Source of the DNA: an uncultured bacterium
GTDB lineage: Bacteria; Patescibacteriota; Dojkabacteria; J137
NCBI GenBank assembly: GCA_963700155.1
Contig: OY969472.1
Coordinates: 744,690-808,689, forward strand
Length of the DNA stretch: 64,000 nt
Reading direction: 5' to 3'
Part shown: positions 1-64,000 of the stretch, in pieces
Numbering within the stretch: the stretch's first letter is position 1
Layout of the letters: each line of letters starts with the position of its first letter
Notes under the pieces: model-generated
What the model was told of the DNA's origin: nothing
The model's database searches: none
What the model saw: only the letters and a program-made list of their open reading frames with translations
Made by a program: the position numbers and the translations under genes

Positions 1-1
1 T

Positions 2-895
2 GATTCTCTGTCTAAAGAAGTTAATAAATTAATAAAGAATAATAATATAACTACCAAAAACTTTGTACTCTCCGTACCGGAAACTCTTGTTTTTTCTAGA
101 TTGATAAAGCTTCCTAAGGTAAGTGATGAAGAGGCAAATGAAGCTATTCAATATGCTCTAAAACCTCTAGTCCCAGTGCCTTTAGAAAATGTAAATATTT
201 CCTTTTTAGAAATTGATGAAACAAAAGTTGATGATATTGTATATACTAACTGGTATGCAGTAGCGGCTCCGAAACAACTTATTGCTAAATTTCAGACTTT
301 AGCAGAACGTGCTGGATTAAACTTATTTGCAATAGAAACAGAATCTCTAGCAATAACTAGGATGGTACACTATACTGCTTCAGATGATATTAAAAGTGAC
401 GATATGATTATTGATATTGGTGCTGAAAGCTCAAATGTAATTCTTTCCCGTAATGGTGTAGTAATTTTTTCACAAAATATTGGAACTGGATCTGATGCTT
501 TAACAAAGGTTATTGCAGCTGATTTTGGACTTGAACAATCTCAAGCAGATAAATATAAATTGGCTTATGGTTTAGATTTTCAAGAACATGAAGGTAAGAT
601 TGCTAAATCTATCGAACCATTAGTTCAGATAATGATGAGTGAAGTTAGCAAAACGGTAGCTTATTATAATGAAAAGATTGGTGGTAAAGGAATAACTAAT
701 CTTTATCTAACTGGAGGAGGAGGAGCTCTAAAGGGATTGGATCAATATATGCAAAATAAGCTAAATATACCTACTAAACTAGCTAATCCGTTAAATCACA
801 TTGAGGTTGACAATTCTATACAAGACTTTGTTCAAAAAACGAATATAAATAGTTTTAATGTTGCAATTGGTTTAGCTTTAAAAGGAATCGTCTAA
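2..895 (+). CDS. pilM: Type IV pilus assembly ATPase-like protein PilM (5'-partial; reading frame is open to the window edge)
   Basis: The frame is open from nt 2. It has actin/FtsA-like motifs (IGAESSNVIL, LYLTGGGG) and is followed by pilN and pilO-like genes. Confidence 0.7.
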   Translation, partial: DSLSKEVNKLIKNNNITTKNFVLSVPETLVFSRLIKLPKVSDEEANEAIQYALKPLVPVPLENVNISFLEIDETKVDDIVYTNWYAVAAPKQLIAKFQTLAERAGLNLFAIETESLAITRMVHYTASDDIKSDDMIIDIGAESSNVILSRNGVVIFSQNIGTGSDALTKVIAADFGLEQSQADKYKLAYGLDFQEHEGKIAKSIEPLVQIMMSEVSKTVAYYNEKIGGKGITNLYLTGGGGALKGLDQYMQNKLNIPTKLANPLNHIEVDNSIQDFVQKTNINSFNVAIGLALKGIV

Positions 896-904
896 ATATT
901 TACT

Positions 905-1489
905 ATGGCTTCTTCATTTAATTCTAGAAAATTCAACTTGGTTCCTCCTAAGACTAAAGAGGAGCAAGAACAATTCGAAGAAAGAAATAATTCCTTCTTC
1001 TACTCTTTCATATTGATATTTTGTGCTGTAGTGGTTTTTTTTATACTTACACTTGCTCAAACATTAATCATTAATCCTAGGATATCTTCAATTCAAATGA
1101 GTGTTGATAATCTTAATAGTCAAATTGGTAGCTTTAATGGTTTAAAATCAATACATGGTGAATTGTATATAAAGTCTCAAGCACTAGATTCTTTATTAAC
1201 CAAAGATATTAAGATCACAGAGCTATTAGATATTTCATCACAGTTAAAAGCTAATATAAAAGACTCTCAAATTATTGCCTATCATCGAGAAACTACAGGT
1301 GGTTTTCTTATTGATCTTAAATTAGACAATTTTGTAGATATCAATCAGGTTTACACTAACTCTGAATCTATTAAAGAGGTTGAAAACTTAACTCTTAAAA
1401 GTATTGCTAAACAAACAAATGCCGGGACGGGATATGTTGTTGCAACAATTGCGTTTAATATAAATAATATTGACCAGAATGTACAATAA
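905..1489 (+). CDS. pilN: Type IV pilus biogenesis protein PilN-like (N-terminal FNLVPP motif, single TM)
   Basis: It is 194 aa with the conserved N-terminal FNLVPP motif (cf. INLLP) followed by a TM helix. It sits directly after pilM. Confidence 0.55.
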   Translation: MASSFNSRKFNLVPPKTKEEQEQFEERNNSFFYSFILIFCAVVVFFILTLAQTLIINPRISSIQMSVDNLNSQIGSFNGLKSIHGELYIKSQALDSLLTKDIKITELLDISSQLKANIKDSQIIAYHRETTGGFLIDLKLDNFVDINQVYTNSESIKEVENLTLKSIAKQTNAGTGYVVATIAFNINNIDQNVQ

Positions 1490-2213
1490 TAAGAAAACTT
1501 TACAAAAAGAAAAAAAAGGAATAGATATTCGAGCACTAGAAAAGGTGCTAAAAATATATATCCTTCCTCTTGTAAGTATGGCTTTATTTTTTTTAGTAAT
1601 AATATTTTTAGTCATACCAAAAATAAGTGAAATATTTAGTTCTTTAGACATAATTTCTAAAGAAAATATGAGTTATGAGCAGGCAAAAGTAAACTTAGAT
1701 GAGTTACAATCTGCTTCTCAAAATACTAATACTATGCTCTCTCAGTTAGATGTTGTTAATCAAACAACACCAACAGGAAAGACTGAAGTAGTTAAATTCA
1801 GAGACAAAATTACAAACCTTACAACAAAAAATAACCTTGTAATTTTGTCTCAACAATTGAGCGAAAATAATCTTCCGACTGGAGAAAATCAACAATCTAC
1901 AGACGGGAGCCTGTCTTTACAAGAAGTCCCATTTACTTTTGAAATACAAGGTCAATATAGTTCTTTAATAAATTTTTTAAAAGATTTAAGCTCTATAGAT
2001 GATTTTATAATAGTAAGAGAAATGGAGCTTAATTCAAATGCAATATCTACAAGTGTTTCAGGTTCTGATTTATGGGTATTGAAACTTACAATAAATAAAT
2101 ATCAGTTTAGTCAGATCTCTCAGGAGTCACAAGATAATATATATCAGAATATTCCAATTAGTGCACAACCAAGCCAGAAAGTTCTAGATTATGTAAATTC
2201 TAAAATTCAGTAG
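1470..2213 (+). CDS. pilO: PilO-like single-TM pilus assembly protein
   Basis: It is 247 aa with one N-terminal TM helix. Its start overlaps the end of pilN, in the position expected in a pilMNO operon. Confidence 0.4.
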   Translation: MTRMYNNKKTLQKEKKGIDIRALEKVLKIYILPLVSMALFFLVIIFLVIPKISEIFSSLDIISKENMSYEQAKVNLDELQSASQNTNTMLSQLDVVNQTTPTGKTEVVKFRDKITNLTTKNNLVILSQQLSENNLPTGENQQSTDGSLSLQEVPFTFEIQGQYSSLINFLKDLSSIDDFIIVREMELNSNAISTSVSGSDLWVLKLTINKYQFSQISQESQDNIYQNIPISAQPSQKVLDYVNSKIQ

Positions 2214-2264
2214 AATTAAATATAATGTTCCAGTATAGTATTTCGAAAACGATAGGTTATGAGG

Positions 2265-2627
2265 TTATTTTGTTGACTCTTCTCTAGCTTCTGCCTTTAC
2301 TTCCTTTTTTGTTTCAGCTTCAGTTTGTTTTAGTTTTCTTTCTGTAGACTTTTTGCCAGCTTTCTTTGAGAAAGTTCTCTTAAATTTTGAAGGTTTTAAT
2401 AAATTCTTTTTAATTAAGAAAGATCTTACTGTCTCGCTTGGTTGTGCACCAACAGAAAGCCAGTATTTTGCTCTATCTTCATTGATTTGAAGTTCTTTTG
2501 TATGTGGAAGATAATATCCTAATATTTCAATAGCATCTGATTCTCTCTTCTCACGTAGATTTGTAACAACAATTCTATATGATGCTAAATTTTTTCTTCC
2601 TGTTCTGCTTAATCTTATTCGAACCAC
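2265..2627 (-). CDS. rpsP: 30S ribosomal protein S16 with Lys/Glu-rich C-terminal extension
   Basis: It begins MVRIRLSRTGRK...YRIVV, the S16 signature. The tail is rich in K and E. Confidence 0.9.
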   Translation of the reverse strand: MVRIRLSRTGRKNLASYRIVVTNLREKRESDAIEILGYYLPHTKELQINEDRAKYWLSVGAQPSETVRSFLIKKNLLKPSKFKRTFSKKAGKKSTERKLKQTEAETKKEVKAEAREESTK

Positions 2628-2750
2628 TTTTATTTATTTAATAATTACTTAATTTCTAATTAATAGGATCTGTTTAGCTGTTCTATTAATCAAATGCTTG
2701 ATATATTAACAAAATTCTCTAAAAAAGTCTATGGAAAAGATGATTATAAA

Positions 2751-3464
2751 CTAGAAATATTTGTTAACAAGTGACTCCCAATTGTTTAATGCATCTTCAG
2801 CAGCTTTTTGCTCTGCCTCCTGTTTACTTCTTCCTTTTCCTCTACCGAATTCATTCTCACCAATTTTTACAGCCATTATGAATGTTTTATCATGATCTGG
2901 ACCTTCTGAACTTATGAATTCATAAATGGGTGTTAACTTTACTGATTCCTGTGCAACTTCCTGAAGTTTTGATTTGGAATCAATGTCTAGTCTAGAATTA
3001 ACGATATCCTCAGTTTTATGAGCAATATTATCAATAATGAATTTCTTTGCAGTTTCATATCCTTGATCTAGATAGATTGCTCCAATAATTGCCTCAACAG
3101 TATTTGCAAGAATATATGGTCTTTGTCTTCCTCCTGTTGACTCTTCTCCTTTACTCATAAATATAAATTCTCCAAACCCTAATCTTTCAGCTTCTTCTGC
3201 AAGACTTTCTGTCTTAACAAGAGCTGCTCTAAAACTTGTCAAATCACCTTCTGGGTGATCTTCATACTTTTTGAATAGAAATTCAGTGATCACTAATTCT
3301 AATACTGCATCACCTAGAAACTCTAATCTTTCATTATGTTGGAGCCCTTCTCCTCTGTTCTCATTTACATATGATCTATGTGTTAAAGCTTCAGATAGAA
3401 GTTTAGAGTTAATAAATTTAACTCCTAGTTTATTTTCAAGACTGTTAAGATCGGTATTATTCAT
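2751..3464 (-). CDS. rnc: Ribonuclease III
   Basis: It carries the ERLEFLGDAVLELV RNase III signature and a C-terminal dsRBD. It is 237 aa. Confidence 0.9.
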   Translation of the reverse strand: MNNTDLNSLENKLGVKFINSKLLSEALTHRSYVNENRGEGLQHNERLEFLGDAVLELVITEFLFKKYEDHPEGDLTSFRAALVKTESLAEEAERLGFGEFIFMSKGEESTGGRQRPYILANTVEAIIGAIYLDQGYETAKKFIIDNIAHKTEDIVNSRLDIDSKSKLQEVAQESVKLTPIYEFISSEGPDHDKTFIMAVKIGENEFGRGKGRSKQEAEQKAAEDALNNWESLVNKYF

Positions 3465-3936
3465 TATTTCCTGTTAATTTAGATAATTTATCTTGTAAAC
3501 TTTGATTATTGTATATATTTCCAAGCACACCATTTATAAATGAACTGTTTGATTTCGATGAAAGTTCTTTATCAAGTTGTATAGCTTCATTAATCACTAC
3601 CTTAGGAGGAGTAATTCGACCAATAAAAGCTTCCCAAATTGACATTCTCAATATTATTAAATTTACCGGATTTATTTGATCAATTGGCCATGCTGGTGCA
3701 ACCTCTTGAATAATATTGTCCAACTTTAACTTAAATTCTTCAACTCCGCCAACGATTTTTTGATATAGATCTGAATTAAACTTTGTTTCATCTATTATCT
3801 GTAAAAGAGTTTGGGGTTCGAACACTTGAAAATCTAAATTATTTTTTTCAGCAAAAAACTTTGTGAAGAGATATTGAACTGCTAATAAACGGCTAAGATG
3901 TCTCTTGTCTGTAGGATTAGTATCCAATTCGTTCAT
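3457..3936 (-). CDS. nusB: Transcription antitermination factor NusB
   Basis: It is 159 aa with an N-terminal RHLSRLLAVQYLF NusB-like motif. Its end overlaps rnc. Confidence 0.7.
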   Translation of the reverse strand: MNELDTNPTDKRHLSRLLAVQYLFTKFFAEKNNLDFQVFEPQTLLQIIDETKFNSDLYQKIVGGVEEFKLKLDNIIQEVAPAWPIDQINPVNLIILRMSIWEAFIGRITPPKVVINEAIQLDKELSSKSNSSFINGVLGNIYNNQSLQDKLSKLTGNNE

Positions 3937-3947
3937 AATTTTACTAA

Positions 3948-4166
3948 TTATTTAGTCTTGACTACTTTTAATCCTTTGTATTCAGGATTTTCCTTTGTAG
4001 CCATATGTGAAGGTTTGTATTTATTTGTACTTTTATCAAATGAAACTAATTTTCCACCATTCTTTTTGGTCTTTCTGAACTTGTTCAAAACAACGTCATA
4101 TCTATTAGATGCTCTTGTTGTTCTTCTTTTTTGACTTGATCTTCTGTGTTTAGGTGTTGCTGCCAT
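3948..4166 (-). CDS. rpmF: 50S ribosomal protein L32
   Basis: It begins MAATPKHRRSSQKRRTTRAS, which is L32-like. It is 72 aa. Confidence 0.65.
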   Translation of the reverse strand: MAATPKHRRSSQKRRTTRASNRYDVVLNKFRKTKKNGGKLVSFDKSTNKYKPSHMATKENPEYKGLKVVKTK

Positions 4167-4222
4167 ATTATTAAATTAACTGAGTTATTTATTAACACGC
4201 TATTTTAGCATAAATTAAGGCT

Positions 4223-4756
4223 TTAAGCATTATTTGGAATAAGAAAATAAACATAACTAATTCCAATTTTCTTATTTTCAACTATATTCCATTTTTTAGC
4301 TAAAAAATCATCTAGTGGTTCATTACTCCTCAAAACTATAATACCGTTCTTTCTGAGGACCGTAGCGATTAATTTAAGGGCAATTTTTTTAGTGATAGCA
4401 AATGGAGGGTCAAGAAATATTATGTCGAAATTTTTATCAGTATTTTTTATAAAGATTTTATAATCTTTTCTAAAAATTTCGACAGGCTCCTCAACAAAAC
4501 TTAGGTTATCTTCTAAAAATTGCCCAGCTTCAATATCTTGTTCAACGAAAGTGCCGGAGTCAGCACCACGACTCAAAGCTTCAATACCAAGACTTCCAGA
4601 GCCAGCGAATAAATCAAGTATAGATTTTCCCTCGACGTTTGAACCTAAAGTATCAAAAATAACTGTTTTAATTCTGTCAGTTACCGGACGTGCTGACTCC
4701 GGCACTCTTAATGTTCTTCCTTTATATTTACCTGTGATTATTCTTGGTTTATCCAT
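4223..4756 (-). CDS. rsmD: 16S rRNA (guanine966-N2)-methyltransferase RsmD
   Basis: It has the SAM-binding motif DLFAGSGSLGIEALSRGA and the DPPF motif. Confidence 0.8.
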   Translation of the reverse strand: MDKPRIITGKYKGRTLRVPESARPVTDRIKTVIFDTLGSNVEGKSILDLFAGSGSLGIEALSRGADSGTFVEQDIEAGQFLEDNLSFVEEPVEIFRKDYKIFIKNTDKNFDIIFLDPPFAITKKIALKLIATVLRKNGIIVLRSNEPLDDFLAKKWNIVENKKIGISYVYFLIPNNA

Positions 4757-4769
4757 ATTATTATCTGTA

Positions 4770-5225
4770 TTACTTTTGACTTATTATATGATACAAAATT
4801 ATACCTACGGTTGTTGAAACATTTAATGAATTTTTTTTACCAAGCATCGGTAATTCTACAATTTTGTCGCTAATATTTAACAACTCAATATCCACACCAC
4901 TTATTTCGTTGCCAAAAATTAGACACACTTTATTGTTATATACAATATTAGAATAATCTTCGGAATTGCTTGCCTGTTCTACTGAAATAATACTAAAACC
5001 TTCTTTTTTTAAGTATTCAACAACTTCTAAAGCTGATTTTTTGTGCTCTGTTTTAACATAGTTCTCTGCTCCAAGAGCTGTCTTAGAGATTTTTTTATGA
5101 GTAATATCTGGAGTTATCCCACATAGATATAATTTTTTAACTCCAGCACCGTCGCAAGTCCTTAAAATCGCTCCAACATTCAACACAGAGCGTACATTGT
5201 CTAAAACAACTACTATTTCTTTCAT
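4770..5225 (-). CDS. SpoU/TrmH-family RNA 2'-O-methyltransferase (TrmL-like)
   Basis: It is 151 aa with SPOUT-fold motifs (NVGAILRTCDGAG, FGNEISG). Confidence 0.65.
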   Translation of the reverse strand: MKEIVVVLDNVRSVLNVGAILRTCDGAGVKKLYLCGITPDITHKKISKTALGAENYVKTEHKKSALEVVEYLKKEGFSIISVEQASNSEDYSNIVYNNKVCLIFGNEISGVDIELLNISDKIVELPMLGKKNSLNVSTTVGIILYHIISQK

Positions 5226-5246
5226 AAAGTGAATTTTGAATATTAT

Positions 5247-5987
5247 TTAACCTTCTAGATCAAGTCTTGAAGTTTCTTCACTTAATAATGCTTCTATACC
5301 TTGATCTGCTAGTTCTTTTGGTGTAAGGATTTTATCACCAATTTCATTCTTAGGTTTTAAAAATTCATTTTTTTGCTTTTCTTTCTTAGGAGACATTATA
5401 CTTAAAATAAAGTAAGTAAACATTAATAGTATATTAATTATAGATAGAGTTTTAATCGTCTCATCACTTGCATAAACATCATTTGAGAATCGAGTTTCTA
5501 TTTGATGTAAAGATAAATCAAGAGATTTAAAAGTTAGATTCATATAGCCAAAGTATTGATCTAGTAGTTGTTTATCGGATTCTTTTAATTGGTTATAAGT
5601 ATTGGTAATTATTTTATTTTGGATTTCACTTTTTATTATCGCCAATTGATTTGAGAGTAAATTAATAGACGTAAGTAAATCTATATTTTGAGATCTTGCG
5701 TATGTATTGTTTTCTTGATTAGTTAAACTTAATCCGTAGTCTAAAGTTTGTAAATACGTACTAAGCATGTCTGTGCTAGGAACTTCATGATTATTAAAAG
5801 ATTGGTTCATTTCATTGATATAATTCTTTAGTTCTTGAAATCTTTTTTGTGTTTCATTATATTTATCCAAGTTAATTCTTGACCCTAAATCTATAGATCC
5901 TATAAATGCTTCAATAATTATCATTATTACAGCTGAATAAAGAGTAACATTTTTTATACTTTGTTTTATGCTTTCGAATCTATTCAT
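5247..5987 (-). CDS. Hypothetical two-TM membrane protein, tandem paralog 1 of 4
   Basis: It is 246 aa. It has an N-terminal TM, a ~150 aa helical extracytoplasmic domain carrying a TLDY motif, a C-terminal TM, and a charged tail. Confidence 0.5.
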   Translation of the reverse strand: MNRFESIKQSIKNVTLYSAVIMIIIEAFIGSIDLGSRINLDKYNETQKRFQELKNYINEMNQSFNNHEVPSTDMLSTYLQTLDYGLSLTNQENNTYARSQNIDLLTSINLLSNQLAIIKSEIQNKIITNTYNQLKESDKQLLDQYFGYMNLTFKSLDLSLHQIETRFSNDVYASDETIKTLSIINILLMFTYFILSIMSPKKEKQKNEFLKPKNEIGDKILTPKELADQGIEALLSEETSRLDLEG

Positions 5988-5992
5988 GATTT

Positions 5993-6763
5993 TTAATTTT
6001 CTTGCTGATTTTGGTTTAATAAATCTTCTAGACTTGGTAAAGAGGACTCGTCAGTGATTTCTTCATCTTCATAATACATTGGAGGCATAAATTCGATTAT
6101 GTCTTCGATTTTCAATTTATCATTTCCATCTTCGGTTATATTTGCTCTTTTTTTTATTATAACTATTAGCCATAAAACAATATTAGCTGCGATAAGAGAA
6201 AGTCCAATTACAGTATATCTGTCAGAATAGTTTTGCTCTATATATTTCTGATTTGCTCTTGCAATAGCTTCATCACTAACAAAAGGAATTTTATTCAGTG
6301 TATTTCTTAAATCAGTAAAGAGTTTATTTATCTGAACTATTTCATCAGAATTAAAATTATTATTTGGCTGGTTAATTAAATCTTTTAGATTGTTTAAATA
6401 TTGATTGAGTAAGGTAAGTTGATGCATTATTTGCTCATCAAAGCTGTAGGAAAGGCTTAAGTTATAAACATCTTGCAGGCTATCATCTATAATTCTTTGA
6501 TAAGCTGTAACACCTTCTTCAGTATTATTTGAACCTTCGGAGACTTGATTCATAAAGTCATCAAGGATTCTTATGTGATCAGATAATTCAGTAGTTAATC
6601 TATGGTTATTTTCTAAGAAAGCAAGTCCTCTTTGCTTAGAACCCATATCACCTACAAAATAGAAATAAGTAATGATAGAAATTATTATAAATAAACTTTG
6701 TACTGGAGTAAGAAAACTACCTTTGTCAGATTCATATGTATTTTTCTTTAATTTTTCTGGCAT
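5993..6763 (-). CDS. Hypothetical two-TM membrane protein, tandem paralog 2 of 4 (acidic C-terminal tail)
   Basis: It is 256 aa with the same architecture as paralog 1. The tail is ...TEDGNDKLKIEDIIEF...EDEEITDESS. Confidence 0.5.
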   Translation of the reverse strand: MPEKLKKNTYESDKGSFLTPVQSLFIIISIITYFYFVGDMGSKQRGLAFLENNHRLTTELSDHIRILDDFMNQVSEGSNNTEEGVTAYQRIIDDSLQDVYNLSLSYSFDEQIMHQLTLLNQYLNNLKDLINQPNNNFNSDEIVQINKLFTDLRNTLNKIPFVSDEAIARANQKYIEQNYSDRYTVIGLSLIAANIVLWLIVIIKKRANITEDGNDKLKIEDIIEFMPPMYYEDEEITDESSLPSLEDLLNQNQQEN

Positions 6764-6780
6764 ATTATATTTAAATTTAA

Positions 6781-7533
6781 CTATAATTCTGCTTCAGTTT
6801 TATTATTCTTTAATAGTTCATCTAAACTTTCAAAAGTCTTGATGTCCTTTTCTTCGATTTCTCCATCATTATCTTGATCTATTTTTGCAATTGGTTCTTT
6901 AGTATTGTTTTTAAGTTTGGGAGGTTTAATAATACTTAGAATTATCCATAATATAGCGCATATGCTTGTAATAACTTCTCCAATCCTAAATAATATTGCA
7001 GCATTATCCATATCGTTATCATAATTTGCAATCGTTTTCTCTATAATTGCATTTAATTCTCCAAAATATTTATCAATATTAGTAAAGTTAATTTTTATCA
7101 ATTCTATTTGTTCAGAAGTTAAATTTGTTGATGTCTTTTCTAAGTTTACTGTGTATATTTGCTGAATTAAGGTTTGAACGTAGTCTAAACTGTTCAAAAT
7201 CTCATTTAAAGTTGCTGTGGGGTATATTGATTCAGAATTAGTATAAACACTTATTTTTGTAATATTATCATTAATTGCGCTTAAGTATATATTAAGTCTA
7301 CTCTGGCTAATTGTTCCGTTTTGGTCAAGAATATCAGATTCAATAGTATCTATATTTGAGTTTAGTGGAATAACTGTGCTCATTAAACTGTTAAGAGATT
7401 GTTTCTTTGTGTATTGCATTCCAGAGAAGATGGCCACTATAGCATCTAACACTGCAAGTAGTATTGTAATATAACCTAAGTATTTTCTTCTGAATATTTC
7501 AACCTTATATCTTGTAGAATCAAGTTGATCCAT
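6781..7533 (-). CDS. Hypothetical two-TM membrane protein, tandem paralog 3 of 4 (EF-hand-like loop DQDNDGEIEEKD in tail)
   Basis: It is 250 aa with the same architecture. The C-terminal loop DxDxDGxIxxxD is a near-canonical EF-hand loop. Confidence 0.5.
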   Translation of the reverse strand: MDQLDSTRYKVEIFRRKYLGYITILLAVLDAIVAIFSGMQYTKKQSLNSLMSTVIPLNSNIDTIESDILDQNGTISQSRLNIYLSAINDNITKISVYTNSESIYPTATLNEILNSLDYVQTLIQQIYTVNLEKTSTNLTSEQIELIKINFTNIDKYFGELNAIIEKTIANYDNDMDNAAILFRIGEVITSICAILWIILSIIKPPKLKNNTKEPIAKIDQDNDGEIEEKDIKTFESLDELLKNNKTEAEL

Positions 7534-7616
7534 AATTTAAATGATTAAATTTATGTCATGATTATACAATTATTCTGGAAATTATTAGAAAATAAATAAA
7601 AAGTTTAAGAGTAATC

Positions 7617-8342
7617 TTAACATTCGTTCCTACTTAGTAATTTTGCTTCTTCGATTGATAATTCACCGTCATCATCCAATTCTAAACTTTTTAATTGGTT
7701 TAATTCGATTTCATCATTCTTTCTTTTTCTTCTATTCCCTGCAGCCAAGCCAATTACATTGGTTATACTTAAGATCAGTCCGATAATAGATAGTACAAGA
7801 GTTGTTAGTCCAGCAATATAATCAATATTTTTCATGTCTATTTGGATACCATTTTCTTTTTGTTCCAATACTTGATAAATATCATTAAAAAGCTTGTCTA
7901 GATAATTGAAATAAGTCCTTGCAGCATCTAAGTCATCTTGAGTTAAACTAGACAGTTCTGAAGAAGAAAGTTTTGATAATTCTTCTAAATTATCCCTAAT
8001 ATTGGGAATATTATTTTTAATAGTTTCTAAACTTTGAGATATGTCATCATTACTAACTTGTTTGAATAAAGAATCAAGTGAATCTAAGGTGCTTTGGTAA
8101 AGTGAAAAAGTTGATGGTTGAAGATTTCCTCTATCTAAAAGATCTATCCTAAGAGCATTTACAGTTTCTTGAATTGGTTGCACACTCTTTTTTTGTTTTA
8201 AGGTGGATTCTAAGTTTTGATGTTCTACAAATTGTGAGGTTCCAGCAACTCCATCTATAATTCCTGTTAAAAGTATTAGTATCCATAAGAAACTCTCAAT
8301 ATTTTGTATAAGTTTTGGTTTCTCAATATTATTTTCTGGCAT
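7617..8342 (-). CDS. Hypothetical two-TM membrane protein, tandem paralog 4 of 4 (EF-hand-like loop ELDDDGELSIEE in tail)
   Basis: It is 241 aa with the same architecture. The C-terminal ExDxDGxLxxxE loop is EF-hand-like. Confidence 0.5.
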   Translation of the reverse strand: MPENNIEKPKLIQNIESFLWILILLTGIIDGVAGTSQFVEHQNLESTLKQKKSVQPIQETVNALRIDLLDRGNLQPSTFSLYQSTLDSLDSLFKQVSNDDISQSLETIKNNIPNIRDNLEELSKLSSSELSSLTQDDLDAARTYFNYLDKLFNDIYQVLEQKENGIQIDMKNIDYIAGLTTLVLSIIGLILSITNVIGLAAGNRRKRKNDEIELNQLKSLELDDDGELSIEEAKLLSRNEC

Positions 8343-8361
8343 TTTGTTTATCTAAAATATA

Positions 8362-10371
8362 TTACTCAAAGAGTTCAATTTTTTTAATGCCATGATTATA
8401 CAACCTTTCTGCAAATTTTTTACTTTTTTTTATAAGTTCAAGATTATCAAGTTTTGCAACTTTTAGTTTTGGAATTCCACTTTGCTTTGTGCCATAAATT
8501 TCACCTGGGCCGCGAAGCTGAAGGTCGTACTCTGCAATTTTGAGACCATCATTGCTTGAAGATAAATATTTTAGTCGTTCTAAAGCTGAGCGGCTGACAT
8601 CATCTGAATAGAATAAGAAGCACCAGCTTTGTATGTCGCTTCTTCCTACTCTCCCTCGAATTTGGTGAAGCTGTGCAAGTCCAAATCTTTCTGAACTTTC
8701 TATTACCATTACAGTTGCATTTGGAACGTCAATACCAACTTCTATAACCGAAGTTGATACGAGTATATCGTATTTATGTTCAAGAAATTCCTTCATTATT
8801 GCTGACTTTTCTTGTTCTTTCATCTTTCCGTGAAGAAGAGCGATTTTTCGCTTGCGAAAAATCGCTTGTAAGTGTTTAAAAGTCTCTTCAGCAGACTTGG
8901 CTTCTAGAATTTCTGACTCACTAATCAATGGACATATCCAATAGACTTGCTCACCATCTTTTATTTTTTGATCAATCCATTTATAAGAATCTTCTCTTTT
9001 TTCAGGAGGAACTAGATGTGTATTTATTGGAAGCCTTCCTTTTGGCTTAGTATTTATAAAACTTATTGAAACATCTCCAAAAAAAGCTTGCGCTATTGTC
9101 CTTGGAATTGGCGTTGCAGTCATATTAATAAAATGAGGATAGTATTTATCTTTAAAAATGGCTTCAAAAGGCTCTAAAAGCTCTTCTCTTTGCTGAACTC
9201 CAAACTTATGCTGCTCATCTACAATAACCATTCCCAAATCTTCTATAAGGTCTTTTTTGCGAGCTAAAACTGCTGAAGTTCCTATCAAGATATCATTAGA
9301 TTCGGCTTTTTTATTATCTGAAGTTACTAATTCAATTCCAATATCAAAATCTTTAAGTAAATTTGAAAATGTCAAAAAATGCTGCTTTGCCAGGATAGTT
9401 GTTGGAGCAAGAACTACACTTTGCATATTATTCATTGCCATTATCATTGTAGCTACAACTGCAACTATAGTTTTACCACTTCCAACATCACCTTGAATTA
9501 ATTCATTTAATAAATCACCTTTTGAAATTATGTTTTCGATATTTTCAATTACTTTATTCTGATCTTCTGTAAGTTTAAAAGGCAGAGAGCGGAAAAATTT
9601 ATTCAATTGAACCTGCATCGTTGGTACAGAAATATCAAACTTTGGAGCATCGAGTTTTCCGCTCTCTGCCCTTCTTTTCATTAACTTAATTTGAATAGCT
9701 ATTAATTCATAAAGTGATAAAAGTTCATTATATTTTTTTAGATCTTCAAAATTTTCTGGGAAATGTAGAAAATATATAGCTTTTCTTAAATTATCAGCTT
9801 TGACTCCTATCTCTTCTAACTCATTAGGAATTTCTAGTTGATTCATATTATCAACAAGATATTTAATTCTGTTTCGGAACCATTTTTTTGAAACACCTTG
9901 AGTTAAAGCATATTCAGGTGTAATTCTTGCTAGATGTACTAATTCTCTTGTACTCAAAACTTCTTCAAAAAGTACAGGAAAGAATTGAAATTTACCAACT
10001 TTGCTTTTTCGAAGTTTCCCAGAAAATATAAATTCTTTTTCTGGCTTTATTACATCCTTTAAATATGTCTGGTTGAACCAAGTTATGCTGATTTCACCTG
10101 TATTATCATGTACTTTAGCTTCTTGTAATGTTTTATGAGACCTTAAATATCCATTTTTAAAAGTATCTATCTTGACTCGAATTTGAAATGTATTTTCAAA
10201 ATCATGGTTATAAATTAAATCCTTTATTAAGGTAATAATTGATGTGTCAACGTATTTAGTGGGGAAATAAGTCAATAAATCTTTGACAGTGTAGATTTCA
10301 AGCTTTTCTAAATGTTTTGCATAAGCACCTTTGATTTGTGGCAGTACTGTTACTGAATCTTCAAGTTTCAT
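8362..10371 (-). CDS. recG: ATP-dependent DNA helicase RecG
   Basis: It is 669 aa with Walker A GDVGSGKT, a DEQHKFGV DEAH box, and an N-terminal wedge domain. Confidence 0.9.
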   Translation of the reverse strand: MKLEDSVTVLPQIKGAYAKHLEKLEIYTVKDLLTYFPTKYVDTSIITLIKDLIYNHDFENTFQIRVKIDTFKNGYLRSHKTLQEAKVHDNTGEISITWFNQTYLKDVIKPEKEFIFSGKLRKSKVGKFQFFPVLFEEVLSTRELVHLARITPEYALTQGVSKKWFRNRIKYLVDNMNQLEIPNELEEIGVKADNLRKAIYFLHFPENFEDLKKYNELLSLYELIAIQIKLMKRRAESGKLDAPKFDISVPTMQVQLNKFFRSLPFKLTEDQNKVIENIENIISKGDLLNELIQGDVGSGKTIVAVVATMIMAMNNMQSVVLAPTTILAKQHFLTFSNLLKDFDIGIELVTSDNKKAESNDILIGTSAVLARKKDLIEDLGMVIVDEQHKFGVQQREELLEPFEAIFKDKYYPHFINMTATPIPRTIAQAFFGDVSISFINTKPKGRLPINTHLVPPEKREDSYKWIDQKIKDGEQVYWICPLISESEILEAKSAEETFKHLQAIFRKRKIALLHGKMKEQEKSAIMKEFLEHKYDILVSTSVIEVGIDVPNATVMVIESSERFGLAQLHQIRGRVGRSDIQSWCFLFYSDDVSRSALERLKYLSSSNDGLKIAEYDLQLRGPGEIYGTKQSGIPKLKVAKLDNLELIKKSKKFAERLYNHGIKKIELFE

Positions 10372-10400
10372 AAGTCAATTATAACCCAAGTATACTTGTT

Positions 10401-10529
10401 TTATTTTCCAGTAGTAGCGATCTGAAACAGGAGAAGTAATGGAGGTGCAACAAGACTTGCAATGATTGCTATAGTTAAAATCCACCATAGTATTGTTTTG
10501 TGACTTTCTTTAAGTTTGATTTTTGCCAT
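10401..10529 (-). CDS. Possible small membrane protein (42 aa; MAKIKLKESHKTILWWILTIAIIASLVAPPLLLLFQIATTGK)
   Basis: It is too short to appear in the ORF track. It has one clear TM helix, but nothing else supports it. Confidence 0.2.
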   Translation of the reverse strand: MAKIKLKESHKTILWWILTIAIIASLVAPPLLLLFQIATTGK

Positions 10530-10570
10530 GTAGCAATATTACTACAATTTTTTTCTATTGTTAAATAAAC

Positions 10571-10873
10571 TTAAATAACCTGTTCATTTCTTAGTCTTTC
10601 AAAAAGCTCATCTAGTTTTTGTTCATCAACATATGGGTAATTATGGGGAGTAAGTTTATATTTTAAGAGTATTTTCCTTGCAAAATCTTCAGATGTACTT
10701 TTTTGACTAACAGTATTGAGTGCTTTCTCAGTAAGAATATAATTTATTCATTGGTTTAACTTAAATCCATAAGTTTGAGCTTCCTCTTTTAATATCTCAA
10801 TTATTTCTTCAGGAAGTCTTACTCTTGTTTGAACATTTTTATTTCTTTTATTATGATGTGTATTTTTACTCAT
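10571..10873 (-). pseudogene. Ribbon-helix-helix-like small ORF interrupted by an in-frame TGA (41 aa + TGA + 58 aa in one frame)
   Basis: MSKNT...RVRLPEEIIEILKEEAQTYGFKLNQ is followed by TGA, and INYILTEKAL...LRNEQVI then continues in the same frame. The rest of the window clearly uses TGA as a stop. Confidence 0.3.
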
Positions 10874-10926
10874 TGCAGAATTTTAACACAGGTGAAAGGA
10901 GGTGCTTTTAAAAATGCAACTTTTCG

Positions 10927-10979
10927 TGTGGCACAGAACCGTCACATTTCATGTCTTCTTTTGAGCCAATTCTGTGCCA
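10927..10979. repeat. Perfect 11-bp inverted repeat GTGGCACAGAA / TTCTGTGCCAC with 31-nt spacer in a 470-nt intergenic region
   Basis: I read this directly from the sequence. It could be a hairpin, an operator or a small RNA. Confidence 0.3.
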
Positions 10980-11344
10980 CTAGATTTTGTAACAAAAAAA
11001 GGATAGATAGCAGATCAATAAAAATTCAGTAAAGTTGCTTTCAGTGATTCTTAGTCAATAATTTATTCTACTGATGGAATACCAGTAAGTATTTTGGAAT
11101 TATCAGAAATTTTTCAAATTTATTTGGGAAATCATTTCTGAAATATTTAAACCTGAAACTTCCATAATAATATTTGCTATAGTTCTTTTCAACTTATTTT
11201 TATCAATCGTAATACCATTGATCCTATCTTCGATCAGTTTTGTCACTACTCTAGCCAATCTTATTTGTAGTAAATTAAACTACTGTTTAGTTAACCCAGA
11301 ATCTTCTAACTGTTCTTCAAGTAAATATTTCATATTTAATATTA

Positions 11345-11863
11345 TTATGCTTCAATTGCTTCTGCCCCAGCTTCCTTTAATAGTTCCAAGATTTCATTCA
11401 TAGTAGTAGTTTCTGTTAAAAATTCTCTTCTTGTATGTATTAGCTCATTTAATTTCATCTCCTGCTCTTTGGTAAGAAATGCTGTAAATTTTATTGGAGA
11501 AATATCATCACTGTGTCTAATAATTGTTACTCTTACTGAATAGCCTTCTGGAATAGAAGCATTTTCATAACTTTTAATTTCTTCATCGGAATCAAAATAA
11601 AGAAAACCTCCATAAAAATTTATTGATTTTCGTATTGTTTGATAGTTTCTTTCTACAAGTTCTGGGTTTCGAAAATTAAGTAGATCTGAACTTACCTTGT
11701 AACTATATAAAAAGCTTTTAATTTTTTCATCTGAAAAATCTAAGTTGGGATGCTCATTTGCAAAAAGCATTAAAGAATATTTGTTTTTTATTCTCATAGC
11801 TGAAGTTAGAATATTCATGTCTAAATCGGGAAATGAATCTGCCATAAGTTTTTTAATTAACAA
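11345..11863 (-). CDS. Hypothetical protein (172 aa) abutting the NrnA-like gene
   Basis: The ORF has a native AT-rich composition and no recognisable motif. Confidence 0.45.
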   Translation of the reverse strand: MLIKKLMADSFPDLDMNILTSAMRIKNKYSLMLFANEHPNLDFSDEKIKSFLYSYKVSSDLLNFRNPELVERNYQTIRKSINFYGGFLYFDSDEEIKSYENASIPEGYSVRVTIIRHSDDISPIKFTAFLTKEQEMKLNELIHTRREFLTETTTMNEILELLKEAGAEAIEA

Positions 11864-12898
11864 TTAAAAGCTTTCGGTCATTTCTAAATCATTGTTTTTT
11901 ATATATTCAACCAGTAACTTGCATAGATCTTCACTGTCTTTGACTTTATCATTAACTTGATAGTTTCCACCGGCGGCCATGAAATGGCCGCCGCCATTAA
12001 AAGCTTCAGCCAGTTTTCTGACATTTGGACCACCTGGAGTTGATCTGAATGAAATTCCAAGTGTATCTTCATAATCAGGTGTTACGACAAATCCCCAATT
12101 GTGATTCTTTACTTGTCGAAGAATAATATTTTTATACTTAGCGTTAGCGCTTTTAATCAATTCACTATCGAATTTATTTCTAACTTCAAGTGGTAAGTAT
12201 GAATATGTAAAAGGCGGCTTTCCCTGTAGTTCTACATTAGTTGTTTTAGCGATCATCAATTTTAGCAATTCAAACTCATCAGGTTCCATTTGGGAAAGCC
12301 GCAATTCTAAAGTTTGAACATCAAATTTACCAAAGTCTATCAATTCTTTCCCTATCGTAAATGTCTCTGAACTTTTGTAACTTAAATACCTGAATGTCCC
12401 AGTATCTCCTAGAATTCCAGTTAATATTACTTCTGCTACTTCTCTATCTAATAATTCCTTTCTATTTCTAAAAAAGTACTTATATATCAATTGTGAACAT
12501 GAAGCTGCTCCTACTTCACTAAAATCTAGAGTAAAATTATCAGCTTGATTTGGATGGTGGTCAATGCAAATTGATTTGAATTTAGATAAGTCTATTTTTT
12601 CTTCTTCATGTGCAAATCTATCTATTGTGTTTCCATCTAGGAATATTAAAGTATCATAATCATTAATAATATCGACAATATCCTTAACCCATTGAATCTT
12701 TTCATAATTTTTTAGGAAACTAAATGATTGGTATGGATTTTCTTCTGCAAAATATAATCCGTATTCTTTATCTGAATATGCTTTAGAAAGATAATCGTAC
12801 ATTGAAAGCATTGAGCATACAGCGTCCCAGTCTGGGAATTTATGCGAACAAAGAAATATTTTTTTTGAGTTTTTAATAATTTCTTCAAATTTATCCAT
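11864..12898 (-). CDS. nrnA: DHH/DHHA1 phosphoesterase (NrnA-like nanoRNase / pAp phosphatase)
   Basis: It has the DHH motif ICIDHHPN and the DHHA1 GGGH motif (NGGGHFMAAGG). It is 344 aa. Confidence 0.7.
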   Translation of the reverse strand: MDKFEEIIKNSKKIFLCSHKFPDWDAVCSMLSMYDYLSKAYSDKEYGLYFAEENPYQSFSFLKNYEKIQWVKDIVDIINDYDTLIFLDGNTIDRFAHEEEKIDLSKFKSICIDHHPNQADNFTLDFSEVGAASCSQLIYKYFFRNRKELLDREVAEVILTGILGDTGTFRYLSYKSSETFTIGKELIDFGKFDVQTLELRLSQMEPDEFELLKLMIAKTTNVELQGKPPFTYSYLPLEVRNKFDSELIKSANAKYKNIILRQVKNHNWGFVVTPDYEDTLGISFRSTPGGPNVRKLAEAFNGGGHFMAAGGNYQVNDKVKDSEDLCKLLVEYIKNNDLEMTESF

Positions 12899-12901
12899 AT
12901 T

Positions 12902-13567
12902 TTAAGCTTTTCCCTCCCATTCTTTCGCGAAGCGTTTTAAATAATCTTCCATGTATTTATGTCGGCTTTGGGCCATCTTTTTACCAGTTTTAGTATTCAT
13001 TAAATCTTTTAATTTTAACAACTTTTCATGAAAATGATTTATTGCAGTTCTTTTTGTTGTTCCAACCGCTTTAATATATTCATCAGTACTTTTATATGAA
13101 GGCACTGGAATTTCAGGATCATAAAAAACTTCTTTGTAAACCGCAGCTCCGGCAAATACTCTGGCGATTCCAATAGCACCTAAAGCATCTAACCTATCAG
13201 CGTCTTGAACAATCAATCCTTCAACACCTTTCATCTTATTCTTGCCTATCCCACCTTTAAAAGAGATATTATCAACGATGAAACATACTTGATCAATCAT
13301 TTTTGCATCAATACCTATTGATTCAAGAAATTCCTTTGATATTCTTGAACCTGCATGTAAGTCATCTTTATAAATCTTCCAGTCCCCAACATCATGAAGC
13401 AATGCTCCAAGTTCAATAAGAAAAAGATCTCCACCTTCCCTCTTTTGCAAATATTTAGCATTATTCCAAACCCTTTTTATATGCCACCAATCATGACTCG
13501 GTTCTGTATCTTCAAATTTTGATTTAACAAAATCTGCTGTTTTTTGAATAATATCTTTTTTATTCAT
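12902..13567 (-). CDS. HD-domain phosphohydrolase
   Basis: The H...HD motif reads WHIKRV...ALLHDVGDWK. It is 221 aa. Confidence 0.7.
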   Translation of the reverse strand: MNKKDIIQKTADFVKSKFEDTEPSHDWWHIKRVWNNAKYLQKREGGDLFLIELGALLHDVGDWKIYKDDLHAGSRISKEFLESIGIDAKMIDQVCFIVDNISFKGGIGKNKMKGVEGLIVQDADRLDALGAIGIARVFAGAAVYKEVFYDPEIPVPSYKSTDEYIKAVGTTKRTAINHFHEKLLKLKDLMNTKTGKKMAQSRHKYMEDYLKRFAKEWEGKA

Positions 13568-14076
13568 TTCCTTCTCTCTTTAAATAAGAGTTCTTGTCTA
13601 TGATCGTCAATATTAATAAAATCATCCGCTAAATCTATAAGCTCACTATTTGCTGTTCTTTCAAAAGCAATAACTTCAACAAGACAACCTGCAGATTGTA
13701 GATAATTTACTACTGGTTTAAAATCTCCATCTCCAGAAATCAGTACAATAGAATCAACCTTAGGAGCTAATCTTACAGCATCAATCGCAATTCCAACATC
13801 CCAGTCACCTTTTTTTGCTCCACCAAAGAAAGTTTGAAGTGGTTTTTCCTTAGTTTCAAACCCAGCATTATTAACTGCTTCAAAGAACTCATTATCTTCT
13901 CCGGGTTGTGCATTTATAACATATGCTAAAGCTCGAGTTAAAATCCTATCTTTTACTGCAAGCTGAAGAAGGTTTTTGAAGTTTATTTTAGCTTTATGAA
14001 GATTCTTGGCTGAATAATATAGATTTTGGACATCAACTAATACTGCTACTCTCTGGTCTTTATTTCGAACAATCAT
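13564..14076 (-). CDS. NYN/LabA-like (PIN-fold) domain protein
   Basis: It has VAVLVDVQNLYY...ISGDGDF, typical of the LabA/NYN family. It is 170 aa. Confidence 0.65.
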   Translation of the reverse strand: MIVRNKDQRVAVLVDVQNLYYSAKNLHKAKINFKNLLQLAVKDRILTRALAYVINAQPGEDNEFFEAVNNAGFETKEKPLQTFFGGAKKGDWDVGIAIDAVRLAPKVDSIVLISGDGDFKPVVNYLQSAGCLVEVIAFERTANSELIDLADDFINIDDHRQELLFKERRK

Positions 14077-14098
14077 AATTATTTATATATAAAAAATA

Positions 14099-14413
14099 TT
14101 AATTTTCAAGATTTTGTTTTATAAATCTAACAAGGATCTGATAAGAATTCATAAATTCAATAAATGTATTTAATATTGGATCATCAATCTTATGTTCTCG
14201 AGATCGATCTATACGAATATTATGTAAGAGTGTATTAGCATTATATTGGAATTCTTCTAGTTCATGGATTAACTGTTGTAAAGAAATTGTTCCTGATTTA
14301 GAAATGATTTCATCAAGTTCATAAGTTAGACTATTAATAATTTCACTATCGGTGCCAACAATACCCTCAAGTTTCTCTTGATTATCTAATGTAGGAAATC
14401 GTAATTGAGTCAT
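14099..14413 (-). CDS. Hypothetical protein (104 aa)
   Basis: This is an ORF with no recognisable motif. Confidence 0.4.
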   Translation of the reverse strand: MTQLRFPTLDNQEKLEGIVGTDSEIINSLTYELDEIISKSGTISLQQLIHELEEFQYNANTLLHNIRIDRSREHKIDDPILNTFIEFMNSYQILVRFIKQNLEN

Positions 14414-14582
14414 TAGAATTTATATAAAAATTCATTTAATAAGTTTAGCATTTATATTGTTTTAGGACTATTATCAGAGTTTATAACTTTGTAGTAGCTC
14501 TTATTTAACGAAATGGATAAATATTTAAGTCGATAATAAAAATTACTAATATTGAAATTAAAACCTATACATATTAAACTGA

Positions 14583-14602
14583 TTGATAATGTAAATTATC
14601 AA
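14583..14602. promoter_or_regulatory. Perfect palindrome TTGATAAT-gtaa-ATTATCAA immediately upstream of the receiver-domain gene start
   Basis: It ends 10 nt upstream of the ATG at 14612, inside the divergent intergenic region. It is a candidate operator. Confidence 0.3.
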
Positions 14603-14611
14603 TTTTAATCT

Positions 14612-15034
14612 ATGAAAAAAATTAAACTAAAGACTGATTTTCCTGTTGATACAGGAAAAAAAGAAGAAAATAATAAAAAAATTTTAATTGTAGAAGATGA
14701 AGAAGCTTTATCCTCTACTTTATCATTAAAGCTTGAATCAGCTGGGTTTAAGACTTTTGTTGCAGTAAATGGAATAGATGCTTTAGAAATGATTAAAAAT
14801 AATAAGTATGATCTTGTTTTACTTGATTTGATGCTCCCAGGTAAAGATGGCTTTGAAGTATTACAAGATTTACATAATGATAATTATGGTGGATTGGTTA
14901 TTGTATTGTCAAATTTGAGTCAGGAAGAAGATATTGACAGAGTTTTATATTTAGGTGCGAAAAAGTTCTTAGTGAAGTCTAAGGTTCAATTGTCTGAAAT
15001 AGTAGATAATATTAAAGAACTACTGCATTTATGA
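14612..15034 (+). CDS. Standalone response-regulator receiver (CheY-like) protein
   Basis: It has the acidic pocket ILIVEDEE, the phospho-acceptor Asp context LVLLDLMLPG, and a conserved Lys (KKFLVK). It is 140 aa with no output domain. Confidence 0.8.
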   Translation: MKKIKLKTDFPVDTGKKEENNKKILIVEDEEALSSTLSLKLESAGFKTFVAVNGIDALEMIKNNKYDLVLLDLMLPGKDGFEVLQDLHNDNYGGLVIVLSNLSQEEDIDRVLYLGAKKFLVKSKVQLSEIVDNIKELLHL

Positions 15035-15294
15035 ATAATTTAGATGGAAAAAATTTATTAAAGATTCTTACTGAAATTTTGATTTAGCAAATCTTCTTAT
15101 AGATAAATATATGACATCTATACCAGCAGATCTAATAACTGGAAGCAGTAAAAATACTGGTTATGAAATCTGTAAGAATTCAAATAATAGAATCACAGTT
15201 ACTGCAAGAGATAGTGAAAATGGGAAATTAATATCAGTTAATATTTAGTTAGTAACAATTTGGATTAATAAAAGTTAGATTTTATCCAGAATTT

Positions 15295-16497
15295 ATGGCT
15301 AAAAATACAGTATCTCCCGTTCTTTTTGATATCTCTGCTGATATTGCTGGAGAAATCCCTATAGATTTAGTACAGGAATGGGCCAACAGCAACCTTACAA
15401 AAAAAACACATAATGAGCTGTTGGCCCCTTTTATAATTGAAGGAACGGTAGTCTCTTCTGATTCTGCAGGACTTAGTAAGTTAAGTGAGGAAAAAGGATT
15501 AATTGAAGTTATGAAACTTGTGAATGATCCTAAGGAAGTAATATTTAAACATGGTGTAAGTATTGGGGGAAGAGCAATCGGAACATGGTTTGCTGATAAC
15601 ACAGAAATGATTTATAGTAATGATATAGATTTGAATGAACTTCTAAAATATTTAGCTTCAGCTCAGAGGGAAATTTCTAAACTACCAGTTCAGGTCGGAT
15701 TATGTGTCCATAAAGGCAAATTCATTGAGATAGGTAATGGTTTATATGGTGATGATGCAGATTATGTTGAAAGTATTGCTGAAGATTATACTTCTGGTGG
15801 TGAAATTGTTGTTTCTAATAAAGTTAAGAATCTTGCTAGAAAACATAAAACTCTGTTTGATTTAAGACAAGATCTTGTAAATGAATTCGGTCAAATTTTC
15901 AAATTAAATTATGAACCCTTAGAAGTAAAATCATTTCCTTTTATAGATGAGCTCTATCCAATTCCTTTCAGTGAGGAATTTTATAATGATATGAAGAGCG
16001 GAAATTTTGATGAAACTGAAAAGAAATACACTCAAAAACAAATCGTAGTATTAGTTAAAGTTGACCACCCAAATGATACTCTACTTTTAACGCACCTTAG
16101 TAATCTCGCACTTTCAAATTATTACTCAAGAAAAATTTCCGCTCAGTTTCCAATTTCAGAGATAAAATCAAATGGTCAGTTAGCAATTTATGTTACAAAT
16201 AATGTAATCGCTTCAATTGAATTTGCTTTAGAATTGAGGAAGACTTTGAAAGATAATGATTTTCTTTGTAAAATTGGTATTTCAAGTGGTGAGGTTTTGG
16301 TATTCGATATGCGTTCCGGAGGGAAAGAAATTGCTGGTGAGCCTGTTAATATTGCTTCAAAATTGGCTGAAGATTATGGTAAATTCGGATATATTTATAT
16401 TCATGATTCTATTTCTTTACCAGGAAAATATACAAAAAAAGCAGATGATGTTATCGCAAAAGTTTCCCATGTAGAACTAAAAGGATGGAAAATGTAA
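15295..16497 (+). CDS. Putative tandem class III nucleotidyl cyclase-homology-domain (CHD) protein
   Basis: There are two halves, each with cyclase-like motifs. Half 1 has VLFDISADIAG and VGLCVHKGKFIEIGNGLYGDDADYVESIAEDYTSGGEIVVS. Half 2 has KIGISSGEVLVFD...GEPVNIASKLAEDYGKFGYIYIHDS (cf. IGIHxGxVvxG..G....Y.v.GdxVNxAsRle..g..g.I.vS). This is motif-level evidence only. Confidence 0.4.
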   Translation: MAKNTVSPVLFDISADIAGEIPIDLVQEWANSNLTKKTHNELLAPFIIEGTVVSSDSAGLSKLSEEKGLIEVMKLVNDPKEVIFKHGVSIGGRAIGTWFADNTEMIYSNDIDLNELLKYLASAQREISKLPVQVGLCVHKGKFIEIGNGLYGDDADYVESIAEDYTSGGEIVVSNKVKNLARKHKTLFDLRQDLVNEFGQIFKLNYEPLEVKSFPFIDELYPIPFSEEFYNDMKSGNFDETEKKYTQKQIVVLVKVDHPNDTLLLTHLSNLALSNYYSRKISAQFPISEIKSNGQLAIYVTNNVIASIEFALELRKTLKDNDFLCKIGISSGEVLVFDMRSGGKEIAGEPVNIASKLAEDYGKFGYIYIHDSISLPGKYTKKADDVIAKVSHVELKGWKM

Positions 16498-16512
16498 ATA
16501 TTTATCTCTAAA

Positions 16513-16902
16513 TTAAGCTACATTTGACGTAGGCATAGCTTTAAAAAGTTCAGATAAATTATTTTCAGAGTCTAAAAAGAAAGCACTCCAGCCAAAATTT
16601 TCAATTGTTATTGTTGGACCTAATGATTTCCCTCCATTTGCCTCAATCTCTTTCATTTTTTCATCAATATCATCCACATAAATAACAACTACTGTACTTT
16701 TGACATGTTTCCTGTCAACGATATCTCCATTGATTGCTCCAGGTGTTTTCGGTCTCATTGTACTCTTATCAACTTCAGTTGTATTAGCCATGGCAACGTC
16801 TTGTTGATACGGTACAATTTTCCAACCGAAGACTGTTTGGTAAAATTTCTTTGCTCTCTCCATATCGTCAGCAGGAATTTCAAAGTGTACTACGCTGTTC
16901 AT
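16513..16902 (-). CDS. VOC (glyoxalase/bleomycin-resistance) family protein
   Basis: It is 129 aa with a betaalphabetabetabeta pattern. The N-terminus reads VVHFEIPADDMERAKKFYQTVFGW. Confidence 0.65.
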   Translation of the reverse strand: MNSVVHFEIPADDMERAKKFYQTVFGWKIVPYQQDVAMANTTEVDKSTMRPKTPGAINGDIVDRKHVKSTVVVIYVDDIDEKMKEIEANGGKSLGPTITIENFGWSAFFLDSENNLSELFKAMPTSNVA

Positions 16903-16967
16903 AGTTTAGAATCTTAAGAAGTATTATTTATATTTTACCAGAAGATTCTTAATTAAATTGAAGTTTA

Positions 16968-17669
16968 TTAACGATAATCATCTAAGTTTTTTGGAATCAT
17001 TGTTCCCATTCCTTTCCACTCTTCTGCTATGGATAAACCAGTATTGAATACCTCTTTCAGTATTTTTTCTGCAATAATTTGATTCCCGATCTCATTACAG
17101 TGTAGATAATCCCGATCACCAGGTTTCATGTCCCATTCGCTGTTACCCCATGGACAAATATAAGTAAAAAGTTTATTTAAATCATATTTTTTAAATTCAT
17201 TGTAAATATCTATGAAGATAGTATTAAATTCCTCAGATAATTCTTTATAAGTATTATTAAAATTTTCCAAGGTGCTGCTCCATTTTGGATTTGGAGTTTC
17301 GTACTGAGACCAGATAACTATATCTGAATTTATTTCCTGAATTTTTTCTAAAAGTTTTGAGGCCCTGGATTTCAAATTTGAGAATTCTTTAATATTATTA
17401 AACCCGAGAGACATTATAGTTATATCTGGCTTGTACATTGCTATAGAAGTCTCGAAATTTTCTAAGAAGTACTCAATATCTGATCCATCAATTCCTTGAT
17501 TAATAATTTTTCTATTCAATCCTTTTGGCCATTCAGGTTCTTGCTTTAAAACAAATGTTATCCAATCAACCCAGTTTGGATGGCACCACTCTTGTGAGGT
17601 TGTACTGTCACCAATACAAAGTACTACTAAAGGTTCAAAATTATTAAGTTTTTTCTGGAAGTTTTTCAT
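16968..17669 (-). CDS. SGNH/GDSL-family hydrolase
   Basis: The N-terminal GDS motif reads VVLCIGDSTT. It is 233 aa. Confidence 0.6.
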   Translation of the reverse strand: MKNFQKKLNNFEPLVVLCIGDSTTSQEWCHPNWVDWITFVLKQEPEWPKGLNRKIINQGIDGSDIEYFLENFETSIAMYKPDITIMSLGFNNIKEFSNLKSRASKLLEKIQEINSDIVIWSQYETPNPKWSSTLENFNNTYKELSEEFNTIFIDIYNEFKKYDLNKLFTYICPWGNSEWDMKPGDRDYLHCNEIGNQIIAEKILKEVFNTGLSIAEEWKGMGTMIPKNLDDYR

Positions 17670-17673
17670 TGAT

Positions 17674-18003
17674 TTAAGGTTCTAATACATCCTCATCTTT
17701 ATATGGAGGAATATTTATACATAATAATTTCATTTTACCAAAATCTGCATACATATCACCTTTCTGTATATAAACAAGATCTCCTTCTTTAACTTGATAT
17801 AATAGATCATTTATTATAAATCGACCATTCCCATTGGCTACATAGTACCAAGAATCACTTTCAAGATGAGTTACAAGTCTATTCTCTCCATCTAACAAAA
17901 TTTCGGCAATGCTTATTTGATCATCTTTATATAAATCTCGAATTGTAATCACATCCTTATCAATAGAATCAATATTATCTGGTTTTATAATTCTTGAAGG
18001 CAT
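17674..18003 (-). CDS. Cupin-domain protein
   Basis: It is 109 aa with a small beta-barrel pattern (GDLVYIQKGDMY). Confidence 0.45.
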   Translation of the reverse strand: MPSRIIKPDNIDSIDKDVITIRDLYKDDQISIAEILLDGENRLVTHLESDSWYYVANGNGRFIINDLLYQVKEGDLVYIQKGDMYADFGKMKLLCINIPPYKDEDVLEP

Positions 18004-18540
18004 TTAATTTATATATTGATATATTTGTTCTAAATTATCAGTAGTAGTGTTATCTGGAATAATTAGATGAATACTATGATAGTAAGGATGGCTTTCATCA
18101 TAAATATCACTTACTGCATAGAGCGGCTTACCAGCTTCATTAACTGAAATTTTATATAATTTACAACCCGCATTTGTAATTTGTTTATTATATTCAATAT
18201 TAAGTTTACCTTCGTAATATCTCTGAACGAATATACTCCAGCTGTATTCATCTATAAGCTCAAGCATTGATACAATATCATCAGAATAATGATTAGCTGA
18301 TATTCCATATTCTGTAATATATTCAGTTCCTTCAATTCTAATATTCATAAATGGGACTGGGACTTCAATTTTTTCGATTTTTAAATTTGAGTATTTATCT
18401 AAGTTTTTATTAAAAACATCATAGAAGTATAGTTTAATTAATTCTATATCACTTTCATAAACAGGATCAGTAGGTTCCTGAGTATGTGAATTCATAATAT
18501 CAATTTTTAACTTAATAAATTTAAAATCATATCTATACAC
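18004..18540 (-). CDS. Hypothetical protein (178 aa)
   Basis: This is an ORF with no recognisable motif. Confidence 0.4.
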   Translation of the reverse strand: MYRYDFKFIKLKIDIMNSHTQEPTDPVYESDIELIKLYFYDVFNKNLDKYSNLKIEKIEVPVPFMNIRIEGTEYITEYGISANHYSDDIVSMLELIDEYSWSIFVQRYYEGKLNIEYNKQITNAGCKLYKISVNEAGKPLYAVSDIYDESHPYYHSIHLIIPDNTTTDNLEQIYQYIN

Positions 18541-19106
18541 TCCTTACCCTCATCATTTTTATACTTGCCTATTTCTTTAAAATCGTTACGCATGTAAAAT
18601 TTAATAGCGTTATAATTATCACTAAATACTCCACCCCATAAGATAATCCTTTGTTGCCCTAACTTTTTAGCAATCTCTTTTATATTTGGGAAAATCATAC
18701 TAGCAAGACCTGTTCCTTGAAATTTATCAGCAACACAAGGTCCAAACCTACAATCTTCTCCATGATGTAATTCAATTCCATAATCTTTGAATCTTTCTAA
18801 ATCGTTTTTAGGAATATCCATGCTGAACTCAAATAACCCAATTACTTCTTCCTTAAAATCAGCAATAAATCTTATCTTGTCATACTTTGCTATATCGTCG
18901 CACATTTGTTGTGCAGTTTTCTGATCAAAAGAGTCGAGTTTGTAAAATTCTCTAGTTGAAGTTGAAAGATTAGTTAGAAACTGAGTAAGTATGTTTACAT
19001 CTTTACTTTCTAAAGGTCGAAGAACAGCATTTTGCCCATCACTTAAAGTTATAGAGAATTGTAAAATATTTGGATTTTGAGATATGTCCTTTATTGAATA
19101 GGCCAT
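18507..19106 (-). CDS. GNAT-family N-acetyltransferase
   Basis: It has motif A FQGTGLASMIF and the C-terminal AIKFYMRNDF. It is 199 aa. Confidence 0.6.
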   Translation of the reverse strand: MAYSIKDISQNPNILQFSITLSDGQNAVLRPLESKDVNILTQFLTNLSTSTREFYKLDSFDQKTAQQMCDDIAKYDKIRFIADFKEEVIGLFEFSMDIPKNDLERFKDYGIELHHGEDCRFGPCVADKFQGTGLASMIFPNIKEIAKKLGQQRIILWGGVFSDNYNAIKFYMRNDFKEIGKYKNDEGKECIDMILNLLS

Positions 19107-19122
19107 TTTTAGAATTTTAAAA

Positions 19123-19207
19123 CGGAGGGAGTGAGATTCGAACTCACGGACCCTTGCGGGTCACTCGTTTTCAAGACGAGCACGATCGGCCACTCTGTCA
19201 TCCCTCC
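19123..19207 (-). tRNA. tRNA-Ser (anticodon TGA), type II with long variable arm; no encoded CCA
   Basis: I folded the cloverleaf by hand. The acceptor is GGAGGGA/TCCCTCC, the anticodon loop is CTTGAAA, the variable arm is TGACCCGCAAGGGTCCG, and the T-loop is TTCGAAT. Confidence 0.8.
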
Positions 19208-19257
19208 TTTGTGCTTATGTATTATACTAAGAAATCGTTGTATCGACTAGATTTTTT

Positions 19258-19686
19258 GTGTTAGAAATAACTATACGTTTAATTTATTATATTTTTATGG
19301 ATAAAATACCTGATAGTTCTGAAGATATCTTAAATGCTCTTCCAATTGAAATTAAAGAAATGATAATGAGTTCAAAAAAACTTAAAAGAATGTTTGTCAA
19401 ACTAAAAGGATTGGAACAAGAAAGAAAAAATCGAGAACAAAACTTGAAATTAATTGAGAAAGAATTTATAAATTTCATTACTAAAAAATTTGATATTGAT
19501 CTGATGCCTAATAAAAGAAGAATAGATTATGAATTTACTATTAAGAGACTTAAAGATATAAACGCTGAAATACAACAACTAATTAATAAAATTAATGTAA
19601 AAATTAATAAATTAAATAAATTAATCTCTACAAAAATAGAAAATAATCGAAATGTTATTGATTTTATAAATACCCTCGAAATCTAG
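19258..19686 (+). CDS. Hypothetical coiled-coil protein (start uncertain, possibly ATG at 19296)
   Basis: It is about 130-142 aa and rich in Lys and Glu. Confidence 0.35.
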   Translation: MLEITIRLIYYIFMDKIPDSSEDILNALPIEIKEMIMSSKKLKRMFVKLKGLEQERKNREQNLKLIEKEFINFITKKFDIDLMPNKRRIDYEFTIKRLKDINAEIQQLINKINVKINKLNKLISTKIENNRNVIDFINTLEI

Positions 19687-19762
19687 CTATATATCCAACG
19701 AACTAAATAAAAATGATATACTAATAAGAAATTAATTTTAAATAGGTTCAATAAGAGCTGAT

Positions 19763-22700
19763 ATGAAAGACTTCAGTACAGACTTAAATAATAGAAAAAG
19801 AACTAAAAGTAGGCTGGATATTGCTAAAGAAAATAGATTAAGAAGAGGCTCAAAATCTTACAAAATAAAGGGCAAAAAGGGTTTGTTTAGAGGAAGAAAA
19901 CTTGGCAAAAGAGTAAAAAAAATATTACTTGTACTACTTCTAGTAATTGTTATAGCTTCAGTTATTGGCGGAGTAAGAGTTCTTGCTTACCTACAGGATT
20001 TAAATGATAACTTACCGACTCCTGATAAAGTTTTCCCTGATCTTCCTGTTGCTAGTGAAATTTATGACAGAAAAGCATTAGAAAGTGATGGTACTGGTAC
20101 TACTCTATATAGAATATTCAATCAATATAACAGCGATCCAGTTGATATTAAACAAGTTCCGGATATTGTAAAATGGTCATTTCTTGCAGCTGAAGATAGT
20201 GATTTTTACACACATGGTGGTTTTGACTTAGTAGCTTTGGTAAGATGTGGATTTGCATATGTTAAAGCTGGAGGAACAGTATCTTGTGGAGGAAGTACAA
20301 TCACACAGCAGTTAGTAAAAATCACTGCTTTAACTAGTGATCCTACTCTTCAAAGGAAAATTGAAGAGCTATTACTCGCTACCAAGGTAGAACAGTTGTA
20401 TGATAAAGACACGATTTTAGAAATGTATTTAAGAGTAGCTCCATTTGGATCAAATATTTATGGAGTAAAGACTGCAGCCAATTTTTACTTTGGAAAAGAA
20501 CCTAAAGATCTTGATTTAGCACAAGCTACTTTATTAGCAGCCATAATACAGGATCCCATAAGGCTTTCTCCTACTCTTTCTCCCGATAAGACTCAAATTT
20601 TTTGTCGATTATCGGATGGTTTAATTATTGATTCAAATAATGTTAATAAAGGAGATGATGGAAAATTTTATGATAGTGGCAATGAAGTAATACAAGCTCC
20701 TAGAGTTAAGTGTAGACAACTCTATATCCTTAACCAAATGGAAGTGAAAATGGATCAGATAAATAATCAGACAAGAATAAATCATAACGATCCTAATCTT
20801 GAGGATGTACTTACTAAAGATGAGATTGATGCTGCTAGGACTGAAAAATTAAAGTACAAAGATCCAGTTTTTGACAAGAAGGCTGGCCATTTTGTAGATT
20901 ATGTCCTTGACGCTCTAACAACTCGAAACTACAATAATGGCCAGCCCTTCACAACTGAAGATCTCCAAAAAGGAGGTTACAAAATCTATACGACATTAGA
21001 CTATGGAATACAACAAGTAGCCGAAAGCTATGCTGCAAAAGCTGTAGATGAGAATAAACAGTTTAATATGAATAATGCAGCTGTAATGACAGTAACTCCA
21101 AGTAATGGTGAAATTATTGCAATGGCTGGTTCAAGGGATTTTTATGGCAAGAGTGAAGGATGTGATAAAGATGGACAGAATTGTAAATTTGATCCTCAGA
21201 CTAATATTTTTAGGACATTACAATCTCCAGGATCTTCGAACAAGCCACTTGGCTTTGAAGTAGCTTATGAGGAAGGCAAATTATTTACAGGAAGTTTACT
21301 TCCAGATATCCCTGTTACAGTAACTGATACAAGTGGTGTTGAATATTCTCCAAAGGATTGGAATGGTGGATTTCTAGGATTAGGCTCAGCAGAATATATG
21401 TTAAGAGAATCAAGAAATTTACCGGCTATAAATGTAATTCAAATGATTGGGGTGAGTAAATATCTTGATACTGCAAGAAAATGGGGATACACAACTTACA
21501 CTGATGATAGTCAATATGGGCTTTCAGTAATACTTGGAGGAGCTGATGTATATCCAGATGAACATGTTCAGGCTTACAGTGTATTTGCCAATAATGGTGA
21601 TCTTGTAAAACTCAATCCTATTTTGAAAATTGTTGATAAAGATGGCAATACTGTTTATGAGGCTAAGCCTGAAAGAGAAAATGTAGCAAAGCCCCAAGGT
21701 GTTTATTTAGTGAATGAATCATTATTGAACTTACATGATTTATCTTGGGATGGAAGAGATGTTGCAGCAAAGACTGGAACTTCAGAAGATAGCAAAGATG
21801 CGTGGACTGTAGAATGGTCACCAGATTTTATCACATTAGCATGGGGTGGAAATAATAATAATGATCCTATGGATCAATATTATGGATATCCTCCTTATGT
21901 AATTATTCCCTGGCTTAAACAATATATGACCGATATTGGTGGAGCCTCTTACTTCTCTGCTAAGACTCAATTTACAAGACCTGGATTTGTTTATCAAGGT
22001 GGAGGTGACTGTAATTCTGATGGTGAATGTTTAGGAATAGAAAAAGGATGGTTAATTCAAGATGTTAACCCACCAAGAGACATAATTAAGAAGAAGTTTT
22101 TAGTATGTAGTGACCAACTTGATAGATTGGCTAGACCAATTGATATTGCAATGGGTAAATCGGTCAAGATGAAATTTACGTATTATAAAATGCCAGTAGC
22201 TGAATGGCAGCACTTTCTAGACGATTATTTGAAAAGCAAAGGAATTTCAAATGTATTCCCTACAGAACCATGTAATATTGACAGAAGCGGTGGTGTAAGT
22301 GGACCATTTTTTAGTTTTACTTCGGTAAGTGGCTCTTCAACTAGTTCAATAAATATAAAAGGTGGAATTTATACTTCTAATTCAGGTGCAAGTATAAGCA
22401 GTTCTACTTTTGTTCTAGATGGTAAAAATATACCTAGTTGTACTCCATCCAATTATGATTCATTTGATATAACGTGTGATATTTCATCTTTAGGGATTCC
22501 GGATAATGGTAAGTATCAATTTTATGCTAATGCTACTGATTCAAAAGGTGTAAATAATAGTTCCTCTACCATATCTGTGGTTATTGGATCTCAAACCACG
22601 GGCAATCTAAGTGTAGATATAGGTTCTCCAATAGGTAATAATTATGCTGTTACTGCACATTTCACAGGATCATATAATTTAGATGGACTGACTTTATATA

Positions 22701-22885
22701 TGATTAAAAATAGTGGCTCAGCAGTGTCCCTGGGCAATATGTCACATGTAGGAAGTAATTATGTTTATGATTGGAATTCTTCAAGTTATGGTTCAGGTAA
22801 ATATAAATTCTACGTTAAGGGAAATATTCAAAGTAGTACAGGTATAGTACAATCAGCAAATAGCTCAGAAATTACAGTACCTTAA
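19763..22885 (+). CDS. ponA: Penicillin-binding protein 1A (bifunctional GT51 transglycosylase / transpeptidase) with ~300-aa C-terminal Ser/Thr-rich extension
   Basis: It has the GT51 motifs EDSDFYTHGG and GGSTITQQL. The transpeptidase SxxK motif reads SPGSSNKPL and the KTG motif reads AAKTGTSED. It is 1040 aa with an N-terminal TM. Confidence 0.85.
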   Translation: MKDFSTDLNNRKRTKSRLDIAKENRLRRGSKSYKIKGKKGLFRGRKLGKRVKKILLVLLLVIVIASVIGGVRVLAYLQDLNDNLPTPDKVFPDLPVASEIYDRKALESDGTGTTLYRIFNQYNSDPVDIKQVPDIVKWSFLAAEDSDFYTHGGFDLVALVRCGFAYVKAGGTVSCGGSTITQQLVKITALTSDPTLQRKIEELLLATKVEQLYDKDTILEMYLRVAPFGSNIYGVKTAANFYFGKEPKDLDLAQATLLAAIIQDPIRLSPTLSPDKTQIFCRLSDGLIIDSNNVNKGDDGKFYDSGNEVIQAPRVKCRQLYILNQMEVKMDQINNQTRINHNDPNLEDVLTKDEIDAARTEKLKYKDPVFDKKAGHFVDYVLDALTTRNYNNGQPFTTEDLQKGGYKIYTTLDYGIQQVAESYAAKAVDENKQFNMNNAAVMTVTPSNGEIIAMAGSRDFYGKSEGCDKDGQNCKFDPQTNIFRTLQSPGSSNKPLGFEVAYEEGKLFTGSLLPDIPVTVTDTSGVEYSPKDWNGGFLGLGSAEYMLRESRNLPAINVIQMIGVSKYLDTARKWGYTTYTDDSQYGLSVILGGADVYPDEHVQAYSVFANNGDLVKLNPILKIVDKDGNTVYEAKPERENVAKPQGVYLVNESLLNLHDLSWDGRDVAAKTGTSEDSKDAWTVEWSPDFITLAWGGNNNNDPMDQYYGYPPYVIIPWLKQYMTDIGGASYFSAKTQFTRPGFVYQGGGDCNSDGECLGIEKGWLIQDVNPPRDIIKKKFLVCSDQLDRLARPIDIAMGKSVKMKFTYYKMPVAEWQHFLDDYLKSKGISNVFPTEPCNIDRSGGVSGPFFSFTSVSGSSTSSINIKGGIYTSNSGASISSSTFVLDGKNIPSCTPSNYDSFDITCDISSLGIPDNGKYQFYANATDSKGVNNSSSTISVVIGSQTTGNLSVDIGSPIGNNYAVTAHFTGSYNLDGLTLYMIKNSGSAVSLGNMSHVGSNYVYDWNSSSYGSGKYKFYVKGNIQSSTGIVQSANSSEITVP

Positions 22886-22931
22886 TTGCGTTTTAATTTT
22901 CACTTAGTGAGTGAATATATTATTGGAAACT

Positions 22932-23273
22932 TTATTTTACCTGTGTTACTAATTGTTTGAAGTGTTCTGGTTGAGATAACGCCATTTCTGCAAGATTTTT
23001 TCTATCGATCCCAATGTTCTTAGCTTTTAAACCACTAATAAATTTGCTGTAACTTAAATCTTCTGTAGAAAGTGCTGCCGATATGGTTTTTATCCATTCA
23101 GTTCTAATCTGGCTTTTTCTATGTTTTCTATGAGCATAGCTGTATTGTCCCGCATGTAAAACTGCTTCTTTTGCTTTTCTATAAAGCTTATGATATGTCA
23201 TTCTATAACCTGAAGCAAGTTTTAGAATTTTTTTATGTCTTCGTGTTTTAGTTGTTCCTCTTTTAATTCTCAT
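22932..23273 (-). CDS. rplT: 50S ribosomal protein L20
   Basis: It begins MRIKRGTTKTRRHKKILKLASGY. Confidence 0.9.
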   Translation of the reverse strand: MRIKRGTTKTRRHKKILKLASGYRMTYHKLYRKAKEAVLHAGQYSYAHRKHRKSQIRTEWIKTISAALSTEDLSYSKFISGLKAKNIGIDRKNLAEMALSQPEHFKQLVTQVK

Positions 23274-23276
23274 TTT

Positions 23277-23489
23277 TTATATTACTAATAATCTTTTAAT
23301 TTTTTTAACTGTACCTTTCGATGTTATCACAAAGTTATCTGGTACAAGCTTTCTTTGTGATTTTCTTTTGCTTTTCAAATGGGCGTTATTCCTATTCTGC
23401 ATATGTTTTCTAATTATTTTACCAGTACCTGTAACTCTAAACCTTTTAGCAGTTCCTTTATGTGTTTTTAATTTATATTTTTTTGCCAT
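23277..23489 (-). CDS. rpmI: 50S ribosomal protein L35
   Basis: It begins MAKKYKLKTHKGTAKRFRVTGTGKI. Confidence 0.9.
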   Translation of the reverse strand: MAKKYKLKTHKGTAKRFRVTGTGKIIRKHMQNRNNAHLKSKRKSQRKLVPDNFVITSKGTVKKIKRLLVI

Positions 23490-23491
23490 TT

Positions 23492-23968
23492 TTATTTATT
23501 TTTTAAAACTACTGATAAATCTCTTCCTTGATTACTTACTTCCCCAACTTCGGAAGAAAATTCTAAATATTTATTTCTTAATTTTTCAAAATTGTCTTGC
23601 ATTTGTTCTTTCGTTGTTTTTCTTTCATGTCTCATCACTATTTTTGCGACTCCTCCCTTCTCAATATGCTTCCTAATTTTCTCAAGTTTAATATTCATTT
23701 CAAAATCTTGAGTGGCTCCTGTAAATCTCCACTCTTTTGTTTCTACAGTTTTGCTTTTATTCTTTCTTAATTTCTTACTTTTTTCGTATTTGAACTTGGA
23801 CCAATCAACAATTCTTGCAACAGGGTTTTCACTATTAGGTGAGACTAAAACCAAATCAAGTTCTTTGTTTCTGGCTACATTAAGAGCTTCATCTCTTGTC
23901 AATTTACCTAAGTTTACTCCCTCTTCGTCGATTACTATTAAATTTGGCAGCCTGATTCTCTCGTTCAC
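23492..23968 (-). CDS. infC: Translation initiation factor IF-3
   Basis: It has IRLPNLIVIDEEGVNLGKLTRDEALNVA...LDLVLVSPNSENPVARIVDW. It sits in the thrS-infC-rpmI-rplT block. Confidence 0.85.
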   Translation of the reverse strand: MNERIRLPNLIVIDEEGVNLGKLTRDEALNVARNKELDLVLVSPNSENPVARIVDWSKFKYEKSKKLRKNKSKTVETKEWRFTGATQDFEMNIKLEKIRKHIEKGGVAKIVMRHERKTTKEQMQDNFEKLRNKYLEFSSEVGEVSNQGRDLSVVLKNK

Positions 23969-24108
23969 ATCATAAATAGGAATTTGAGGCGCTACTTTTT
24001 TTATTTTCCTAATTTTTTTTATAGTTAGACAAACAAATTAATATTTAAAAAATCTTACAATGATAGCAAAAGTATTGATATATCGCAAGATATAAACGCC
24101 AAGATAGG

Positions 24109-25647
24109 TTAAATTTTCATCAAAGATTCTATACTTTTTATTAACTCATTCATGCTAATTAAACCTTGATCAATGTTTTTATGTCTGACAGATACTGAAT
24201 TATTTGCCTGTTCTTTTTCGCCAACAATAATCTGGATTGAAGATTTATTTTGCTCCGCTAAATAAATCTTCCTTTTTAGGCTAATAGACCTAAAATCAAC
24301 ATCTGAAATAATACCATTTTCTTTGAGAGTTTCCTGAACTTTATAAGCATATTCCATATAATTTTTGTTGATTGGGATAATTACTACTTGCTTAGGTGAT
24401 ATCGACTGAGGGATTTCGCCCTTATTATGCTCGAGTATATAAGCAAAGATAGCAAATGAATTCAAAAGATATTCTATTGAGACTGCAATTTTTTTATCAC
24501 TTGTTTGAATATCTTTTTCGAATTTTACCTCAGCTATATTCCATTCCCGATTAAAAATATCAATTGCTTTAAAACTTATAATAGTATCATTAGGATTTTT
24601 AGTTAATACCTTTGAGTGCGAAATCCCTTCTTTTTGTAACAGATTAGATATAACTGAAACTAAAGATGCTTCAGGATCTACATTATAAATATTAGCTTTA
24701 ACATCTATTTTTAATTCTTTTATAATGTCAGTTATATTTTCTATTTCTGAAGTGTGTGATAATTCATCACCTTCAATAAAATATTTCTTAATGAAAACAA
24801 CTCTATGAGTTTCTTTCTCATTCTTATATAGATTTACAGGTAAACTAACTTCGGTTTTATAAGTAATTGGAAACTCTTTTGGACTTCTTAATTTCGACGC
24901 AAAAATCTGATTTATAAATTCTGATAGGTCTTTGGAACTTTCTGAAGAATTAATATAAATTTCTTTCGAGTTAAATGGAAGTAGATATTTAAATATTATT
25001 TTATTAATTGAATTTAGTATTACTGTGCCATTTGTATTCAAGACAACTTTATCTTCTTCAAGTGCTAATCCTAATCCTTGGGTCTTAAGTATTTTTTTAT
25101 AGTTTCTTTCTCCTTCTTCTTCTTTTATTTTAAAGTAATCAGAAAGTTCATTTTTATTATTAAATACAATTCCATATATTCTTTGCATCTTTGGTCTAGA
25201 TGGGTCTTCATTCCAGTGAATATCCTCTATCCTGGTGATTTTTATTGCCCCTACTTCTCCTGTTGAATATGCATGTGGCCCTCGGCAAAGATCAATAAAT
25301 CCATCACCTGTTTTATAAAAACTTATTTCTTGGTCAGGAATGCTCTTTATAAGTTCTGCTTTATAAGTTTGACCTCTTTGAAGCAGGAGATTCATTGCCT
25401 CTTCTCTATTTAGAATAATTTGCTGCATTGGAAGATTCTCTTTAATAATTTTATCTGCCTCCTTCTCTATTCTAGGGAAATCTTTCTCAGTTAATGGTTT
25501 TGTTAAATCTACATCATAGTAGAATCCATCTTTTGTAACTGGCCCAATTCCGAGTTTTACACTTGGTTTAAGGCGTGTTAAAGCAGCAGCAAGTATATGT
25601 GCTCCTGTATGTTTCACTTTGTCAGGTACCGGTGTTATTGTATACAT
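24109..25647 (-). CDS. thrS: Threonyl-tRNA synthetase-like protein (short form; class II catalytic motifs appear degenerate)
   Basis: It holds the canonical thrS position. The N2 domain HTGAHILAAAL and CRGPH...MQRIYG region is conserved, as is the C-terminal class II anticodon-binding domain (QVVIIPI...IIVGEKE...VSVR). The motif 2, motif 3 and Zn-ligand region could not be recognised. Confidence 0.6.
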   Translation of the reverse strand: MYTITPVPDKVKHTGAHILAAALTRLKPSVKLGIGPVTKDGFYYDVDLTKPLTEKDFPRIEKEADKIIKENLPMQQIILNREEAMNLLLQRGQTYKAELIKSIPDQEISFYKTGDGFIDLCRGPHAYSTGEVGAIKITRIEDIHWNEDPSRPKMQRIYGIVFNNKNELSDYFKIKEEEGERNYKKILKTQGLGLALEEDKVVLNTNGTVILNSINKIIFKYLLPFNSKEIYINSSESSKDLSEFINQIFASKLRSPKEFPITYKTEVSLPVNLYKNEKETHRVVFIKKYFIEGDELSHTSEIENITDIIKELKIDVKANIYNVDPEASLVSVISNLLQKEGISHSKVLTKNPNDTIISFKAIDIFNREWNIAEVKFEKDIQTSDKKIAVSIEYLLNSFAIFAYILEHNKGEIPQSISPKQVVIIPINKNYMEYAYKVQETLKENGIISDVDFRSISLKRKIYLAEQNKSSIQIIVGEKEQANNSVSVRHKNIDQGLISMNELIKSIESLMKI

Positions 25648-26063
25648 TTTTCAAGATTGATATAAAGGTAAAATTAATATGTCACTCTAGATTATAAATT
25701 GAATATGGTTTTTATTAAAGTCTTAAGATTTGATAAGTAATATCCTTTTAAAATTGTTCATTTTCTTAATCAGTAAAATAGTTCTATATACTCAAAGTGA
25801 TTATTGGTATGTTATGTTTATGTATCCAAGGAGTATTAAGTTGTTTATCGTAAATGCTATTAAAAATCAATATAGAACATTAAAAATTGATTTTTTAGAT
25901 GTTATTAGTTACAATCATAATAGAGCCTACGCTATCCTCAAAGTTTGGCGACATAGCTAACTCAGGCTCATGTAGGCTTCATGTGAGGTAAAATTCTTGG
26001 GTTTTCTCACTTCCAAGATTGAACTCGCTCTTTAACATATCATTCGTAATTAAATATTGTTTT

Positions 26064-26108
26064 GGTCTCCTCTATTTGTATTTTTTTAAGTATACATAGA
26101 GGAGATCA
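26064..26108 (+). promoter_or_regulatory. 12-bp-stem hairpin (GGTCTCCTCTAT...ATAGAGGAGATC, one G-U) 22 nt upstream of the acquired GT2 gene; RBS GGGAGGG follows
   Basis: I read the inverted repeat directly. It lies at the AT-rich to GC-rich transition. Confidence 0.3.
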
Positions 26109-26129
26109 AAACATTAGGGAGGGAATCCA

Positions 26130-27329
26130 ATGGCAGTAAGACTGATGGAACCCCAAATTCCTTCTCTGAGGGAGTTTGAGGAAGATGAACTTTGGGACTT
26201 GCTCTTCTATGGGCAAGCTCCAAAAAAACCTATAACACCTATCGTAGACTGTATGCTTCCTGCTCATGACGAGGAAGCAAACATCGAGGCAACCGTAGAG
26301 AGTTTGTTTTCACAAACTCTACAACCAAACCGTGTAATTGTTGCTGCAGATAACTGCAGCGACAATACTATCCCGATCCTTGAAAGATTGGTAGATAAAT
26401 ATCGTGGGCGGCTCATTTATTTTGAGACCGTTGATAATTCTGCCAAAAAAGCTGGAGCGCTGAATCAAGCGCTCCAGTACCTTTCACATGAGGCGCAGTA
26501 TGTGCTTCAGATGGATGCAGACACAAAGTTAAGCCCAAACTTGATAGAAGAAGCTATTAAAGAGCTTCGAGCTAATCACAAGTTGGGTGGTGTTTGTTCC
26601 AGGTTCGGAGTATTCCCCTACAAGGGGAAGAATCCATGGCATTGGTTTCTCTGGAAGTTACAGGAAATGGAGTACGCTACAAGCGACTCTAGCCGAGTTG
26701 AAGGCCTTGGGGGTACGAAAGTCCTCTCAGGGGCCGTCGTAGTATTCTGGAGATTTGCTCTTGAGCAAGTGTCGTGGGAACATGGCCTTAGTGAACCAGA
26801 ACAGAAAGATAAGGGAAATGTGTGGTCTGAGAGCACAATTGTCGAAGACTATTCATTGACCCTTGACCTGAAGGAACTTGGATGGAAAGTCCAAGCCGGG
26901 ATGGGCATGATGTCGTGGACCGATACCATGCTGACGTTGTGGGATCTCTGGGATCAGAGGTTCCGCTGGCATTACGGGACTTGGCTCGAGTTGGAGCGAC
27001 GCGGGTGGAATAAGACCACCCGTCACGATATTCTCGAGCTTTGTTTGCATTACTTCATATTGGTGTGCCTTGTGATTTTCTTAGGCACTTTGGTCGCGAT
27101 GGTGATAATTGGGATCCCGATTCAGTTCAACGCGATTGGGCTTTCGGTATTGCTCGTCGCGTGGGCAAATAGGTTGTACCGGTTCTCATATATGAGAGAG
27201 CCAAAATGGTACGATCTATTGATCGCGATCATTTTAATTCCTGAAGAAGTGTATTCTATCTACAGGAATATCAACCTGACCGTGGCTCTTATCCGGAGCT
27301 TGAGGACGAAGTCTCCGCAGAAGTGGTAA
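26130..27329 (+). CDS. Processive family-2 glycosyltransferase (PgaC/NodC/cellulose-synthase-like polysaccharide synthase) in a high-GC acquired segment
   Basis: It has DxD (QMDADTK), the Q(R/Q)xRW motif (DQRFRWHYG), and C-terminal TM helices. It is 399 aa. Local GC is about 50%, against a background of about 30%. Confidence 0.7.
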   Translation: MAVRLMEPQIPSLREFEEDELWDLLFYGQAPKKPITPIVDCMLPAHDEEANIEATVESLFSQTLQPNRVIVAADNCSDNTIPILERLVDKYRGRLIYFETVDNSAKKAGALNQALQYLSHEAQYVLQMDADTKLSPNLIEEAIKELRANHKLGGVCSRFGVFPYKGKNPWHWFLWKLQEMEYATSDSSRVEGLGGTKVLSGAVVVFWRFALEQVSWEHGLSEPEQKDKGNVWSESTIVEDYSLTLDLKELGWKVQAGMGMMSWTDTMLTLWDLWDQRFRWHYGTWLELERRGWNKTTRHDILELCLHYFILVCLVIFLGTLVAMVIIGIPIQFNAIGLSVLLVAWANRLYRFSYMREPKWYDLLIAIILIPEEVYSIYRNINLTVALIRSLRTKSPQKW

Positions 27330-27358
27330 ATGTTCGATAACAGGGAGGTATAACTACC

Positions 27359-27733
27359 ATGAACTACGATCCACCTTTCTTGCCGGTAACCGGAGCAGCT
27401 TTTGCCACTGGTGCTGGCGCATACTTACAATGGACGTGGCCAGTGATCCTGGCTGCGGCTGTTGTGTCGTTTGTAATTCTCGCATTTGGGATGATGCTCT
27501 TGCGACGGAATGAAAGCCGGCTGCTCAAATCCGGTGTCAAGGTTCGTCGCAGTACCCTCCCATACATGATCGGCGGAGTCATCGGCATTGTCGTGGGTAT
27601 CGTCGGCGCGGCGCTTGAATTACCCGCACTTTTCGTGATCCCAGCTATCCTGGTCTCGGTGATCCTCGTCGCGGCGCTGCTTGGGGGCTTTCGCAGCAAT
27701 TTCCCTAAACAGCAGCTCGCCCAAGTCGAATGA
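27359..27733 (+). CDS. Small polytopic membrane protein (124 aa) co-transferred with the GT2 synthase
   Basis: It has several hydrophobic helices and is rich in Gly and Ala. It is GC-rich and is followed by a strong terminator. Confidence 0.5.
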   Translation: MNYDPPFLPVTGAAFATGAGAYLQWTWPVILAAAVVSFVILAFGMMLLRRNESRLLKSGVKVRRSTLPYMIGGVIGIVVGIVGAALELPALFVIPAILVSVILVAALLGGFRSNFPKQQLAQVE

Positions 27734-27743
27734 TGTGTTAGAA

Positions 27744-27773
27744 GGGGGCGGTCCGACGTGTCGGACCGCCCCC
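27744..27773 (+). terminator. GC-rich rho-independent terminator-like hairpin GGGGGCGGTCCGAC..GTCGGACCGCCCCC
   Basis: This is a perfect 14-bp arm (at most 12 bp paired with a real loop). It lies downstream of the 124-aa gene at the GC-to-AT boundary. Confidence 0.6.
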
Positions 27774-27843
27774 TAAAACTTTCTTTTATAAATTCAAAAA
27801 TTTCTACTCTACTATAATCTTGAAATAGGTCGAATATTTTTAT

Positions 27844-29481
27844 TTAATTCTCTTGAGTTGCTTCTGGAGTGCTGAGTATTGCTTGATTATTCCCAATATC
27901 AAATTCAAAAATTGGAACCATTCTAGCTTGAAGTAATGGTGCAATATTTGGATCTACAGGTTCGTCTGCATAAGGCTCAGCACAGTAAAATCCAAGCAAA
28001 TCTCTTACAGGGTCAAGTGGCGGCCCATCATAATCTGAAAACTCGAGGATATCAACCGGCCCTCTTAAACCAGCAGCTTCATCTATAAAAGCTTGATTCA
28101 AAGCTTGGGTTTGTTGTGGGCTGATATAAAATAATCCTATTAATTTACCGTGTTCAGTATTCCCATTTTGAGTTATCGTGAATGGTGCATCTTTATAATA
28201 ATCTCGCCTTATCTTTCCTTCTGCTGAAGTAACATTAGTCCAGGCTAATTGGCTTCCAGTTTCTTCTACGTCTGCTCTTAATGGATCTGCAGGAAATTGG
28301 GACCCGTTTGCTAAATATCCTGAGTGAATAGTTTGAACTAAAACTCCATTATATTGCATCCAAACTGGATTGTCTTGTGCAAAAGGATCTCCAGCTAAAA
28401 AATTATCAGTAGGATTCATTTGTCTAGGATAAATTAGTAAATCAAATTCATTTCTGTTCCAAACTTGAGCAGGCTTTTCTATAACTAATTCAGTTAATGG
28501 ACCTTTCTCAATACCAATAGTCCCAAAGTTAATTGAACCTATATGGAAAGGCACAAAATTTTCTACTTCAAATCTTGGTATGATTGATAAAGTTGTTGGT
28601 CTATTCATTCCAAATAGATTCCAGAATTGTATATCTGGAACTGTAAGATTTGGATCTCTTCTACGATATAATCCAATAAATACATCTCTAAAAGCATTAT
28701 TTAATTGGATAATAAACTCAGGGTTCATAAAGTCTTCTGGAGTATATTTAACTTTACCTCCTGTTAGTATATCTGATGCTAAATTACTCAATATTTGGAA
28801 AGCTTGATCAACTGTAAGGTTAGTTCCAACTCCCTGGATATAATAATCATACGAATTTCCATTAATTCCATGTTCTTCTTTATATGCTTGTTGAATAATT
28901 TCTAAAAAGGCTCTAAAGTTACCGTAAGTGATTTCAGAATATAATTGTTCAGGAGTTTGTATACCTGCAACTTCATTTAAATAGCCATTATTATATAACC
29001 CTGCAGCAACAGCATTATATTGCAACGATTGCAGAAATTCTTCTGCAACTAAACTTTGAGTTACATTACTTAAATGATCCTTCCCAAAAGATATACTGCT
29101 AAACTGAACAGTACCATCTCCGCTCACCTCCATCATCGTAGATCCCCAGCTTCCTCCTCTATTGTGCTCAATATCATAAGTAATTTCATCACTTGTAATA
29201 ATGGGTATTTGGTCAATAAATGCTTCAATTTGAGCATCGCTCATTTCAGGGTGAAATAGCTTGACACTATTATGTATAAAGCTTCTAATTTCAGGATTAT
29301 TAAATGCGTAATTGATTGAGGGATATTGATTATGTGGAATGATAATTGCATCTGGTGATAAAACAATATTTATAGGTGTTGGATCAGCTGGTAAATTTGA
29401 TTGTGCATCAATAGATTGTTGTGAACCAATCCCAAGCATTGATGCTGTTATTGCCAGTGCCGCTAAACTCTTTCTATTCAT
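27844..29481 (-). CDS. Secreted hypothetical protein (545 aa, signal peptide)
   Basis: It has an N-terminal signal peptide (MNRKSLAALAITASMLGIG) and no recognisable catalytic motif. Confidence 0.5.
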   Translation of the reverse strand: MNRKSLAALAITASMLGIGSQQSIDAQSNLPADPTPINIVLSPDAIIIPHNQYPSINYAFNNPEIRSFIHNSVKLFHPEMSDAQIEAFIDQIPIITSDEITYDIEHNRGGSWGSTMMEVSGDGTVQFSSISFGKDHLSNVTQSLVAEEFLQSLQYNAVAAGLYNNGYLNEVAGIQTPEQLYSEITYGNFRAFLEIIQQAYKEEHGINGNSYDYYIQGVGTNLTVDQAFQILSNLASDILTGGKVKYTPEDFMNPEFIIQLNNAFRDVFIGLYRRRDPNLTVPDIQFWNLFGMNRPTTLSIIPRFEVENFVPFHIGSINFGTIGIEKGPLTELVIEKPAQVWNRNEFDLLIYPRQMNPTDNFLAGDPFAQDNPVWMQYNGVLVQTIHSGYLANGSQFPADPLRADVEETGSQLAWTNVTSAEGKIRRDYYKDAPFTITQNGNTEHGKLIGLFYISPQQTQALNQAFIDEAAGLRGPVDILEFSDYDGPPLDPVRDLLGFYCAEPYADEPVDPNIAPLLQARMVPIFEFDIGNNQAILSTPEATQEN

Positions 29482-29574
29482 AGATGTAATAATAACTTAT
29501 AAATATGAATTTGAAAAGAAGAATTGCTATTTGTACGGTGTATCAAGCTTTAAGAGAATATACCCAGTGAATAA

Positions 29575-29647
29575 TGAGCGGTAGAGGGTTCGAACCTCTG
29601 ACCTTACCCACGTCAAGGGTGCGCTCTACCAGCTGAGCTAACCGCTC
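29575..29647 (-). tRNA. tRNA-Val (anticodon GAC); no encoded CCA
   Basis: I folded the cloverleaf by hand. The acceptor is GAGCGGT/ACCGCTC, the D-loop is AGCTGGTA, the anticodon loop is TTGACGT, and the T-loop is TTCGAAC. There is one C27-A43 mismatch. Confidence 0.75.
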
Positions 29648-29656
29648 ATCATTTAA

Positions 29657-30256
29657 TTATTTAGTAGCTTCGCTCTCTTTTTTTATTATCTTATCAACCA
29701 ATCCGTATTTTACCGCATCTTGAGCAGTCATGTAAAAGTCTCTATCCATATCTTTCTCAACTTTTTCTTTTGATTGTCCTGATCTTTCAACTATCATATC
29801 TCTAAGTAGATCTTTAAGTCTTAAAATCTCTTTTGCTGTGATAGCTATATCGCTTGCTTGTCCCTCTGCTCCGCCTAAAGGTTGATGCATATGTATCATA
29901 GCATTTTCAAGAGCAAATCTTTTTCCTTTTGCACCATTTGCAAGAATCATTGTTCCCATCGAGGCTGTTGAACCTACTGCAATAGTTATAACATCGGGTT
30001 TAATATAATTCATAGTGTCAATTATTGCTAATCCTGAATAAACTACTCCTCCTGGGCTGTGAATATAAAGTTGAATATCTTTGTTAGGGTCTTCTTTTGT
30101 TAAAAAAAGCATTTGTGCTACAACTGCGTCTGCAACTTGATCATCAATAGCTGTTCCTAAAAATATAATCCTGTCTTTTAGTAATCTTGAATAAATATCG
30201 TATGCTCGCTCTCCTTCTCTAGATTTTTCTATTACAGTAGGAATTAAATAACTCAT
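29657..30256 (-). CDS. clpP: ATP-dependent Clp protease proteolytic subunit
   Basis: It has the catalytic Ser context GSTASMG and the His motif IHMHQP. It is 199 aa. Confidence 0.9.
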
Positions 30257-30405
30257 GATTTTTCTTTAATATTTAAGATTGTTTTTAAGTCTCATTAGCA
30301 AATATTATATCATACTGCTAATTTATTAAAAGATTTAATTAAAATATTGTTACTAGATAAGAAGATATTGAACAAGAAGAATTTTTAAAATATTTAAAAC
30401 TGAAA

Positions 30406-30425
30406 AGTCCCTTTTTCAAGGGACT
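30406..30425 (-). terminator. Hairpin AGTCCCTT-tttc-AAGGGACT followed (minus strand) by T-rich run
   Basis: It lies about 240 nt downstream of the DUF192 gene stop on the minus strand. The assignment is tentative. Confidence 0.3.
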
Positions 30426-30666
30426 CCTCAGTTGCACTTTTAACTATTTTTACTGCTTTTGTTTAACTTTTCTAATCAAATTATATGCTTGAGAATAACT
30501 TATGTCAACTAATTTATTGAGAAAAATTTTATTGTGCAATAAATAAAATTGTAATCCTAGGAAACCTTACCACACAATAATAATAAGGCTGTATAAAATT
30601 TTTCTCTACTTAGCTAAATTGTACAAATAATTACTATATGTTCAATAGTTTTGTACAAGTATTTTA

Positions 30667-31134
30667 TTAATTTAATGTAAATTTATCTCCAATTTTTAAA
30701 TTATGATTTTCACTCCATCCAGAGTTAACTTCGATTGTAAATTGAGAAGGAATTTTAGAAGAATAAGTCTCTAAAGTTTGATTTGGTCTTGTGGACTTAT
30801 ATAATTGCACTACTTTCAGATTTTTATCTAAATAAATTATATCTAGTGAAATTAATGTATTTTTCATCCAGAAATTTCTCTGAGTTTCATCGTCAAAAAT
30901 GAAAAGCATTCCTGAATTTACTGAAATATTAGTTCTATTCATTAAACCATATTCTTGCTTTTGTGAGGATCTAGCTACTTCAAGATTAAGAATAGTATTA
31001 TCAAACTTGAAGTAAACATTATCTGAATCTGATAAATTTAGTAAATTTGTTGATTGTGCTCTTATTGAGAAGAACAGAAAAATAACGATTAATGTTAATA
31101 GGATTATTAATATTGTTACTATAAATTTTTTCAT
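30667..31134 (-). CDS. DUF192-family secreted/anchored protein
   Basis: It has an N-terminal TM followed by YGLMNRT...GMLFIFDDETQRNFWMKNTLISLDIIYLD, the DUF192 pattern. Confidence 0.5.
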   Translation of the reverse strand: MKKFIVTILIILLTLIVIFLFFSIRAQSTNLLNLSDSDNVYFKFDNTILNLEVARSSQKQEYGLMNRTNISVNSGMLFIFDDETQRNFWMKNTLISLDIIYLDKNLKVVQLYKSTRPNQTLETYSSKIPSQFTIEVNSGWSENHNLKIGDKFTLN

Positions 31135-31143
31135 TATTTTGCT

Positions 31144-33057
31144 TTAAAATCTTCTTTTAAAGTTTTTTTCTATTTCTGATCTTTCAAGCTGCCAGATTGT
31201 TGGCCTGCCATGGGGGCAATTATAAGGATTTTTTAAAGTTAATAAGTTTTTGATAATACTTACCATTTCTTCTCTCTCAAGCTTTTGTCCTGCTCTTATG
31301 CTCCCATGGCAGGCTGTGGTCGCTAAAAGCATATATACTTCTTTATTTAATTTAGGATAAATATCTTTTTCACTTTCATAAGTTTTTTCAAGATCAGTGT
31401 TCATATTCAAGACCTCATCTATGTAATCCTGAATATCTATATTCTCTACAGCTTCAGGAATTTCGAGAATCTGAATAGAATCTTGACCAAAGTCTTCTAA
31501 GATTATTCCGATATTTTTTAGCTCTTCTTTCTTTTCCAGGAGTAATTCTTTATCATGTCGTTTTAACTCTAGAATCTCTGGTATTAGTAGTGGCTTTGTT
31601 TTCAGCTCACCAAGATTTAAGTACAATCTTTCAAATAAGATTTTTTCAGCTGAAGCATGTTGATCAAGCATTATTAATTTGTTGTCTTTTTCAAAAAGAA
31701 TATATGTATTAAAAAGCTGAAATACTTTATCATATTTCATTTCTTGCTGAGTAATTTGTGAATCTGAGCCTTGAATTATTGCCTCATTTTTATCATTATA
31801 AAGCGCTTTCTTTTCTTCAGAATCTGAATTTAAAAATTCTTGGAAATTTTGTGATTTTGAACTATCAATCAAGTTCTTGGTAAAAGAAAGCGCCTCCTGA
31901 ACTTTCCCTTTGGGAGCTTTTTGCTTAAATGAATAATTTGAAGTTTTATCGTTAGCTAAAAAACTTGGTTTTTGTGTTGTGTGTCCAAAGAAATCATTTG
32001 ATGCTGAATCTTGTCTATTCTCAGAATCAAAATTATCCTGCAGAGTATCTGTAATAATTGATTTTGTTGAAGTTTCTAAGGTCTTTCTACATAATGAATA
32101 AACATATCTGAAAATTTCTTGAGAATTTAAAAATCTGATTTCCGTTTTTCTTGGATGAATATTTACATCTATTTGAGATGGATCTATTTCAATAAATAAA
32201 AAGTATGCTGGTTTTAGATCTTTATGAATAAAACCTTTGTAAGCCTCTAATACTGCTGTTGCTACAATTTTATTAATAACAAATCTTCTATTTACATAGG
32301 TATATTGAAAGTTATAACTTTTCTTCCCTATTTCCGGCTTTCCAAAATAGCCTGTTATCTTTATCTGTCCGTTATCAAAAGTTTTCATTTCGAAAAGATT
32401 GGATGCAGTTTGTTTCCCAAAAGCCTCAAATACTCTATTCTTAAAACTTTCTGCTTTAGTTAACCTATAAACTAATCTGTCGTTATGATAAAGTTCAAAA
32501 TGAATATTCAAATGTGGTAAAGCAATATTTAGAAATGTTTCAGTAAGATGTTTTAGCTCTACAGCATTTGATTTCAGGAATTTTTTTCTTGCAGGTATAT
32601 TTTTAAAAATATTATAAATTGATATTTTAGTTCCTTTTTCTGTTTGTGTAGATTTTGCAAAATCTTCTTTAGTATTTTCAATCGTAAGTTTAACAGCTTC
32701 GCCGTTTTCTATTTTGCTTTGTAGTTCAACTCTTTCCGCAACTGATGAAATACTTGCTAAAGCTTCACCTCTAAAACCAAATGAAAGTATCTTATGTAAA
32801 TCTTCTTCATTATTAATTTTCGATGTAGCATGCTGTTTAAAGGCCATTTTTGCATTTTCTTGATCCATTCCTACTCCATTATCTTTAACTTCAATTAATT
32901 CGTTTCCATAGTCTTTTATATTTACGATAATTTTTGAACTCTCAGCATCGATTGAATTCTCTAAAAGTTCTTTTAGAACAGATGATGGACGCTCCACTAC
33001 CTCGCCAGCAGCAATAAGGTTTATTAAATTTTGAGGTAAAATTCTAATTTTATTCAT
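31144..33057 (-). CDS. mutL: DNA mismatch repair protein MutL
   Basis: It has the GHKL ATPase motifs ELLENSIDA, DNGVGM and GFRGEALASI. It is 637 aa. Confidence 0.85.
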   Translation of the reverse strand: MNKIRILPQNLINLIAAGEVVERPSSVLKELLENSIDAESSKIIVNIKDYGNELIEVKDNGVGMDQENAKMAFKQHATSKINNEEDLHKILSFGFRGEALASISSVAERVELQSKIENGEAVKLTIENTKEDFAKSTQTEKGTKISIYNIFKNIPARKKFLKSNAVELKHLTETFLNIALPHLNIHFELYHNDRLVYRLTKAESFKNRVFEAFGKQTASNLFEMKTFDNGQIKITGYFGKPEIGKKSYNFQYTYVNRRFVINKIVATAVLEAYKGFIHKDLKPAYFLFIEIDPSQIDVNIHPRKTEIRFLNSQEIFRYVYSLCRKTLETSTKSIITDTLQDNFDSENRQDSASNDFFGHTTQKPSFLANDKTSNYSFKQKAPKGKVQEALSFTKNLIDSSKSQNFQEFLNSDSEEKKALYNDKNEAIIQGSDSQITQQEMKYDKVFQLFNTYILFEKDNKLIMLDQHASAEKILFERLYLNLGELKTKPLLIPEILELKRHDKELLLEKKEELKNIGIILEDFGQDSIQILEIPEAVENIDIQDYIDEVLNMNTDLEKTYESEKDIYPKLNKEVYMLLATTACHGSIRAGQKLEREEMVSIIKNLLTLKNPYNCPHGRPTIWQLERSEIEKNFKRRF

Positions 33058-33324
33058 AGGTATTTTATTTTACACTAAAGTCTCTAATTTTGAAGCTTAT
33101 CTACAAAATAATAGTGTTTTGTTACGTATTATTACTAAAAAATAGATGCAAAATGTTATACATATTAACGAAATTCAAGCTTTCCAAGGCATTGTATAAA
33201 TTCTAAGTCTATTCTTAGTAGATATTTAAATTTAATACTGTTAAAAATATTTCTTAATCTACTTTAAATAGATATATTTTAATATAATCTCTAAAAACAA
33301 CTAATTATTTTGGAAATATATTTC

Positions 33325-33699
33325 TTAGGGTTCAGCCTCTACCCCGTCTGGATTAATGTATAAAAATCCGGAAAGTAGATAGCATTCGAAAATCGAAAGA
33401 TTAAGAATAATTGCTAAAGATCTAACAATATTAAAAGAAGGTACTACTTCATTATTTATAATTCTGGATATATATGAAGAATTAACATGGAAATGATTAG
33501 CACTAATAACTCTTGCACTCTCATTGAGACCAAATTTTAATACTAGTGGCCGTATCATTTCAGCAAATGGCTTCGATTGTTCAAGTGTAGTATGTGATCT
33601 GAATCCTAATCTATTTGAATCAAAAAGAAATTGAGCGATTTCAATTAGTTTTTCAGTGTCTTTAGATAAAGTATCTACAACAAATGAGTTTATATCCAT
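33325..33699 (-). CDS. Putative XRE-family helix-turn-helix protein
   Basis: The C-terminal HTH-like segment reads ARVISANHFHVNSSYISRIINNE. Confidence 0.4.
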   Translation of the reverse strand: MDINSFVVDTLSKDTEKLIEIAQFLFDSNRLGFRSHTTLEQSKPFAEMIRPLVLKFGLNESARVISANHFHVNSSYISRIINNEVVPSFNIVRSLAIILNLSIFECYLLSGFLYINPDGVEAEP

Positions 33700-33737
33700 A
33701 TTTAGGATATTATCATAATTTTACAAAACTGAAGATT

Positions 33738-35024
33738 TTATCTGCCCTTCTCTATCTTTGCACCAAGTCGTCTTAAGACCTGAATTATTTCAGGGAATCT
33801 TCTATAAAGTATATCTGCATTGTCAATTACAGTTGTACCTGATGCAGATAAAGCTGCAAGAACAAGAGCATGTGTACATTGCAGAATTGTTGAAGAATTG
33901 ATTTGTGTCCCTTTAAAACTACTTTCTCCAAGTGTAATAATTTGATTAGGGTTGGTCATTGTAAACTTTGCTTGCATCTTGAATAACTCCGTATATAGCT
34001 CGATAAGCTGTACTTCATACATATTTGAGTAAACTCTTATCGAACCACCGGCTTTTAATGCTAAAACTAAGGCTTGTGGAATTAAATCCACTGGAAATCC
34101 AGGCCATGGTTCATCTTTAATCTTATCCATATCGCCCTTTAAATTAGGTTTAGCGATTAATTTTTGCTTTCCCGGTACAAAGATATCCTCATCTCTTATT
34201 TCGACCTTTAAATTGAGTTTAGCGAAGTTATTAATAATTTGGGTCATATGTTGAGGAATTGCATTCTTAATTGTAATTTCTCCACCTGTAACTGCAGCAG
34301 CTACAATTAAACCTCCAATATCAATATGATCAGGTGGAACAGTCCATTCCCCTCCACTTAAACTCTCAACACCATCAATAATTAGTCGATTTGTTCCAAT
34401 TCCTTGAATTTGTGCCCCTAAATAATTTAAGAAATTGCATAAATCTTGAGTATGAGGTTCACAAGCAGCATTATAAATTATAGTTCTTCCCTTAGCTTTT
34501 ACAGCTGCTAAAATTAGGTTTTCTGTTCCTGTTACAGAAGCTTCTAATAGCCAAACATTTTCATTCCCTTTTAATCCTGGAGTTGATAGTTTATATCCAT
34601 CATTTTTATCTAAGTGTACATTTAATTCTTGAAGACCTTGAAACATTGCATCAAGTGGGCGATTCCCGAGCTTGCATCCCCCTCCATCTTTAATGGAAGC
34701 TCTTCCAAACCTCTCCAAAAGAGGACCTAAAAATATAAAAGTTGCTCTTTCTTTTGAAGCTAAAACCTCGTCAATATCTGGAGTTTTTATTGTTGTTCCA
34801 TCTAATCTTATACTGTTTCCTTCTAAGTATGATACTTTACCTCCAAGTTGTTTAAAAACATGGAGCATTACCCTAACAGAACTACTTTTAGGGACATTGT
34901 GAATAGTCACAGGTTCATCCGCTAAAACACATGCAGGAATTAACTTTACAATAGAATTCTTGTTTGGCATCGGTTCAACTTCGCCATGCAAATCATAACC
35001 TCCTGTTATTTTTAATGAAGACAT
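33738..35024 (-). CDS. murA: UDP-N-acetylglucosamine 1-carboxyvinyltransferase MurA
   Basis: It has the EPSP-synthase fold with a Cys-containing catalytic loop GGGCKLGNRPLD. It is 428 aa. Confidence 0.85.
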   Translation of the reverse strand: MSSLKITGGYDLHGEVEPMPNKNSIVKLIPACVLADEPVTIHNVPKSSSVRVMLHVFKQLGGKVSYLEGNSIRLDGTTIKTPDIDEVLASKERATFIFLGPLLERFGRASIKDGGGCKLGNRPLDAMFQGLQELNVHLDKNDGYKLSTPGLKGNENVWLLEASVTGTENLILAAVKAKGRTIIYNAACEPHTQDLCNFLNYLGAQIQGIGTNRLIIDGVESLSGGEWTVPPDHIDIGGLIVAAAVTGGEITIKNAIPQHMTQIINNFAKLNLKVEIRDEDIFVPGKQKLIAKPNLKGDMDKIKDEPWPGFPVDLIPQALVLALKAGGSIRVYSNMYEVQLIELYTELFKMQAKFTMTNPNQIITLGESSFKGTQINSSTILQCTHALVLAALSASGTTVIDNADILYRRFPEIIQVLRRLGAKIEKGR

Positions 35025-35076
35025 ATTTATTAATTAATGTTGATTAAGATTATTTCAAATTATAGGCTGAATATCT

Positions 35077-35319
35077 TTAACCTTCAAGATCTATGTCACC
35101 TAATAAGGTTGTTACATCAAAACCTTTTCCAGTGCCATATTCAACCAGTTTGATTTCATCATCATCATCAGGTGTAGATTCGATCTGGGGAAGATAACCC
35201 TCTCGGATCAATTCTAGAAATTCAGATTGCTCTTCATCAGTAATTTTTCGTGAAGATATCCTTTGATTTAGAAAGTTAATTCGTGCTTGTTTTGTTGTAG
35301 GATCACTATCTAAGCTCAT
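35077..35319 (-). CDS. Hypothetical acidic protein (80 aa)
   Basis: This is an ORF with no recognisable motif. Confidence 0.4.
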   Translation of the reverse strand: MSLDSDPTTKQARINFLNQRISSRKITDEEQSEFLELIREGYLPQIESTPDDDDEIKLVEYGTGKGFDVTTLLGDIDLEG

Positions 35320-35336
35320 TATATTGGTAGTAATAA

Positions 35337-35413
35337 TGGTGAGCGCTGAGGGATTCGAACCCCCGACCCTCTCGGTGTAAACGAGATGCTCTAGCCAGCT
35401 GAGCTAAGCGCTC
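35337..35413 (-). tRNA. tRNA-Val (anticodon TAC) with encoded CCA
   Basis: I folded the cloverleaf by hand. The acceptor is GAGCGCT/AGCGCTC, the anticodon stem is TCTCG/CGAGA with loop TTTACAC, and the T-loop is TTCGAAT. The 3' end carries CCA. Confidence 0.8.
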
Positions 35414-35542
35414 GATAACAAATACTACAGATTTTTAAAGCTTTAACTCTAGCTCCCATAAAGGGACTAATATCTTCTTTTATTCGACTACACTTCGCTT
35501 GTCTCACAAAGAATCTCTTGAGCAGCTGAGCTAAGCGCTCGA
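35414..35542 (-). repeat. tRNA-linked conserved element, copy A (~128 nt) immediately upstream of tRNA-Val(TAC); its distal end duplicates tRNA-Val nt 1-19
   Basis: It is homologous to 54935..55063, sharing long identical runs such as TTTTTAAAGCT, GGGACTAA and ACAAAGAATCTCT. The segment AGCTGAGCTAAGCGCTCG duplicates the tRNA 5' end. Confidence 0.55.
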
Positions 35543-35574
35543 AAAACGAGCACTGTATTATATCTTATTTTCTT

Positions 35575-35617
35575 ATAATGGTGAATAGTAATTATTTGTA
35601 ATCCCTCAGCGCTCACC
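35575..35617. repeat. Two short fragments of the tRNA-Val(TAC) 3' end: direct copy ATAATGGTGA (35575-35584) and 18-nt inverted copy AATCCCTCAGCGCTCACC (35600-35617)
   Basis: The inverted copy is the exact reverse complement of 35338-35355. Read as a scar, this would be an att-site-like remnant of past integration. Confidence 0.4.
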
Positions 35618-35621
35618 AAAA

Positions 35622-36311
35622 CTATTTAATTTCAAAAGTATTTGCAATATTAAACAATACTTCTTTATTAACACTGTCTGTAGAATTAGTAATTGTTAAA
35701 ATATAAGTTTGGTCCCTTTTTGTATCTGGAAAATAATATTGATCCTGTTCGATATTTATATTTCCTTTTGATGCATTCCATAAAACATGGCAAGCATCAT
35801 TACTTCCATATGTCCCTAATGAATAATTTAACGAGGTTTTATCAACAATATAACCTTCATCTGTTAAAGTTGAAGTAGCATTTTGGCCAAGACTTAAACA
35901 ATTAGTATAACTTAGATCGAATGAGCTGTTTGTTATTATAATACTAGCGTTATCATTCCCATTATTTGTATTTTTTTCTTTAAGTGATAAAAGAACAGAT
36001 GAATAATTATTTGAAGTTACAGAATCTTTTAAATTTAGTTTAGAATTATCATATTTGAAAGTAAAATCTATTGAATAATCACCAGTATAATTTACCTCAT
36101 TTGTATTTGTATCTGTAGAATTATTTAAATCTTGTTGAGTTGATTCATTTGAATTTTGTGAACAAACTCCACTCGTTGGATTTGCTGAAGGGCCTTTATA
36201 GAAACATGTACCATCTATTTCAAAATACCCAAAAAAGAATAAGATTCCACCTAAAATTATCATAAAACATAGGAGCAATAAACAACCTCCAACAAGAATC
36301 TTTTTCTTCAT
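35622..36311 (-). CDS. Secreted/anchored Asn/Ser/Thr-rich low-complexity protein (229 aa)
   Basis: It has an N-terminal TM followed by polar low-complexity sequence. Confidence 0.45.
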   Translation of the reverse strand: MKKKILVGGCLLLLCFMIILGGILFFFGYFEIDGTCFYKGPSANPTSGVCSQNSNESTQQDLNNSTDTNTNEVNYTGDYSIDFTFKYDNSKLNLKDSVTSNNYSSVLLSLKEKNTNNGNDNASIIITNSSFDLSYTNCLSLGQNATSTLTDEGYIVDKTSLNYSLGTYGSNDACHVLWNASKGNINIEQDQYYFPDTKRDQTYILTITNSTDSVNKEVLFNIANTFEIK

Positions 36312-36378
36312 TTTCTAGTTATATAAAAGTTTAATAATTTAGTATATACAAGATATAATTTTATTTATATAAAGAATC

Positions 36379-36822
36379 TTATTTATCTGCTAATTTCTCA
36401 AGCAATTTTTCTTGATATTCCAAATGTTGGAAGACTGCTTCTAGCTCTCTCTCAGTTCTTATGTTTATTTCAAAATCAGCAGATGCACGTTCATGAGCTA
36501 CTTTATCCTGAAGGTTTTCTGCAATTAATAATAGTGGTAATAATATAAGTTGAATTACATTTGAAACAAATAGCCAGAGTACGAAAGCAGGATATGGATC
36601 AAACCTTAAATGTTCAGGAGCAAAAGTATTCCATAGCAGCCAAACTGCAGTCCATAAAAACAATATTATGAAAAATCCAAATGTCCCGACTTTATCCGAA
36701 ATTGCCATCGAGATTCTCTCAGCTTTTGATAATTTAGAAAGTCTTGCTTTATAATAATTTTGTAAAGGTACTCTTTTTTTCTTTATTTCTTCAAGGGATA
36801 TTGGTTTTTCTTGTTCTGTCAT
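36379..36822 (-). CDS. DUF1003-like membrane protein
   Basis: It has two TM helices and the FDPYPAFVLW...NLQDKVAHERASADFEIN pattern typical of DUF1003. Confidence 0.45.
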   Translation of the reverse strand: MTEQEKPISLEEIKKKRVPLQNYYKARLSKLSKAERISMAISDKVGTFGFFIILFLWTAVWLLWNTFAPEHLRFDPYPAFVLWLFVSNVIQLILLPLLLIAENLQDKVAHERASADFEINIRTERELEAVFQHLEYQEKLLEKLADK

Positions 36823-37077
36823 AATTTGATTTAATAATTAATAAAAGTAATTGTATTTTAATAAAAAGTTCAATAAAGAGCAAAGTTGTATATCCTATAG
36901 TAGTTTTTTGTTTTGTTCATTAAATTTACTCTAACTTTATATCTCTTGTTCAGATATGAATTTCTATGTAAATATATACTAAACATTTATACTTTGTCAC
37001 TTTTGTATATAGAAAACTATTGTTCAGTTATATACCTAGTGATATACTAAGAATAAGAATATTAATAACAATCGCTT

Positions 37078-37248
37078 ATGACAACTTCAAATAATGCTCA
37101 AGTTTTGGGTGTAGGAATTGCTGGTGGATCCGGTTTAACATTATTAGGTGTACCTGTTGAAACTTCAGTAGCAATAGGTATCGGGGTCCTTTTTATTTTG
37201 CTTTGTGCATATTTAGTTTATAAATTCCGAAATAGAAAATTTAGATGA
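37078..37248 (+). CDS. Small membrane protein (56 aa) translationally coupled (ATGA overlap) to the downstream GT2 synthase; IcaD/PgaD-like accessory candidate
   Basis: The product is MTTSNNAQVLGVGIAGGSGLTLLGVPVETSVAIGIGVLFILLCAYLVYKFRNRKFR. Its stop overlaps the start of the 37245 gene. Confidence 0.4.
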   Translation: MTTSNNAQVLGVGIAGGSGLTLLGVPVETSVAIGIGVLFILLCAYLVYKFRNRKFR

Positions 37249-38453
37249 TAATAAATCAGATTTTAGGTTTATACCTACTACTGGCTTTAGTAAGAGCTGT
37301 ATATGCCCTCTGTATTGGCTTTTTTTATTTGCATAAATATCCAAAGCCAGATGCATCATATAATCCATTCATCAGCATAGTTATTCCAGCATGGAATGAA
37401 GAGATGGGAATAAAAAAGACATTAGATTCAGTTTTAAAAAGTACATACAAAAATTATGAAATTATAGTTGTTAATGATGGTTCTTCTGATTCTACAAAAT
37501 ACATTGTAGAAAGTTATCATAAAAAATATCCCAAAAAAGTTATACTATTTAATCAGAAGAACCAAGGAAAATATACCGCTTTAAACAAAGGTATCAAAAA
37601 TTCTAAAGGAGAAATTATTGTAACTATCGATGCAGATTCTTATGTATATCCTAATGCAATTCAACTATTAGTCGAAGCTTTGAGTGATAAATCATTTGAT
37701 GCAACTGTTGGTAAAATAATTGTAGGAAGCCCTGGCTCAAAGATTGGGGTTTCTAGACCTAAAAATTTAATAGGAGTGGTTCAGTTCTTTGAGTATATGT
37801 TTGGTTATCATATAAAAAAGACCCAACATCAGAATAATTCAATCTATATTTTACCTGGAGCATTTGCTGCTATGCGGAAAAGTGTTATTGAAGAGATAGG
37901 ATACTATGAGGGATATTCTAAGACTGAAGATTTTGACTTGTCTATGAAATTAAGAATGAATGGTAGTAGAATTTCATATATAGATGATGCATTATGTGTT
38001 ACGGAAGGGGCTTCTGATTTGAAAGGGTTAATTAACCAACGAACAAGATGGAGACATGGATTTTTAGTATGCTTACTTCATAGAAAAGATTACATTTTAA
38101 GTACTAAAAAAGGTATATATTTAACTTTCGTTGATTTCCCCTTGGTATTGTGGGGATTATTAGATATTTTAATTTACCCATTATTATTTGTTGTCCTCTC
38201 AATTCAAATTATAATATCAAGAGATATTTTATTATTTTTTGTTTTTTATATAATAATCCCATATTCATATTTAATGCTTTTGGATAAAGATGTTCTTGCT
38301 CATAAAGATCTTCTAAAATATCTACCTATTTTGCCATTTTTATTTTCTATAATAAACATAGTTGAGCATATAGCCTTATTAAAAGCTTCATACAGGATAA
38401 TAAAAAGAAAAGATACTGCGTGGACTCATTGGGTCAGAGTTGGAGTTCAATGA
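37245..38453 (+). CDS. Processive family-2 glycosyltransferase (PgaC/IcaA-like polysaccharide synthase), native composition
   Basis: It has the GT2 N-terminus SIVIPAWNEE...VVNDGSSD, DxD (TIDADS), QRTRWRHG (QxxRW), and C-terminal TM helices. It is 402 aa. Confidence 0.75.
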   Translation: MIINQILGLYLLLALVRAVYALCIGFFYLHKYPKPDASYNPFISIVIPAWNEEMGIKKTLDSVLKSTYKNYEIIVVNDGSSDSTKYIVESYHKKYPKKVILFNQKNQGKYTALNKGIKNSKGEIIVTIDADSYVYPNAIQLLVEALSDKSFDATVGKIIVGSPGSKIGVSRPKNLIGVVQFFEYMFGYHIKKTQHQNNSIYILPGAFAAMRKSVIEEIGYYEGYSKTEDFDLSMKLRMNGSRISYIDDALCVTEGASDLKGLINQRTRWRHGFLVCLLHRKDYILSTKKGIYLTFVDFPLVLWGLLDILIYPLLFVVLSIQIIISRDILLFFVFYIIIPYSYLMLLDKDVLAHKDLLKYLPILPFLFSIINIVEHIALLKASYRIIKRKDTAWTHWVRVGVQ

Positions 38454-39581
38454 TTAATTTAAAGGATAGTGAGCAATACTTTTTATTTGAAAGATCCAAT
38501 TATTCTGCTGAGAATTATCTATACCATTTGGATAATGTTTCCCTTGTTGAGAAAGTAAGATATCATTCCACTCTCCTCCCATCGCTAAATTTATAATAAA
38601 GTAGAAAGGTTTTGTGAATGGCCAATCTCTGAAATTGGTAGAGGATTTATTAACTGTGTGTACAACTGTGCCATCTACCGTATATTGAATTGAGTTAGTT
38701 TTCCACTCTATTCCATAAGTATGAAATTGAGTTGATAAATTTGAAACTTTAGTTCCTTTCGAATATGGATCATTATCTGCGACTAAAGAATTAAAGGTAT
38801 GAGCATCATGATAAACATAACTTGGCTCTACACCTAAAAATTCAATAATATCTATTTCTCCATCACCTTGGTAAGATAATTCATTTTGTTTTTCTTGTTG
38901 TGTTGCAATATTATCATGAAAATATGAACCATCTGTTGGTAATAGCCAAATAGCTGGGAACGTTCCGATTCCAGATGGAAGTTTAGCAACAATTTCAAAT
39001 TTTCCATAAGTTGCGTCAAAAAATCCTTTTGTATCAACTTTTCCTGATGTTATTGTACCATCAGACTCTACTTTAGCTTGTATTGTTAACAATCCATTTT
39101 CAATTTTTACATTTCCGGTTTTGTACATTTGTTTCTCATCGTTCCAAGCAGGATCCCAATCATCATTTATTCCATTTTGGATTCTAAACATTGAACTTAC
39201 AGAAGTCCCATTTGCCATACTAGAGAAATCCAGAAAATAATCTGACTTAGATGGTGATTGTTTAGGGGTCTGTGTATTATTAGTCTGACTTCCACTATCA
39301 GTAGGATTAGTTGAATTTTTAGGGGTAGGATTCGAATCTTTAGATAGTTTTGTTTTTTCACTAATTGAGTTTAAGCCTGCAACAATACCTTCTGAACCGC
39401 TATCTAATATATTTGACTCCCCAATTTCACTATTAGTTGGAATATCAGTTGATATAGGATTATAGCTTGTAACAAGGTAATGATTAAGTCTTGTTTGACT
39501 ATATTCATTTAACAATAGAACTTCAGCAAAAAGGATTGGAATTATTAACGTCGCAAGAAGTAATATACGGCGATTTTTCAT
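38454..39581 (-). CDS. Secreted glycoside hydrolase family 16 (laminarinase/beta-glucanase-like) with Ser/Thr-rich linker
   Basis: It has the GH16 catalytic motif ExDxxE (GEIDIIEFLG), an N-terminal TM/signal, and an STN-rich linker. It is 375 aa. Confidence 0.65.
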   Translation of the reverse strand: MKNRRILLLATLIIPILFAEVLLLNEYSQTRLNHYLVTSYNPISTDIPTNSEIGESNILDSGSEGIVAGLNSISEKTKLSKDSNPTPKNSTNPTDSGSQTNNTQTPKQSPSKSDYFLDFSSMANGTSVSSMFRIQNGINDDWDPAWNDEKQMYKTGNVKIENGLLTIQAKVESDGTITSGKVDTKGFFDATYGKFEIVAKLPSGIGTFPAIWLLPTDGSYFHDNIATQQEKQNELSYQGDGEIDIIEFLGVEPSYVYHDAHTFNSLVADNDPYSKGTKVSNLSTQFHTYGIEWKTNSIQYTVDGTVVHTVNKSSTNFRDWPFTKPFYFIINLAMGGEWNDILLSQQGKHYPNGIDNSQQNNWIFQIKSIAHYPLN

Positions 39582-39671
39582 CTAAATTACTAAAAATTCT
39601 TAACATACCAGTATACTATACTTCGTTTAGCTAAATTCTTCAAGAAAGAAGCGCAGGATGATTGTGTGAAT

Positions 39672-39702
39672 AAAGGGCGGCATTCGAAGAATGCCGCCCT
39701 TT
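39672..39702 (-). terminator. GC-rich hairpin AAAGGGCGGCATTC-gaa-GAATGCCGCCCTTT downstream of the 1343-aa gene
   Basis: It is a perfect 14-bp stem flanked by A/T, and it sits 17 nt after the stop. Confidence 0.6.
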
Positions 39703-39718
39703 GAATAATCTAACTAAT

Positions 39719-42700
39719 TTATAACTGTGGCTCCAATTCTGCCAATGCTTGGCTAATTGTTACAACAGGAATGCCACTATCTCTCATTGCATTAAGGTGA
39801 TCTGTGAATAATGTTGGTGTTGTATCATAAGGATCAGGATCAGTAGCTACTCTATGATATACCAATATTAACCACGTTCCTTCTCTTTGTGCTTGTGCAA
39901 TCCAACTTGCAACTTCTTCTCCTGTGGTATTATCCAAAATATTCTGAACTTTCAATCTACTTACATCAAAATTATCTTTACTATTAAACCCAGCATCAAC
40001 AGTTCTATGAACTGTGTAGTGCTGCATAATCTGATCTTTTACTGCTTGATTATATGCCCCAAAAGGTGTTGCAAAATAGTTTATAGGGCCATTAAGGAAG
40101 CTTCTAAGATAAGTTTGTGAATCAACAAGTTCTGTTTCAACTTCAGCCGGAGTTAATGTTCTCAAATCCGGATGAGTTATTGAATGAGATCCTATCTCAT
40201 AACCATCATCTTCGAATGACTTAATAATATCTTTAGCTTCCTGCTCTGTATAATCAGGGTTGCTCTGAATAAAGGTCGTTGCTTCGAATAAATCAGCTTT
40301 GAATCCATAAGAATCCATCATTGGTATTGCAGTATCTACATTATCTTCCCAGCTATCATCAAAGGTTAACGTTAATAATGCCCTGTTAAATGGTACTGGA
40401 GTGTATGGTGTAATATCATAATTATCTGTTGTTAATGTACCATTTTGAGAAAGCAGATGATAAATTACAACTGATACTGCATTAGCTGGCATTGTGAACG
40501 ATTCAGCGTAATGTGCCCAATCTGCAGCAGGTGGAGCTTCTGGAAGTTCCTGATAAAAGATTGAGTTGTCTTGCATATTCATTTCTAAAACTATTCTGCT
40601 GTCAACATCTGATTTGTAATAATCAGTAACAAGGTAATCTTCTCCAGGAGTTAATACTACTGGGTCATGAATCCATTTAGCATCTCCATCAACGTAGTTA
40701 GATACTGTAAGTCTCACACTGTGAGTTCCACTCTGTCCTTGATTCTTTAAGTATTCAAACTGTGCACTATTATTTCCCCAGGAGCTTGGTGCCCATGATA
40801 AAGGTCTTTTGCTTGTAGCTTCTGTTTCAAGGTCACCGTTTGGAACTGTTGAGCTTCCAGTTGGTGGTGCTATTTCAAATAAGTCATAGTTGTCTGTCCA
40901 AAGTTCTCCATTTTGTCCTATAAACTGAAGAACTGTTACATTGTTTACATCTGAAGGAACTAAAAATGCATATTCTGATTTTATCCAGTCAGAACTAGCT
41001 GGATTAGTTCCCATCCATTGATAAGTAATCGAGCCGTCAGTATGTCCTAATTGAACTGTAGTGTCTGTTGGTACTGTTGATTTATAGTAGTTAGAGTAAG
41101 AGTAATATGAACCTGATTTTACAGTTACTGGATCGAAGAACCATTTCGCATCTCCACTTACATAATTAGTCATATTTATGTAAATACTTCTGGTTCCATC
41201 CTGACCTTCGTTTAAATACTGAAAATCTGGTGTATTGTTTCCATAAGAACTTGACTGCCAGAATGCAGGAACATTTCCATTTGGTGTCTCTACCGAAGGA
41301 TTAGGAACAATATTATCTCCAGTATCTGGTGGTGTCACTGTTTTATGTAAAATTGAGTAATCGTCAGTCCAAAGGTCTCCTACTCCATTAAGAATGTGTA
41401 ATACAGTAACTTTCGATACATTTTCTGGTACTATGTAGTCAAAATTTGATTCTATCCAATCAGCACTCGGTGAAAGCGAGTCAATTTCAATAAATTGATT
41501 GGAGTTATCAGTCATTAAATATTGCAAGTATATTAATGTACTTGTATTTGACTTGTAATAATTACTAAAACTATAAGTCTCGCCAGGAGTTACACTAACC
41601 GCATCATGTAACCATTTTGCATCTCCATCTGTATAACTTGACATAGATATATGCAGACTCTTATTACCCGAGTGTGCATCATTTGAGTAATCAAAAATAG
41701 CTGAATTTGTACCCCAGCTACTGGATGTCCAATGAGCAGGTGAAATTCCATTCTGGTTTTCTACTGAAGGATTTAATATTTGATTATCTTCTGGTCCTGG
41801 AGGTGGTTCAGGTGTGATATGCAATAGTGAATAATCATCGGTCCATAAATCACCTAATCCTGGCAATATATGCAAAGCTCTAATTGTAGAAGCATTGTTT
41901 ATTGCTGTAAAATCATAGCTTGTCATTGTCCAGTCTGTACTAGGTGTAAGCATTCCAAGAGAAGTATATTGATAGCTCCCGTCATTCATATGAAACTCGA
42001 TATATACATAGGTATTGGTTGTTGCTCTATAGTAATCACTAAATCTATATGTTTCTCCTGGTGTTACAGGTGCTGGTGAGTGATACCATTTCGCATCTCC
42101 ATCAGTGTAACTTGTCATAGAAACATGAAGACTTTTACTTCCTGTATGCGGTGAATTTGAGTATTCAAATACTGGAGTATTTGTACCCCATGTATTAGTT
42201 TGCCAATCAATAGGATTCCCACTTGAATCTTGTGCTTCTGCTGAAGGATTCAAAATCTGATTTTCATCTGGAGCTGGTGCTGCAATATGTAATATAGAAT
42301 AATCATCTGTCCAAAGATCACCTACACCGGCTAATATATGTAAGACTCGAACAGTTGAAACATTTTCTGGAACTAAGAAATTAAAGTTAGTCTGGCTCCA
42401 ATCAGCACTAGCCTGAGGGTTACTCAGGTATACATATTGGAATGATCCATCGTTCATTGCATATTCTAAAAATAAAAGAGTCTCTCTAGATGCTTTATAA
42501 AAGTCATTAAATTTATAAATTTGACCAGGTGTAACATTTACAGGTTGGTGCATCCATTTCGCATCTCCATCAGTATAACTTGAGATTGAAACGTGTATAC
42601 TTTTAGTGCCTGTGTGAGCATCGTTAGAGTAGTCAAAAGAATGAGTATTTGTTCCCCAAGTATTAGTCTGCCAATTTGCAGGATTAATTCCATTTGGAAC

Positions 42701-43750
42701 CTCCACAGAAGGGTTTAATACTTGATTTTCATCAGCAGTTGGTAATGTAACATGCAAAATTGAAAAATCATCAGTCCATAAATCTCCTACTCCATTTAAT
42801 ATATGTAATATAGTAACCTGATTAACATTATTAGGGACTGTAAAGTTATAGTTTACTTCTAACCAATCTGGATTTGCTGGTAGTGATTCAAGATATACAT
42901 ATTGGTGTGAGTTGTCATTTAACTGGTAATCTAAAAACAAAATTGTACTAGTTGTTGACTTATAAAAATCACTAAAATTATAAGTCTCACCTGGTGTAAC
43001 ATTAACTGGATCGTGATACCATTTTCCATCTCCATCAGTATAGCTTGTAGTTGAGACATGAAGACTTTTACTTCCAGTATGAGCATCATTTGAATACTCA
43101 AAAGTTGTACTATTGTTTCCCCAGTTACTTGTATGCCAGAATGCTGGATTTGTACCATTAGAAGTTTCTACCGATGGATTTAAAATTTGATTATCATTTG
43201 GACCAGGCAAAGTGGCTTGTACAATAGAGTAATCATCAGTCCAAAGATCCCCTACCCCAGCAATTAAATGCATCATAGTTACCTGTGTAGTATTTGAAGG
43301 TGCTGTAAAATTATAATTAGTACTTACCCAATCTGCACTTGCAGGTATATTAGCAATGAACTGGTACTGTTTTTCTCCATTAACAAGATAATATAAGTAC
43401 AATATAGTGTCAGTACTAGATTTGTAAAAATCAGAAAAAGTATATGTTTCACCTGGTGTAACAGTTACAAAATCATGTAACCATTCAGAATCACCACTTG
43501 TATAACTTGTTGTTGAAACATGTAAGCTTTTACTGCCAGTATGAGCATCATTAGAATACTCAAATGTTGAGGTATTTGTTCCCCAAGTATAGGTCTGCCA
43601 ATTTACTGGATCTCCGTTAACATCTTGAGTTTCAGCGGATGGGTTTTGAACAAGATTTTCACCTGCTGCATTAACTTTAATAGAGTTAGTCGAAGAAAAT
43701 AAAAGGAGAGTGAACGCTGCAACGATCAAAGTAAGTATTAATCGCTTCAT
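39719..43750 (-). CDS. Giant secreted protein: seven repeated CBM4/9/22-like beta-sandwich modules fused to a C-terminal CE4 (NodB) polysaccharide deacetylase domain
   Basis: It has a signal peptide and ~150-aa repeats of the form NPSVE..NG.NPA.W.T..WGTN...F.YSNDAHTG.KSLHVS.TSYTDGDAKW.HDPVNVTPGETY.F.DFYKS. The CE4 motifs are TFDDS, GSHSITHPDL and ATPFG. It is 1343 aa. Confidence 0.7.
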   Translation of the reverse strand: MKRLILTLIVAAFTLLLFSSTNSIKVNAAGENLVQNPSAETQDVNGDPVNWQTYTWGTNTSTFEYSNDAHTGSKSLHVSTTSYTSGDSEWLHDFVTVTPGETYTFSDFYKSSTDTILYLYYLVNGEKQYQFIANIPASADWVSTNYNFTAPSNTTQVTMMHLIAGVGDLWTDDYSIVQATLPGPNDNQILNPSVETSNGTNPAFWHTSNWGNNSTTFEYSNDAHTGSKSLHVSTTSYTDGDGKWYHDPVNVTPGETYNFSDFYKSTTSTILFLDYQLNDNSHQYVYLESLPANPDWLEVNYNFTVPNNVNQVTILHILNGVGDLWTDDFSILHVTLPTADENQVLNPSVEVPNGINPANWQTNTWGTNTHSFDYSNDAHTGTKSIHVSISSYTDGDAKWMHQPVNVTPGQIYKFNDFYKASRETLLFLEYAMNDGSFQYVYLSNPQASADWSQTNFNFLVPENVSTVRVLHILAGVGDLWTDDYSILHIAAPAPDENQILNPSAEAQDSSGNPIDWQTNTWGTNTPVFEYSNSPHTGSKSLHVSMTSYTDGDAKWYHSPAPVTPGETYRFSDYYRATTNTYVYIEFHMNDGSYQYTSLGMLTPSTDWTMTSYDFTAINNASTIRALHILPGLGDLWTDDYSLLHITPEPPPGPEDNQILNPSVENQNGISPAHWTSSSWGTNSAIFDYSNDAHSGNKSLHISMSSYTDGDAKWLHDAVSVTPGETYSFSNYYKSNTSTLIYLQYLMTDNSNQFIEIDSLSPSADWIESNFDYIVPENVSKVTVLHILNGVGDLWTDDYSILHKTVTPPDTGDNIVPNPSVETPNGNVPAFWQSSSYGNNTPDFQYLNEGQDGTRSIYINMTNYVSGDAKWFFDPVTVKSGSYYSYSNYYKSTVPTDTTVQLGHTDGSITYQWMGTNPASSDWIKSEYAFLVPSDVNNVTVLQFIGQNGELWTDNYDLFEIAPPTGSSTVPNGDLETEATSKRPLSWAPSSWGNNSAQFEYLKNQGQSGTHSVRLTVSNYVDGDAKWIHDPVVLTPGEDYLVTDYYKSDVDSRIVLEMNMQDNSIFYQELPEAPPAADWAHYAESFTMPANAVSVVIYHLLSQNGTLTTDNYDITPYTPVPFNRALLTLTFDDSWEDNVDTAIPMMDSYGFKADLFEATTFIQSNPDYTEQEAKDIIKSFEDDGYEIGSHSITHPDLRTLTPAEVETELVDSQTYLRSFLNGPINYFATPFGAYNQAVKDQIMQHYTVHRTVDAGFNSKDNFDVSRLKVQNILDNTTGEEVASWIAQAQREGTWLILVYHRVATDPDPYDTTPTLFTDHLNAMRDSGIPVVTISQALAELEPQL

Positions 43751-43897
43751 AAATATATGAGATTAATATTTTAAATATTTATTTCAGTATATCATTAATA
43801 TTTAGACATTGTTACATTTATATTGTAAATATAGGGCATTGGAGGCCTAAAAGTTCCTTCAGATTTAGGGATTTTGTATTTTAGAAAATTTAAATAA

Positions 43898-43930
43898 AAA
43901 AAGCGGCGACTTTTCAAGTCGCCGCTTTAA
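43898..43930 (-). terminator. Rho-independent terminator AAAGCGGCGAC..GTCGCCGCTTT followed by T7 run on minus strand
   Basis: It is a perfect 11-bp GC-rich stem followed by TTTTTTTATTT, and it sits 17 nt after the stop of the 904-aa gene. Confidence 0.7.
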
Positions 43931-43946
43931 AAAACTTTCATAAGTT

Positions 43947-46661
43947 TTAAAGTTGAGGTTCTAACTCTGCTAAAGCTTGGCTAATTGTTACAACTTTAAT
44001 CCCACTATTATTTACAGCTGCCATTTGGTCTGCAAATTCAACTGGTGTTGTATCATAAGTTCCAGGATCAGTAGCTACTCTATGATAAACTAGTATTAAC
44101 CATGTGCCTTCTTGTTGAGCCTGGTTAATCCAGGCTGTTATATCTTCAGCCGTAGTATCACTAAATACGTTCTGAACTTTTAATTGACTTACATCAAAAT
44201 TATCTTTGCTATTAAATCCTACATTTACCGTTCTATGAACTGTATAAGTATGCATTATCTGATCTAATACTGATTGATTATATGATCCATATGGTGTTGC
44301 AAAATAATTTACTGATGTTCCAAGAATACTTTCAAGATAACTTTGAGAATCTACAAGTTCTGTTGTGACTTGTGCAGGTGTAAGTGTGGTTAAATCAGCA
44401 TGATCAACTGTGTGAGATCCAATTTCTTGCCCATCTGCAGCCATGTTCTGAACTCTTGTTACAGCATCAGGAAGATCTGAGTTTTGAATATTTGAAGTTA
44501 TAAAGAACCAGTTGCCTTTATATCCATATTGATCTAATACTGGAAATGCTGTGTCATAATTATCAAGCCATCCATCATCATCAAATGTTAAAGTTACTAA
44601 AGGTTCATTGAATGGCGTTGGAACATATTCTTCAACTTTATAATTATCAGTGATTAAGAATCCTGAACTTTGAAGAATATGAAGAATATTGATACTCATA
44701 GCATTTGCAGGCATTGTAAAAGTTCCAGTGAAAAGTACCCAATCTGTGCTTGGCGCTGCATTTCCTATATCAATGTAATTTACACTCCCATCTTGCATAT
44801 TTACAGCGATAGTAACTTTAGTTTCAACATCTGATTGGTAGTAATCCGAGATTTTATAGCTTACTCCTGGGGTCAAATTTATTGAGTCGTTAAACCATTT
44901 AGCGTCTCCATCGGTGTAGTTAGTAATTGTTGTTTTAACGCTATGAGTTCCATCATATCCTGTATTCAAATATTGAAATTTTGCATTGTTTGTTCCCCAA
45001 GAATTTGTATTCCAGAATTGTGGTTGATTTGGATTTGATGCTAATGTGTCTTCTAATGAAGCATTTGGTAAAAGTGACCCATCAGGTAGAATTTCTTTCA
45101 GGCTGTAATTATCAGTCCAAAGCTCTCCATTTTGTGCCATAACATGGAAAACAGTTAATTTTGTAGCACCTACAGGAGGCAAGAAACTATATTCAGATTT
45201 TGCCCAGTTTGCATTAATTGGATTTGTTCCTAACCAAAGGTAAGATAAAGAACCGTCTCCCATTTGAAATTGAACTACAGTTTCGCTTGGTGCAGTTGAT
45301 TTATAATAGTCAGAGAATAAATAATGTGAGTCATCTGAGATTGAAACAGGATCAAAATACCATTTAGCATCTCCATCAGTATAGTTAGTAACATTTACAT
45401 AAACGCTTTTTGATCCTTCTTGACCTTCGTTTAGATATTGAAATTGTGCTTTATTTGTTCCCCAAGAATTTGACTGCCAGAAAGCAGGGTCACTTCCATT
45501 TGGAGTTTCAACTGATGGATTAGCAACAGCATTTTCTCCAGGATCTGGAATAGGTGGCGGTTCTGGCGTTGTTACGAGTATGATTGAATAATCATCAGTC
45601 CAAAGATCTCCAACGCCAGCAATTAAATGGAATACAGTTACTTGTTTAGCATTTGTTGGTGCAGTAAAGTTATAATCTACTTGAGCCCAATCCGCACTTG
45701 ATCCTGGGCCTCCTAAATAAACATATTGATTAGAACCATCATTCATTAAGTACTGTAAAACTACCTCTGTATTTTCAGTTGATTTATAGTAATCAGTAAA
45801 ATTATATGTTTCGCCTGGAGTAACATTTACAGGATCGTGATACCATTTGGCATCCCCATCTGTATAACTAGTAGTTGTAACATGAACGCTTTTATTGCCT
45901 GTATGTGCTGAATTTGAATATTCAAATGTTGAAGTATTCGTCCCCCAAGCATTATTTTGCCAGTACGCTGGATTCCCATTAGAATCTGGGGTTTCTACTG
46001 ACGGATTTAAAATTTGATTTTCATCAACTGCTGGCGGAGTAACTGGTGGATCTACTACAGGCGGATCTACTACAGGTGGATCTACCACTGGTGGATCTAC
46101 TACAGGTGGTTCGGTAGGTGTTGTTGATGTAGTTTCAGTAAGTGAAAAGTTATCAGTCCAAAGCTGTCCAACTGAAGAGATTACATGAAAAATTGTTACT
46201 TGTGTAGAATTATCTGGAACTGTGAAGTTTGCAGTTATATTAGTCCAAGCTGAATTTGCTCCAACTGATGTTAAATATTCATATTGATATGAATTTGATC
46301 CAACTGTATATTGAGCAATAATGTCTGTACCTACATTTGATTTATATGAATCACTGAATTCATATGTTGTCCCTGCAGTTACATTTACTGGATCTGGATA
46401 CCATTTTGCATCTCCGTTTCCTTGTGCAGTAACTGTTACTCCTAATGCTTTTCCAATACTTCCATCTGTAGTAGAATAAGTGAAATCCGCAACTGTCCCT
46501 CCCCAAGACCCTGTATTAAAGTTTGCAGGTTGAGTATCCCCGGTTTCAACATCGGGATTAGGAATTAAGTTGTCTGCAGCACTTACTTTTAATGGACCTG
46601 ATAAAGTAAATAATATAATGCTTGAAGCTAATGAGACTAACAGAAGGTTTAATCGTTTCAT
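43947..46661 (-). CDS. Giant secreted paralog: CBM-like repeat modules, Pro-rich PPVVD linker, C-terminal CE4 (NodB) deacetylase
   Basis: It has a signal peptide, a (PPVVD)x4 linker, and the same repeat consensus as the 39719 gene. The CE4 motifs are TFDDD, GSHTVDHADL and ATPYG. It is 904 aa. Confidence 0.7.
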   Translation of the reverse strand: MKRLNLLLVSLASSIILFTLSGPLKVSAADNLIPNPDVETGDTQPANFNTGSWGGTVADFTYSTTDGSIGKALGVTVTAQGNGDAKWYPDPVNVTAGTTYEFSDSYKSNVGTDIIAQYTVGSNSYQYEYLTSVGANSAWTNITANFTVPDNSTQVTIFHVISSVGQLWTDNFSLTETTSTTPTEPPVVDPPVVDPPVVDPPVVDPPVTPPAVDENQILNPSVETPDSNGNPAYWQNNAWGTNTSTFEYSNSAHTGNKSVHVTTTSYTDGDAKWYHDPVNVTPGETYNFTDYYKSTENTEVVLQYLMNDGSNQYVYLGGPGSSADWAQVDYNFTAPTNAKQVTVFHLIAGVGDLWTDDYSIILVTTPEPPPIPDPGENAVANPSVETPNGSDPAFWQSNSWGTNKAQFQYLNEGQEGSKSVYVNVTNYTDGDAKWYFDPVSISDDSHYLFSDYYKSTAPSETVVQFQMGDGSLSYLWLGTNPINANWAKSEYSFLPPVGATKLTVFHVMAQNGELWTDNYSLKEILPDGSLLPNASLEDTLASNPNQPQFWNTNSWGTNNAKFQYLNTGYDGTHSVKTTITNYTDGDAKWFNDSINLTPGVSYKISDYYQSDVETKVTIAVNMQDGSVNYIDIGNAAPSTDWVLFTGTFTMPANAMSINILHILQSSGFLITDNYKVEEYVPTPFNEPLVTLTFDDDGWLDNYDTAFPVLDQYGYKGNWFFITSNIQNSDLPDAVTRVQNMAADGQEIGSHTVDHADLTTLTPAQVTTELVDSQSYLESILGTSVNYFATPYGSYNQSVLDQIMHTYTVHRTVNVGFNSKDNFDVSQLKVQNVFSDTTAEDITAWINQAQQEGTWLILVYHRVATDPGTYDTTPVEFADQMAAVNNSGIKVVTISQALAELEPQL

Positions 46662-46831
46662 AGGGTTATATAATATTAATAGTTATCTATTAATACCAGT
46701 ATATCATTAATGTTTACTAATTGTGAAGAATTTTATTTTTTATTTCCTGTATCGAATTAACTACTAATAAGATTTTAGTTTGAATAAACATAGATCTTTT
46801 ATTTCACAAACATTTTGTTAAGATAGACAAC

Positions 46832-46862
46832 AGAGGTGCAGGGAATTCTTCCCTGCACCTCT
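46832..46862 (-). terminator. Perfect 14-bp GC-rich hairpin AGAGGTGCAGGGAA-ttc-TTCCCTGCACCTCT downstream of the GC-elevated membrane-protein gene
   Basis: I read this directly. It contains a GAATTC site, and no T-tract follows. Confidence 0.4.
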
Positions 46863-46922
46863 TAGAAAACTGAAAAAGCAAAATTCTTATTGTACTGGTT
46901 AGGGCTTTTATTCTCGGAGTTC

Positions 46923-47909
46923 TTATGTTGGCTTAGGATCTAGCTTTAGTGCAAGTGCAACTATGATACTTCCGTATAACCAGAGCCAGTTTTGAGGCTC
47001 AAGAAGAAAAGGAAGTATTGGGGAGAAAGCACTAGCTTTTGCTAGAAAAGTGTTAGGGAACCAAAGATCGGGTATTAATCCGAAAAATATAGAGAAGCAG
47101 ATTCCCCAAATTGCCCCCCATTTGATTACCTTCCACCACTCTTTTGTTACAAGGATAACTAGTGGTAGAACGAAAATTACACTCGGTTTCATCACTGCTA
47201 GTACACCTAGTAAAGCAGCTAACGTAAAATGTCTACGTTTTGCTGCAATTAGATATCCAGCAACGAGGGCAAAAATCAGCGGTGTCGGCTGCCCAAGCCA
47301 GAATGCTGCTGAGAGTGAATTCCCATGAATTCCAGTCCCAATATCTTCCACAAGCATCCATTGAAACCGAAAATTTGGTTGATCCCAGGGATAACCTCCG
47401 ATTATAGGCAAGATAATCCCAAAGGTTAAAATCACGGCGGCCCAGGTATGTTTGTGGTTGACATTTAATGCAAGCACTAGAGCAATAAAAAGCATTGCCC
47501 CCATATTGATTATACCTGAAACCTCGAACGCATCCTTGAATTCCATAGCTCCCAACGGTGCCATTAGGAGAGCGTGCCATGGTGTATGACCGTAGAAATA
47601 AGTCCCCCAGCCTCCATCATTTTGGATGTATTCACTCCAGAGTTCTGATAAATTTTGTTTTGTTTCAGGAGGTCCAATATAACGATAGACCTCCTCCCAT
47701 TCTCCAGCTCCGGCAAGTTTTCCGGCTTGCCAGAACATTGCAAAATCCGAATCCCAAGGGGGTTTAGGCTGGTTTAACCGATCGAACAAGATCTTGTTCG
47801 CAGTAAATAGAAAAAATAACACTGCGAAGAATAAAACAAGCCAGCGTACGGCTTCCTTTGTTTCTGTCCATATTGAAGCGATCAGTCTGCTAGCTTCTAT
47901 GTTTGCCAT
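46923..47909 (-). CDS. Polytopic integral membrane protein (328 aa), GC-elevated; possibly a GT-C/DUF2029-like glycosyltransferase
   Basis: It has about 8-9 TM helices and a Trp-rich sequence. Local GC is about 45%. The family assignment is speculative. Confidence 0.4.
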   Translation of the reverse strand: MANIEASRLIASIWTETKEAVRWLVLFFAVLFFLFTANKILFDRLNQPKPPWDSDFAMFWQAGKLAGAGEWEEVYRYIGPPETKQNLSELWSEYIQNDGGWGTYFYGHTPWHALLMAPLGAMEFKDAFEVSGIINMGAMLFIALVLALNVNHKHTWAAVILTFGIILPIIGGYPWDQPNFRFQWMLVEDIGTGIHGNSLSAAFWLGQPTPLIFALVAGYLIAAKRRHFTLAALLGVLAVMKPSVIFVLPLVILVTKEWWKVIKWGAIWGICFSIFFGLIPDLWFPNTFLAKASAFSPILPFLLEPQNWLWLYGSIIVALALKLDPKPT

Positions 47910-48140
47910 TTTTATTCTCTCCTGTTAGTTTATGATTGTGAGATGTGAGATTGGTTATCTAATAAGAATTTTAACTTAGTTCAATTTTCAAGGTACTACA
48001 AACTAATACAATAAATTTTTATATCCACAACTTATAAAGATAGTGAAATTAAATTCGTAACAGAACATGCAATTAGTTTGCTATATTAGGATTATATCAT
48101 GGAGATTTAAGTACATTTTTTAATTGGGGTTTAGGTGTTG

Positions 48141-48163
48141 CGGCGGGGAAGAATTCCCCGCCG
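48141..48163 (-). terminator. GC-rich hairpin CGGCGGGG-aagaatt-CCCCGCCG downstream of the 48172 gene
   Basis: I read this directly. It contains GAATTC. Confidence 0.35.
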
Positions 48164-48171
48164 TGTGTAGA

Positions 48172-48477
48172 TTAATTAGCGAGGCGGCGGTATTTTGACC
48201 GACACTGGACTATCTGAATCTTGTGTGTTCTCTGATACTCGTTCAGATTTTCCCACAAGATTTTGAAGTCATCGCTATTTACCGAAAAAACTCTTCCCCT
48301 CCTGAACCGAAAAATTGCAACGGCATCTGGTGGGTAGCTCTTCTTAGGATCATACTTACCTAAATCAGTAAGTGATCCATCCGGAGCTTTAAGAAACCGC
48401 TTCGCCCAAGCCGCATGGGCGTTTTGACGTGCTCTTGCACCTTGTATCGAAGGGTTTCTTGATCTAGTTTTCTTCAT
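48172..48477 (-). CDS. Hypothetical basic protein (101 aa), GC-elevated
   Basis: This is an ORF with the foreign composition typical of this segment. Confidence 0.35.
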   Translation of the reverse strand: MKKTRSRNPSIQGARARQNAHAAWAKRFLKAPDGSLTDLGKYDPKKSYPPDAVAIFRFRRGRVFSVNSDDFKILWENLNEYQRTHKIQIVQCRSKYRRLAN

Positions 48478-48587
48478 TTCTAGATAGCCTTTTGTAAATC
48501 TGCACTATACTAAATATATCATCACTATATATATTTTGTCATTTTAATATTATCATCTAAATTTTGAGAATTGTTATTGTAGCGTTC

Positions 48588-48612
48588 GCGGCTCGGGTTT
48601 CACCCGAGCCGC
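48588..48612 (-). terminator. GC-rich hairpin GCGGCTCGGG-tttca-CCCGAGCCGC
   Basis: I read this directly. It lies 15 nt downstream of the 48627 gene stop. Confidence 0.4.
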
Positions 48613-48626
48613 TTTCCGCTCTTTAA

Positions 48627-49208
48627 CTACCTGATAGGTTCTATCTTTGTGACCCAGCCAGTGCTGTTGTTGATATACAACGAGTACTGGAAATTCGGGT
48701 TCAAGCTTATCCATTGATCATAGCTTGTCCCAAATGAATAGATTTTCTCGTCTTGATCGATGAACTGAACTGTATATTGACCTGATCTTCCAGACTCTCT
48801 TTCTTCTGGGTCTACAGAGAGGACGACCTCACCATAGTAAGGCGACCTTCCAAATCCATTGCTGGATACTGTTCTGGTATGATGCCAGCCCAATATCTCG
48901 AAATGGTAGTTTGTTTCGATCCCTGGGCGAAAATGCCCGAAATAGGTAATATCGAATGTAGTTTTAGGCGTATATGTCTTACTTTGATTTCGACTTCCTT
49001 GGGGGAATCCTGTCGTATTTGAGTCAGGATACCAGCTGTACTCCTCTATCTCAACTTTTTGAGTCCAGAGGAACTTATAGATGTTTGCCTTAATCTGTTG
49101 GTCTGAGGTACTCCAGACTGTGAATACAATCACCCCAATTAACATGGCGATTATTATTAGACAGCCTACGGCATCAGATATAGTACTCGCACTCTTTTTA
49201 TCATTCAT
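48627..49208 (-). CDS. Hypothetical N-terminally anchored protein (193 aa), GC-elevated
   Basis: It has an N-terminal TM and no recognisable motif. Confidence 0.4.
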   Translation of the reverse strand: MNDKKSASTISDAVGCLIIIAMLIGVIVFTVWSTSDQQIKANIYKFLWTQKVEIEEYSWYPDSNTTGFPQGSRNQSKTYTPKTTFDITYFGHFRPGIETNYHFEILGWHHTRTVSSNGFGRSPYYGEVVLSVDPEERESGRSGQYTVQFIDQDEKIYSFGTSYDQWISLNPNFQYSLYINNSTGWVTKIEPIR

Positions 49209-49369
49209 GGTTTTCTCCTATTTGGATAGATTATCGAGGTAGTTTTTTAAAGAACGGATGATTTCGTAGATAAAGAATTTGTCATTTATACTACTAAAAT
49301 ATTATATCATTAGTATATATATAATGTCATCATGTGTTAATGACATAGTGGAAAGATTTACTTTTTTAT

Positions 49370-50026
49370 TTATTCTTTTTCTATGAGTGTTTTTTTGTTT
49401 TCTTTAGAACTGTTCACTTCTTTACTTACCTTGTAAGAAACCATTTCTTTGGAAGGGTAAGGTTTGAGCATACTTTTTAAAGTGTCGAGATCTTTAATTT
49501 CTGAATTCAGCCAGACTTCTTCGAACTTTTTAGGTAAAATAACAGGCATTCGATCATGAACTTGCTTTACTAAACTATTTGCCGCACAAGTAATGATTGT
49601 AAAAGTTCTTATGTTTGCTCCTTTTTCATTCTTCCAATCATCATAAATACCTGCAAAAGAGAAAATATCTCTGTCCTTCAATCTAAATAAGTAAGGTTGT
49701 CTACTCTTTCCTTCTTTTGCCCATTCATAAAAGAAACTTGCAGGAATCAAACATCTTTTATTAAATAAACTGAGTCTATAAGAAGGTTTTGTTTCTATTT
49801 CCTCTGCTCTAGCATTTATCATTTTAAAACCAATCTTTGAATCCTTTGCCCAATGCGGAATAAATCCCCACTGCATAAATTCAAGATCAATTTTATCTTT
49901 CATAATTACAACAGGAACTTTCTTTGAAGGCGCAATGTTATAGTCATCTTGAACAAGTAAATCTATTGGCAGATTATAATATTTACTTAAACCATTTTCT
50001 GTTACTAATCCGAATCGTCCGCACAT
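49370..50026 (-). CDS. yedK: SOS response-associated peptidase (SRAP/YedK family, abasic-site DNA-protein crosslink protein)
   Basis: It starts with the invariant MCGRF. It is 218 aa. Confidence 0.8.
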   Translation of the reverse strand: MCGRFGLVTENGLSKYYNLPIDLLVQDDYNIAPSKKVPVVIMKDKIDLEFMQWGFIPHWAKDSKIGFKMINARAEEIETKPSYRLSLFNKRCLIPASFFYEWAKEGKSRQPYLFRLKDRDIFSFAGIYDDWKNEKGANIRTFTIITCAANSLVKQVHDRMPVILPKKFEEVWLNSEIKDLDTLKSMLKPYPSKEMVSYKVSKEVNSSKENKKTLIEKE

Positions 50027-50063
50027 ATTAAAAATTTTTATATAATTTATTTTAACATTTCAT

Positions 50064-51371
50064 TTAGATCTTTATTTTTAACAATTCCTGCCAGCTTGTT
50101 GTAAATCTCTGAGATTTTCTTTCTTGTTTCATCATCCAATTTTTTCTCATCCCCTGACTACCCATCTTTATAGTATTACTTCCCCACTTTAAATTAATCT
50201 TATCAAAAACATTCATTATTTTAGTTTCCCGCTTATCTATTGCTTCTTCTAAAATTGGACTAGTAAATAAATGTAATTGTTTGTGACTCTGTGGCTCTAT
50301 TCCAGATAACATTACTCCTGCCCTTTTAAACTTATATCCATCTTTAAAAATAGTTTTTAAACCATGCAAAGCAGCTTTAGTTAGTGTCGGTAAATATGAG
50401 CTTGGCGGATCAAGTTCAAGTGTTATTGAATTATAATATTGAGGATCTTTTTGATTAAAAAGACTTGTATGAATAAATATTGTTACTAATTTTGCTAAGG
50501 AGTTTTGTTCTCTGAGTTTTTCACTTGCGATTGATACATAAAGTGAAATAGCTTCAATTAAGTCTGCTATTTTGGTGACGGGGATTCCGAATGATCTTGT
50601 ACTTGCAATAATTTTTTTAGGTTCTGGTGCATTATCTATTGGAATACAGGAAATACCATGTAATTCCAAGTATGTTCTTTCTCCTTGAACTGTCATTTTT
50701 TTTCTTACGACATATCTATTAAAATACTTAAAATCTTTTGCAGTATATATTCCATTCATTCTTAAAAATTTAGTGTATTGACGTCCAACACCCCAAATAT
50801 CTTCAACATCTACTTTCTTAAGATAATCATCAATATTATTAATTTCAAATTCATTCAGTACACCATTGAATTCAGGAGTTTTTTTTACAATTTTATTCAA
50901 AGCCTTTGCTAAAGTTTTTGTTGATGCAATTCCGATTGAAATTGGAATACCTGTGCTCTGAAATACTTTCTCTCTTATTTTTCTACAATATTCTGTAAGA
51001 TTATTTATCTTAAGGTTTGTGAAGTTTAGGAAGGCTTCATCTATAGAATAAAGTTCTATATCGGGTGTGAACTCGTTTAAAATTCCCATTACACGCATTG
51101 AGAGATCTGCATACAAAGTGAAGTTAGATGAATAAACAAATACCATTCCGCTATTGATAAGATTTTTGAGTTCGAAAAAAGGCTGACCCATTTTGATTCC
51201 TAATTTTTTAGCTTCGTTTGATCTTGCAATTACACATCCGTCATTATTTGAAAGAACAATAACAGGTTTCCCATTGAGTTTGGGGTTAAAAAGCCTTTCA
51301 CATGAGGCGTAAAAATTGTTGCAGTCAACAATAGCGAATATTTTTTTCTTTGAATAATTTGAGAGGTCCAT
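50064..51371 (-). CDS. Y-family translesion DNA polymerase (DinB/UmuC-like)
   Basis: The N-terminus reads IFAIVDCNNFYASCERLFNPKLNGKPVIVLSNNDGCVIARSNEAKKLGIKMGQP. It is 435 aa. Confidence 0.8.
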   Translation of the reverse strand: MDLSNYSKKKIFAIVDCNNFYASCERLFNPKLNGKPVIVLSNNDGCVIARSNEAKKLGIKMGQPFFELKNLINSGMVFVYSSNFTLYADLSMRVMGILNEFTPDIELYSIDEAFLNFTNLKINNLTEYCRKIREKVFQSTGIPISIGIASTKTLAKALNKIVKKTPEFNGVLNEFEINNIDDYLKKVDVEDIWGVGRQYTKFLRMNGIYTAKDFKYFNRYVVRKKMTVQGERTYLELHGISCIPIDNAPEPKKIIASTRSFGIPVTKIADLIEAISLYVSIASEKLREQNSLAKLVTIFIHTSLFNQKDPQYYNSITLELDPPSSYLPTLTKAALHGLKTIFKDGYKFKRAGVMLSGIEPQSHKQLHLFTSPILEEAIDKRETKIMNVFDKINLKWGSNTIKMGSQGMRKNWMMKQERKSQRFTTSWQELLKIKI

Positions 51372-51436
51372 TAATTAAAGGATAGTCGAAGGGTTACTGG
51401 TTTAGTCAAGTTATAAATGAAGGAATATGGTGATAA

Positions 51437-51535
51437 ATGTCAAAGTATCCAGAATCGAAGAATTTTATTTTAGTATTGAATGAATTGGATAAGAGAGTAA
51501 GAAGATTACCTAATTGTAAAATCCCATCTAACTAA
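51437..51535 (+). CDS. Small ORF (32 aa, MSKYPESKNFILVLNELDKRVRRLPNCKIPSN) inside repeat copy R1
   Basis: It is one of three homologous ~120-bp copies. I cannot distinguish a small protein from an RNA or DNA repeat on sequence alone. Confidence 0.3.
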   Translation: MSKYPESKNFILVLNELDKRVRRLPNCKIPSN

Positions 51536-51850
51536 TAACCTCAGATCCATGGGGACCTTTGATGGCTAACTTTATATGGATCCCCCCTTTTGGACACTCC
51601 GTCAGGATGATGTCGTAGTACGTATCGTACCTTTCAGCAAAGAAGTTCATAACTCTCTGTGACACTGATGAGATCACTTCAAAAGCGTCTTTCAGTTGCA
51701 TTTTTCACCCCTACATTATGCATTCGCGTTAACGATAGAGGATTATACTAGATTTGAGGGGGATTGTTAGTTTTAATAGGTTAGGATCTCCCTATGTATA
51801 CTTGTTAATAACTATATACCAGTGATATAATATATTGTGAAGCATATTCC

Positions 51851-52252
51851 ATGGAGGAAGTTAAAATGTTGAACTGGCTGATTAAGTATTTTGCGGTAAA
51901 GACAAAGTCTTTTGACAAGTTCATGAGCTTTGTCGGAACAGATCGCCCTAAGGAAATCAAGGCGATTCCGGTTGAGTATGTAGATAAACCCCTGCCCTTA
52001 AACGGCGCAGGTTTGATCGGCGATGGGGGACACGGGTTGATGATGCAATTCGTGAACTCCGATGGGCGAAAGGTACAGTTCTGGGAGCGATTCAAAGGGA
52101 GAGAGGTGATTTCACACCGAGGACTCGTCACTCCGTCGTCTGCGGCAAGGTGGGAGTCTTTTACTGAGACGGAAATCGAAGAGAAGTTTGATCTCCTCCG
52201 ACAGAAGTTTCCGCGGTTGGTCACTCGAATGGTGACTACCGACGAACTCTGA
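51851..52252 (+). CDS. Hypothetical protein (133 aa) in a GC-elevated segment
   Basis: The ORF has protein-like composition and is followed by two hairpins (52265-52291 and 52350-52370). The overlapping antisense ORF is judged spurious. Confidence 0.4.
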   Translation: MEEVKMLNWLIKYFAVKTKSFDKFMSFVGTDRPKEIKAIPVEYVDKPLPLNGAGLIGDGGHGLMMQFVNSDGRKVQFWERFKGREVISHRGLVTPSSAARWESFTETEIEEKFDLLRQKFPRLVTRMVTTDEL

Positions 52253-52264
52253 AGAATATGCTGA

Positions 52265-52291
52265 GCAGAGGGCAGTTATACTGCCCTCTGC
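52265..52291 (+). terminator. Perfect 11-bp hairpin GCAGAGGGCAG-ttata-CTGCCCTCTGC 13 nt after the stop of the 51851 gene
   Basis: I read this directly. Confidence 0.45.
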
Positions 52292-52349
52292 AAAGCGAAA
52301 CTTCAATAATGAAATTTAAATTTTGTGTTGAATAATATCATTTAGGGTC

Positions 52350-52370
52350 AGAACAGGTCTGTTCTTTTTA
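52350..52370 (+). terminator. Hairpin AGAACAG-gt-CTGTTCT followed by TTTTTA
   Basis: I read this directly. It has the classic intrinsic terminator shape. Confidence 0.45.
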
Positions 52371-52654
52371 ATAATCACCTCTTAAATTATGAGTAATAAT
52401 AAAGATTTATCTGGTGTGTCTGTAGATATAGGTGAAGGATTGCTTACTATTTCTGAATTAGTCTCTTCAGATAAACTGGCAAATTCCATGGTATTGTAGA
52501 TCTTCAAGAATTTAATTCTATTGCATTTAAATATGATGATTGAGGTATTGAAATTAGAAACATTAATGGAATTAATTATGTTTTTTACTCTAGTTCTAGT
52601 TCATGATTTACGTGATTTGTAATATTTTTAGATAAGAGAATTAGAAGAATTCCT

Positions 52655-53179
52655 TTAAAGAATCTTAAGGGTTGAAAATTCTTTTTCTATAATCCATTTA
52701 TGATCATCTTCGTTTTCAAGTTTTTTGAGAATAGTAATGTTGTCAAATGGTAATGTGAATTTTTCTTTTTCGAATTGGTTTAAATAATTTTCAATATCTT
52801 CAATTTGCTCAGGTTTTGCACGTATGGTTATTGTTAAATGAAAATTTCTATCTGGTAAATCAAATTCATCCCATTGAAGCCAATCTATTTCCTTTAATAT
52901 TTTGAAAAATTTGAGATAGATTGTTTTAGTTCTATCATTTAATTTGACATCAAGGAAAAAAACTCGTTGTCTAAAGTTGCCAATTCCACCAATTTCTACC
53001 TCTGCTCCTTCGAAATTAGTTTCTTTTACAAACTTTTCAATGAGTGCTTCAATCGGTTTGATGTTATCAGTGTAAATATTATCTTTTAAAGTTATATGGC
53101 TTGGTGTTTGAATTGCGAAGATACTAAACTTTTCTGAAACTTTACCTTTAACTCGAAACCCGATTATGAATCGTTCCAT
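52655..53179 (-). CDS. 2H phosphoesterase superfamily protein (LigT/ThpR-like)
   Basis: It has two H-x-T-x motifs (SHITL and FHLTITI) about 90 aa apart. It is 174 aa. Confidence 0.45.
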   Translation of the reverse strand: MERFIIGFRVKGKVSEKFSIFAIQTPSHITLKDNIYTDNIKPIEALIEKFVKETNFEGAEVEIGGIGNFRQRVFFLDVKLNDRTKTIYLKFFKILKEIDWLQWDEFDLPDRNFHLTITIRAKPEQIEDIENYLNQFEKEKFTLPFDNITILKKLENEDDHKWIIEKEFSTLKIL

Positions 53180-53190
53180 AATTATTATAT

Positions 53191-53688
53191 TTAAACACTA
53201 GAAATATTCTTTAACATGGTTATTTCATAATCATTAAACCCTATATCTTTATACAGTTTGGTTGCAGTATTGTTTGAAAGGACGGTTAATTTTAAGTATT
53301 TGATATTATGTTGTCTTGCAAATTCTTGAGCTTTGGTTAATAGTAGTTTTCCGATTCCTTTATTTCTAAAATCTTTAGTGACGATTATATCTGAAATAAA
53401 AACAACAGGAATCTTATTGAACATCTGGATATAGTTTTTGATATCAATATTAAATGCTATGAAGCCTATTATCTGATTATCCAATTCTGCTACATAAATT
53501 TCTCCTCTATCCTCATTTAAAGGGGTAATAATTTCTTTGAAGGTAGCTTCTTGAGCTTCGTGATTGGTTTTTAGATCATTGTCTAATTTATTCTCGTGTT
53601 CTTTTAATTCTTGAATCAGTTTTCTTACTGAGTTTTCATCTAGATCTTGATAAGGTCGTATTAAAATATTCATGGAATAATTATACAT
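53191..53688 (-). CDS. GNAT-family N-acetyltransferase
   Basis: It has motif A RNKGIGKLLL and is 165 aa. Confidence 0.65.
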   Translation of the reverse strand: MYNYSMNILIRPYQDLDENSVRKLIQELKEHENKLDNDLKTNHEAQEATFKEIITPLNEDRGEIYVAELDNQIIGFIAFNIDIKNYIQMFNKIPVVFISDIIVTKDFRNKGIGKLLLTKAQEFARQHNIKYLKLTVLSNNTATKLYKDIGFNDYEITMLKNISSV

Positions 53689-53720
53689 CGACTTGTTGAA
53701 ATGGGTAATAATGGTACGAG

Positions 53721-53816
53721 ATGTCGAAGTATCCGGAACCGAGAAATTTGGTTTTAGTATTAAAAGATTTAAATAAGGAAATTAGAAGAGTTCCAATTTC
53801 AAATTTTGCACAATAA
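53721..53816 (+). CDS. Small ORF (31 aa, MSKYPEPRNLVLVLKDLNKEIRRVPISNFAQ) inside repeat copy R2
   Basis: It is homologous to 51437-51535, and the homology extends about 40 nt upstream of the ATG. Confidence 0.3.
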   Translation: MSKYPEPRNLVLVLKDLNKEIRRVPISNFAQ

Positions 53817-53818
53817 GT

Positions 53819-54259
53819 TTAAGCAGCAGTCATTTCTCTGATATATTCAACAAATTCTAAGTTACGATAGAACCTTGTATCAGAATGTGTTGCATTCAAC
53901 TGAGTTGCTAGTTCCAGGGCATTTTGAAAATCATCTGAAAGACCAGTTAAAGTATATTTATCTGGATATTTAGCAGCTAGAGCAATTATTACATGCGCTA
54001 GTAAATATATATCTTGATATGCTGTAATTAAACCTTCCTGTCCTGTTGATTCCATTATACTGTTTTGTCCAAATATAGTAGCTATAATTACTGATATATC
54101 TTCTTTATGTAGAATCTTCGCTAAGTATGGATCTAAAGATAAAATTTCAATTACAGAAGTAACAAGTTTATTAATTAATATTTTTTTCTCAGGATTTCTT
54201 ATAAGGGTTCTTATAGCTGCCATAAGATCTTGATCTGAAAAATCTGCAAATTCGTTCAT
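53819..54259 (-). CDS. Hypothetical protein (146 aa)
   Basis: This is an ORF with no recognisable motif. Confidence 0.4.
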   Translation of the reverse strand: MNEFADFSDQDLMAAIRTLIRNPEKKILINKLVTSVIEILSLDPYLAKILHKEDISVIIATIFGQNSIMESTGQEGLITAYQDIYLLAHVIIALAAKYPDKYTLTGLSDDFQNALELATQLNATHSDTRFYRNLEFVEYIREMTAA

Positions 54260-54333
54260 AATAAATAGTAAAAATATTTAGATTTTGTGGATTATACTAT
54301 TGGGGGAATTTATTAGCAAGTTTCATATGGTGA

Positions 54334-54450
54334 GACGGGGTTCTTTACCCAGAAGCCTACTTTAACTTCTAGAAACGAATTTAATCTCGTTTTTGTAATT
54401 CCTGATATTGACAAGCAAATTAGGAGGGTTCCGATGAGGAAAATATTTTA
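54334..54450 (+). repeat. Degenerate third copy (R3) of the small-ORF repeat; no start codon in frame
   Basis: It encodes ...YPEAYLTSRNEFNLVFVIPDIDKQIRRVPMRKIF*, homologous to R1/R2 but with indels. Confidence 0.3.
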
Positions 54451-54520
54451 AGTGTTGCAGGGCTCCTCCATTTTCCCGCAACAACTATAAGATTAATGCG
54501 GTGGGCGGAGCCCTTTGCAG

Positions 54521-54763
54521 TCAAGACTTCAAGAGCTTTTTGAGTTCTTCATGTGCTTGCTTGCGCTCGGTTTCAGTATCCCCGTGCTCTGATAGAAAAA
54601 CGAGGATACGGATACGATTGTTCCAATAGAGATTTTTGCTAAGATTCTGGATATTGCCAGCTATCCCCAGCACTATCCATAGAATAATGACGAGAGCTAT
54701 AGCTATTGTTGCAGCATCAGCTGGGTGCTGAACTGCAAATTGTAACAGTATCATTGCAACCAC
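54521..54763 (-). CDS. Small membrane protein (80 aa), GC-elevated
   Basis: It has one TM helix and is GC-elevated. Confidence 0.35.
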   Translation of the reverse strand: MVAMILLQFAVQHPADAATIAIALVIILWIVLGIAGNIQNLSKNLYWNNRIRILVFLSEHGDTETERKQAHEELKKLLKS

Positions 54764-54861
54764 CTCTCATTTTTAACCGATTGATATTATTATATCATGA
54801 ATATATAAGGTATAGCTACACTCCAATCGAGGGTTGTAATTATTCTCGGTACTAATAAAAG

Positions 54862-54934
54862 TGCCAGGGGGCAGACTCGGACTGCCGACACCTCGCTCTT
54901 CAGGCGAGTGCTCTACCAGCTGAGCTACCCTAGC
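54862..54934 (-). tRNA. tRNA-Phe (anticodon GAA) with atypical T-loop (T54-C55-C56)
   Basis: I folded the cloverleaf by hand. The acceptor is GCTAGGG/CCCTGGC (one G-U), the anticodon loop is CTGAAGA, and the T-arm is GGCAG-TCCGAGT-CTGCC. No CCA is encoded. Confidence 0.65.
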
Positions 54935-55063
54935 ACAATGAAAGTTACTGGTACTTTAAGTTTTTAAAGCTCTACTCCCACAACGGGACTAAGATCTTCT
55001 TTTGCTCGACTTCACTTGGTTTGTCTTGCAAAGAATCTCTCGAGCAGCTTCGCTACCCTAGCA
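54935..55063 (-). repeat. tRNA-linked conserved element, copy B (~128 nt) immediately upstream of tRNA-Phe(GAA); distal end duplicates tRNA-Phe nt 1-19 (2 mismatches)
   Basis: It is homologous to 35414..35542. The segment GCTACCCTAGCA duplicates the tRNA 5' end. Confidence 0.55.
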
Positions 55064-55118
55064 TAAAAGTGAGCAGGATAATTATAAATGATGAAGCACT
55101 AAACAGCAAGGCTTTATC

Positions 55119-55379
55119 TTACCCTTCATAAGGATTATCTCCATACATAAAATGTAACATAGTATCATCTTCACTTGGGGGATTCTGTAGCAATTCTTCA
55201 ATAAGTTTTTTCCCTTCTTGTGGTTTTAGATCAGTAGGTAATTCATTTGGTGCTCTTTCAGATATTATGTAATCTAAAAGCTCTTGCTCTTCTCTATCAG
55301 TTAAAGGGTCTCCTCTTTCAGCTTTATCCAATAATTTTTGAATTCTATTTTCCGGTATAAGATCTATCTGATCACTCAT
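55119..55379 (-). CDS. Hypothetical acidic protein (86 aa)
   Basis: This is an ORF with no recognisable motif. Confidence 0.4.
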   Translation of the reverse strand: MSDQIDLIPENRIQKLLDKAERGDPLTDREEQELLDYIISERAPNELPTDLKPQEGKKLIEELLQNPPSEDDTMLHFMYGDNPYEG

Positions 55380-55468
55380 AAGAATTTTTTAAAAACTATA
55401 ACTCTTGAGTATAACATGAAGAAAATTTCTATTTAAAGTTTAATAATAAAAGGTTTACTCGTGATAAT

Positions 55469-56191
55469 ATGTTCTTTATGATTTCTGCTGAAAAACTGAA
55501 CGAAATACAAAAATTATTAAAACGCGACTATCCTATAGTACAAACTCCTTTGTATCATACAACAGTTTTTCAGCTTCTTGTAGCTACAATGTTATCAGCT
55601 CAAACTCTTGATGCAACTGTAAATACAGTAACTCCAACTCTTTTTGAAAATTTTCCAACAGCAAAAATAATGTCTAAAGCAGATGTTAAAGACGTTGATA
55701 AAATTATTAACAAATTGAATTATCATAATACAAAAGCTAAAAATATTGTTGCGATGTCAAATGGAATACTTAAAGATTTTAAAGGAGTTATTCCATATAC
55801 AATTGAAGATTTAACAAAACTTCCAGGTGTGGGAAGGAAAACTGCAAATGTAGTTATCGCTGAATGGTATGCTAGGAGATTGAAAGACAGGGGCCACCCG
55901 TGGCCGGGTGGCCCCAAAACCAAATTCTTTATGAATGGTGATGAAAGATTAACGATGGCTGAAGGATTTGTAGTTGATACACATGTTATTCGAGTCTCAA
56001 ATAGATTAGGACTAACAAAGAATAAGGATCCTAAAAAGATAGAGCAAGATTTAATGAAGATTTTTCCTCAAGAAGAATGGACCGATATAAGTTTAAGAAT
56101 GATTTTCCATGGCAGAAACAGATGTAAAGCTAGGCAAAATTTATGTTGTGAAGATAAAGATTGGAAAAAACTATGTTTAGAATGTAAATAA
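55469..56191 (+). CDS. nth: Endonuclease III (Nth, HhH-GPD glycosylase with 4Fe-4S Cys cluster) carrying a ~25-aa GC-rich insertion
   Basis: It has the HhH motif LPGVGRKTANVV, VDTHVIRVSNR, and the C-terminal CxxxxxxCCxxxxxxxxCxxC cluster. The insertion KDRGHPWPGGPKTKFF is encoded by the palindrome GGGGCCACC..GGTGGCCCC. Confidence 0.8.
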   Translation: MFFMISAEKLNEIQKLLKRDYPIVQTPLYHTTVFQLLVATMLSAQTLDATVNTVTPTLFENFPTAKIMSKADVKDVDKIINKLNYHNTKAKNIVAMSNGILKDFKGVIPYTIEDLTKLPGVGRKTANVVIAEWYARRLKDRGHPWPGGPKTKFFMNGDERLTMAEGFVVDTHVIRVSNRLGLTKNKDPKKIEQDLMKIFPQEEWTDISLRMIFHGRNRCKARQNLCCEDKDWKKLCLECK

Positions 56192-56197
56192 TACTAG

Positions 56198-57364
56198 TTA
56201 CTGTTGTAATTCTTCAATTATCATATTGAGATAATCAAAAGATTCTTCTTTCAATTTCAAGTGCTCTTTATCGAATATATCCATTTCTTCAATTATCTTT
56301 CTGAATTCTACTATGGTATGCAATGCTTGTTGGATGTCTTCAGATGAAATAAATTCATTACCCCTGAATTTTCTTATTTCTTTAATCCTTTTAATAATTA
56401 AAACACATAATTTTTGAATTTCTTGATAAACCATAGACATAAAATCACTCGTTTCAGATTTTGTAATTATTTTATTTATATTAAGATGAATTACAATTTT
56501 CTTTTTACCATTTACTATTATTTCTTTGTAGCCGAAGTCATTTAAAGAAAGATTTTCATACACGAAATTTCTGTGGAGTAACGCAATATCTCTGAGTAAC
56601 ACAGTAAACACACTCTCATTTTCGCCATTATTTGTATTGAATAGATTATTGTCAATTGAAAGTAGTTTTATATTCCTTTCAAGTACTGAAAATATATATA
56701 CTTTATCGCGGCTATCGACTGCATGAGTTGTTAATCTAGAAAGTGTGTTTAATCCAATTTTATTTAAGCTCTCGGTTATTGAAATTTCGCGAGCTGCAGC
56801 TTGTTCATTTGTATAAGTCTTGTAATAAATTACTACATAAAAAGGGACCTTATTTTCTCGAATGTTTTCTATATCATAGTATGTAACTTCTGGACTATCA
56901 AAAATATAGTCTATCTCAGCTGGTGATATCATCTTCTCGGAAAATCCTCGAACACTTTGAAGAAGTTTTAAAAATTGTTCCTTTGTAAATCTAAGTTTAA
57001 AATGAGGATCTTCTTCCCTGTATATAATATCTAAAATAACCTTTAATCTGTCTGCAATTTTTTTTCTTTTTGCATTTAGAATCTCTAATGCGAGTCTTTG
57101 AGAATTAGAGATTCTTAAAAGATTTGTTTGAATTTGTTCTGAATTATTCGAATTATAATATCCGGACACTCTAAGTAACCCTACTTCTTTGGCAAAATTT
57201 ATCTGCGAAGTAAGTCTATTCTCTATTGGAGCTATACTAATAGAAAGAGTTGTATTCCCAAGTACTGAAGCAAGTTGTGTTTTTAAAAAATCTATTGAAA
57301 CTTCAGTTGGATTATCACCTTCAATATGTACCTGACTCGAATCAGGAAGATTAGGTTGATTCAT
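56198..57364 (-). CDS. Hypothetical protein (388 aa)
   Basis: This is an ORF with no recognisable motif. It is the first of six consecutive unknowns. Confidence 0.5.
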   Translation of the reverse strand: MNQPNLPDSSQVHIEGDNPTEVSIDFLKTQLASVLGNTTLSISIAPIENRLTSQINFAKEVGLLRVSGYYNSNNSEQIQTNLLRISNSQRLALEILNAKRKKIADRLKVILDIIYREEDPHFKLRFTKEQFLKLLQSVRGFSEKMISPAEIDYIFDSPEVTYYDIENIRENKVPFYVVIYYKTYTNEQAAAREISITESLNKIGLNTLSRLTTHAVDSRDKVYIFSVLERNIKLLSIDNNLFNTNNGENESVFTVLLRDIALLHRNFVYENLSLNDFGYKEIIVNGKKKIVIHLNINKIITKSETSDFMSMVYQEIQKLCVLIIKRIKEIRKFRGNEFISSEDIQQALHTIVEFRKIIEEMDIFDKEHLKLKEESFDYLNMIIEELQQ

Positions 57365-57379
57365 ACTCTAATTCTATGT

Positions 57380-57739
57380 TTACTCTATTATTAAAAATCT
57401 TTGATTATCATAACTAGTATTTCTTGAAACTGCAATTCTGTTGGCTAATTCTTTATTAGTTTTTAATAATTGAGCAAGAGCATCAGGTATTACAACTTCA
57501 GATGCTATAAGAGCTTCTTCGTTTGTCATTTTCTTTTGTTCTGCTTGAAATTCACTTTCAGATAAATATCCTTCTTCAAGGCAAGTATAGTGACCTAATG
57601 CCATATACTCATCAAAATCCTCAGGACTTACGGATGTAAAATGATCTGCTCCTATAATTCCTAAAATATTTTCTTTTAATTCTTGGTCCAATTCATTTAC
57701 TTCACTTACATTTTCTTGGAAAGTTGGCATTGCTACCAT
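57380..57739 (-). CDS. Hypothetical acidic protein (119 aa)
   Basis: The ORF lies 15 nt from its neighbour. Confidence 0.45.
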   Translation of the reverse strand: MVAMPTFQENVSEVNELDQELKENILGIIGADHFTSVSPEDFDEYMALGHYTCLEEGYLSESEFQAEQKKMTNEEALIASEVVIPDALAQLLKTNKELANRIAVSRNTSYDNQRFLIIE

Positions 57740-57908
57740 AATTGTTATTTTAATAATTTATATAACTCTATTTATAGTATAGAGATATATAATTTTAGCT
57801 CAAAAATAACAAATTTTCCAGTCAGTTTTTATTGACAGCCTACATTAACTTTTAATATGTGTAATGAAATTCGATGTCTATATCTTTTGTCAAATACTTT
57901 GGCGCAAC

Positions 57909-59228
57909 TTAAAGTTCCGTTTCTAAGGTAGTTAAATTCCTATCAAAAATCGATCTTAATTCTTTTAAAAGTTCTCCATAAGTTTTATTTCCTTTTACAA
58001 ATCTTCTATAAGGACTAACTTCGATCGAAATATCTGGATCAACTTTAAGATTTCTAACTAAGTTTTCTAGTGTATTACAATACCAGTTGACTATAATTTT
58101 ACAATTTATTCTTTCTTCTGTAGTAAATAAGTTAACATCATAAATAGATTTTATAATCTCTATGATATCGCTGATATCTCTCATTAAATTTTTAAAATAT
58201 CTTGCAATCTCGTTATTATCCTCTTCATTAAATTCAGCTAATTTGTCAGCATTAACAAATCTTATTCTTGCATTCTCTGGTTCTTGATCATCGTAACTTT
58301 CAAAACTTAAGGTTGAATAATCAAATATTGTTCCGAGGGAAATCCTTTCTTGCAATAATTTCTCAGCATAAATCATGAATTTGGCAAAAAGACTATTATT
58401 AAATGGATAATTCCATATTGCAGGATTTTCTTCGGCAATCTGATAAAAATTTCGCTTAATATTAAAGTACTTGTAAATCAGTTCACTTGGTCTTGGTGGT
58501 ATTCTGACTGATAAATTACCAGAATCTGAATCTTGTGGATTTATGACACTTAAAGTATCAAATCCTTTAGATTCAAGATATTGAGCTTTTGTATAAACAT
58601 CAACAGCATCTTCTTGACTATCATGCGATTCAAATAAAAGTTCTACTGGAATGATCATACTACCACTAAGAAGTACAGCAATTTTTTCTTTAAAATCATT
58701 TAAAGAAATTGATTCATCAAACATTGCTGCAACATCACTAGAAGGTATTTTTATATTTCTCCCCTCAGGTAATTTTGATAGATATTCAGTTAATCTTGTA
58801 TAGATTTCTATCCAATCAGGTTTTCCTTCGACTTTGTCATAAAAGGCGCCCATGGTTTCAGCAGTAATATTATTTTTTATTAAGAATCTTCTCAAATATA
58901 ACTGAAGCATCATTTTTTTTCTAAAATGAGTCAGTATTTCAACTTTAGAACTAGTTAGATGAACTCCAAACTTTGATTCAAGATAATCAATATAAATATC
59001 AATATCTTCAATATCATTTATATTATTTATTATGACTGAAAAATTCTCTTGAAAAACTTCAGGAATTCCTGATTGATTATATTTGAAAGCTCTTTCAACA
59101 GATTGCCCCCTAAATACTTCTAGTCCAATCAAATCCATTATTTTATATGCTGTTTCTCTAATTCTATCTAATCTTCTCTTCCCTGTTTCGTGTTGAAAAG
59201 GATCACCAGATGGTAAGTATAAACTCAT
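57909..59228 (-). CDS. Hypothetical protein (439 aa)
   Basis: This is an ORF with no recognisable motif. Confidence 0.5.
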   Translation of the reverse strand: MSLYLPSGDPFQHETGKRRLDRIRETAYKIMDLIGLEVFRGQSVERAFKYNQSGIPEVFQENFSVIINNINDIEDIDIYIDYLESKFGVHLTSSKVEILTHFRKKMMLQLYLRRFLIKNNITAETMGAFYDKVEGKPDWIEIYTRLTEYLSKLPEGRNIKIPSSDVAAMFDESISLNDFKEKIAVLLSGSMIIPVELLFESHDSQEDAVDVYTKAQYLESKGFDTLSVINPQDSDSGNLSVRIPPRPSELIYKYFNIKRNFYQIAEENPAIWNYPFNNSLFAKFMIYAEKLLQERISLGTIFDYSTLSFESYDDQEPENARIRFVNADKLAEFNEEDNNEIARYFKNLMRDISDIIEIIKSIYDVNLFTTEERINCKIIVNWYCNTLENLVRNLKVDPDISIEVSPYRRFVKGNKTYGELLKELRSIFDRNLTTLETEL

Positions 59229-59250
59229 AAATGTAGTTTAATGAATAATT

Positions 59251-59706
59251 CTATGCAGCTTGTTGTTCAGGCTTGGAAGCCGGTTCATTAGCTAACGGAG
59301 AAGAATATACCATAATTTGAATGGAGTTGTCACTTTGAGCAAAATATATTCCTTCTATAAAATGCAATCCTTCTGAAGTAGCAAGGAAATTCTTCACTTC
59401 TTCAAAGGCTTCTAGGATTGTATCTTCAGTTATTTCTTTTGTAGCTAAAATTAAGCATATTAATGAAATTAAATTTGCATCTAATTGAGGATCTAAAACC
59501 TCTTTTGCTCTAAATTGAGTTGCAGGAAGATAAATATCTTCATTCGGAGGAACTTGAGATTCTCTAATTCTAGAGATTTCAAATGCATTACCATACCCTA
59601 ATTTATTTACAATTTGGGAATATTTATCCAAATCTACTTTGGTTAAATTATCTGATAATTTATAACTACTAGTATCTATTTGTTCAAAAGTGTTTGGTAT
59701 TTGCAT
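59251..59706 (-). CDS. Hypothetical protein (151 aa)
   Basis: The ORF lies 22 nt from the upstream gene. Confidence 0.45.
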   Translation of the reverse strand: MQIPNTFEQIDTSSYKLSDNLTKVDLDKYSQIVNKLGYGNAFEISRIRESQVPPNEDIYLPATQFRAKEVLDPQLDANLISLICLILATKEITEDTILEAFEEVKNFLATSEGLHFIEGIYFAQSDNSIQIMVYSSPLANEPASKPEQQAA

Positions 59707-59859
59707 ATGGATTATAGTAAGAATTAAATATCTACTATTAATAGATATACTTAATTTTAACTTGAATTAATAAAATTGCCAACCAAAAAATTCTGACATA
59801 TATTTTAATCTGATTTGTAGGTAAAGTTAGAAGCTTTCGGTTGGATTGACAAGTAAAAT

Positions 59860-60291
59860 TTATACTCGCTGATCACCTATCATGTTTTTTCGAAGCTCTA
59901 CATAGAAGTCTTTTGGCTTAGCTGCTCCTTTATATAAGTAGTCAAAATATACTTCTTTTAAAATTTGTATGTGCCAATCAACTATTTCCATACTGAAAAA
60001 ATCTTCCGGCTGCATTTCAAGCAATTGATGAAATATGTACTCAAGATTAAAAATAGGATTTATCGGATTAAAACCATTCAAATTAAGCCATAACATAAAT
60101 TCAATATCATCAATAAAATTAAGCGTTGAAGGAAAATTATTTTTAATCCACAATATAACCCGATCTTTAAAATATTTATCTGAAGAGTACCATAAATAGT
60201 CTTCCGGATTTAAAGATTCTGGAATTGCTGACCGCAAAACAGCATCAAGAAGTTCTGTTTGTCTCAAATCATTCATGTGGTTATATGACAA
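59860..60291 (-). CDS. Hypothetical protein (143 aa), paralog of the next gene (shared NGFNPINPIFNL motif)
   Basis: WL.LNGFNPINPIFNLEYIF here matches WLIDNEFHPGNPTFNLLDIY in the 60337 gene. Confidence 0.45.
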   Translation of the reverse strand: MSYNHMNDLRQTELLDAVLRSAIPESLNPEDYLWYSSDKYFKDRVILWIKNNFPSTLNFIDDIEFMLWLNLNGFNPINPIFNLEYIFHQLLEMQPEDFFSMEIVDWHIQILKEVYFDYLYKGAAKPKDFYVELRKNMIGDQRV

Positions 60292-60336
60292 TTTTAGATT
60301 TCTTAGTTAACAAAGAATTTCTAATCTTTTCAGATA

Positions 60337-60633
60337 TTAATATTCCACAAGATTAGAATCTAAGTTGTATATATCTAAAAGATTAAAGGTTGGATTCCCT
60401 GGATGAAATTCATTGTCTATGAGCCAGTCTATCAGCGCTCCGCCCCATTCTTCCCATTCTCGCCAGTTTTTATTACTATAGTCTCCCTCATATTCGAATC
60501 CGTTAGCTATCCATTTGAACACAAACAACTTAAATTCCGGATCTGGTTCTGACCATTTGTAGTCGGATGGATCAAATGAGTTTGGAATCCAAAAGTACTT
60601 TTTAAAATTCTCTGTTAACTTTGCTTCAGTCAT
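60337..60633 (-). CDS. Hypothetical Trp-rich protein (98 aa), paralog of previous gene
   Basis: It shares the motif noted for the 59860 gene. Confidence 0.45.
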   Translation of the reverse strand: MTEAKLTENFKKYFWIPNSFDPSDYKWSEPDPEFKLFVFKWIANGFEYEGDYSNKNWREWEEWGGALIDWLIDNEFHPGNPTFNLLDIYNLDSNLVEY

Positions 60634-60668
60634 ACTTTTGTAAAAACAGGTATATCTGATGATATAAT

Positions 60669-61928
60669 ATGAAATTAAGATTTAGCAATATGGAATTTAA
60701 ACTAAATTCAAAATTTAAACCATCTGGAGACCAGCCTCAAGCAATTGAATACCTTACCGCTGGGCTTGAGGCTGGTCTCAGACATCAAACATTAATCGGA
60801 GCTACAGGAACGGGAAAAACTTTTACAATGGCTAATATTATTCAGAATACAGGAAGGCCTGCTCTCGTTTTGTCCCACAACAAAACGCTCGCAGCTCAAT
60901 TGTACGCAGAGTTCAAAGAGTTTTTCCCGGAAAATGCAGTTGAATATTTTGTAAGTTACTACGATTATTATCAGCCTGAAGCTTATGTTCCTCAAAGAGA
61001 CTTATATATTGAGAAAGATTCAGATATTAACGAAGTTGTTGAAAAGTTTAGAAATAGCGCAACTCAGGAGTTGCTTTCAAGAAGAGATGTTGTAATTGTG
61101 GCAACTGTAAGTTGTATTTATGGACTTGGCGATCCTGAAGACTACTCAGCTCTTAGTCTACAGCTTAAGGTTGGTAAAGAATATAGCCGAGAAAAAATTA
61201 TGGTCAGATTAAGAGATATGCAATACGATAGAAATGATTCAGATTTTGCAAATGGAACTTTTAGGTTTAGAGGTGAATATATTGATATTAATCTAACAAC
61301 AGCTGATGATAGAGCTGTTAGGCTTTCATTTTTTGGAGATGAACTTGAATCAATAAGAATTTTGAATCCAATAAGTGGAGAAATTATTGGTGAACAAGAT
61401 GAAATTCAGATCTTTCCTGCAAAGCATTATGTAAGTTCTCAGGAAAAAATTAACAATGCCTTGAAAGTTATTCGTGAAGATCTAGAAGTTGAAGTTAAGG
61501 ATTTTATGGATAAAGGAAAAATGATTGAAGGTACAAGATTAAAGCAGCGTGTAAATTATGATTTAGAAATGCTTCAGGAAACAGGCTTTTGTAAAGGAAT
61601 TGAGAATTATTCAAGATATATTGATAATCGGGGAGTTGGTACAGCTCCTTCTACTCTTTTAGATTATTTCCCTGATGATTACCTAATGTTTATTGATGAA
61701 TCACACATTACTGTTCCCCAAATTGGAGGAATGTATCTTGGTGATTTATCTAGGAAACAAAACTTGGTTGACTATGGATTCAGAATGAAATCAGCTTTAG
61801 ATAATAGACCTCTAAAATTTGATGAGTTCCAGAAAAGAACGAATCAGATTATCTATACTACTGCGACACCAAGAGAATACGAAATTGAAAACTCAAAAAA
61901 ATCTGCAAAAGAAGTTTTAGGAAAATAA
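60669..61928 (+). CDS. uvrB: UvrB N-terminal portion (419 aa; ends exactly where helicase domain 3 should begin) - truncated gene / probable pseudogene
   Basis: It has Walker A GATGTGKT, YDYYQPEAY and the beta-hairpin region, ending ...IIYTTATPREYEIENSKK*. No domain-3 sequence appears in any downstream frame. Confidence 0.6.
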   Translation: MKLRFSNMEFKLNSKFKPSGDQPQAIEYLTAGLEAGLRHQTLIGATGTGKTFTMANIIQNTGRPALVLSHNKTLAAQLYAEFKEFFPENAVEYFVSYYDYYQPEAYVPQRDLYIEKDSDINEVVEKFRNSATQELLSRRDVVIVATVSCIYGLGDPEDYSALSLQLKVGKEYSREKIMVRLRDMQYDRNDSDFANGTFRFRGEYIDINLTTADDRAVRLSFFGDELESIRILNPISGEIIGEQDEIQIFPAKHYVSSQEKINNALKVIREDLEVEVKDFMDKGKMIEGTRLKQRVNYDLEMLQETGFCKGIENYSRYIDNRGVGTAPSTLLDYFPDDYLMFIDESHITVPQIGGMYLGDLSRKQNLVDYGFRMKSALDNRPLKFDEFQKRTNQIIYTTATPREYEIENSKKSAKEVLGK

Positions 61929-61929
61929 T

Positions 61930-62256
61930 TTATAACTCATCTATTCGAATCATATCTTCAGGAAGATCAACGCTAGCTTGGAAATACCTCATTTGATTAT
62001 GATCTAATGTAATCGAATCGGTATCTATTAATATTACAATTGAAGTAAATAGATTATTTGTTCCAGAATTATTTTTTAGGATGAGCATTACAGAATTAGA
62101 ATTTAGAAACGAGTAACCATATGGAGAATGCCTTGTTAATTTTAATCGCTCCAAGACTAAATTAAATAACTTTTTTACAGAAACATTAGATTCCTCAGTG
62201 ATTTCTAAAAGAGGTTCATTAATAGGTTCGTTAAATTGTTTAGGGAAATTAAACAT
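61930..62256 (-). CDS. Hypothetical protein (108 aa) at the uvrB/pilD breakpoint
   Basis: This is an ORF only. Confidence 0.3.
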   Translation of the reverse strand: MFNFPKQFNEPINEPLLEITEESNVSVKKLFNLVLERLKLTRHSPYGYSFLNSNSVMLILKNNSGTNNLFTSIVILIDTDSITLDHNQMRYFQASVDLPEDMIRIDEL

Positions 62257-62281
62257 ATTGAAGTATAACGCAACCTTTTAT

Positions 62282-62590
62282 TTAAATCAGCTTCTGAATA
62301 ATTATTGTGTAGATAATCAGGGCGAAAATTCCAAAAGTAGCTTCAATCAGCCAATATTTCAAGGGAATTTTCGCCCTGCAGTTAGAGCATTTTCCACCTA
62401 AAATTATAAAACTAACAACTGGAATGTTTTCATACCATTTCAAAACATGACTACAATGGGTGCAGTGTGAAGATGGCTTTAATATTGATTCACCTTTTGG
62501 AATTCTGTCGATAAGTACTCCAAAAAAGCTTCCAAATGAAGCCCCTAGAAAAAAAGATAATAATCCTAAAAATATTAATCCTAATGTCAT
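62282..62590 (-). CDS. pilD: Type IV prepilin peptidase N-terminal fragment (TM1, Zn-binding CxxC..CxxC domain, TM2) lacking the A24 catalytic domain
   Basis: It has HCTHCSHVLKWYENIPVVSFIILGGKCSNCRAKIPLKYWLIE, typical of the PilD N-domain. It stops at 102 aa, before the catalytic Asp motifs. Confidence 0.5.
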   Translation of the reverse strand: MTLGLIFLGLLSFFLGASFGSFFGVLIDRIPKGESILKPSSHCTHCSHVLKWYENIPVVSFIILGGKCSNCRAKIPLKYWLIEATFGIFALIIYTIIIQKLI

Positions 62591-62591
62591 T

Positions 62592-64000
62592 TTATCGATT
62601 TAAAATAATCATATATTCTTCTCCTGAAGGTACTGGATTTAAATAAGTTTCATTAAATCCATCTTTATTGACTTCATAAGTATATACCATCCCAATTTGT
62701 AATGATGGATGATATTCTCTTATTCTGAAGAATACTCTATTGTCGTTAGTAAAAATCACTGAAATTGTATTTATATATTCTGAAAGTTGTTCCGGTGTTG
62801 GGTTTAGAATTGCCAAGTTCCCATTTACTAAATGTGTGAGCCACTGCCTGAATTTATCGATTTGGAATGGTATATAATCTTTACCTGCTAACTGATACAT
62901 GTCTTGAGAATTCAATAAAAATATACCACGCATATCATTAATATTTTCTAAAGCTGCTTCGAGGCTTGTAGTATCGGTACTTAAATCAAAGATACTTAAG
63001 ATTTGAAAAATTGGTAAAGAACTTTCAAAGTCTTTATCAGATGTTATTATCTTTAACATATTAAGAAGCTTATCTTGATTATAGTTATTTATTTCATAAA
63101 CAAATCTACTTGTAGGTGTTTGAATTAATGGTAATGCCGATGTAAAGAATTCATCCTGTCCACTTTCGGCAAGGAATAGTGATTGTCTTCTTGTTATTAA
63201 GAATCTGAGTTCATCTGTCATTGGAAAAAGATTCGTTAATCTCCCATAGAATTGGCCTGGTGTTAAAGTTTTAAAGTTTCCTGAGGCGATTTCTTCTCTA
63301 ACATTGTTTGGATTTCCTCTAAAATAAACATCAATCCCTCCAGTCTGAGTTGAAGAAATCGCTAATATGTCTCTTGGGAAATCACTACGCTTGCCATTTA
63401 TTAAATCACTTAAGTACTGAAAGATAGGGTCATCAGGAAATAAAGTATTATAGTTAGGAAGATAACTGTATTCTGGTTGAGTCTTGAGTTCTTGGTCAAT
63501 AAAAGTTCTTTGATCATTTGTTATAGTCATCTCGTTTAATAAATTTTCGATTTGTGTTGAATAATCTGGAGTATGTCCAAATGTATTAAATACTGGTATT
63601 TCGGTCTGTTCTAATCTACTTACATTTGTGTAAGATAAGGGTATAAGAACGACTAAAAGTCTCCCAACAGCAGTAAGTTCTCCATTTCTATAAATATTAG
63701 GATCATTAGCATATTTTGTTAAAACTTGTTTTTTACCTTCCTCAAATAATCTTTGAACTAAAAGCACTTGAAGGTTTGAGAAATAATATTGGTTTTCAGT
63801 CATAGGTATTATTACTATTTTCCCTTCCTGATTAAAAAACCCTAGTGAATTAAATGATCTGTCAAAATCAAATTTTAAAATTGAAGCTGCGACAAATGCA
63901 TCAACATCTTCAACGTTTTGGAAAGGGATATTATTACGAAGTTGCTGGAATCTGTCTGATGTTAATACATCTCTTAGAAATAAAAATGCAGCAATCGTTG
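62592..64000 (-). CDS. Hypothetical protein, 5'-partial (reading frame stays open from the first Met at 63803 to the window end; at least 469 aa)
   Basis: The frame continues upstream of the MTENQYYF start without a stop, through nt 64000. Confidence 0.45.
   Translation of the reverse strand, partial: TIAAFLFLRDVLTSDRFQQLRNNIPFQNVEDVDAFVAASILKFDFDRSFNSLGFFNQEGKIVIIPMTENQYYFSNLQVLLVQRLFEEGKKQVLTKYANDPNIYRNGELTAVGRLLVVLIPLSYTNVSRLEQTEIPVFNTFGHTPDYSTQIENLLNEMTITNDQRTFIDQELKTQPEYSYLPNYNTLFPDDPIFQYLSDLINGKRSDFPRDILAISSTQTGGIDVYFRGNPNNVREEIASGNFKTLTPGQFYGRLTNLFPMTDELRFLITRRQSLFLAESGQDEFFTSALPLIQTPTSRFVYEINNYNQDKLLNMLKIITSDKDFESSLPIFQILSIFDLSTDTTSLEAALENINDMRGIFLLNSQDMYQLAGKDYIPFQIDKFRQWLTHLVNGNLAILNPTPEQLSEYINTISVIFTNDNRVFFRIREYHPSLQIGMVYTYEVNKDGFNETYLNPVPSGEEYMIILNR

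Follow-up and report, generated by a model that had tools for sequence, protein, structure and literature searches.

The window, by which we mean the whole stretch of 64,000 nucleotides analysed here, comes from a member of Candidatus Dojkabacteria (CPR/Patescibacteria) with a tiny genome and carries, between recG and spoU, four tandem genes, A to D, all on the minus strand and all starting with ATG. They encode proteins of 246, 256, 250 and 241 aa, respectively, and an ORF check placed them exactly where the earlier note on this DNA had reported four consecutive minus-strand genes of 241–256 aa. From the recG side, the genes, their parts and the single sizeable gap between them are as follows.

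7617..8342, minus strand: gene D, 241 aa, the copy adjoining recG and the orthologue of P0005, a single-copy protein of a related genome
Parts of gene D, minus strand, from hydropathy and charge: TM1 aa 15-33 (8244-8300); ectodomain 34-181 (7800-8243); TM2 182-200 (7743-7799); tail 201-241 (7620-7742)
7534..7616, minus strand: D–C intergenic gap, 83 nt, the only sizeable gap of the array, AT-rich, with a TATAAT-like hexamer
6781..7533, minus strand: gene C, 250 aa
Parts of gene C, minus strand, from hydropathy: TM1 aa 19-37 (7423-7479); ectodomain 38-183 (6985-7422); TM2 184-202 (6928-6984); tail 203-250 (6784-6927)
5993..6763, minus strand: gene B, 256 aa, the most divergent paralogue
Parts of gene B, minus strand, from hydropathy: TM1 aa 20-38 (6650-6706); ectodomain 39-184 (6212-6649); TM2 185-203 (6155-6211); tail 204-256 (5996-6154)
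5247..5987, minus strand: gene A, 246 aa
Parts of gene A, minus strand, from hydropathy: TM1 aa 14-32 (5892-5948); ectodomain 33-179 (5451-5891); TM2 180-198 (5394-5450); tail 199-246 (5250-5393)

All five members of the family, A–D and P0005, have intact reading frames of near-identical length (241–256 aa) in DNA of 28% GC, for which we calculated from the base composition a probability of ~1e-9 that an ORF of this length arises by chance. The opposite strand of the array interval holds no ORF of ≥60 aa. GC and GC3 of the array resemble those of the neighbouring genes, and the array is native in origin by this measure. Genes for PilM, a PilN-like protein and PilO are located 3–5 kb away, on the opposite strand and separated from the array by seven housekeeping genes, and an Rfam scan of the window returned only four tRNAs, none of them close to the array. 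The D–C gap may contain an internal promoter; however, promoter and terminator scans of the region gave matches that were no commoner than in shuffled sequences, and we therefore raise such a promoter as a possibility only.

On the Kyte–Doolittle scale, each of A–D has two hydrophobic segments, at approximately residues 14–38 and 180–203, which bound a middle domain of 146–152 aa and are followed by an acidic tail of 41–53 aa. There are 2–5 lysines and arginines in the short N-terminus and 5–6 in the first 15 residues past TM2, compared to only 0–2 in the stretch of 15 residues that flanks each segment at its opposite end, and this distribution indicates that both termini lie inside and the middle domain outside. 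Judging from these sequence features, A–D are probably helical hairpins with both ends in the cytoplasm and a helical domain of ~147 aa displayed on the cell surface, although TM1 might instead be cleaved as a signal peptide. The two-segment, positive-inside layout with a short N-terminus and an acidic tail, as described in the earlier note, is thus borne out by hydropathy and charge, as is the location of the central domain outside the cytoplasm; that domain had been termed periplasmic, and while it is helical and outside, the correct word is extracytoplasmic. Its sequence is coiled-coil-like and rich in N, Q, S and T. A recurring (T/S)LD(Y/S) motif, also claimed for it, occurs letter for letter in A (TLDY) and D (TLDS) alone, whereas the family alignment revealed as its conserved feature an invariant Tyr within Y-x-x-[TAIQ]-[LI]-[DN], together with an invariant Phe in helix 4. 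The same two-TM architecture occurred outside the family in only 12 of ~2040 ORFs of ≥150 aa, surveyed across 1.68 Mb of fetched loci.

The four proteins are true paralogues, as had been proposed, but very divergent ones, with identities of 16–22%. In phmmer searches against the 77 ORFs of the window, D was linked to C (E ~4e-10) and to A (3e-6), and C to A more weakly (0.02–0.07). B could not be linked to the other paralogues by pairwise search, but it aligned collinearly with a profile built from the other four members, A, C, D and P0005 (hhalign P = 1.6e-4), and matched P0005 at E = 1e-3. D and P0005, which are orthologues, share only 30% identity (phmmer 6e-20), whereas the flanking proteins of the two genomes are 49–94% identical, most of them 70–78%; at the nucleotide level the flanks align at 68–81% and the paralogue region has no similarity. 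The family hence evolves several-fold faster than its neighbours, a divergence that could equally mean weak constraint.

P0005 occupies the same junction as the array in its own genome (Logan contig L002, gene order recG-[P0005]-spoU-rsmD-rpmF-nusB-rnc), and its gene overlaps the ends of both neighbours, which suggests that it is probably co-transcribed with these housekeeping genes. A HMMER profile scan of 1.84 billion (1.84e9) representative proteins matched only A–D and P0005, and word-indexed searches of 5.8e9 clusters, conducted with D alone, with a five-sequence profile and with P0005, recovered only self matches, making this family almost an orphan: five proteins from two genomes among ~15 billion proteins. 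Of the related contigs, L003, L004 and L005 have no insert between recG and spoU, while L006 has six genes for secreted proteins there; these six were considered as distant paralogues and rejected, as they show no kinship with the family and little among themselves, and the two-TM ORFs that follow recG in Ruminococcus loci likewise proved unrelated. The recG–spoU junction is therefore variable in Ca. Dojkabacteria, with zero, one or four copies of the family across relatives. Synteny searches anchored on recG in GTDB genomes and JGI metagenomes yielded none closer than 54% RecG identity, which leaves the window genome and L002 as the only representatives of the clade. The copy numbers reflect either an expansion from one to four copies or a contraction from four to one.

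AlphaFold2 models of C (mean pLDDT 66, ectodomain 70–80; helices 2-70, 77-99, 106-131 and 140-201) and D (mean pLDDT 61; helices 10-71, 76-96, 103-123 and 135-218), each computed from an input alignment of five sequences and of moderate confidence, agree on one four-helix topology, TM1-α1/α2/α3/α4-TM2, with helix breaks at homologous alignment columns. With moderate confidence, the models thus depict the outer domain as an up-down four-helix bundle in which helix 1 continues TM1 and helix 4 runs into TM2. The best-conserved patch, RGN[LI]Q.STFSLY in D and P0005, falls on the predicted membrane-distal α1-α2 turn. The top Foldseek superpositions were to LytS-N (5xsj_L, TM-score 0.78, rmsd 3.1), PcaY (6s1a, 0.65), Adeh_2942 (4k0d, 0.64) and NarQ (6xyn, 0.61), all normalised to the target; because every E-value was ≥0.02 and designed four-helix bundles matched equally well, this likeness to sensors holds at the level of the fold only. 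A Foldseek search of viral structures gave nothing significant, and a profile search of PDB sequences returned only designed coiled coils and sub-threshold calmodulin matches. The likeness to four-helix-bundle sensors suggested in the earlier note accordingly survives as a layout in the C and D models and as the top geometric matches, but not as a significant E-value.

The comparison with four-helix-bundle (4HB) sensor domains (Tar/TarH PF02203, 4HB_MCP PF12729, NarX/NarQ, LytS-N and PcaY) extends to the order TM1, ~145-aa helical ectodomain, TM2, to termini placed inside and to predicted helices 1 and 4 that are continuous with the TMs. The bundle of such sensors is antiparallel, runs up and down and spans about 130–160 aa. 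The comparison breaks down inside the cell, where A–D carry only their tail of 41–53 aa and neither HAMP, kinase nor MCP module, and in the length of helices 2 and 3, which are short in the C and D models (~21–26 aa), so that the membrane-proximal part would be a two-helix stalk. The Pfam scan agreed with the earlier claim that kinase or MCP output is absent, detecting no HAMP, MCP signal, HisKA or HATPase domain in A–D; the downstream gene is in each case the next paralogue or spoU. 4HB_MCP had no Pfam match in A–D at E ≤ 10, and TarH matched only D (E 0.057), with 13.8 bits where the cut-off demands 25.2, and did so over TM2 (aa 181-220) rather than over the bundle. Assignments to 4HB_MCP, TarH and Wzz-like families were dropped, as they lacked HMM support.

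The acidic tails had been said to include two near-canonical EF-hand loops. Both loops are present, although only that of C is exact, and A and B retain no more than decayed relics:

6841..6879, minus strand: EF-hand-like loop of C, aa 219-231, DQDNDGEIEEKDI; exact match to PROSITE PS00018
7647..7682, minus strand: EF-hand-like loop of D, aa 221-232, ELDDDGELSIEE; loose loop pattern, in an alignment column common to C and P0005
5313..5348, minus strand: decayed loop relic of A, aa 214-225, NEIGDKILTPKE; aligned column, no pattern match
6098..6133, minus strand: decayed loop relic of B, aa 211-222, EDGNDKLKIEDI; no pattern match

A canonical loop has 12 residues, with ligands at positions 1, 3, 5 and 12, Gly6 and a hydrophobic residue at position 8. 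The C loop is the sole PS00018 match among the 77 ORFs of the window, and composition-preserving shuffles of the C tail match the pattern at p = 7e-4. The D loop departs from it at position 1 (E, not D) and also at the hydrophobic residue after the loop. When compared with PDB sequences, the C tail had only EF-hand proteins as its top matches (lanmodulin 0.0017, calmodulin 0.0027), and EF-hand proteins likewise headed the matches of the tails of D (EhCaBP2 0.0087, calbindin D9k 0.045) and P0005, whereas the tails of A and B, although no less acidic, retrieved none. The phmmer alignments to calmodulin and EhCaBP reach into both flanking helices, and in the entering helix the hydrophobic positions coincide with those of calmodulin EF-1. 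D and P0005 retain D/N at positions 3 and 5, Gly6, Ile/Leu8 and Glu12. Against this, C has Asp at position 12, D has Glu at position 1 and P0005 has Ile at position 9, and AlphaFold gave no confident helix-loop-helix, the C and D tails being modelled as disordered (pLDDT <50). Among the Pfam models compared (PF00036/PF13405/PF13202, EF-hand_1/5/6), the best match, of EF-hand_1 to the C tail, stayed below the gathering cut-off (14.8 bits versus 25.4, E 0.02), and there was no match in D, P0005, A or B. At the level of sequence, an EF-hand-like motif is thus kept in C, D and P0005 and decayed or lost in A and B, and its absence from two of the four paralogues implies that it is not essential to the core function of the family. 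EF-hands are helix-loop-helix motifs that are normally paired, single ones can pair by dimerisation, and loop-helix DxDxDG motifs are a further known form; here there is one motif per chain, immediately after the TM helix, and pairing would consequently need dimerisation. A cytoplasmic EF-hand is exposed to sub-micromolar Ca2+ only.

Scans of all members against Pfam, NCBIfam, PHROGs and PADLOC returned nothing above curated thresholds, in keeping with the statement of the earlier note that the proteins cannot be placed in a known family. LemA (PF04011), which that note had named as a competing assignment, had no match in A–D even at E ≤ 10. One sub-threshold match, however, raises the question of whether A–D might be counted as distant members of the Mycoplasma MG_279/MG_280 'two-TM' family (NCBIfam TIGR04527, 'mycoplas_twoTM'), itself uncharacterised, which shares with them a size of ~250 aa, two TMs, adjacent paralogues and a genome-reduced bacterium as its source. 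B matched the 248-residue profile, whose length fits that of A–D, at E = 4.6e-5 (23.2 bits), collinearly over 145 residues (B 59-203 versus profile 58-203), and its ectodomain without either TM still scored 18.7 bits (E = 1e-3), while six ectodomain shuffles with intact TMs and the reversed protein gave no match. Yet 23.2 bits is far under the curated cut-off of 125, and B is the only one of the five members to match: A, C, D and P0005 did not, either at full length or as ectodomain plus TM2. Moreover, other Mycoplasma-specific families match the D ectodomain comparably weakly (MSC_0620, E = 4.8e-4, and the MAG2950 lipoprotein family), which suggests attraction between helical proteins of AT-rich genomes. 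Our literature search on MG_279/MG_280 and TIGR04527 found nothing relevant. We consider the kinship rather improbable; if true, it would point to a surface module common to genome-reduced, host-dependent bacteria.

Our favoured reading, to which we assign a probability of about 40%, is that A–D and P0005 form a tandem, lineage-restricted and fast-evolving family of Ca. Dojkabacteria in which a putative dimerising surface binding module, devoid of conventional output, is joined to a small Ca2+- or partner-binding tail. As no relative is annotated or experimentally characterised, we infer this function entirely. The proteins would recognise or bind a ligand, a partner within the envelope or the exterior of another cell, be it host or partner, and, by analogy with 4HB sensors, would probably work as homo- or heterodimers. 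In a dimer, two EF-hand-like loops, one from each chain, could meet on the inner side of the membrane, and the paired loops may then form a small Ca2+- or partner-binding unit as the sole 'output' or point of anchorage. On this reading, diversifying pressure on a surface-exposed protein would account for the duplication and the rapid divergence.

The absence of an output domain is also what one would expect if the proteins were structural scaffolds whose ectodomains form oligomers that give order to the cell wall, to the S-layer or to the type IV pilus machinery close by, the tails being no more than spacers. The coiled-coil-like, N/Q/S/T-rich sequence, the apparent constitutive co-transcription with housekeeping genes and the proximity of PilM, the PilN-like protein and PilO all fit such a role. 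Partners of conserved machines are usually conserved themselves, however, and this family diverges several-fold faster than its neighbours and is missing from related Dojkabacteria in which recG and spoU are adjacent; the pil genes, too, are on the other strand, beyond the seven housekeeping genes. In addition, the EF-hand-like loop is kept between orthologues only 30% identical, which argues against a mere spacer, and we regard the scaffold role as unlikely, though not far-fetched.

Divergent tandem arrays are typical of immunity and exclusion genes, and the tandem, rapidly diverging, lineage-specific paralogues at a variable junction could be read as membrane proteins protecting against a membrane-targeting toxin or phage. 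But the flanks are recG and spoU, with no toxin, bacteriocin, secretion or mobile-element gene adjacent, PADLOC and PHROG matches were not significant and the GC content is native, all of which makes this very improbable. Slightly less probable still is that A–D descend from chemoreceptors or sensor kinases that lost their cytoplasmic modules, and that what is left are decaying N-terminal parts which drift with little or no function. Such decay would account for the 4HB-like predicted topology, the missing output and the very fast divergence, but is at odds with five of five intact reading frames of a length hardly reached by chance, and with a common tail motif and the invariant Tyr and Phe. 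Nor did any Pfam sensor family match, and downstream fragments of HAMP, HisKA or MCP-signal domains are absent, as each gene is followed directly by the next one or by spoU.

The reading as a surface binding module with a small tail can be taken further, though this becomes a long shot: A–D might represent a new class of stand-alone 4HB surface receptors without an output domain in CPR bacteria, in which binding at the distal tip would control dimer geometry and thereby how two single EF-hands pair in the cytoplasm, providing a minimal Ca2+-linked transmembrane switch. The family would have been diversified by tandem duplication for host or partner interaction and perhaps has a common ancestry with MG_279/MG_280.

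CPR/Patescibacteria rely on other cells, and lineage-specific membrane proteins without an assigned role abound in their genomes. The array is a clean and small example of these proteins: the ectodomain has the layout of a sensor, but a minimal EF-hand-like tail takes the place that a conventional transmitter would occupy. Should Ca2+ bind to the tail and a ligand from the host or the envelope to the ectodomain, few known transmembrane devices for signalling or anchoring would be as simple, and the proteins would be candidates for determining partner specificity in Dojkabacteria; otherwise, the array still records the speed at which surface proteins turn over in such lineages.

The genes in window 5247-8342 had been described in an earlier note as four consecutive minus-strand genes encoding proteins of 241-256 aa with two transmembrane (TM) segments, and both their open reading frames (ORFs) and hydropathy profiles confirm this description. 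We refer to the genes and their products as A to D, with D adjoining recG:

5247-5987, minus strand: gene A, ORF of 246 aa
5993-6763, minus strand: gene B, ORF of 256 aa
6781-7533, minus strand: gene C, ORF of 250 aa
7617-8342, minus strand: gene D, ORF of 241 aa

The intergenic gaps are 5, 17 and 83 nt, the opposite strand of 5247-8342 carries no ORF of at least 60 aa, and the chance probability of an open frame of ~245 codons, calculated from base composition, is near 1e-9. The array DNA has 26-30% GC and a GC3 resembling that of the adjacent housekeeping genes, indicating that A to D are native. Each protein has two TM-like segments (residues ~14-38 and ~180-203), which enclose a middle domain of 146-152 aa and are followed by an acidic tail of 41-53 aa. 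The short N-terminus carries 2-5 Lys or Arg residues and the first 15 positions past TM2 carry 5-6, against only 0-2 on the ectodomain side of either TM; by the positive-inside rule both termini are therefore cytoplasmic and the middle domain lies outside, bearing out the proposed topology of an outer helical domain and an inner tail. The same architecture recurs in 12 of ~2040 ORFs of at least 150 aa in 1.68 Mb of fetched DNA, family members excluded, and four such two-TM ORFs in a row are not a product of chance. No Shine-Dalgarno-like motif was seen upstream of seven genes in window 4167-10411, recG, spoU and rsmD included. Window 5209-11051 is matched at 100% identity by a 5.8-kb Logan contig (L001) of run ERR11571143, so this run is a sample in which the window organism can be found.

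Mutual identity among A to D is only 16-22%. Their tandem paralogy was nonetheless upheld by significant phmmer matches among the window ORFs (D-C, E ~4e-10; D-A, 3e-6) and, for B, which has no pairwise link to the other paralogues, by a collinear alignment to the profile of the other members (hhalign P = 1.6e-4). A scan of 1.84 billion representative proteins with the four-protein HMMER profile returned A to D themselves and a single further protein, P0005 (243 aa, E = 4e-8), which B also matches at 1e-3. All five members share a Tyr where helix 2 begins and a Phe within helix 4, whereas the (T/S)LD(Y/S) motif previously described as recurring is literally present in A and D and not in the others. 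With D, the five-sequence profile and P0005 as queries, word-indexed searches of 5.8 billion clusters gave self matches only; therefore the source genome (a 1.14-Mb contig) contains no further detectable paralogue, and the genome-wide count by these searches stands at A to D. The closest RecG relatives, 50-54% identical, place the organism within Candidatus Dojkabacteria (CPR), and a search of JGI metagenomes returned no closer RecG. Either the family arose recently within this clade, or its members elsewhere have diverged past recognition.

P0005 lies on a Logan contig (L002) with the gene order recG-[P0005]-spoU-rsmD-rpmF-nusB-rnc, the same as in the window; D and P0005 are orthologues (phmmer 6e-20), and both adjoin recG. 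Flanking proteins of the two loci are 49-94% identical (RecG 74%, SpoU 73%, NusB 77%, NYN protein 94%) and their DNA aligns at 68-81%, while the paralogue region shows no nucleotide similarity and D and P0005 are 30% identical; the family's rate of evolution is therefore several times that of the genes around it. Occupancy of the recG-spoU junction in Dojkabacteria is as follows:

window 5226-8361: four family members
L002 6369-7100: one family member
L003, L004 and L005 (more distant Dojkabacteria), about 12000: empty, spoU directly after recG
L006 (another of the Dojkabacteria) 11995-16617: six proteins of ~240 aa, secreted or anchored and unrelated to the family

What occupies this junction therefore varies, and relatives share the junction rather than the tandem array, L002 having one family copy there and L003-L006 none. 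Copy number has varied, either by expansion from one to four or by contraction from four to one. One L006 junction protein looks peptidase-like by eye.

Pfam, NCBIfam, PHROGs and PADLOC scans gave nothing at curated thresholds, and LemA, a candidate family, was absent, in agreement with the earlier failure to place the proteins in a known family; nor do they carry an output domain. The sole family lead, a tentative one, is a sequence match of B to TIGR04527, the Mycoplasma MG_279/MG_280 'two-TM' family (E = 4.6e-5; 23 bits, where the cut-off is 125). The alignment is collinear over 145 residues and persists at 18.7 bits without both TMs, and six ectodomain shuffles and the reversed sequence gave no match; neither did the other four members. 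The D ectodomain gave comparably weak matches to other Mycoplasma-specific families, which suggests attraction between helical proteins of AT-rich genomes.

AlphaFold2 models of moderate confidence, built from the five-sequence alignment, had a mean pLDDT of 61 for D and 66 for C (70-80 over the TM and ectodomain region). Both models run from a long TM1-to-ectodomain helix through two helices of ~21-26 aa to a long helix entering TM2, with helix breaks at homologous alignment columns, and the ectodomain is accordingly predicted to be a four-helix bundle (4HB). The best superpositions in the PDB were periplasmic 4HB sensor domains:

LytS N-terminal domain (5xsj_L): TM-score 0.78, rmsd 3.1 Å
PcaY ligand-binding domain (6s1a): TM-score 0.65
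Adeh_2942 sensor (4k0d): TM-score 0.64
NarQ sensor-TM fragment (6xyn): TM-score 0.61

The proposed Tar/4HB-like sensor fold is thus a likeness at the level of predicted fold and topology, all Foldseek E-values being at least 0.02 and designed bundles scoring similarly; it is no evidence of homology. The best-kept ectodomain patch between D and P0005, RGN[LI]Q.STFSLY, forms the α1-α2 turn, which the predicted topology would put at the membrane-distal tip.

The EF-hand-like loops proposed for the tails fared unevenly. Residues 219-231 of C (DQDNDGEIEEKDI) match PROSITE PS00018 exactly, the sole match among 77 window ORFs (p = 7e-4 in composition-preserving shuffles of the tail), and near-canonical loops of D (ELDDDGELSIEE) and P0005 (DLDNDGEIISSE) fall in the column to which the C loop aligns; the versions in A and B are decayed. 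Pfam EF-hand models all remained below threshold (best 14.8 bits against 25.4), and the modelled tails have pLDDT <50. When each of the five tails was searched singly against all PDB sequences, the top matches were lanmodulin (0.0017) and calmodulin (0.0027) for C, EhCaBP2 (0.0087) for D and a CDPK EF-hand (0.012) for P0005, although these whole-sequence E-values are boosted by multiple target repeats matching one query motif and per-repeat E-values are not significant. Top matches of these three tails were almost exclusively EF-hand proteins, with alignments reaching into the flanking helices, whereas the equally acidic A and B tails matched no EF-hand protein. We conclude that the D/P0005/C branch has truly conserved a single EF-hand-like motif, a putative Ca2+ site, which is dispensable in A and B.

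Several other features were noted. A 46% GC island at window 26001-28000 (background ~29%) may be horizontally acquired; it holds a family-2 glycosyltransferase (26130-27329, plus strand) and a 124-aa ORF with no Pfam match (27359-27733, plus strand). A type IV pilus assembly cluster (101-2213, plus strand), also on L002, encodes PilM (truncated at its first listed start), a PilN-like protein (194 aa, its sole Pfam match a spurious baculovirus one) and PilO. L002 has two extra genes between rnc and rpsP (9753-11339; 353 and 171 aa; no Pfam matches on record), missing from the window, where this gap is ~120 nt. Ruminococcus/Clostridia loci have a conserved two-TM ORF of ~260-290 aa ~2 kb downstream of recG (L027 8344-9195; L029 12968-13807; also L032, L035, L036, L040, L041 and L047); this ORF falls in no Pfam family, and it was rejected as a relative for want of similarity to the Dojkabacteria proteins. 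Three window ORFs without Pfam match (E<=1e-5) are candidate additional lineage-specific proteins:

27844-29481, minus strand: 545 aa
15295-16497, plus strand: 400 aa
11345-11863, minus strand: 172 aa

Taken together, the earlier observation is real and accurately described, and its interpretation finds support in part. The family shows a TM-4HB-TM layout in variant form and could not be assigned to any known family; as to its function, we infer that A to D serve as output-less modules for binding or recognition at the cell surface. They would act as dimers, by analogy with 4HB sensors, and in each dimer two single EF-hand-like loops would come together on the inner side as a small Ca2+- or partner-binding unit. 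On this reading, the duplication and divergence would be a response to pressure acting on surface-exposed proteins in a host-dependent bacterium. Rival readings are a structural envelope scaffold, decayed sensor remnants and an immunity-protein array. Remote MG_279/MG_280 membership, to which B alone points, would be compatible with surface binding or recognition. The array offers a tractable example of fast-evolving surface proteins in CPR bacteria, and possibly a minimal transmembrane device.

Follow-up and report, generated by a model that had tools for sequence, protein, structure and literature searches.

A GC-rich module of a membrane polysaccharide synthase and a small partner protein, of foreign origin, between thrS and tRNA-Val(GAC) of a Patescibacteria genome

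The 64-kb stretch of DNA analysed here (the window) contains a variable slot at 25678-29572, bounded by a thrS-like gene and tRNA-Val(GAC). A two-gene, GC-rich insert lies within this larger slot. The features of the locus are as follows:

24109-25647, minus strand: thrS-like gene (512 aa), conserved slot boundary, followed by infC, rpmI and rplT
25678-26057, no strand: non-coding spacer from thrS to the GC-rich island, without a counterpart in relatives
26058-26113, plus strand: A+T-rich hairpin of about 25 bp (dG -34 kcal/mol, z -6.74)
26116-26124, plus strand: Shine-Dalgarno-like sequence AGGGAGGGA, 5 nt upstream of the gene 1 start codon (ATG)
26130-27329, plus strand: gene 1, predicted processive membrane GT2 polysaccharide synthase of 399 aa (from Pfam, motifs, profile and structure model)
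27359-27733, plus strand: gene 2, predicted membrane protein of 124 aa (from the ORF, its sequence and its GC3 of 0.600)
27743-27774, no strand: perfect 14-bp G+C hairpin, GGGGGCGGTCCGAC / GTCGGACCGCCCCC (dG -32.1 kcal/mol, z -5.85)
27844-29481, minus strand: 545-aa ORFan with a signal-peptide-like N-terminus and native codon usage (GC3 0.189)
29574-29648, minus strand: tRNA-Val(GAC), conserved slot boundary on the ClpP side

The preliminary description of this DNA reported that the GC content jumps from about 30% to about 50% across 26110-27780 and then drops back. Our recomputed profile agrees with it: 300-nt windows have a GC content of 0.24-0.30 at 25600-25900, 0.43-0.57 at 26100-27800 and 0.30-0.39 beyond, and the maximum-likelihood change points, which we take as the GC edges, fall at 26117 and 27774. 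The 1658-bp segment between these edges has a GC content of 0.495 (49.5%), while same-size windows elsewhere in the 64 kb have 0.316 ± 0.031 with a maximum of 0.413 (z = 5.8 for the segment). With 57 ordinary ORFs as the reference for native genes (GC3 0.197 ± 0.035), we found a GC3 of 0.527 for gene 1 (z = 9.4), and that of gene 2 lies still higher (z = 11.5). Both sense ORFs, a GT2 and a 124-aa protein, are present as first described, and the antisense ORFs, already called artefacts, have no family matches and lie wholly within the sense genes. The window holds further, smaller GC-rich patches.

Both edges of the segment are marked by hairpins. The A+T-rich hairpin abuts the ribosome binding site of gene 1 at the left edge (change point 26117) and is located in the probable 5′ leader, and a weak promoter-like TTAACA-17-TATTGT (9/12 in the scan) was found at 26032-26060 in the left spacer. 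This hairpin matched no bacterial Rfam family; Rfam gave only sub-threshold noise from generic miRNA hairpin models, and a known RNA or riboswitch in the leader was rejected on this basis. The segment had also been said to end in a GC-rich hairpin, and the 3′ end of the perfect 14-bp stem indeed coincides with the right edge of the foreign DNA (change point 27774). The GC hairpin is followed by a weak T-run and is probably a terminator imported with the operon. Terminator-like sites between 23 and 31 kb number 7, not above the 4.8 ± 2.3 found in shuffles, which leaves the earlier contrast with a distinct terminator type of nearby native genes without support. Neither hairpin recurs in the window, and we rejected the idea that they are repeated host elements. 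The left spacer (25678-26057) is A+T-rich except at 25925-26050, where 40-nt windows reach 35-50% GC; its 76-aa ORF has no Pfam match, and a search of the spacer for a sortase remnant found none.

We then compared the slot with that of related genomes. The relatives with the slot came from a protein search and contig look-ups, as ThrRS scans of genome and metagenome contigs returned none. Four relatives (L011, L013, L014 and L015) were obtained, with ThrRS 46-82% identical. In all four, tRNA-Val(GAC) adjoins ClpP, and the gene order is ClpP, tRNA-Val(GAC), 13 bp or one unrelated gene, and thrS. Synteny with the relatives ends at 29573 and resumes at 25647-25677, similarity being lost about 30 nt upstream of the thrS start. 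The slot of L015, the most distant relative, consists of 13 bp alone between tRNA-Val and thrS; L011 and L013 each carry one 141-aa gene there (NUDIX in L011), and L014 carries a dCTP-deaminase gene. No GT2 was found in the slot of the four relatives. The sister-genome comparison that had been suggested thus returned four genomes without the insert at the site, although the flank named at the time as the rpsT side is actually thrS-infC-rpmI-rplT. Because the module is missing from all four relatives, there is good support for its having been acquired horizontally into a variable slot, and this absence, together with the GC and GC3 excess, bears out the earlier claim that the segment is foreign. 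The 545-aa ORFan has no match in Pfam or NCBIfam, no homologue in 5.8 billion proteins and no counterpart in the slot of any of the four relatives. Given its native codon usage and its lack of homologues, we rejected it as part of the module and regard it as separate slot cargo.

We also searched for traces of an insertion mechanism. No integrase ORF was found in the slot, the longest tRNA match in the slot was 10 nt (E 0.2), which gives no tRNA-derived att repeat, and no target-site duplication was seen, the flanking repeat being at most 7 nt. A 14-nt pair at 26033/27727 was rejected as terminal inverted repeats, since it is at chance level for 2.4 kb and its right arm falls within the boundary of the GC hairpin. 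A blastn search of phages and plasmids with 25900-27800 gave no match, and the IMG/VR relatives showed 25-38% best-segment identity, the 38% match spanning only 119 residues. A phage or plasmid vector was rejected, because there was no blastn match and the best full-length matches from cellular sources are closer than anything in IMG/VR.

By its sequence and its predicted structure, gene 1 is a member of the processive membrane-embedded GT2 synthases (BcsA/HAS/chitin synthase/NodC/PgaC superfamily). The protein matches PF00535, PF13632 and PF13641, and its layout comprises a GT-A domain, interface helices and about three C-terminal membrane helices, with no N-terminal TM. We identified the motifs DNCSD (74-78), DAD (129-131), VED (238-240) and QRFRW (276-280; nt 26955-26969), and the protein has 30 of the 30 invariant columns of a 20-sequence family alignment, the catalytic motifs being among these columns. 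A single-protein PDB sequence search recovered nothing beyond the GT-A core of chondroitin synthase, and the family profile was needed; this profile matched BcsA, chitin synthase and HAS at 1e-15 to 1e-12, through the QxxRW region. The AF2 model (pLDDT 86.4, pTM 0.85) gave Cv-HAS 7sp7 (TMq 0.65) and BcsA 4p00 (0.64) as the top Foldseek matches, along with chitin synthases (0.5-0.6), all with probability 1.0, and in seventh place the archaeal PcManGT, which is not described as a processive synthase. Motifs, Pfam, profile and AF2/Foldseek therefore agree with the initial reading of a QRFRW/DAD processive GT2 with C-terminal TMs. The best NCBIfam match was PgaC_IcaA (TIGR03937) with 68.7 bits against a cut-off of 422.3, indicating that gene 1 is not a PgaC equivalog, and the second and fourth were TIGR03111 (XrtG-associated; 41 bits, cut-off 364) and NF053846 (XrtP-associated; 38 bits, cut-off 520). 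The native GT2 at 37245-38453, which had been noted as PgaC-like, scored 181 bits with TIGR03937, below the same cut-off, and has a GC3 of 0.20.

A search of 5.8 billion proteins and a metagenome scan gave a best identity for gene 1 of 40-41%, and no donor lineage can be named for this reason. The closest relatives are mostly metagenomic contigs of 38-50% GC and Saccharibacteria MAGs, while the family is otherwise overwhelmingly Actinomycetota. With 47% GC and a GC3 of 0.53, gene 1 resembles the closest loci (GC/GC3: L123, 50%/0.59; L124, 38%/0.46; L126, 41%/0.56; L130, 42%/0.44; L096, 45%/0.47; L002, 46%/0.55), and the Actinomycetota copies have a GC3 of 0.74-0.99. In an NJ tree, gene 1 grouped with the mid-GC and Saccharibacteria sequences in 184 of 200 bootstraps; values for specific sisters were weak (93/200 for the window copy with P0002, 109/200 for the mid-GC clade). 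From composition alone, we infer an unsampled donor of about 40-50% GC, and the lineage and timing of the transfer are estimated on the same basis.

Gene 2 starts 29 nt past the GT2 stop on the same strand and has its own ribosome binding site (GGGAGG, 27343-27348). Such pairing is conserved: a small TM ORF lies directly downstream of the GT2, often overlapping its stop, in 67 of 80 genome loci and 51 of 73 metagenome loci. The partners of this clade share a layout of a short N-terminus, L[PA]xTG, about 20-35 hydrophobic residues and an R/K-rich tail, which looks, unexpectedly, like a sorting signal with nothing attached. Residues 1-55 of gene 2 comprise MNYDPPF-LPVTG (motif at nt 27380-27394), a G/A-rich spacer, TM1 and RRNESR, so that LPVTG (8-12), a predicted TM helix (about 28-48) and RRNESR (49-54) stand in the sorting-signal order of motif, hydrophobic helix and basic tail. 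Residues 66-124 form two extra TM helices that are missing in other members. The protein differs from a standard sortase substrate in that the motif starts at residue 8 and that seventy residues with two TMs come after the tail, and we found no N-terminal signal peptide and no passenger domain. An internal duplication was rejected, its Smith-Waterman score being reached by 105 of 500 shuffles.

The 124-aa protein had been described as GtrA/flippase-like in its position. We found no GtrA (PF04138), PgaD or IcaD signal in it (Pfam E <= 0.01; NCBIfam E <= 1), nor any other Pfam or NCBIfam match above noise, and it resembles instead the small LPxTG-type partner of the clade. Phmmer against 1.84 billion representative proteins returned no homologue of gene 2, but an HMM of six clade partners, built with gene 2 left out, ranked it at the top of 798 window ORFs, a weak match with E 7.8e-4. 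The N-termini are also alike (MNYDPPFLPVTG in gene 2, MNYGPNLPPTG in L017 and MYQPPTLPPTG in L123). The weak profile match and the position suggest that the N-terminal half of gene 2 shares ancestry with the small single-pass protein that accompanies this GT2 clade.

Partners in high-GC loci (Actinomycetota or Actinomycetota-like) carry mostly LAxTG and in some cases LPFTG, and LAxTG is the class E sortase motif (PMC5148588). In the Saccharibacteria, mid- and low-GC metagenomic and window partners, the motif is LPxTG or close to it. A sortase gene (PF04203) was identified in 13 related cassettes (L023, L024, L035, L067, L076, L082, L123, L124, L135, L145, L153, L159 and L202), and a motif-bearing partner was present in 12 of these 13 loci vs 35 of 140 without sortase (Fisher p 2.4e-6, relatedness ignored). 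In L123 (40% identity), a PF01522 deacetylase is fused to the PF04203 sortase and an LPPTG miniprotein follows the GT2; the frame of the fusion overlaps the GT2 ORF when the GT2 is called from the first possible start (TTG). In L124 (40-41% identity), the order is sortase, GT2 and LPSTG miniprotein. A PF01522 deacetylase is encoded within the cassette or next to it in L002, L006, L008, L019, L022, L025, L045, L046, L123, L135, L140 and L146. The island at 26117-27774 carries neither deacetylase nor sortase; PF01522 in the window is confined to two native giant proteins at 39719-46661, and neither a sortase nor a native protein with a C-terminal LPxTG signal was found in the 64-kb window.

Altogether, a recent horizontal acquisition of a two-gene operon of synthase and partner from an unsampled donor is the likely explanation. 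In the proposed mechanism, the operon would have been inserted between tRNA-Val(GAC) and thrS of a CPR/Patescibacteria genome of about 1.14 Mb and 32% GC, where it may be expressed in its new host and where the GC hairpin would terminate it. The recipient is probably related to Dojkabacteria, a label based on named ThrRS matches of 36-37% identity. Gene 1 would build its polymer from a UDP-sugar on the inner side of the membrane, threading the chain outward between its own C-terminal helices and the helices of its partner. The product would most likely be a beta-linked GlcNAc-containing polymer (PNAG- or chitin-like), because related cassettes often hold NodB-type deacetylases. Gene 2, as the small partner of the clade with two extra TMs, may have a PgaD/IcaD-like role by analogy of position and size.

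We weighed this acquisition against other origins of the segment. An abrupt composition change in a metagenome-derived genome is also what an assembly chimera or contaminant read-through would give. However, the region 16130-31752 (15,623 bp), both junctions included, recurs with 100% identity in an independent Logan assembly of run ERR11571143, so that the segment cannot be the product of a single assembler, even if the two assemblies may share the same reads. Within one contig the segment is flanked on both sides by host sequence, its edges are intergenic with ribosome binding site and terminator intact, and the other GC-rich patches in the window indicate that this genome carries foreign DNA in general; a chimera is thus extremely improbable. 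We give just as little credence to the genes being ancestral and lost in the relatives, with a high GC content that would reflect the composition of the proteins or a local bias in mutation. All relatives vary in this slot and losses do happen there, but the excess is largest at synonymous third positions (GC3 0.53-0.60 vs 0.20), the native membrane GT2 paralogue has the low GC3 of native genes (0.20), the most distant relative has nothing but 13 bp at the site, and the nearest GT2 relatives are in other phyla.

As for function, a GT2 with C-terminal TMs beside a small polytopic protein resembles gtrAB cassettes, and two family members (P0008 and P0010) carry an N-terminal GtrA domain, so that gene 1 might be a non-processive GtrB/DPM-type GT2 loading polyprenyl phosphate and gene 2 a GtrA-like flippase. 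The QRFRW and VED motifs of gene 1, the alignment with the BcsA/Chs/HAS profile across QxxRW, processive synthases as the best structural matches and the lack of a PF04138 match in the 124-aa protein make this very unlikely. A further reading concerns the role of gene 2, which it would refine in a manner compatible with horizontal acquisition: gene 2 could also be a sortase substrate, its outward-facing LPVTG before TM1 being cleaved and the N-terminal peptide joined to peptidoglycan or to the amines of the deacetylated polymer, thereby tethering the product to the wall. The L[PA]xTG, hydrophobic stretch and R/K-rich tail of family partners, the co-occurrence of PF04203 with motif-bearing partners and the gene content of L123 and L124 favour it. 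Nevertheless, the window lacks a sortase and native C-terminal LPxTG proteins, the two TMs after the tail and the 36-residue gap from motif to tail are atypical, a signal peptide is missing, about two thirds of family partners have no motif, cleavage would free a mere 11-residue peptide, and a literature search found no description of such a system. We therefore hold cleavage of gene 2 to be possible but doubtful. With similar caution, we propose that the module might be a truncated copy of an undescribed monoderm surface-polysaccharide system of GT2, sorting-signal-only miniprotein, sortase and NodB deacetylase, whose hosts would be Actinomycetota, Saccharibacteria and other CPR, and some apparently Chloroflexota. 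The sortase in such a system would form a covalent link between the synthase product, or its primer peptide, and either the cell wall or the free amines on the polymer. If true, this would explain how cells without an outer membrane retain synthase-dependent polymers.

The module shares features with several known systems. Like PgaC-PgaD of E. coli and IcaA-IcaD of Staphylococcus, it combines a GT2 carrying D, DxD, ED and QxxRW with an adjacent small membrane protein, and many cassettes related to gene 1 include NodB-type deacetylases, the analogues of PgaB/IcaB. It differs from them in the low TIGR03937 score of gene 1 (68.7 vs 422.3 bits) and its lack of N-terminal TMs, in gene 2, which has no similarity to PgaD/IcaD and bears an LPxTG-type motif, and in an island without deacetylase. 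PgaCD depends on c-di-GMP. Class I HAS (Chlorella virus, 7sp7), BcsA (4p00/4hg6) and chitin synthases have the same GT-A domain, interface helices and TM channel as the model of gene 1 (TMq 0.62-0.65), but the identity is 12-20%, gene 1 is much smaller (399 aa) with only about three membrane helices, and it has neither a PilZ domain nor a BcsB-type partner. GT2s of exosortase/PEP-CTERM systems (TIGR03111, NF053846) provide a precedent for coupling a PgaC-like GT2 to a protein-sorting transpeptidase, although gene 1 scores low with them and the related loci encode a sortase, not an exosortase. Compared with sortase substrates (LPXTG/LAXTG; PMC5148588), the partner has motif, helix and basic tail in the right order, and 13 cassettes include a sortase, but the partner has no passenger domain or signal peptide and the window copy continues with two TMs after its tail. 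Finally, as in tRNA-adjacent genomic islands, variable cargo that differs among relatives lies directly 3′ of a tRNA gene; here, in contrast, neither an integrase nor a duplicated tRNA 3′ end is present, and the imported DNA spans just 1.7 kb.

The genomes of CPR/Patescibacteria are tiny, and these bacteria are believed to live in attachment to other microbes, so that surface polymers are likely central to their lifestyle. The locus is a clean case, closed on both sides, of an extra exopolysaccharide synthase gained from outside the lineage at a tRNA-side hotspot. We regard the transfer itself as ordinary biology and the partner family as the interesting part. As far as our literature search found, the recurrent linkage of GT2, sorting-signal miniprotein, sortase and deacetylase is undescribed, and, if functional, it suggests a way to anchor synthase-made polysaccharides to Gram-positive-type walls.

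The preliminary description reported a jump in GC content at 26110-27780, and we reran the composition and GC3 profiles across the window. Sliding-window composition gave 43-57% GC across approximately 26100-27800 against a window average of 31.6%, and two-state likelihood segmentation placed the block edges at 26117 and 27774. This 1658-bp segment has a GC content of 49.5%, while all other windows of that length have 31.6 +/- 3.1% (maximum 41.3%; z = 5.8). The contrast is greatest at synonymous sites, GC3 being 0.197 +/- 0.035 in 57 ordinary ORFs. Over 16130-31752, a stretch that spans both junctions, the Logan assembly of run ERR11571143 matches the window at 100% identity, which argues against an assembler artefact. 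The GC-rich block is confirmed. Antisense ORFs within it, previously described as artefacts of GC-rich codon usage, gave no family matches; ORFs of this kind are to be expected where stop codons are rare. The block and its surroundings carry the following features.

26058-26113: A+T-rich hairpin of 25 bp (dG -34, z -6.7), abutting the gene 1 Shine-Dalgarno AGGGAGGGA
26130-27329, plus strand: gene 1, GT2 synthase, 399 aa, GC3 0.527
27359-27733, plus strand: gene 2, small partner, 124 aa, GC3 0.600
27743-27774: perfect G+C hairpin of 14 bp (dG -32, z -5.9), 3' of gene 2, ending exactly at the right change point
27844-29481, minus strand: 545-aa ORFan, GC3 0.189, N-terminus resembling a signal peptide

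Neither hairpin was found to recur within the window or fits an Rfam family. Terminator-like sites in the neighbourhood, on which the earlier contrast with native terminators would rest, do not exceed chance. More GC-rich patches were observed at 46923-49208 (minus strand) and 51851-52252. They contain three ORFs with GC3 of 0.38-0.46, one of 328 aa with a weak GT87 match and two of 101 and 193 aa without a Pfam match, as well as a 133-aa ORF (GC3 0.59) without a Pfam match on either strand. These patches are probably additional foreign DNA, one of them again coding for an envelope glycosyltransferase-like protein.

We then compared the locus with host relatives. At 90% identity, each window protein that was looked up stands alone in its cluster, and all lie on one contig of 1,140,724 bp. 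The named relatives of the thrS-like protein are 'Candidatus Dojkabacteria' (36-37% identity), which labels the host, on weak grounds, as a CPR bacterium probably related to Dojkabacteria. Four relatives' contigs share the order MutL, DUF192, ClpP, tRNA-Val(GAC), a variable slot, thrS, infC, rpmI and rplT; the flank is thrS-infC-rpmI-rplT and not the rpsT side named earlier. The slot contents, with ThrRS identity to the window, are as follows.

L011: 82% (N-terminal part); 141-aa NUDIX gene
L014: 71%; dCTP-deaminase gene
L013: 69%; 141-aa gene without a Pfam match
L015: 46%; 13 bp only

Nucleotide likeness of the relatives to the window ends at 29573, the tRNA end, and picks up at 25647-25677, indicating that all of 25678-29572 is slot cargo specific to the window genome: a 440-bp non-coding spacer, the GC-rich two-gene block and the 545-aa ORFan. 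The ORFan has native composition, as judged from its GC3; it gave no Pfam or NCBIfam match, and a search of 5.8 billion proteins found no homologue of it. Such a comparison had been suggested in the preliminary description: none of the four relatives carries a GT2 in the slot, which supports the horizontal insertion proposed before; acquisition of the two-gene block by horizontal transfer is well supported. As a separate observation, the adjoining 'ThrRS' (24109-25647, minus strand) has only 512 aa. Matches to S. aureus ThrRS (1nyq) cover its editing domain (10-189) and its anticodon-binding domain (400-505); the ~210 central residues show no match to the class II catalytic core or to PF00587. 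This architecture is common to about 25 relatives of 500-524 aa, and the gene lies at the canonical thrS-infC-rpmI-rplT position.

As to how the block arrived, no integrase or transposase was found in the slot. Within the slot, tRNA sequence is matched over 10 nt at most (E 0.2), and repeats flanking the block reach no more than 7 nt. A 14-nt inverted pair close to both block ends was rejected as terminal repeats, being at chance level. Plasmids and phages gave no nucleotide match to the block, and GT2 relatives in IMG/VR are further away than its best full-length cellular relatives. We take illegitimate recombination at a permissive intergenic site as the default mechanism.

Gene 1 was placed in GT2 by Pfam (PF00535, PF13632, PF13641). 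It carries the motifs DNCSD, DAD, VED and QRFRW and keeps every column invariant across an alignment of 20 family members. A profile made from these members finds cellulose synthase BcsA (1.3e-15), chitin synthases (1e-14) and hyaluronan synthases (2e-12), with matches that extend through the QxxRW region. Its AlphaFold model is confident (pLDDT 86.4, pTM 0.85), with Chlorella-virus HAS (TMq 0.65), Xenopus HAS1, BcsA (0.64) and chitin synthases as the best structural neighbours. It is a minimal version, lacking an N-terminal transmembrane helix and having three C-terminal ones (298-327, 335-352, 360-392). These results agree with the preliminary assignment to QRFRW/DAD processive synthases with C-terminal helices; gene 1 is predicted to be a processive GT2 synthase and belongs to an uncharacterised clade. 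A PgaC equivalog was rejected (TIGR03937, 68.7 bits vs a cut-off of 422). An invariant tryptophan, unusual in its conservation, stands at or a few residues from the C-terminus in 20/20 members (last column of alignment A3); it is the very last residue in most of them, as is W399 in the window GT2.

The best matches of the window GT2 are 40-41% identical, in a search of 5.8 billion proteins and a JGI metagenome scan. The GTDB genomes with the best matches are three 'uncultured Candidatus Saccharibacteria' MAGs (36-38%) plus one unclassified MAG; Actinomycetospora ranks next, ahead of dozens of Actinomycetota (29-36%). In a neighbour-joining tree, the window GT2 paired with the related protein P0002 in 93/200 bootstraps and fell inside the mid-GC/Saccharibacteria set in 184/200, the set itself being monophyletic in only 109/200. 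The closest loci have 38-50% GC (L125, at 66%, is the exception) and GT2 GC3 of 0.44-0.59, like the island copy (0.53); Actinomycetota copies have 0.74-0.99. From tree placement and matching composition, the donor probably belonged to this clade and had a mid-range GC content; it is absent from databases. The protein search names no donor lineage. Within the same clade, Methanosarcina sp. Ant1 contig MDTP02000297.1 (1950 bp, 31% GC) carries a bacterial-type GT2 (33% identity, GC3 0.23); the contig also occurs in a metagenome record and is probably a contaminant from a low-GC bacterium. A Saccharibacteria MAG (CAZQWH010000001.1, 2,000-10,000) carries a related GT2, miniprotein and deacetylase among many small unannotated ORFs, with an IS200-type Y1 transposase (PF01797) about 7 kb upstream.

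Gene 2 had been assigned a GtrA/flippase-like position. We found no Pfam or NCBIfam family and no GtrA, PgaD or IcaD match for it, nor a homologue among 1.84 billion representatives in an exhaustive HMMER search. A small one-helix ORF directly follows the GT2 at 67/80 genome loci and 51/73 metagenome loci, often overlapping its stop codon, and residues 1-55 of gene 2 resemble the partners from the closest loci, which start as follows.

Window: MNYDPPF-LPVTG, then a G/A-rich stretch, a transmembrane helix and RRNESR
L017: MNYGPNLPPTG
L123: MYQPPTLPPTGGG
L124: MYPSPTLPSTGGG
L130: MYNGAALPATGG
L096: MYGVPLLPKAGG

An HMM of six partners, with the window protein left out, ranked the 124-aa protein best of 798 window ORFs (E 7.8e-4). 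Judged by its position and this weak profile match, gene 2 is probably the small partner of this GT2 clade rather than a GtrA-like flippase. Residues 66-124 add two transmembrane helices absent from other members; an internal duplication was unsupported. PgaD and IcaD are small membrane subunits of PgaC/IcaA-type synthases, and by analogy we take gene 2 to be a putative membrane subunit of the synthase.

The second-best window match of the HMM (E 0.015-0.08) lies in the native polysaccharide locus, where the preliminary description had correctly placed a PgaC-like GT2 at 37245.

37078-37248, plus strand: 56-aa ORF with one transmembrane helix, G-rich N-terminus and KFRNRKFR tail (the second-best match), its stop overlapping the GT2 ATG (ATGA)
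37245-38453, plus strand: native PgaC-like GT2
38454-39581, minus strand: GH16 protein, after the native GT2
39719-43750, minus strand: giant protein of 1343 aa with a PF01522 deacetylase domain
43947-46661, minus strand: giant protein of 904 aa with a PF01522 deacetylase domain

Partner proteins of this family are built like a bare cell-wall sorting signal: L[PA]xTG comes after a short N-terminus and is followed by a hydrophobic helix and then a basic tail, without a passenger domain. At high-GC loci that are named as Actinomycetota or resemble them, most partners have LAFTG or LAATG and some have LPFTG, LAxTG being the class E sortase motif (PMC5148588); those of Saccharibacteria, of mid- and low-GC loci and of the window carry LPxTG or a near variant. 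A sortase gene lies inside the cassette at 13 loci, and a motif-bearing partner occurs at 12/13 of these vs 35/140 without one (Fisher p 2.4e-6, with relatedness ignored and with several duplicate loci in the two sets). L123 and L124, which are among the nearest relatives of the window GT2, are of this kind. In L123 (JRER01001421.1, 1397-2914), one 505-aa protein joins a PF01522 deacetylase (105-232) to a PF04203 sortase (360-499); its gene is directly upstream of the GT2, overlapping that ORF as called from the first possible start (TTG), and an LPPTG miniprotein lies downstream. L124 has the order sortase, GT2, LPSTG miniprotein. Moreover, NodB-type deacetylases adjoin the cassette at at least 12 loci, from which we guess that the polymer may contain GlcNAc.

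The window island holds the GT2 and partner only. Neither a sortase nor a native LPxTG protein was found in the 64-kb window, so in this host the sorting-signal reading of gene 2 is no more than a possible one. A literature search found no published description of a system of GT2, sorting-signal miniprotein and sortase. Acquisition of a foreign operon is in itself an ordinary event; what may be new is that, across the family, a minimal synthase is linked with a miniprotein that is only a sorting signal and with both a sortase and a deacetylase.

Follow-up and report, generated by a model that had tools for sequence, protein, structure and literature searches.

Two tRNA genes in a 64-kb stretch of a Candidatus Dojkabacteria (CPR) genome, which we call the window, are each preceded by a partial copy of themselves, and a structured insert of 69 nt, termed CORE, lies exactly between G18 and G19 of the D-loop within each copy. 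The partial copies stand upstream of tRNA-Val(UAC) and tRNA-Phe(GAA), derive in both cases from the adjoining tRNA, and run from about −5 to +25. CORE is a conserved RNA structure on one strand, a conclusion well supported by compensatory substitutions. We tentatively regard it, at somewhat less than even confidence, as a small mobile insertion, non-autonomous and directed at TG^G in tRNA D-loops, that survives only beside an intact tRNA copy and is co-transcribed as leader RNA.

A 69-nt insert interrupts a partial copy of the neighbouring tRNA

On the tRNA strand, each module is arranged in the order promoter-like site, nt 1-18 of the tRNA, CORE, nt 19-25, spacer and intact tRNA. The tRNA genes were called with ARAGORN and Rfam RF00005. 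In window coordinates, the two loci comprise:

35337-35413, minus strand: intact tRNA-Val(TAC), UAC anticodon (ARAGORN; Rfam RF00005, 67.9 bits)
35414-35446, minus strand: AT-rich spacer, 33 nt, separating the interrupted copy from intact tRNA-Val (alignment)
35447-35453, minus strand: B*, a copy of tRNA-Val nt 19-25, GCTAGAG (sequence reading and alignment)
35454-35522, minus strand: CORE copy 1, 69 nt, the structured insert between the copies of G18 and G19 (covariance model, 82.3 bits; fold and covariation)
35523-35545, minus strand: upstream copy A of tRNA-Val, −5 to +18, with nt 1-18 at 35523-35540, exact (repeat search and alignment)
35557-35585, minus strand: sigma-70-like promoter TTCACC-17-TATAAT, 10/12 matches, upstream of the module and tRNA-Val (promoter scan)
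35600-35618, no strand assigned: perfect inverted copy of the tRNA-Val(TAC) 3' end, 19 nt (repeat search; partner 35337-35355, 100% complementary)
54861 or 54862 to 54934, minus strand: intact tRNA-Phe(GAA) (ARAGORN; Rfam)
54935-54968, minus strand: AT-rich spacer of 34 nt at the tRNA-Phe locus (alignment)
54969-54975, minus strand: B*, a copy of tRNA-Phe nt 19-25, GTAGAGC (sequence reading and alignment)
54976-55044, minus strand: CORE copy 2, 69 nt, 58/69 identical to copy 1 (covariance model, 77.8 bits)
55045-55066, minus strand: upstream copy A of tRNA-Phe, −4 to +18, with nt 1-18 at 55045-55062, 16/18 matching (repeat search and alignment)
55081-55086, minus strand: TATAAT hexamer 18 nt upstream of the Phe module (read by eye)

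An earlier note on this DNA had called attention to both loci, and its observation is real, although the anatomy is not as it described. The similarity it saw between 35414-35542 and 54935-55063 survives proper alignment (score 110; shuffle mean −28, maximum 14). Its estimate that the two are three-quarters identical is borne out by 97 of 133 alignment columns (73%), but the equal overall length is partly coincidental because only the 69-nt CORE is conserved, the spacer poorly so. Instead of the conserved unit of ~110-128 nt that had been proposed, we find a 69-nt CORE, then the 7-nt copy of nt 19-25, then a 33-34-nt spacer. Between loci the spacer sequence is poorly conserved, with a length of ~30-34 nt in most.

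Each element does begin, as the note had it, with a copy of the 5' end of its own tRNA. The tRNA-Val duplicate matches at 18/18 positions, and the repeat extends 5 nt into the leader (TTTTCGAGCGCTTAGCTCAGCTG vs. TTATCGAGCGCTTAGCTCAGCTG); the tRNA-Phe duplicate matches at 16/18, with TC changed to GA in the D arm. The resulting direct repeat is a 22-23-nt copy (tRNA −4/−5 to +18) that flanks CORE, nt 19-25 and the spacer. Together with the upstream copy, B* completes the D arm around CORE, and the rule that this right flank comes from the same tRNA also holds for Phe, Leu and Ser at other loci. The whole insert (~104 nt) has no ORF. A covariance model run over the window returned two copies only (82 and 78 bits; next best 13.5 bits), and the tRNA-Ser (19123) and tRNA-Val(GAC) (29574) genes of the window are without the element.

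The inverted copy of the tRNA-Val 3' end, previously given as 18 nt, is genuine and measures 19 nt (35337-35355 with 35600-35618, 100%). It lies directly beyond the stop codon that ends ORF 35622-36311, a short way upstream of the promoter-like site, and may be a rearrangement scar or a long-range stem. A second '3'-end fragment' reported at the Val locus is a 7-nt leader segment, GTGCTCG, which is able to pair with the duplicate and is too short to be significant.

CORE folds as a rod with two tandem G·A loops and a hairpin

CORE is built, in order, of CUC, P1a, a GA/GA loop, P1b, P1c, a second GA/GA loop, the P2 hairpin, AG and the P3 hairpin. The covariation across copies that the earlier note had suggested looking for is present: P1 is 92.6% paired, with both-side changes in 5/9 pairs, a level reached by 0/500 shuffles, and in a model-fitted alignment both-side changes occur in 12/15 pairs. 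When each copy was folded alone, 11/12 adopted the same minimum-energy architecture, and the sense strand was more stable than the antisense in 12/12. The linker, ..GAUCUUAGUCCC.., is nearly invariant among copies (UUAGUCC invariant); P2 and P3 sequences are genome-specific.

CORE is tied to tRNA-derived sequence and patchy among CPR genomes

The comparison set comprised 13 CORE copies in seven genomes, namely the window and six other CPR assemblies, which contribute ten full copies and one cut by the end of its locus. Outside the window, CORE is hosted by tRNA-Val, Phe, Leu, Ser and others, and none of the 13 copies lies away from tRNA-derived sequence. In every D-loop module with its tRNA in view, the left flank is nt 1-17/19 and the right flank nt 19-25 of the neighbouring tRNA, so verified for window Val and Phe, L093 Val and Phe, L100 Phe, L097 Leu(TAA) (right flank GCAGAC) and L091 Ser(CGA) (right flank GTTGAAAGG vs. 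GTCGAATGG in the tRNA). The sole part constant across loci is CORE. The bounds of the duplicate coincide in all D-loop loci with structural boundaries of the tRNA, at ~+1 and ~+25. The left flank ends in TG in 12/13 copies; just these 2 nt are common, and there is no duplication around CORE.

An automated scan of 49 tRNAs in CPR loci found an upstream copy of nt 1-18 at six, all of them CORE-bearing, and at no CORE-free tRNA. Reading by eye added a seventh, at the L100 tRNA-Phe, which a 21-nt indel divides. The only CORE-free partial 5' duplicate in the CPR loci examined is a D-arm fragment in L083.

Empty sites, which the earlier note had also suggested looking for, do occur at the same tRNAs in closer relatives (L006, L083, L084, L106-L118 and the tRNA-Val of L100). 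L093 carries CORE though its MutL is only ~42% identical to that of the window, and between genomes at this distance CORE is ~80% conserved. Likeness is greater among the copies of one genome than among those that different genomes carry at the same tRNA. L096 and L088 contain tandem and nested copies. In L006 the insertion point differs: the acceptor 3' strand of tRNA-Val(GAC) is interrupted at ACTG^CTCA, and a second CORE copy lies within a pseudo 3' fragment.

No gene was shared near CORE across loci, where conserved housekeeping synteny alone was seen. The pattern AGATTCTTTGN{32,42}TTAGTCCCNNNNNGGGA had no match in viral contigs or in the genome contigs of a collection that lacks the source genome; seven matches from a different scan of genome contigs, which did recover further copies, were chance matches in coding sequence, five labelled 'Bacilli' and two others. 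All 76 matches to AGAGATTCTTTGNNAGACAA in metagenome contigs were likewise due to chance, and two further scans of viral contigs gave nothing real.

A mobile insertion at tRNA D-loops is the favoured reading

On the reading we favour, CORE would be a small, non-coding, structured insertion element specific to CPR that enters tRNA-derived DNA within TG^G, as a rule at U17-G18^G19 in the D-loop. Promoter to tRNA would be transcribed as a single precursor, and RNase P, cutting where the intact tRNA begins, would trim off the module as leader RNA. With the duplicate lying between the promoter and the intact copy, the essential tRNA would be kept. CORE would then be DNA or RNA of a selfish or neutral kind, carried from one tRNA locus or genome to another by a trans-acting factor whose gene lies elsewhere, and its insertions would persist solely where a partial duplication spares an intact tRNA copy.

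The earlier note had listed a miniature tRNA-targeting integrative element as its first option, and the patchy presence in relatives, the tie to tRNAs and the intact tRNA agree with it. The anatomy departs from its suggestion that the element rebuilds the tRNA's 5' portion: what is conserved has been inserted into a truncated 5' copy, separating G18 from G19, and both flanks derive from the target tRNA. Such an arrangement is not the product of a classical attP/attB crossover, and no integrase gene is nearby. Nearly all window ORFs of at least 100 aa were surveyed, and none encodes a transposase, integrase, reverse transcriptase or RNA-guided nuclease; Pfam, NCBIfam and PHROGs scans of the unannotated window ORFs gave no mobile-element or nuclease domain. 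We take as signs of mobility the empty sites in relatives, the CORE of the distant L093, the greater likeness of copies within a genome, the tandem and nested copies, the second insertion point in L006 and the TG at the left flank. The missing mobility genes, the lack of a shared neighbouring gene, the confinement of all 13 copies to tRNA-derived sequence and the near-absence of CORE-free duplicates count against it.

CORE resembles MITEs and REP/REPIN-type repeats in being small, structured, non-coding and patchy among relatives. It differs from them in its strict tie to tRNAs, in the 30-nt partial gene duplication, and in lacking terminal inverted repeats or a fixed-length duplication. The ends of CORE, CTCAAGAG... 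and ...GGGA, are not inverted repeats (the P1 repeat is internal and is followed by the P3 hairpin), and its flanks are contiguous target, nt 18 against nt 19. Also against mobility, no known transposition mechanism gives an insert inside the first copy of a tandem partial duplication. The fixed ends of the duplicate and the near-constant spacer look designed or RNA-templated rather than random. The ~80% conservation of CORE at ~42% MutL identity is explained by selection for function as well as by recent transfer.

A functional leader is compatible with the promoter-like sites and the predicted fold

The third option of the earlier note, a structured leader RNA, is compatible with our results, in that the best promoter-like site lies upstream, no terminator-like site lies between, the fold covaries and the sense strand folds better. 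In a fuller form of this idea, the module would act in cis as a functional leader, or be set free from the precursor as a small RNA; it would comprise the acceptor 5' strand and D arm of the tRNA with a protein- or ligand-binding rod in the D-loop. As a leader, its upstream copy would compete with the tRNA 5' strand for the acceptor 3' strand and so control the share of precursor foldable for RNase P; as a released product, it would be a stable RNA, freed by RNase P, that serves a function of its own. We consider this unlikely, while giving it real weight.

Judging by the upstream promoter-like sites, module and tRNA appear to be co-transcribed. The strongest sigma-70-like match (10-11/12) precedes the module in four loci (window Val, L093, L100 and L097), and the scan placed neither a promoter nor a terminator in the stretch from module to tRNA. 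The TATAAT at window Phe was uncalled by the promoter scan and has a poor −35 element; the leader there resembles the native tRNA-Phe promoter and leader of a relative, L084. The spacer itself was considered as a diverged duplicate of a native promoter or leader, and local alignments were no better than shuffles in 5/6 loci (L097, p = 0.03).

In the minimum-energy fold of the whole precursor, the acceptor stem uses the upstream copy in 6/6 loci, and this fold is 4-7.5 kcal/mol more stable than the fold with the tRNA's own 5' strand, a thermodynamic preference that favours a leader but disregards co-transcriptional folding and is partly generic. Where the copy has decayed in its D-arm part (window Phe and L100 Phe), its acceptor part has stayed unchanged, which favours a leader, but in window Phe and L100 the D stem is broken. 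The exact end of the copy at the D-stem boundary (+25), which lets the D stem close around CORE, argues in the same favourable direction, as do the strong covariation, the near-invariant linker and the high conservation of CORE across distant genomes.

Against a leader function, the closest relatives lack the element at these tRNAs, and L100 lacks it at tRNA-Val(TAC), where L093 has it; it is thus dispensable. The variable set of host tRNAs, the tandem, nested and degenerate copies, and the genome-specific P2 and P3 sequences also speak against it.

Less probable readings: RNA-level insertion, guide RNAs and integration scars

A further reading, which we hold improbable, is that CORE is either an RNA-level mobile element, inserted at G18/G19 of a tRNA or pre-tRNA and copied to DNA with the 5' third, or a small guide-plus-scaffold RNA in which nt 1-18 and CORE lead an unknown protein to tRNA genes. 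Insertion into RNA followed by copy-back would explain why the duplicate ends at ~+1 and +25, which are boundaries of an RNA molecule and not of a DNA feature.

More specifically, tRNA nt 1-18 plus CORE could be a natural guide-plus-scaffold RNA, comparable to the IscB omega-RNA or a single-guide RNA, left by a non-autonomous element of IS200/IS605 type; an RNA-guided nuclease or nuclease-dead binder from elsewhere would recognise the tRNA gene, for homing or repression. We think this quite improbable. Like IS200/IS605 derivatives (palindrome-associated elements) and the stand-alone omega-RNA copies of OMEGA systems, CORE is short, non-coding and hairpin-rich, inserts without duplication beside a short motif, and is present variably and in several copies per genome. 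Stand-alone omega-RNA copies of IS200/605 elements have no target-site duplication and a short motif at the left flank; CORE likewise has no duplication around it, but shares only the 2 nt TG at its left flank where such elements insert 3' of a conserved 4-5-nt target. In IscB-type RNAs the DNA on the 5' side is the guide, whose counterpart would be tRNA nt 1-18: a target-derived segment of 17-19 nt does abut the 5' end of the conserved scaffold, itself a long interrupted duplex followed by a conserved linker and hairpin. What comes after the target in the intact gene is also missing from the occupied copy, an absence that would allow self/non-self discrimination.

However, neither the 64 kb nor the surroundings of any other copy (8-kb loci) yielded an IscB, TnpB, Cas9 or TnpA domain, and there is no Rfam match to omega-RNA, HEARO or IS605-orfB. 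Known IscB and IsrB scaffolds are far longer than the 69 nt of CORE. The −10 hexamer of the promoter-like site lies anywhere from ~18 to 66 nt ahead of nt 1, so that no 5' end of a guide is defined, and the bases after the target differ between tRNAs (GCT, GTA, GCA and GTC), so that there is no common adjacent motif. An active nuclease would, moreover, cut the essential intact tRNA gene ~57 bp downstream. IS200/IS605 and omega-RNA elements do not produce a duplicated tRNA 5' third beside an intact tRNA, whereas CORE always lies in one.

Least probable of all, in our estimate, is that the repeats are scars of integrase-mediated integration and decay of larger elements with an attachment site in the D-loop, CORE being a conserved arm that does not move itself. 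Integrase-mediated insertion at tRNA genes, including that of integrase-less cis-mobilisable elements, likewise leaves foreign DNA between direct repeats of partial tRNA with the complete tRNA kept. The repeat is usually the 3' part of the tRNA, however, and here it is the 5' part; here, too, the insert is ~104 nt without an integrase gene, and the same core has contiguous flanks (nt 18 | nt 19) at Val, Phe, Leu and Ser. The same D-loop breakpoint (G18-C20) does bound truncated 3' copies of tRNA-Val(TAC) in L083 and L106, large serine recombinase genes adjoin the L116 tRNA-Phe, and synteny around CORE-site tRNAs is rearranged between genomes; the inverted 19-nt tRNA-Val fragment of the window would fit as well. 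But an attP × attB crossover would put nt 19-25 straight after nt 1-18, and these follow CORE instead; the window also has no recombinase gene, as an integrative element of the tyrosine or serine recombinase type would carry. Independent decay events could not produce the same 69 nt at four or more different tRNAs with both flanks matching. No integrase gene lies near any CORE copy, the compensatory changes in P1 and P2 argue for a single-stranded fold over a double-stranded protein site, and the automated scan showed no upstream 5' copies without CORE.

CORE matches no described family

The statement of the earlier note that this is not a described family stands within Rfam 15 and the searchable literature, where we found no description of the element. 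Over the whole window, Rfam 15, with its riboswitch, T-box, ribozyme, omega-RNA/HEARO/IS605-orfB, retron msr and small-RNA models, gave only tRNA matches at gathering thresholds, and at E ≤ 10 nothing covered the element in 35300-35700.

Its second option, a SINE or retron, is not supported: the tRNA part matches the neighbouring tRNA and not a single ancestral one, and so differs at Val, Phe, Leu and Ser, the 64 kb hold no reverse-transcriptase gene or domain, and Rfam gives no match. Archaeal non-canonical tRNA introns and split tRNA genes (D-loop, 25/26) resemble the modules in having a D-loop insert and boundaries at tRNA junctions (+25/26), but the host here is bacterial and no bulge-helix-bulge is seen at the junctions by inspection. 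The 3' end of CORE is locked in P3, and from the junctions and folds no 4-bp helix with 3-nt bulges can be drawn; splicing is not needed, since the interrupted copy is truncated and an intact gene follows. Group I introns of Patescibacteria share the phylum and the choice of tRNA genes as target, lie in the anticodon loop, mostly at 35/36, are detected with RF00028 and interrupt the only functional gene (PMC13011429). CORE has no RF00028 match, is too small at 69 nt and has an intact tRNA downstream.

Smaller motifs fared no better. A specifier-like pairing of the P2 loop with the anticodon (GUGUA) suits the window tRNA-Val and fails for Phe and L093. A hammerhead-like UGAG...CGAA core lacks equivalents of the essential C3, G5 and A6 and has no Rfam match. 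The G·A loops are symmetric (2x2) without the 3-nt bulge of a K-turn or box C/D motif, TIGR-Tas arrays have 36-nt units with 9-nt spacers, and the resemblance of UAGUCC to SRP RNA or the Cas9 nexus is taken as coincidence, since the pairing partners differ.

Discussion

CPR bacteria have tiny genomes with single-copy tRNA genes, so an element that targets the D-loop must avoid killing its host. CORE appears to spare the host in a way that has not been described, in that what it interrupts is a 25-nt copy of the tRNA 5' end, carried in the leader of a gene that is itself intact. If CORE is mobile, G18^G19 is a new target site, and it implies a mechanism of insertion plus duplication and an enzyme not yet known. 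If it is functional, it would be the first leader to mimic the 5' third of a tRNA in order to control that tRNA's own maturation. The new RNA structure, with its two tandem G·A loops and UUAGUCC linker, can enter RNA family databases, and CORE modules account for pseudo-tRNA fragments able to confuse the annotation of CPR genomes.

Anatomy of the tRNA-associated modules

Two of the four tRNA genes in the window (G+C ~30%), all of which ARAGORN and Rfam place on the minus strand, are preceded by a module built around a conserved, folded insert of 69 nt (CORE). Read from the two window loci side by side with homologues of other genomes, the order in tRNA sense is a promoter-like site, tRNA positions ~−5 to +18, CORE, tRNA nt 19–25, a spacer and the complete tRNA.

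Features of the two module loci
33738–35024, MurA gene
35337–35413, minus strand, tRNA-Val(TAC) (ARAGORN, Rfam)
35414–35446, AT-rich spacer, Val locus
35447–35453, copy of tRNA nt 19–25, Val locus
35454–35522, CORE, Val locus
35523–35545, upstream copy of the tRNA 5' end, Val locus
54861–54934, minus strand, tRNA-Phe(GAA) (ARAGORN, Rfam)
54935–54968, AT-rich spacer, Phe locus
54969–54975, copy of tRNA nt 19–25, Phe locus
54976–55044, CORE, Phe locus
55045–55066, upstream copy of the tRNA 5' end, Phe locus

The earlier note described the two upstream stretches as alike, each opening with the 5' end of its own tRNA, and alignment bore this out: 97 of 133 columns are identical (score 110; shuffles, mean −28, maximum 14), and the opening matches the cognate tRNA at 18/18 positions for Val and 16/18 for Phe. 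A conserved element does lie upstream of these tRNAs, as that note had it, but the conserved unit is the 69-nt CORE (58/69 identical between Val and Phe) rather than ~110 nt. The window holds CORE copies at Val and Phe only, as pattern searches, nhmmer and a covariance-model search run unfiltered all showed (82 and 78 bits in the last search; next match, 13.5 bits).

The right flank of each CORE is nt 19–25 of the same tRNA (GCTAGAG for Val, GTAGAGC for Phe); in other genomes it is GCAGAC for Leu and, for Ser, GTTGAAAGG versus GTCGAATGG in the Ser tRNA itself. The CORE thus interrupts a truncated 5' third of its cognate tRNA precisely at the G18–G19 step. Because the two flanks join into unbroken target sequence specific to that tRNA, the CORE is an insertion. 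The partial tRNA duplication that houses it begins near +1, with the 5' repeat reaching 4–5 nt into the leader at the window loci, and stops at the D-stem boundary (+25), ~30–34 nt from the intact gene (3 nt in L091, where the module precedes tRNA-Ser).

The insert has a common fold

Folded alone, 11 of 12 COREs adopted a common shape. A CUC linker is followed by P1a (AAGA/UCUU), a 2x2 GA/GA loop, P1b (UUCUU/AAGAA), a bulged A, P1c, a second GA/GA loop (UGAG...CGAA), a variable hairpin P2, an AG linker and a hairpin P3 (UCCC-loop-GGGA). P1a occurs as AAGA/UCUU, GAGA/UCUU, AAAA/UUUU, AUGA/UCAU, AAGU/ACUU and AAAC/GUUU. In the MAFFT alignment P1 was paired at 92.6%, and covariation across copies, a check proposed at the outset, was evident: both sides had changed in 5/9 P1 pairs, a number equalled by 0/500 shuffles. 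A model-fitted alignment, which is biased in favour of the structure and contains three additional weak rows, gave both-side changes in 12/15 pairs. In 12/12 COREs the sense strand folded more stably than the antisense strand. This asymmetry, together with G·U pairs, indicates that the tRNA-sense strand is the folded one, which is most simply the transcript.

Empty sites and further copies in relatives

Syntenic loci were obtained through homologues of MurA, whose best-matching named relatives belong to Candidatus Dojkabacteria, a CPR (Patescibacteria) lineage. In L006, L083, L084 and L106–L118 (loci with 74–79% MurA identity), tRNA-Phe and tRNA-Val(TAC) are preceded only by a TATAAT box with a short leader, so the empty sites sought in relatives exist at both tRNAs. 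L006 (GCA_034680565.1) has instead two diverged COREs directly 3' of tRNA-Val(GAC). The first interrupts the acceptor 3' strand at ACTG^CTCA, where the CORE's own CTCA rebuilds the tRNA end; the second occupies the identical point of a pseudo 3' fragment. The COREs and this fragment fill the interval between tRNA-Val(GAC) and a ThrRS-like gene (18924–19250) and, if co-transcribed, would fall in that gene's 5' untranslated region. At the corresponding position, the window's tRNA-Val(GAC) has no CORE.

Genuine CORE copies in five more CPR assemblies came from a second scan of the genome collection, which used a pattern shared by three of four copies; scans of metagenome and viral collections found no genuine further copies.

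CORE-bearing loci of other CPR genomes
L093, before tRNA-Val(TAC) and before tRNA-Phe
L100, before tRNA-Phe, with a 21-nt insertion in its upstream copy
L097, before tRNA-Leu(TAA)
L091, before tRNA-Ser(CGA)
L096, a tandem pair of modules, of which the second is truncated by the end of the locus
L088, two COREs nested within one tRNA-like 5' segment, each preceded by ...TG

Both L093 and L100 share synteny with the window, yet their MutL is only ~42% identical to the window's, and the module at tRNA-Val(TAC) is present in L093 and absent in L100. CORE copies from the same genome are closer than copies at the same tRNA from different genomes. Of the 49 tRNAs across all the CPR loci examined, only CORE-bearing ones had an upstream copy of nt 1–18: an automated scan called six, and the seventh, tRNA-Phe of L100, was identified by eye on account of its indel. 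The CORE is real, reproduced in independent assemblies and structurally well supported.

L096, L097 and L100 are TPA assemblies labelled 'uncultured Candidatus Saccharibacteria'. L100 has synteny with Dojkabacteria-type loci, and its tRNA-Phe and tRNA-Val sequences are identical to those of L093. These labels may be unreliable, which makes the spread of the CORE across CPR classes uncertain. In L091, a degenerate, CORE-like stretch between a promoter-like TATAAT and the Ser module (1765–1830; TGAGCTAAGCGAACC...CATGAGCGTAGTCGAAGGACCTCA) resembles the inter-CORE stretch of L006 (GTATGAGGAGTCGAAGGATTCGATCC) and may be a decayed CORE copy (covariance model 12.8 bits, E about 1).

Other tRNA fragments and rearrangements

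The inverted tRNA-Val 3'-end copy reported earlier is real and perfect, although it is a 19-mer (35337–35355 versus 35600–35618) and not an 18-mer. It covers the tRNA from the T-loop to CCA and 2 nt beyond, and directly follows the stop codon of an ORF (35622–36311); the Phe locus has no counterpart. With read-through transcription it could form a 19-bp stem around promoter, module and tRNA-Val, or it could be a rearrangement scar with a T-loop breakpoint. The ORF belongs to a fast-evolving type of ~213–232 aa, lacking known domains, whose position next to tRNA-Val(TAC)/tRNA-Phe is conserved (L084, 8274–8915; L093, 1690–2343; L100, 5732–6388). The ancestral order was Phe, ORF, Val; the window's tRNA-Phe and module lie 19 kb from ORF and Val, so the cluster has been rearranged.

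L106 (JGI Ga0564463_00085), the nearest relative for which upstream sequence is available (MurA 79%), has a tandem array of four ~156-nt units downstream of tRNA-Val(TAC) (1640–2210) and a second full tRNA-Val(TAC) at 3253–3326. Each unit holds a truncated tRNA-Val(TAC) that starts at ~nt 20 and keeps the 3' end; its T arm carries a 26–55-nt hairpin-forming insert, and a conserved ~54-nt linker lies ahead of it. The breakpoint falls in the D-loop, as in the CORE modules, but the 3' part is retained instead of the 5' part, as in a mirror image.

No CORE was detected at the L083 locus (GCA_964393185.1). A D-arm fragment of tRNA-Val(TAC) (nt 7–24; 4093–4115), itself uninterrupted and flanked by TTGACA and TAGAGT, lies there 130 nt upstream of the gene, and a pseudo 3' part (nt ~19–76; 4550–4633) with a 20-nt hairpin insert in its T-loop stands between tRNA-Val(TAC) and tRNA-Phe.

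In L116 (Logan SRR26349714), judged against the otherwise near-identical contigs L114, L115 and L117, ~9 kb (432–9063) replaces tRNA-Val(TAC) and the adjoining 213-aa ORF. It encodes two large serine recombinases (641 and 626 aa), the second ending inside or beside tRNA-Phe, and looks like an element integrated at the tRNA cluster. In the window, ~3.9 kb (25648–29573; G+C 0.37 versus ~0.30) separates tRNA-Val(GAC) from the ThrRS-like gene, which adjoin in relatives. This stretch, which may be an island inserted at a tRNA 3' end, holds a 124-aa ORF, a family-2 glycosyltransferase and a 545-aa ORF (27844–29481) with no match in Pfam, NCBIfam or PHROGs.

Transcription and precursor folding

By consensus match only, the top sigma-70-like site at the Val locus (TTCACC-17-TATAAT, 35585 to 35557) is on the tRNA strand and precedes the module, as is true of the top sites of L093, L100 and L097; at these four loci no promoter or terminator was called in the stretch separating the module from its tRNA. 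A TATAAT, not called by the promoter scan, stands 18 nt upstream of the Phe module, whose leader is similar to the native tRNA-Phe leader of L084. A single precursor would then carry the module as its 5' leader, and RNase P would cut the module away. In minimum-energy folds of whole precursors, the acceptor stem was made by the upstream copy and not by the tRNA's own 5' strand at 6/6 loci, favoured by 4–7.5 kcal/mol. Competition between the two is possible in these models, which do not imply that it occurs.

Known systems and origin of the insert

The CORE had been thought to belong to no described family, and this agrees with Rfam (no match at gathering thresholds over the whole window, or at E ≤ 10 in 35300–35700) and with the searchable literature, in which we found no description of it. 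Among the nearest known systems, non-autonomous IS200/IS605 derivatives and stand-alone omega-RNAs resemble the CORE in part and probably differ from it in at least one defining trait. Partial likeness is also seen with MITE and REPIN repeats, with partial tRNA duplications left by integrases, with non-canonical introns and split tRNAs of Archaea, and with group I introns of Patescibacteria tRNA genes, yet for each of these at least one defining trait does not fit; the group I introns, recently catalogued, lie in the anticodon loop and were detected with RF00028 (PMC13011429). TIGR-Tas arrays, also present in CPR, are unrelated, differing in unit size and layout.

The patchy occurrence among relatives, the several target tRNAs, the within-genome likeness, the tandem, nested and degenerate copies, the second site type in L006 and the left flank ending in TG all point to the CORE being a mobile, non-autonomous element. 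We tentatively favour a selfish structured insertion borne in the leader. That the folded, presumably transcribed CORE is instead a functional leader or small RNA strikes us as rather unlikely. A guide-plus-scaffold RNA is improbable; Pfam searches of nearly all ORFs ≥100 aa, with NCBIfam and PHROGs for unannotated ORFs, found no transposase, integrase, reverse transcriptase or RNA-guided nuclease in the 64-kb window. RNase III (2751–3464) and a 2H/2'-5' RNA-ligase-like protein (52655–53179) are encoded there, and no CORE-adjacent gene is common to the loci beyond housekeeping synteny. Integrase scars are very improbable.

We know of no mechanism that accounts for insertion always within the first copy of a partial tRNA duplication. 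Classical target-site duplication would set the element between the copies, and an attP/attB crossover would set nt 19–25 directly 3' of nt 18, both unlike the arrangement seen; homologous recombination between loci, also rejected, would yield chimeric acceptor stems. The duplication occurs strictly together with the CORE, so either the insertion process makes it or only such arrangements survive, the latter since placing an insert in the D-loop of a tRNA gene that has no second copy would be lethal. The coincidence of the duplication ends with the boundaries of the tRNA molecule is a hint of an RNA intermediate, or of selection acting on the RNA. There is a meaningful chance that the CORE is new in kind, beyond a small non-autonomous insertion or a structured leader.
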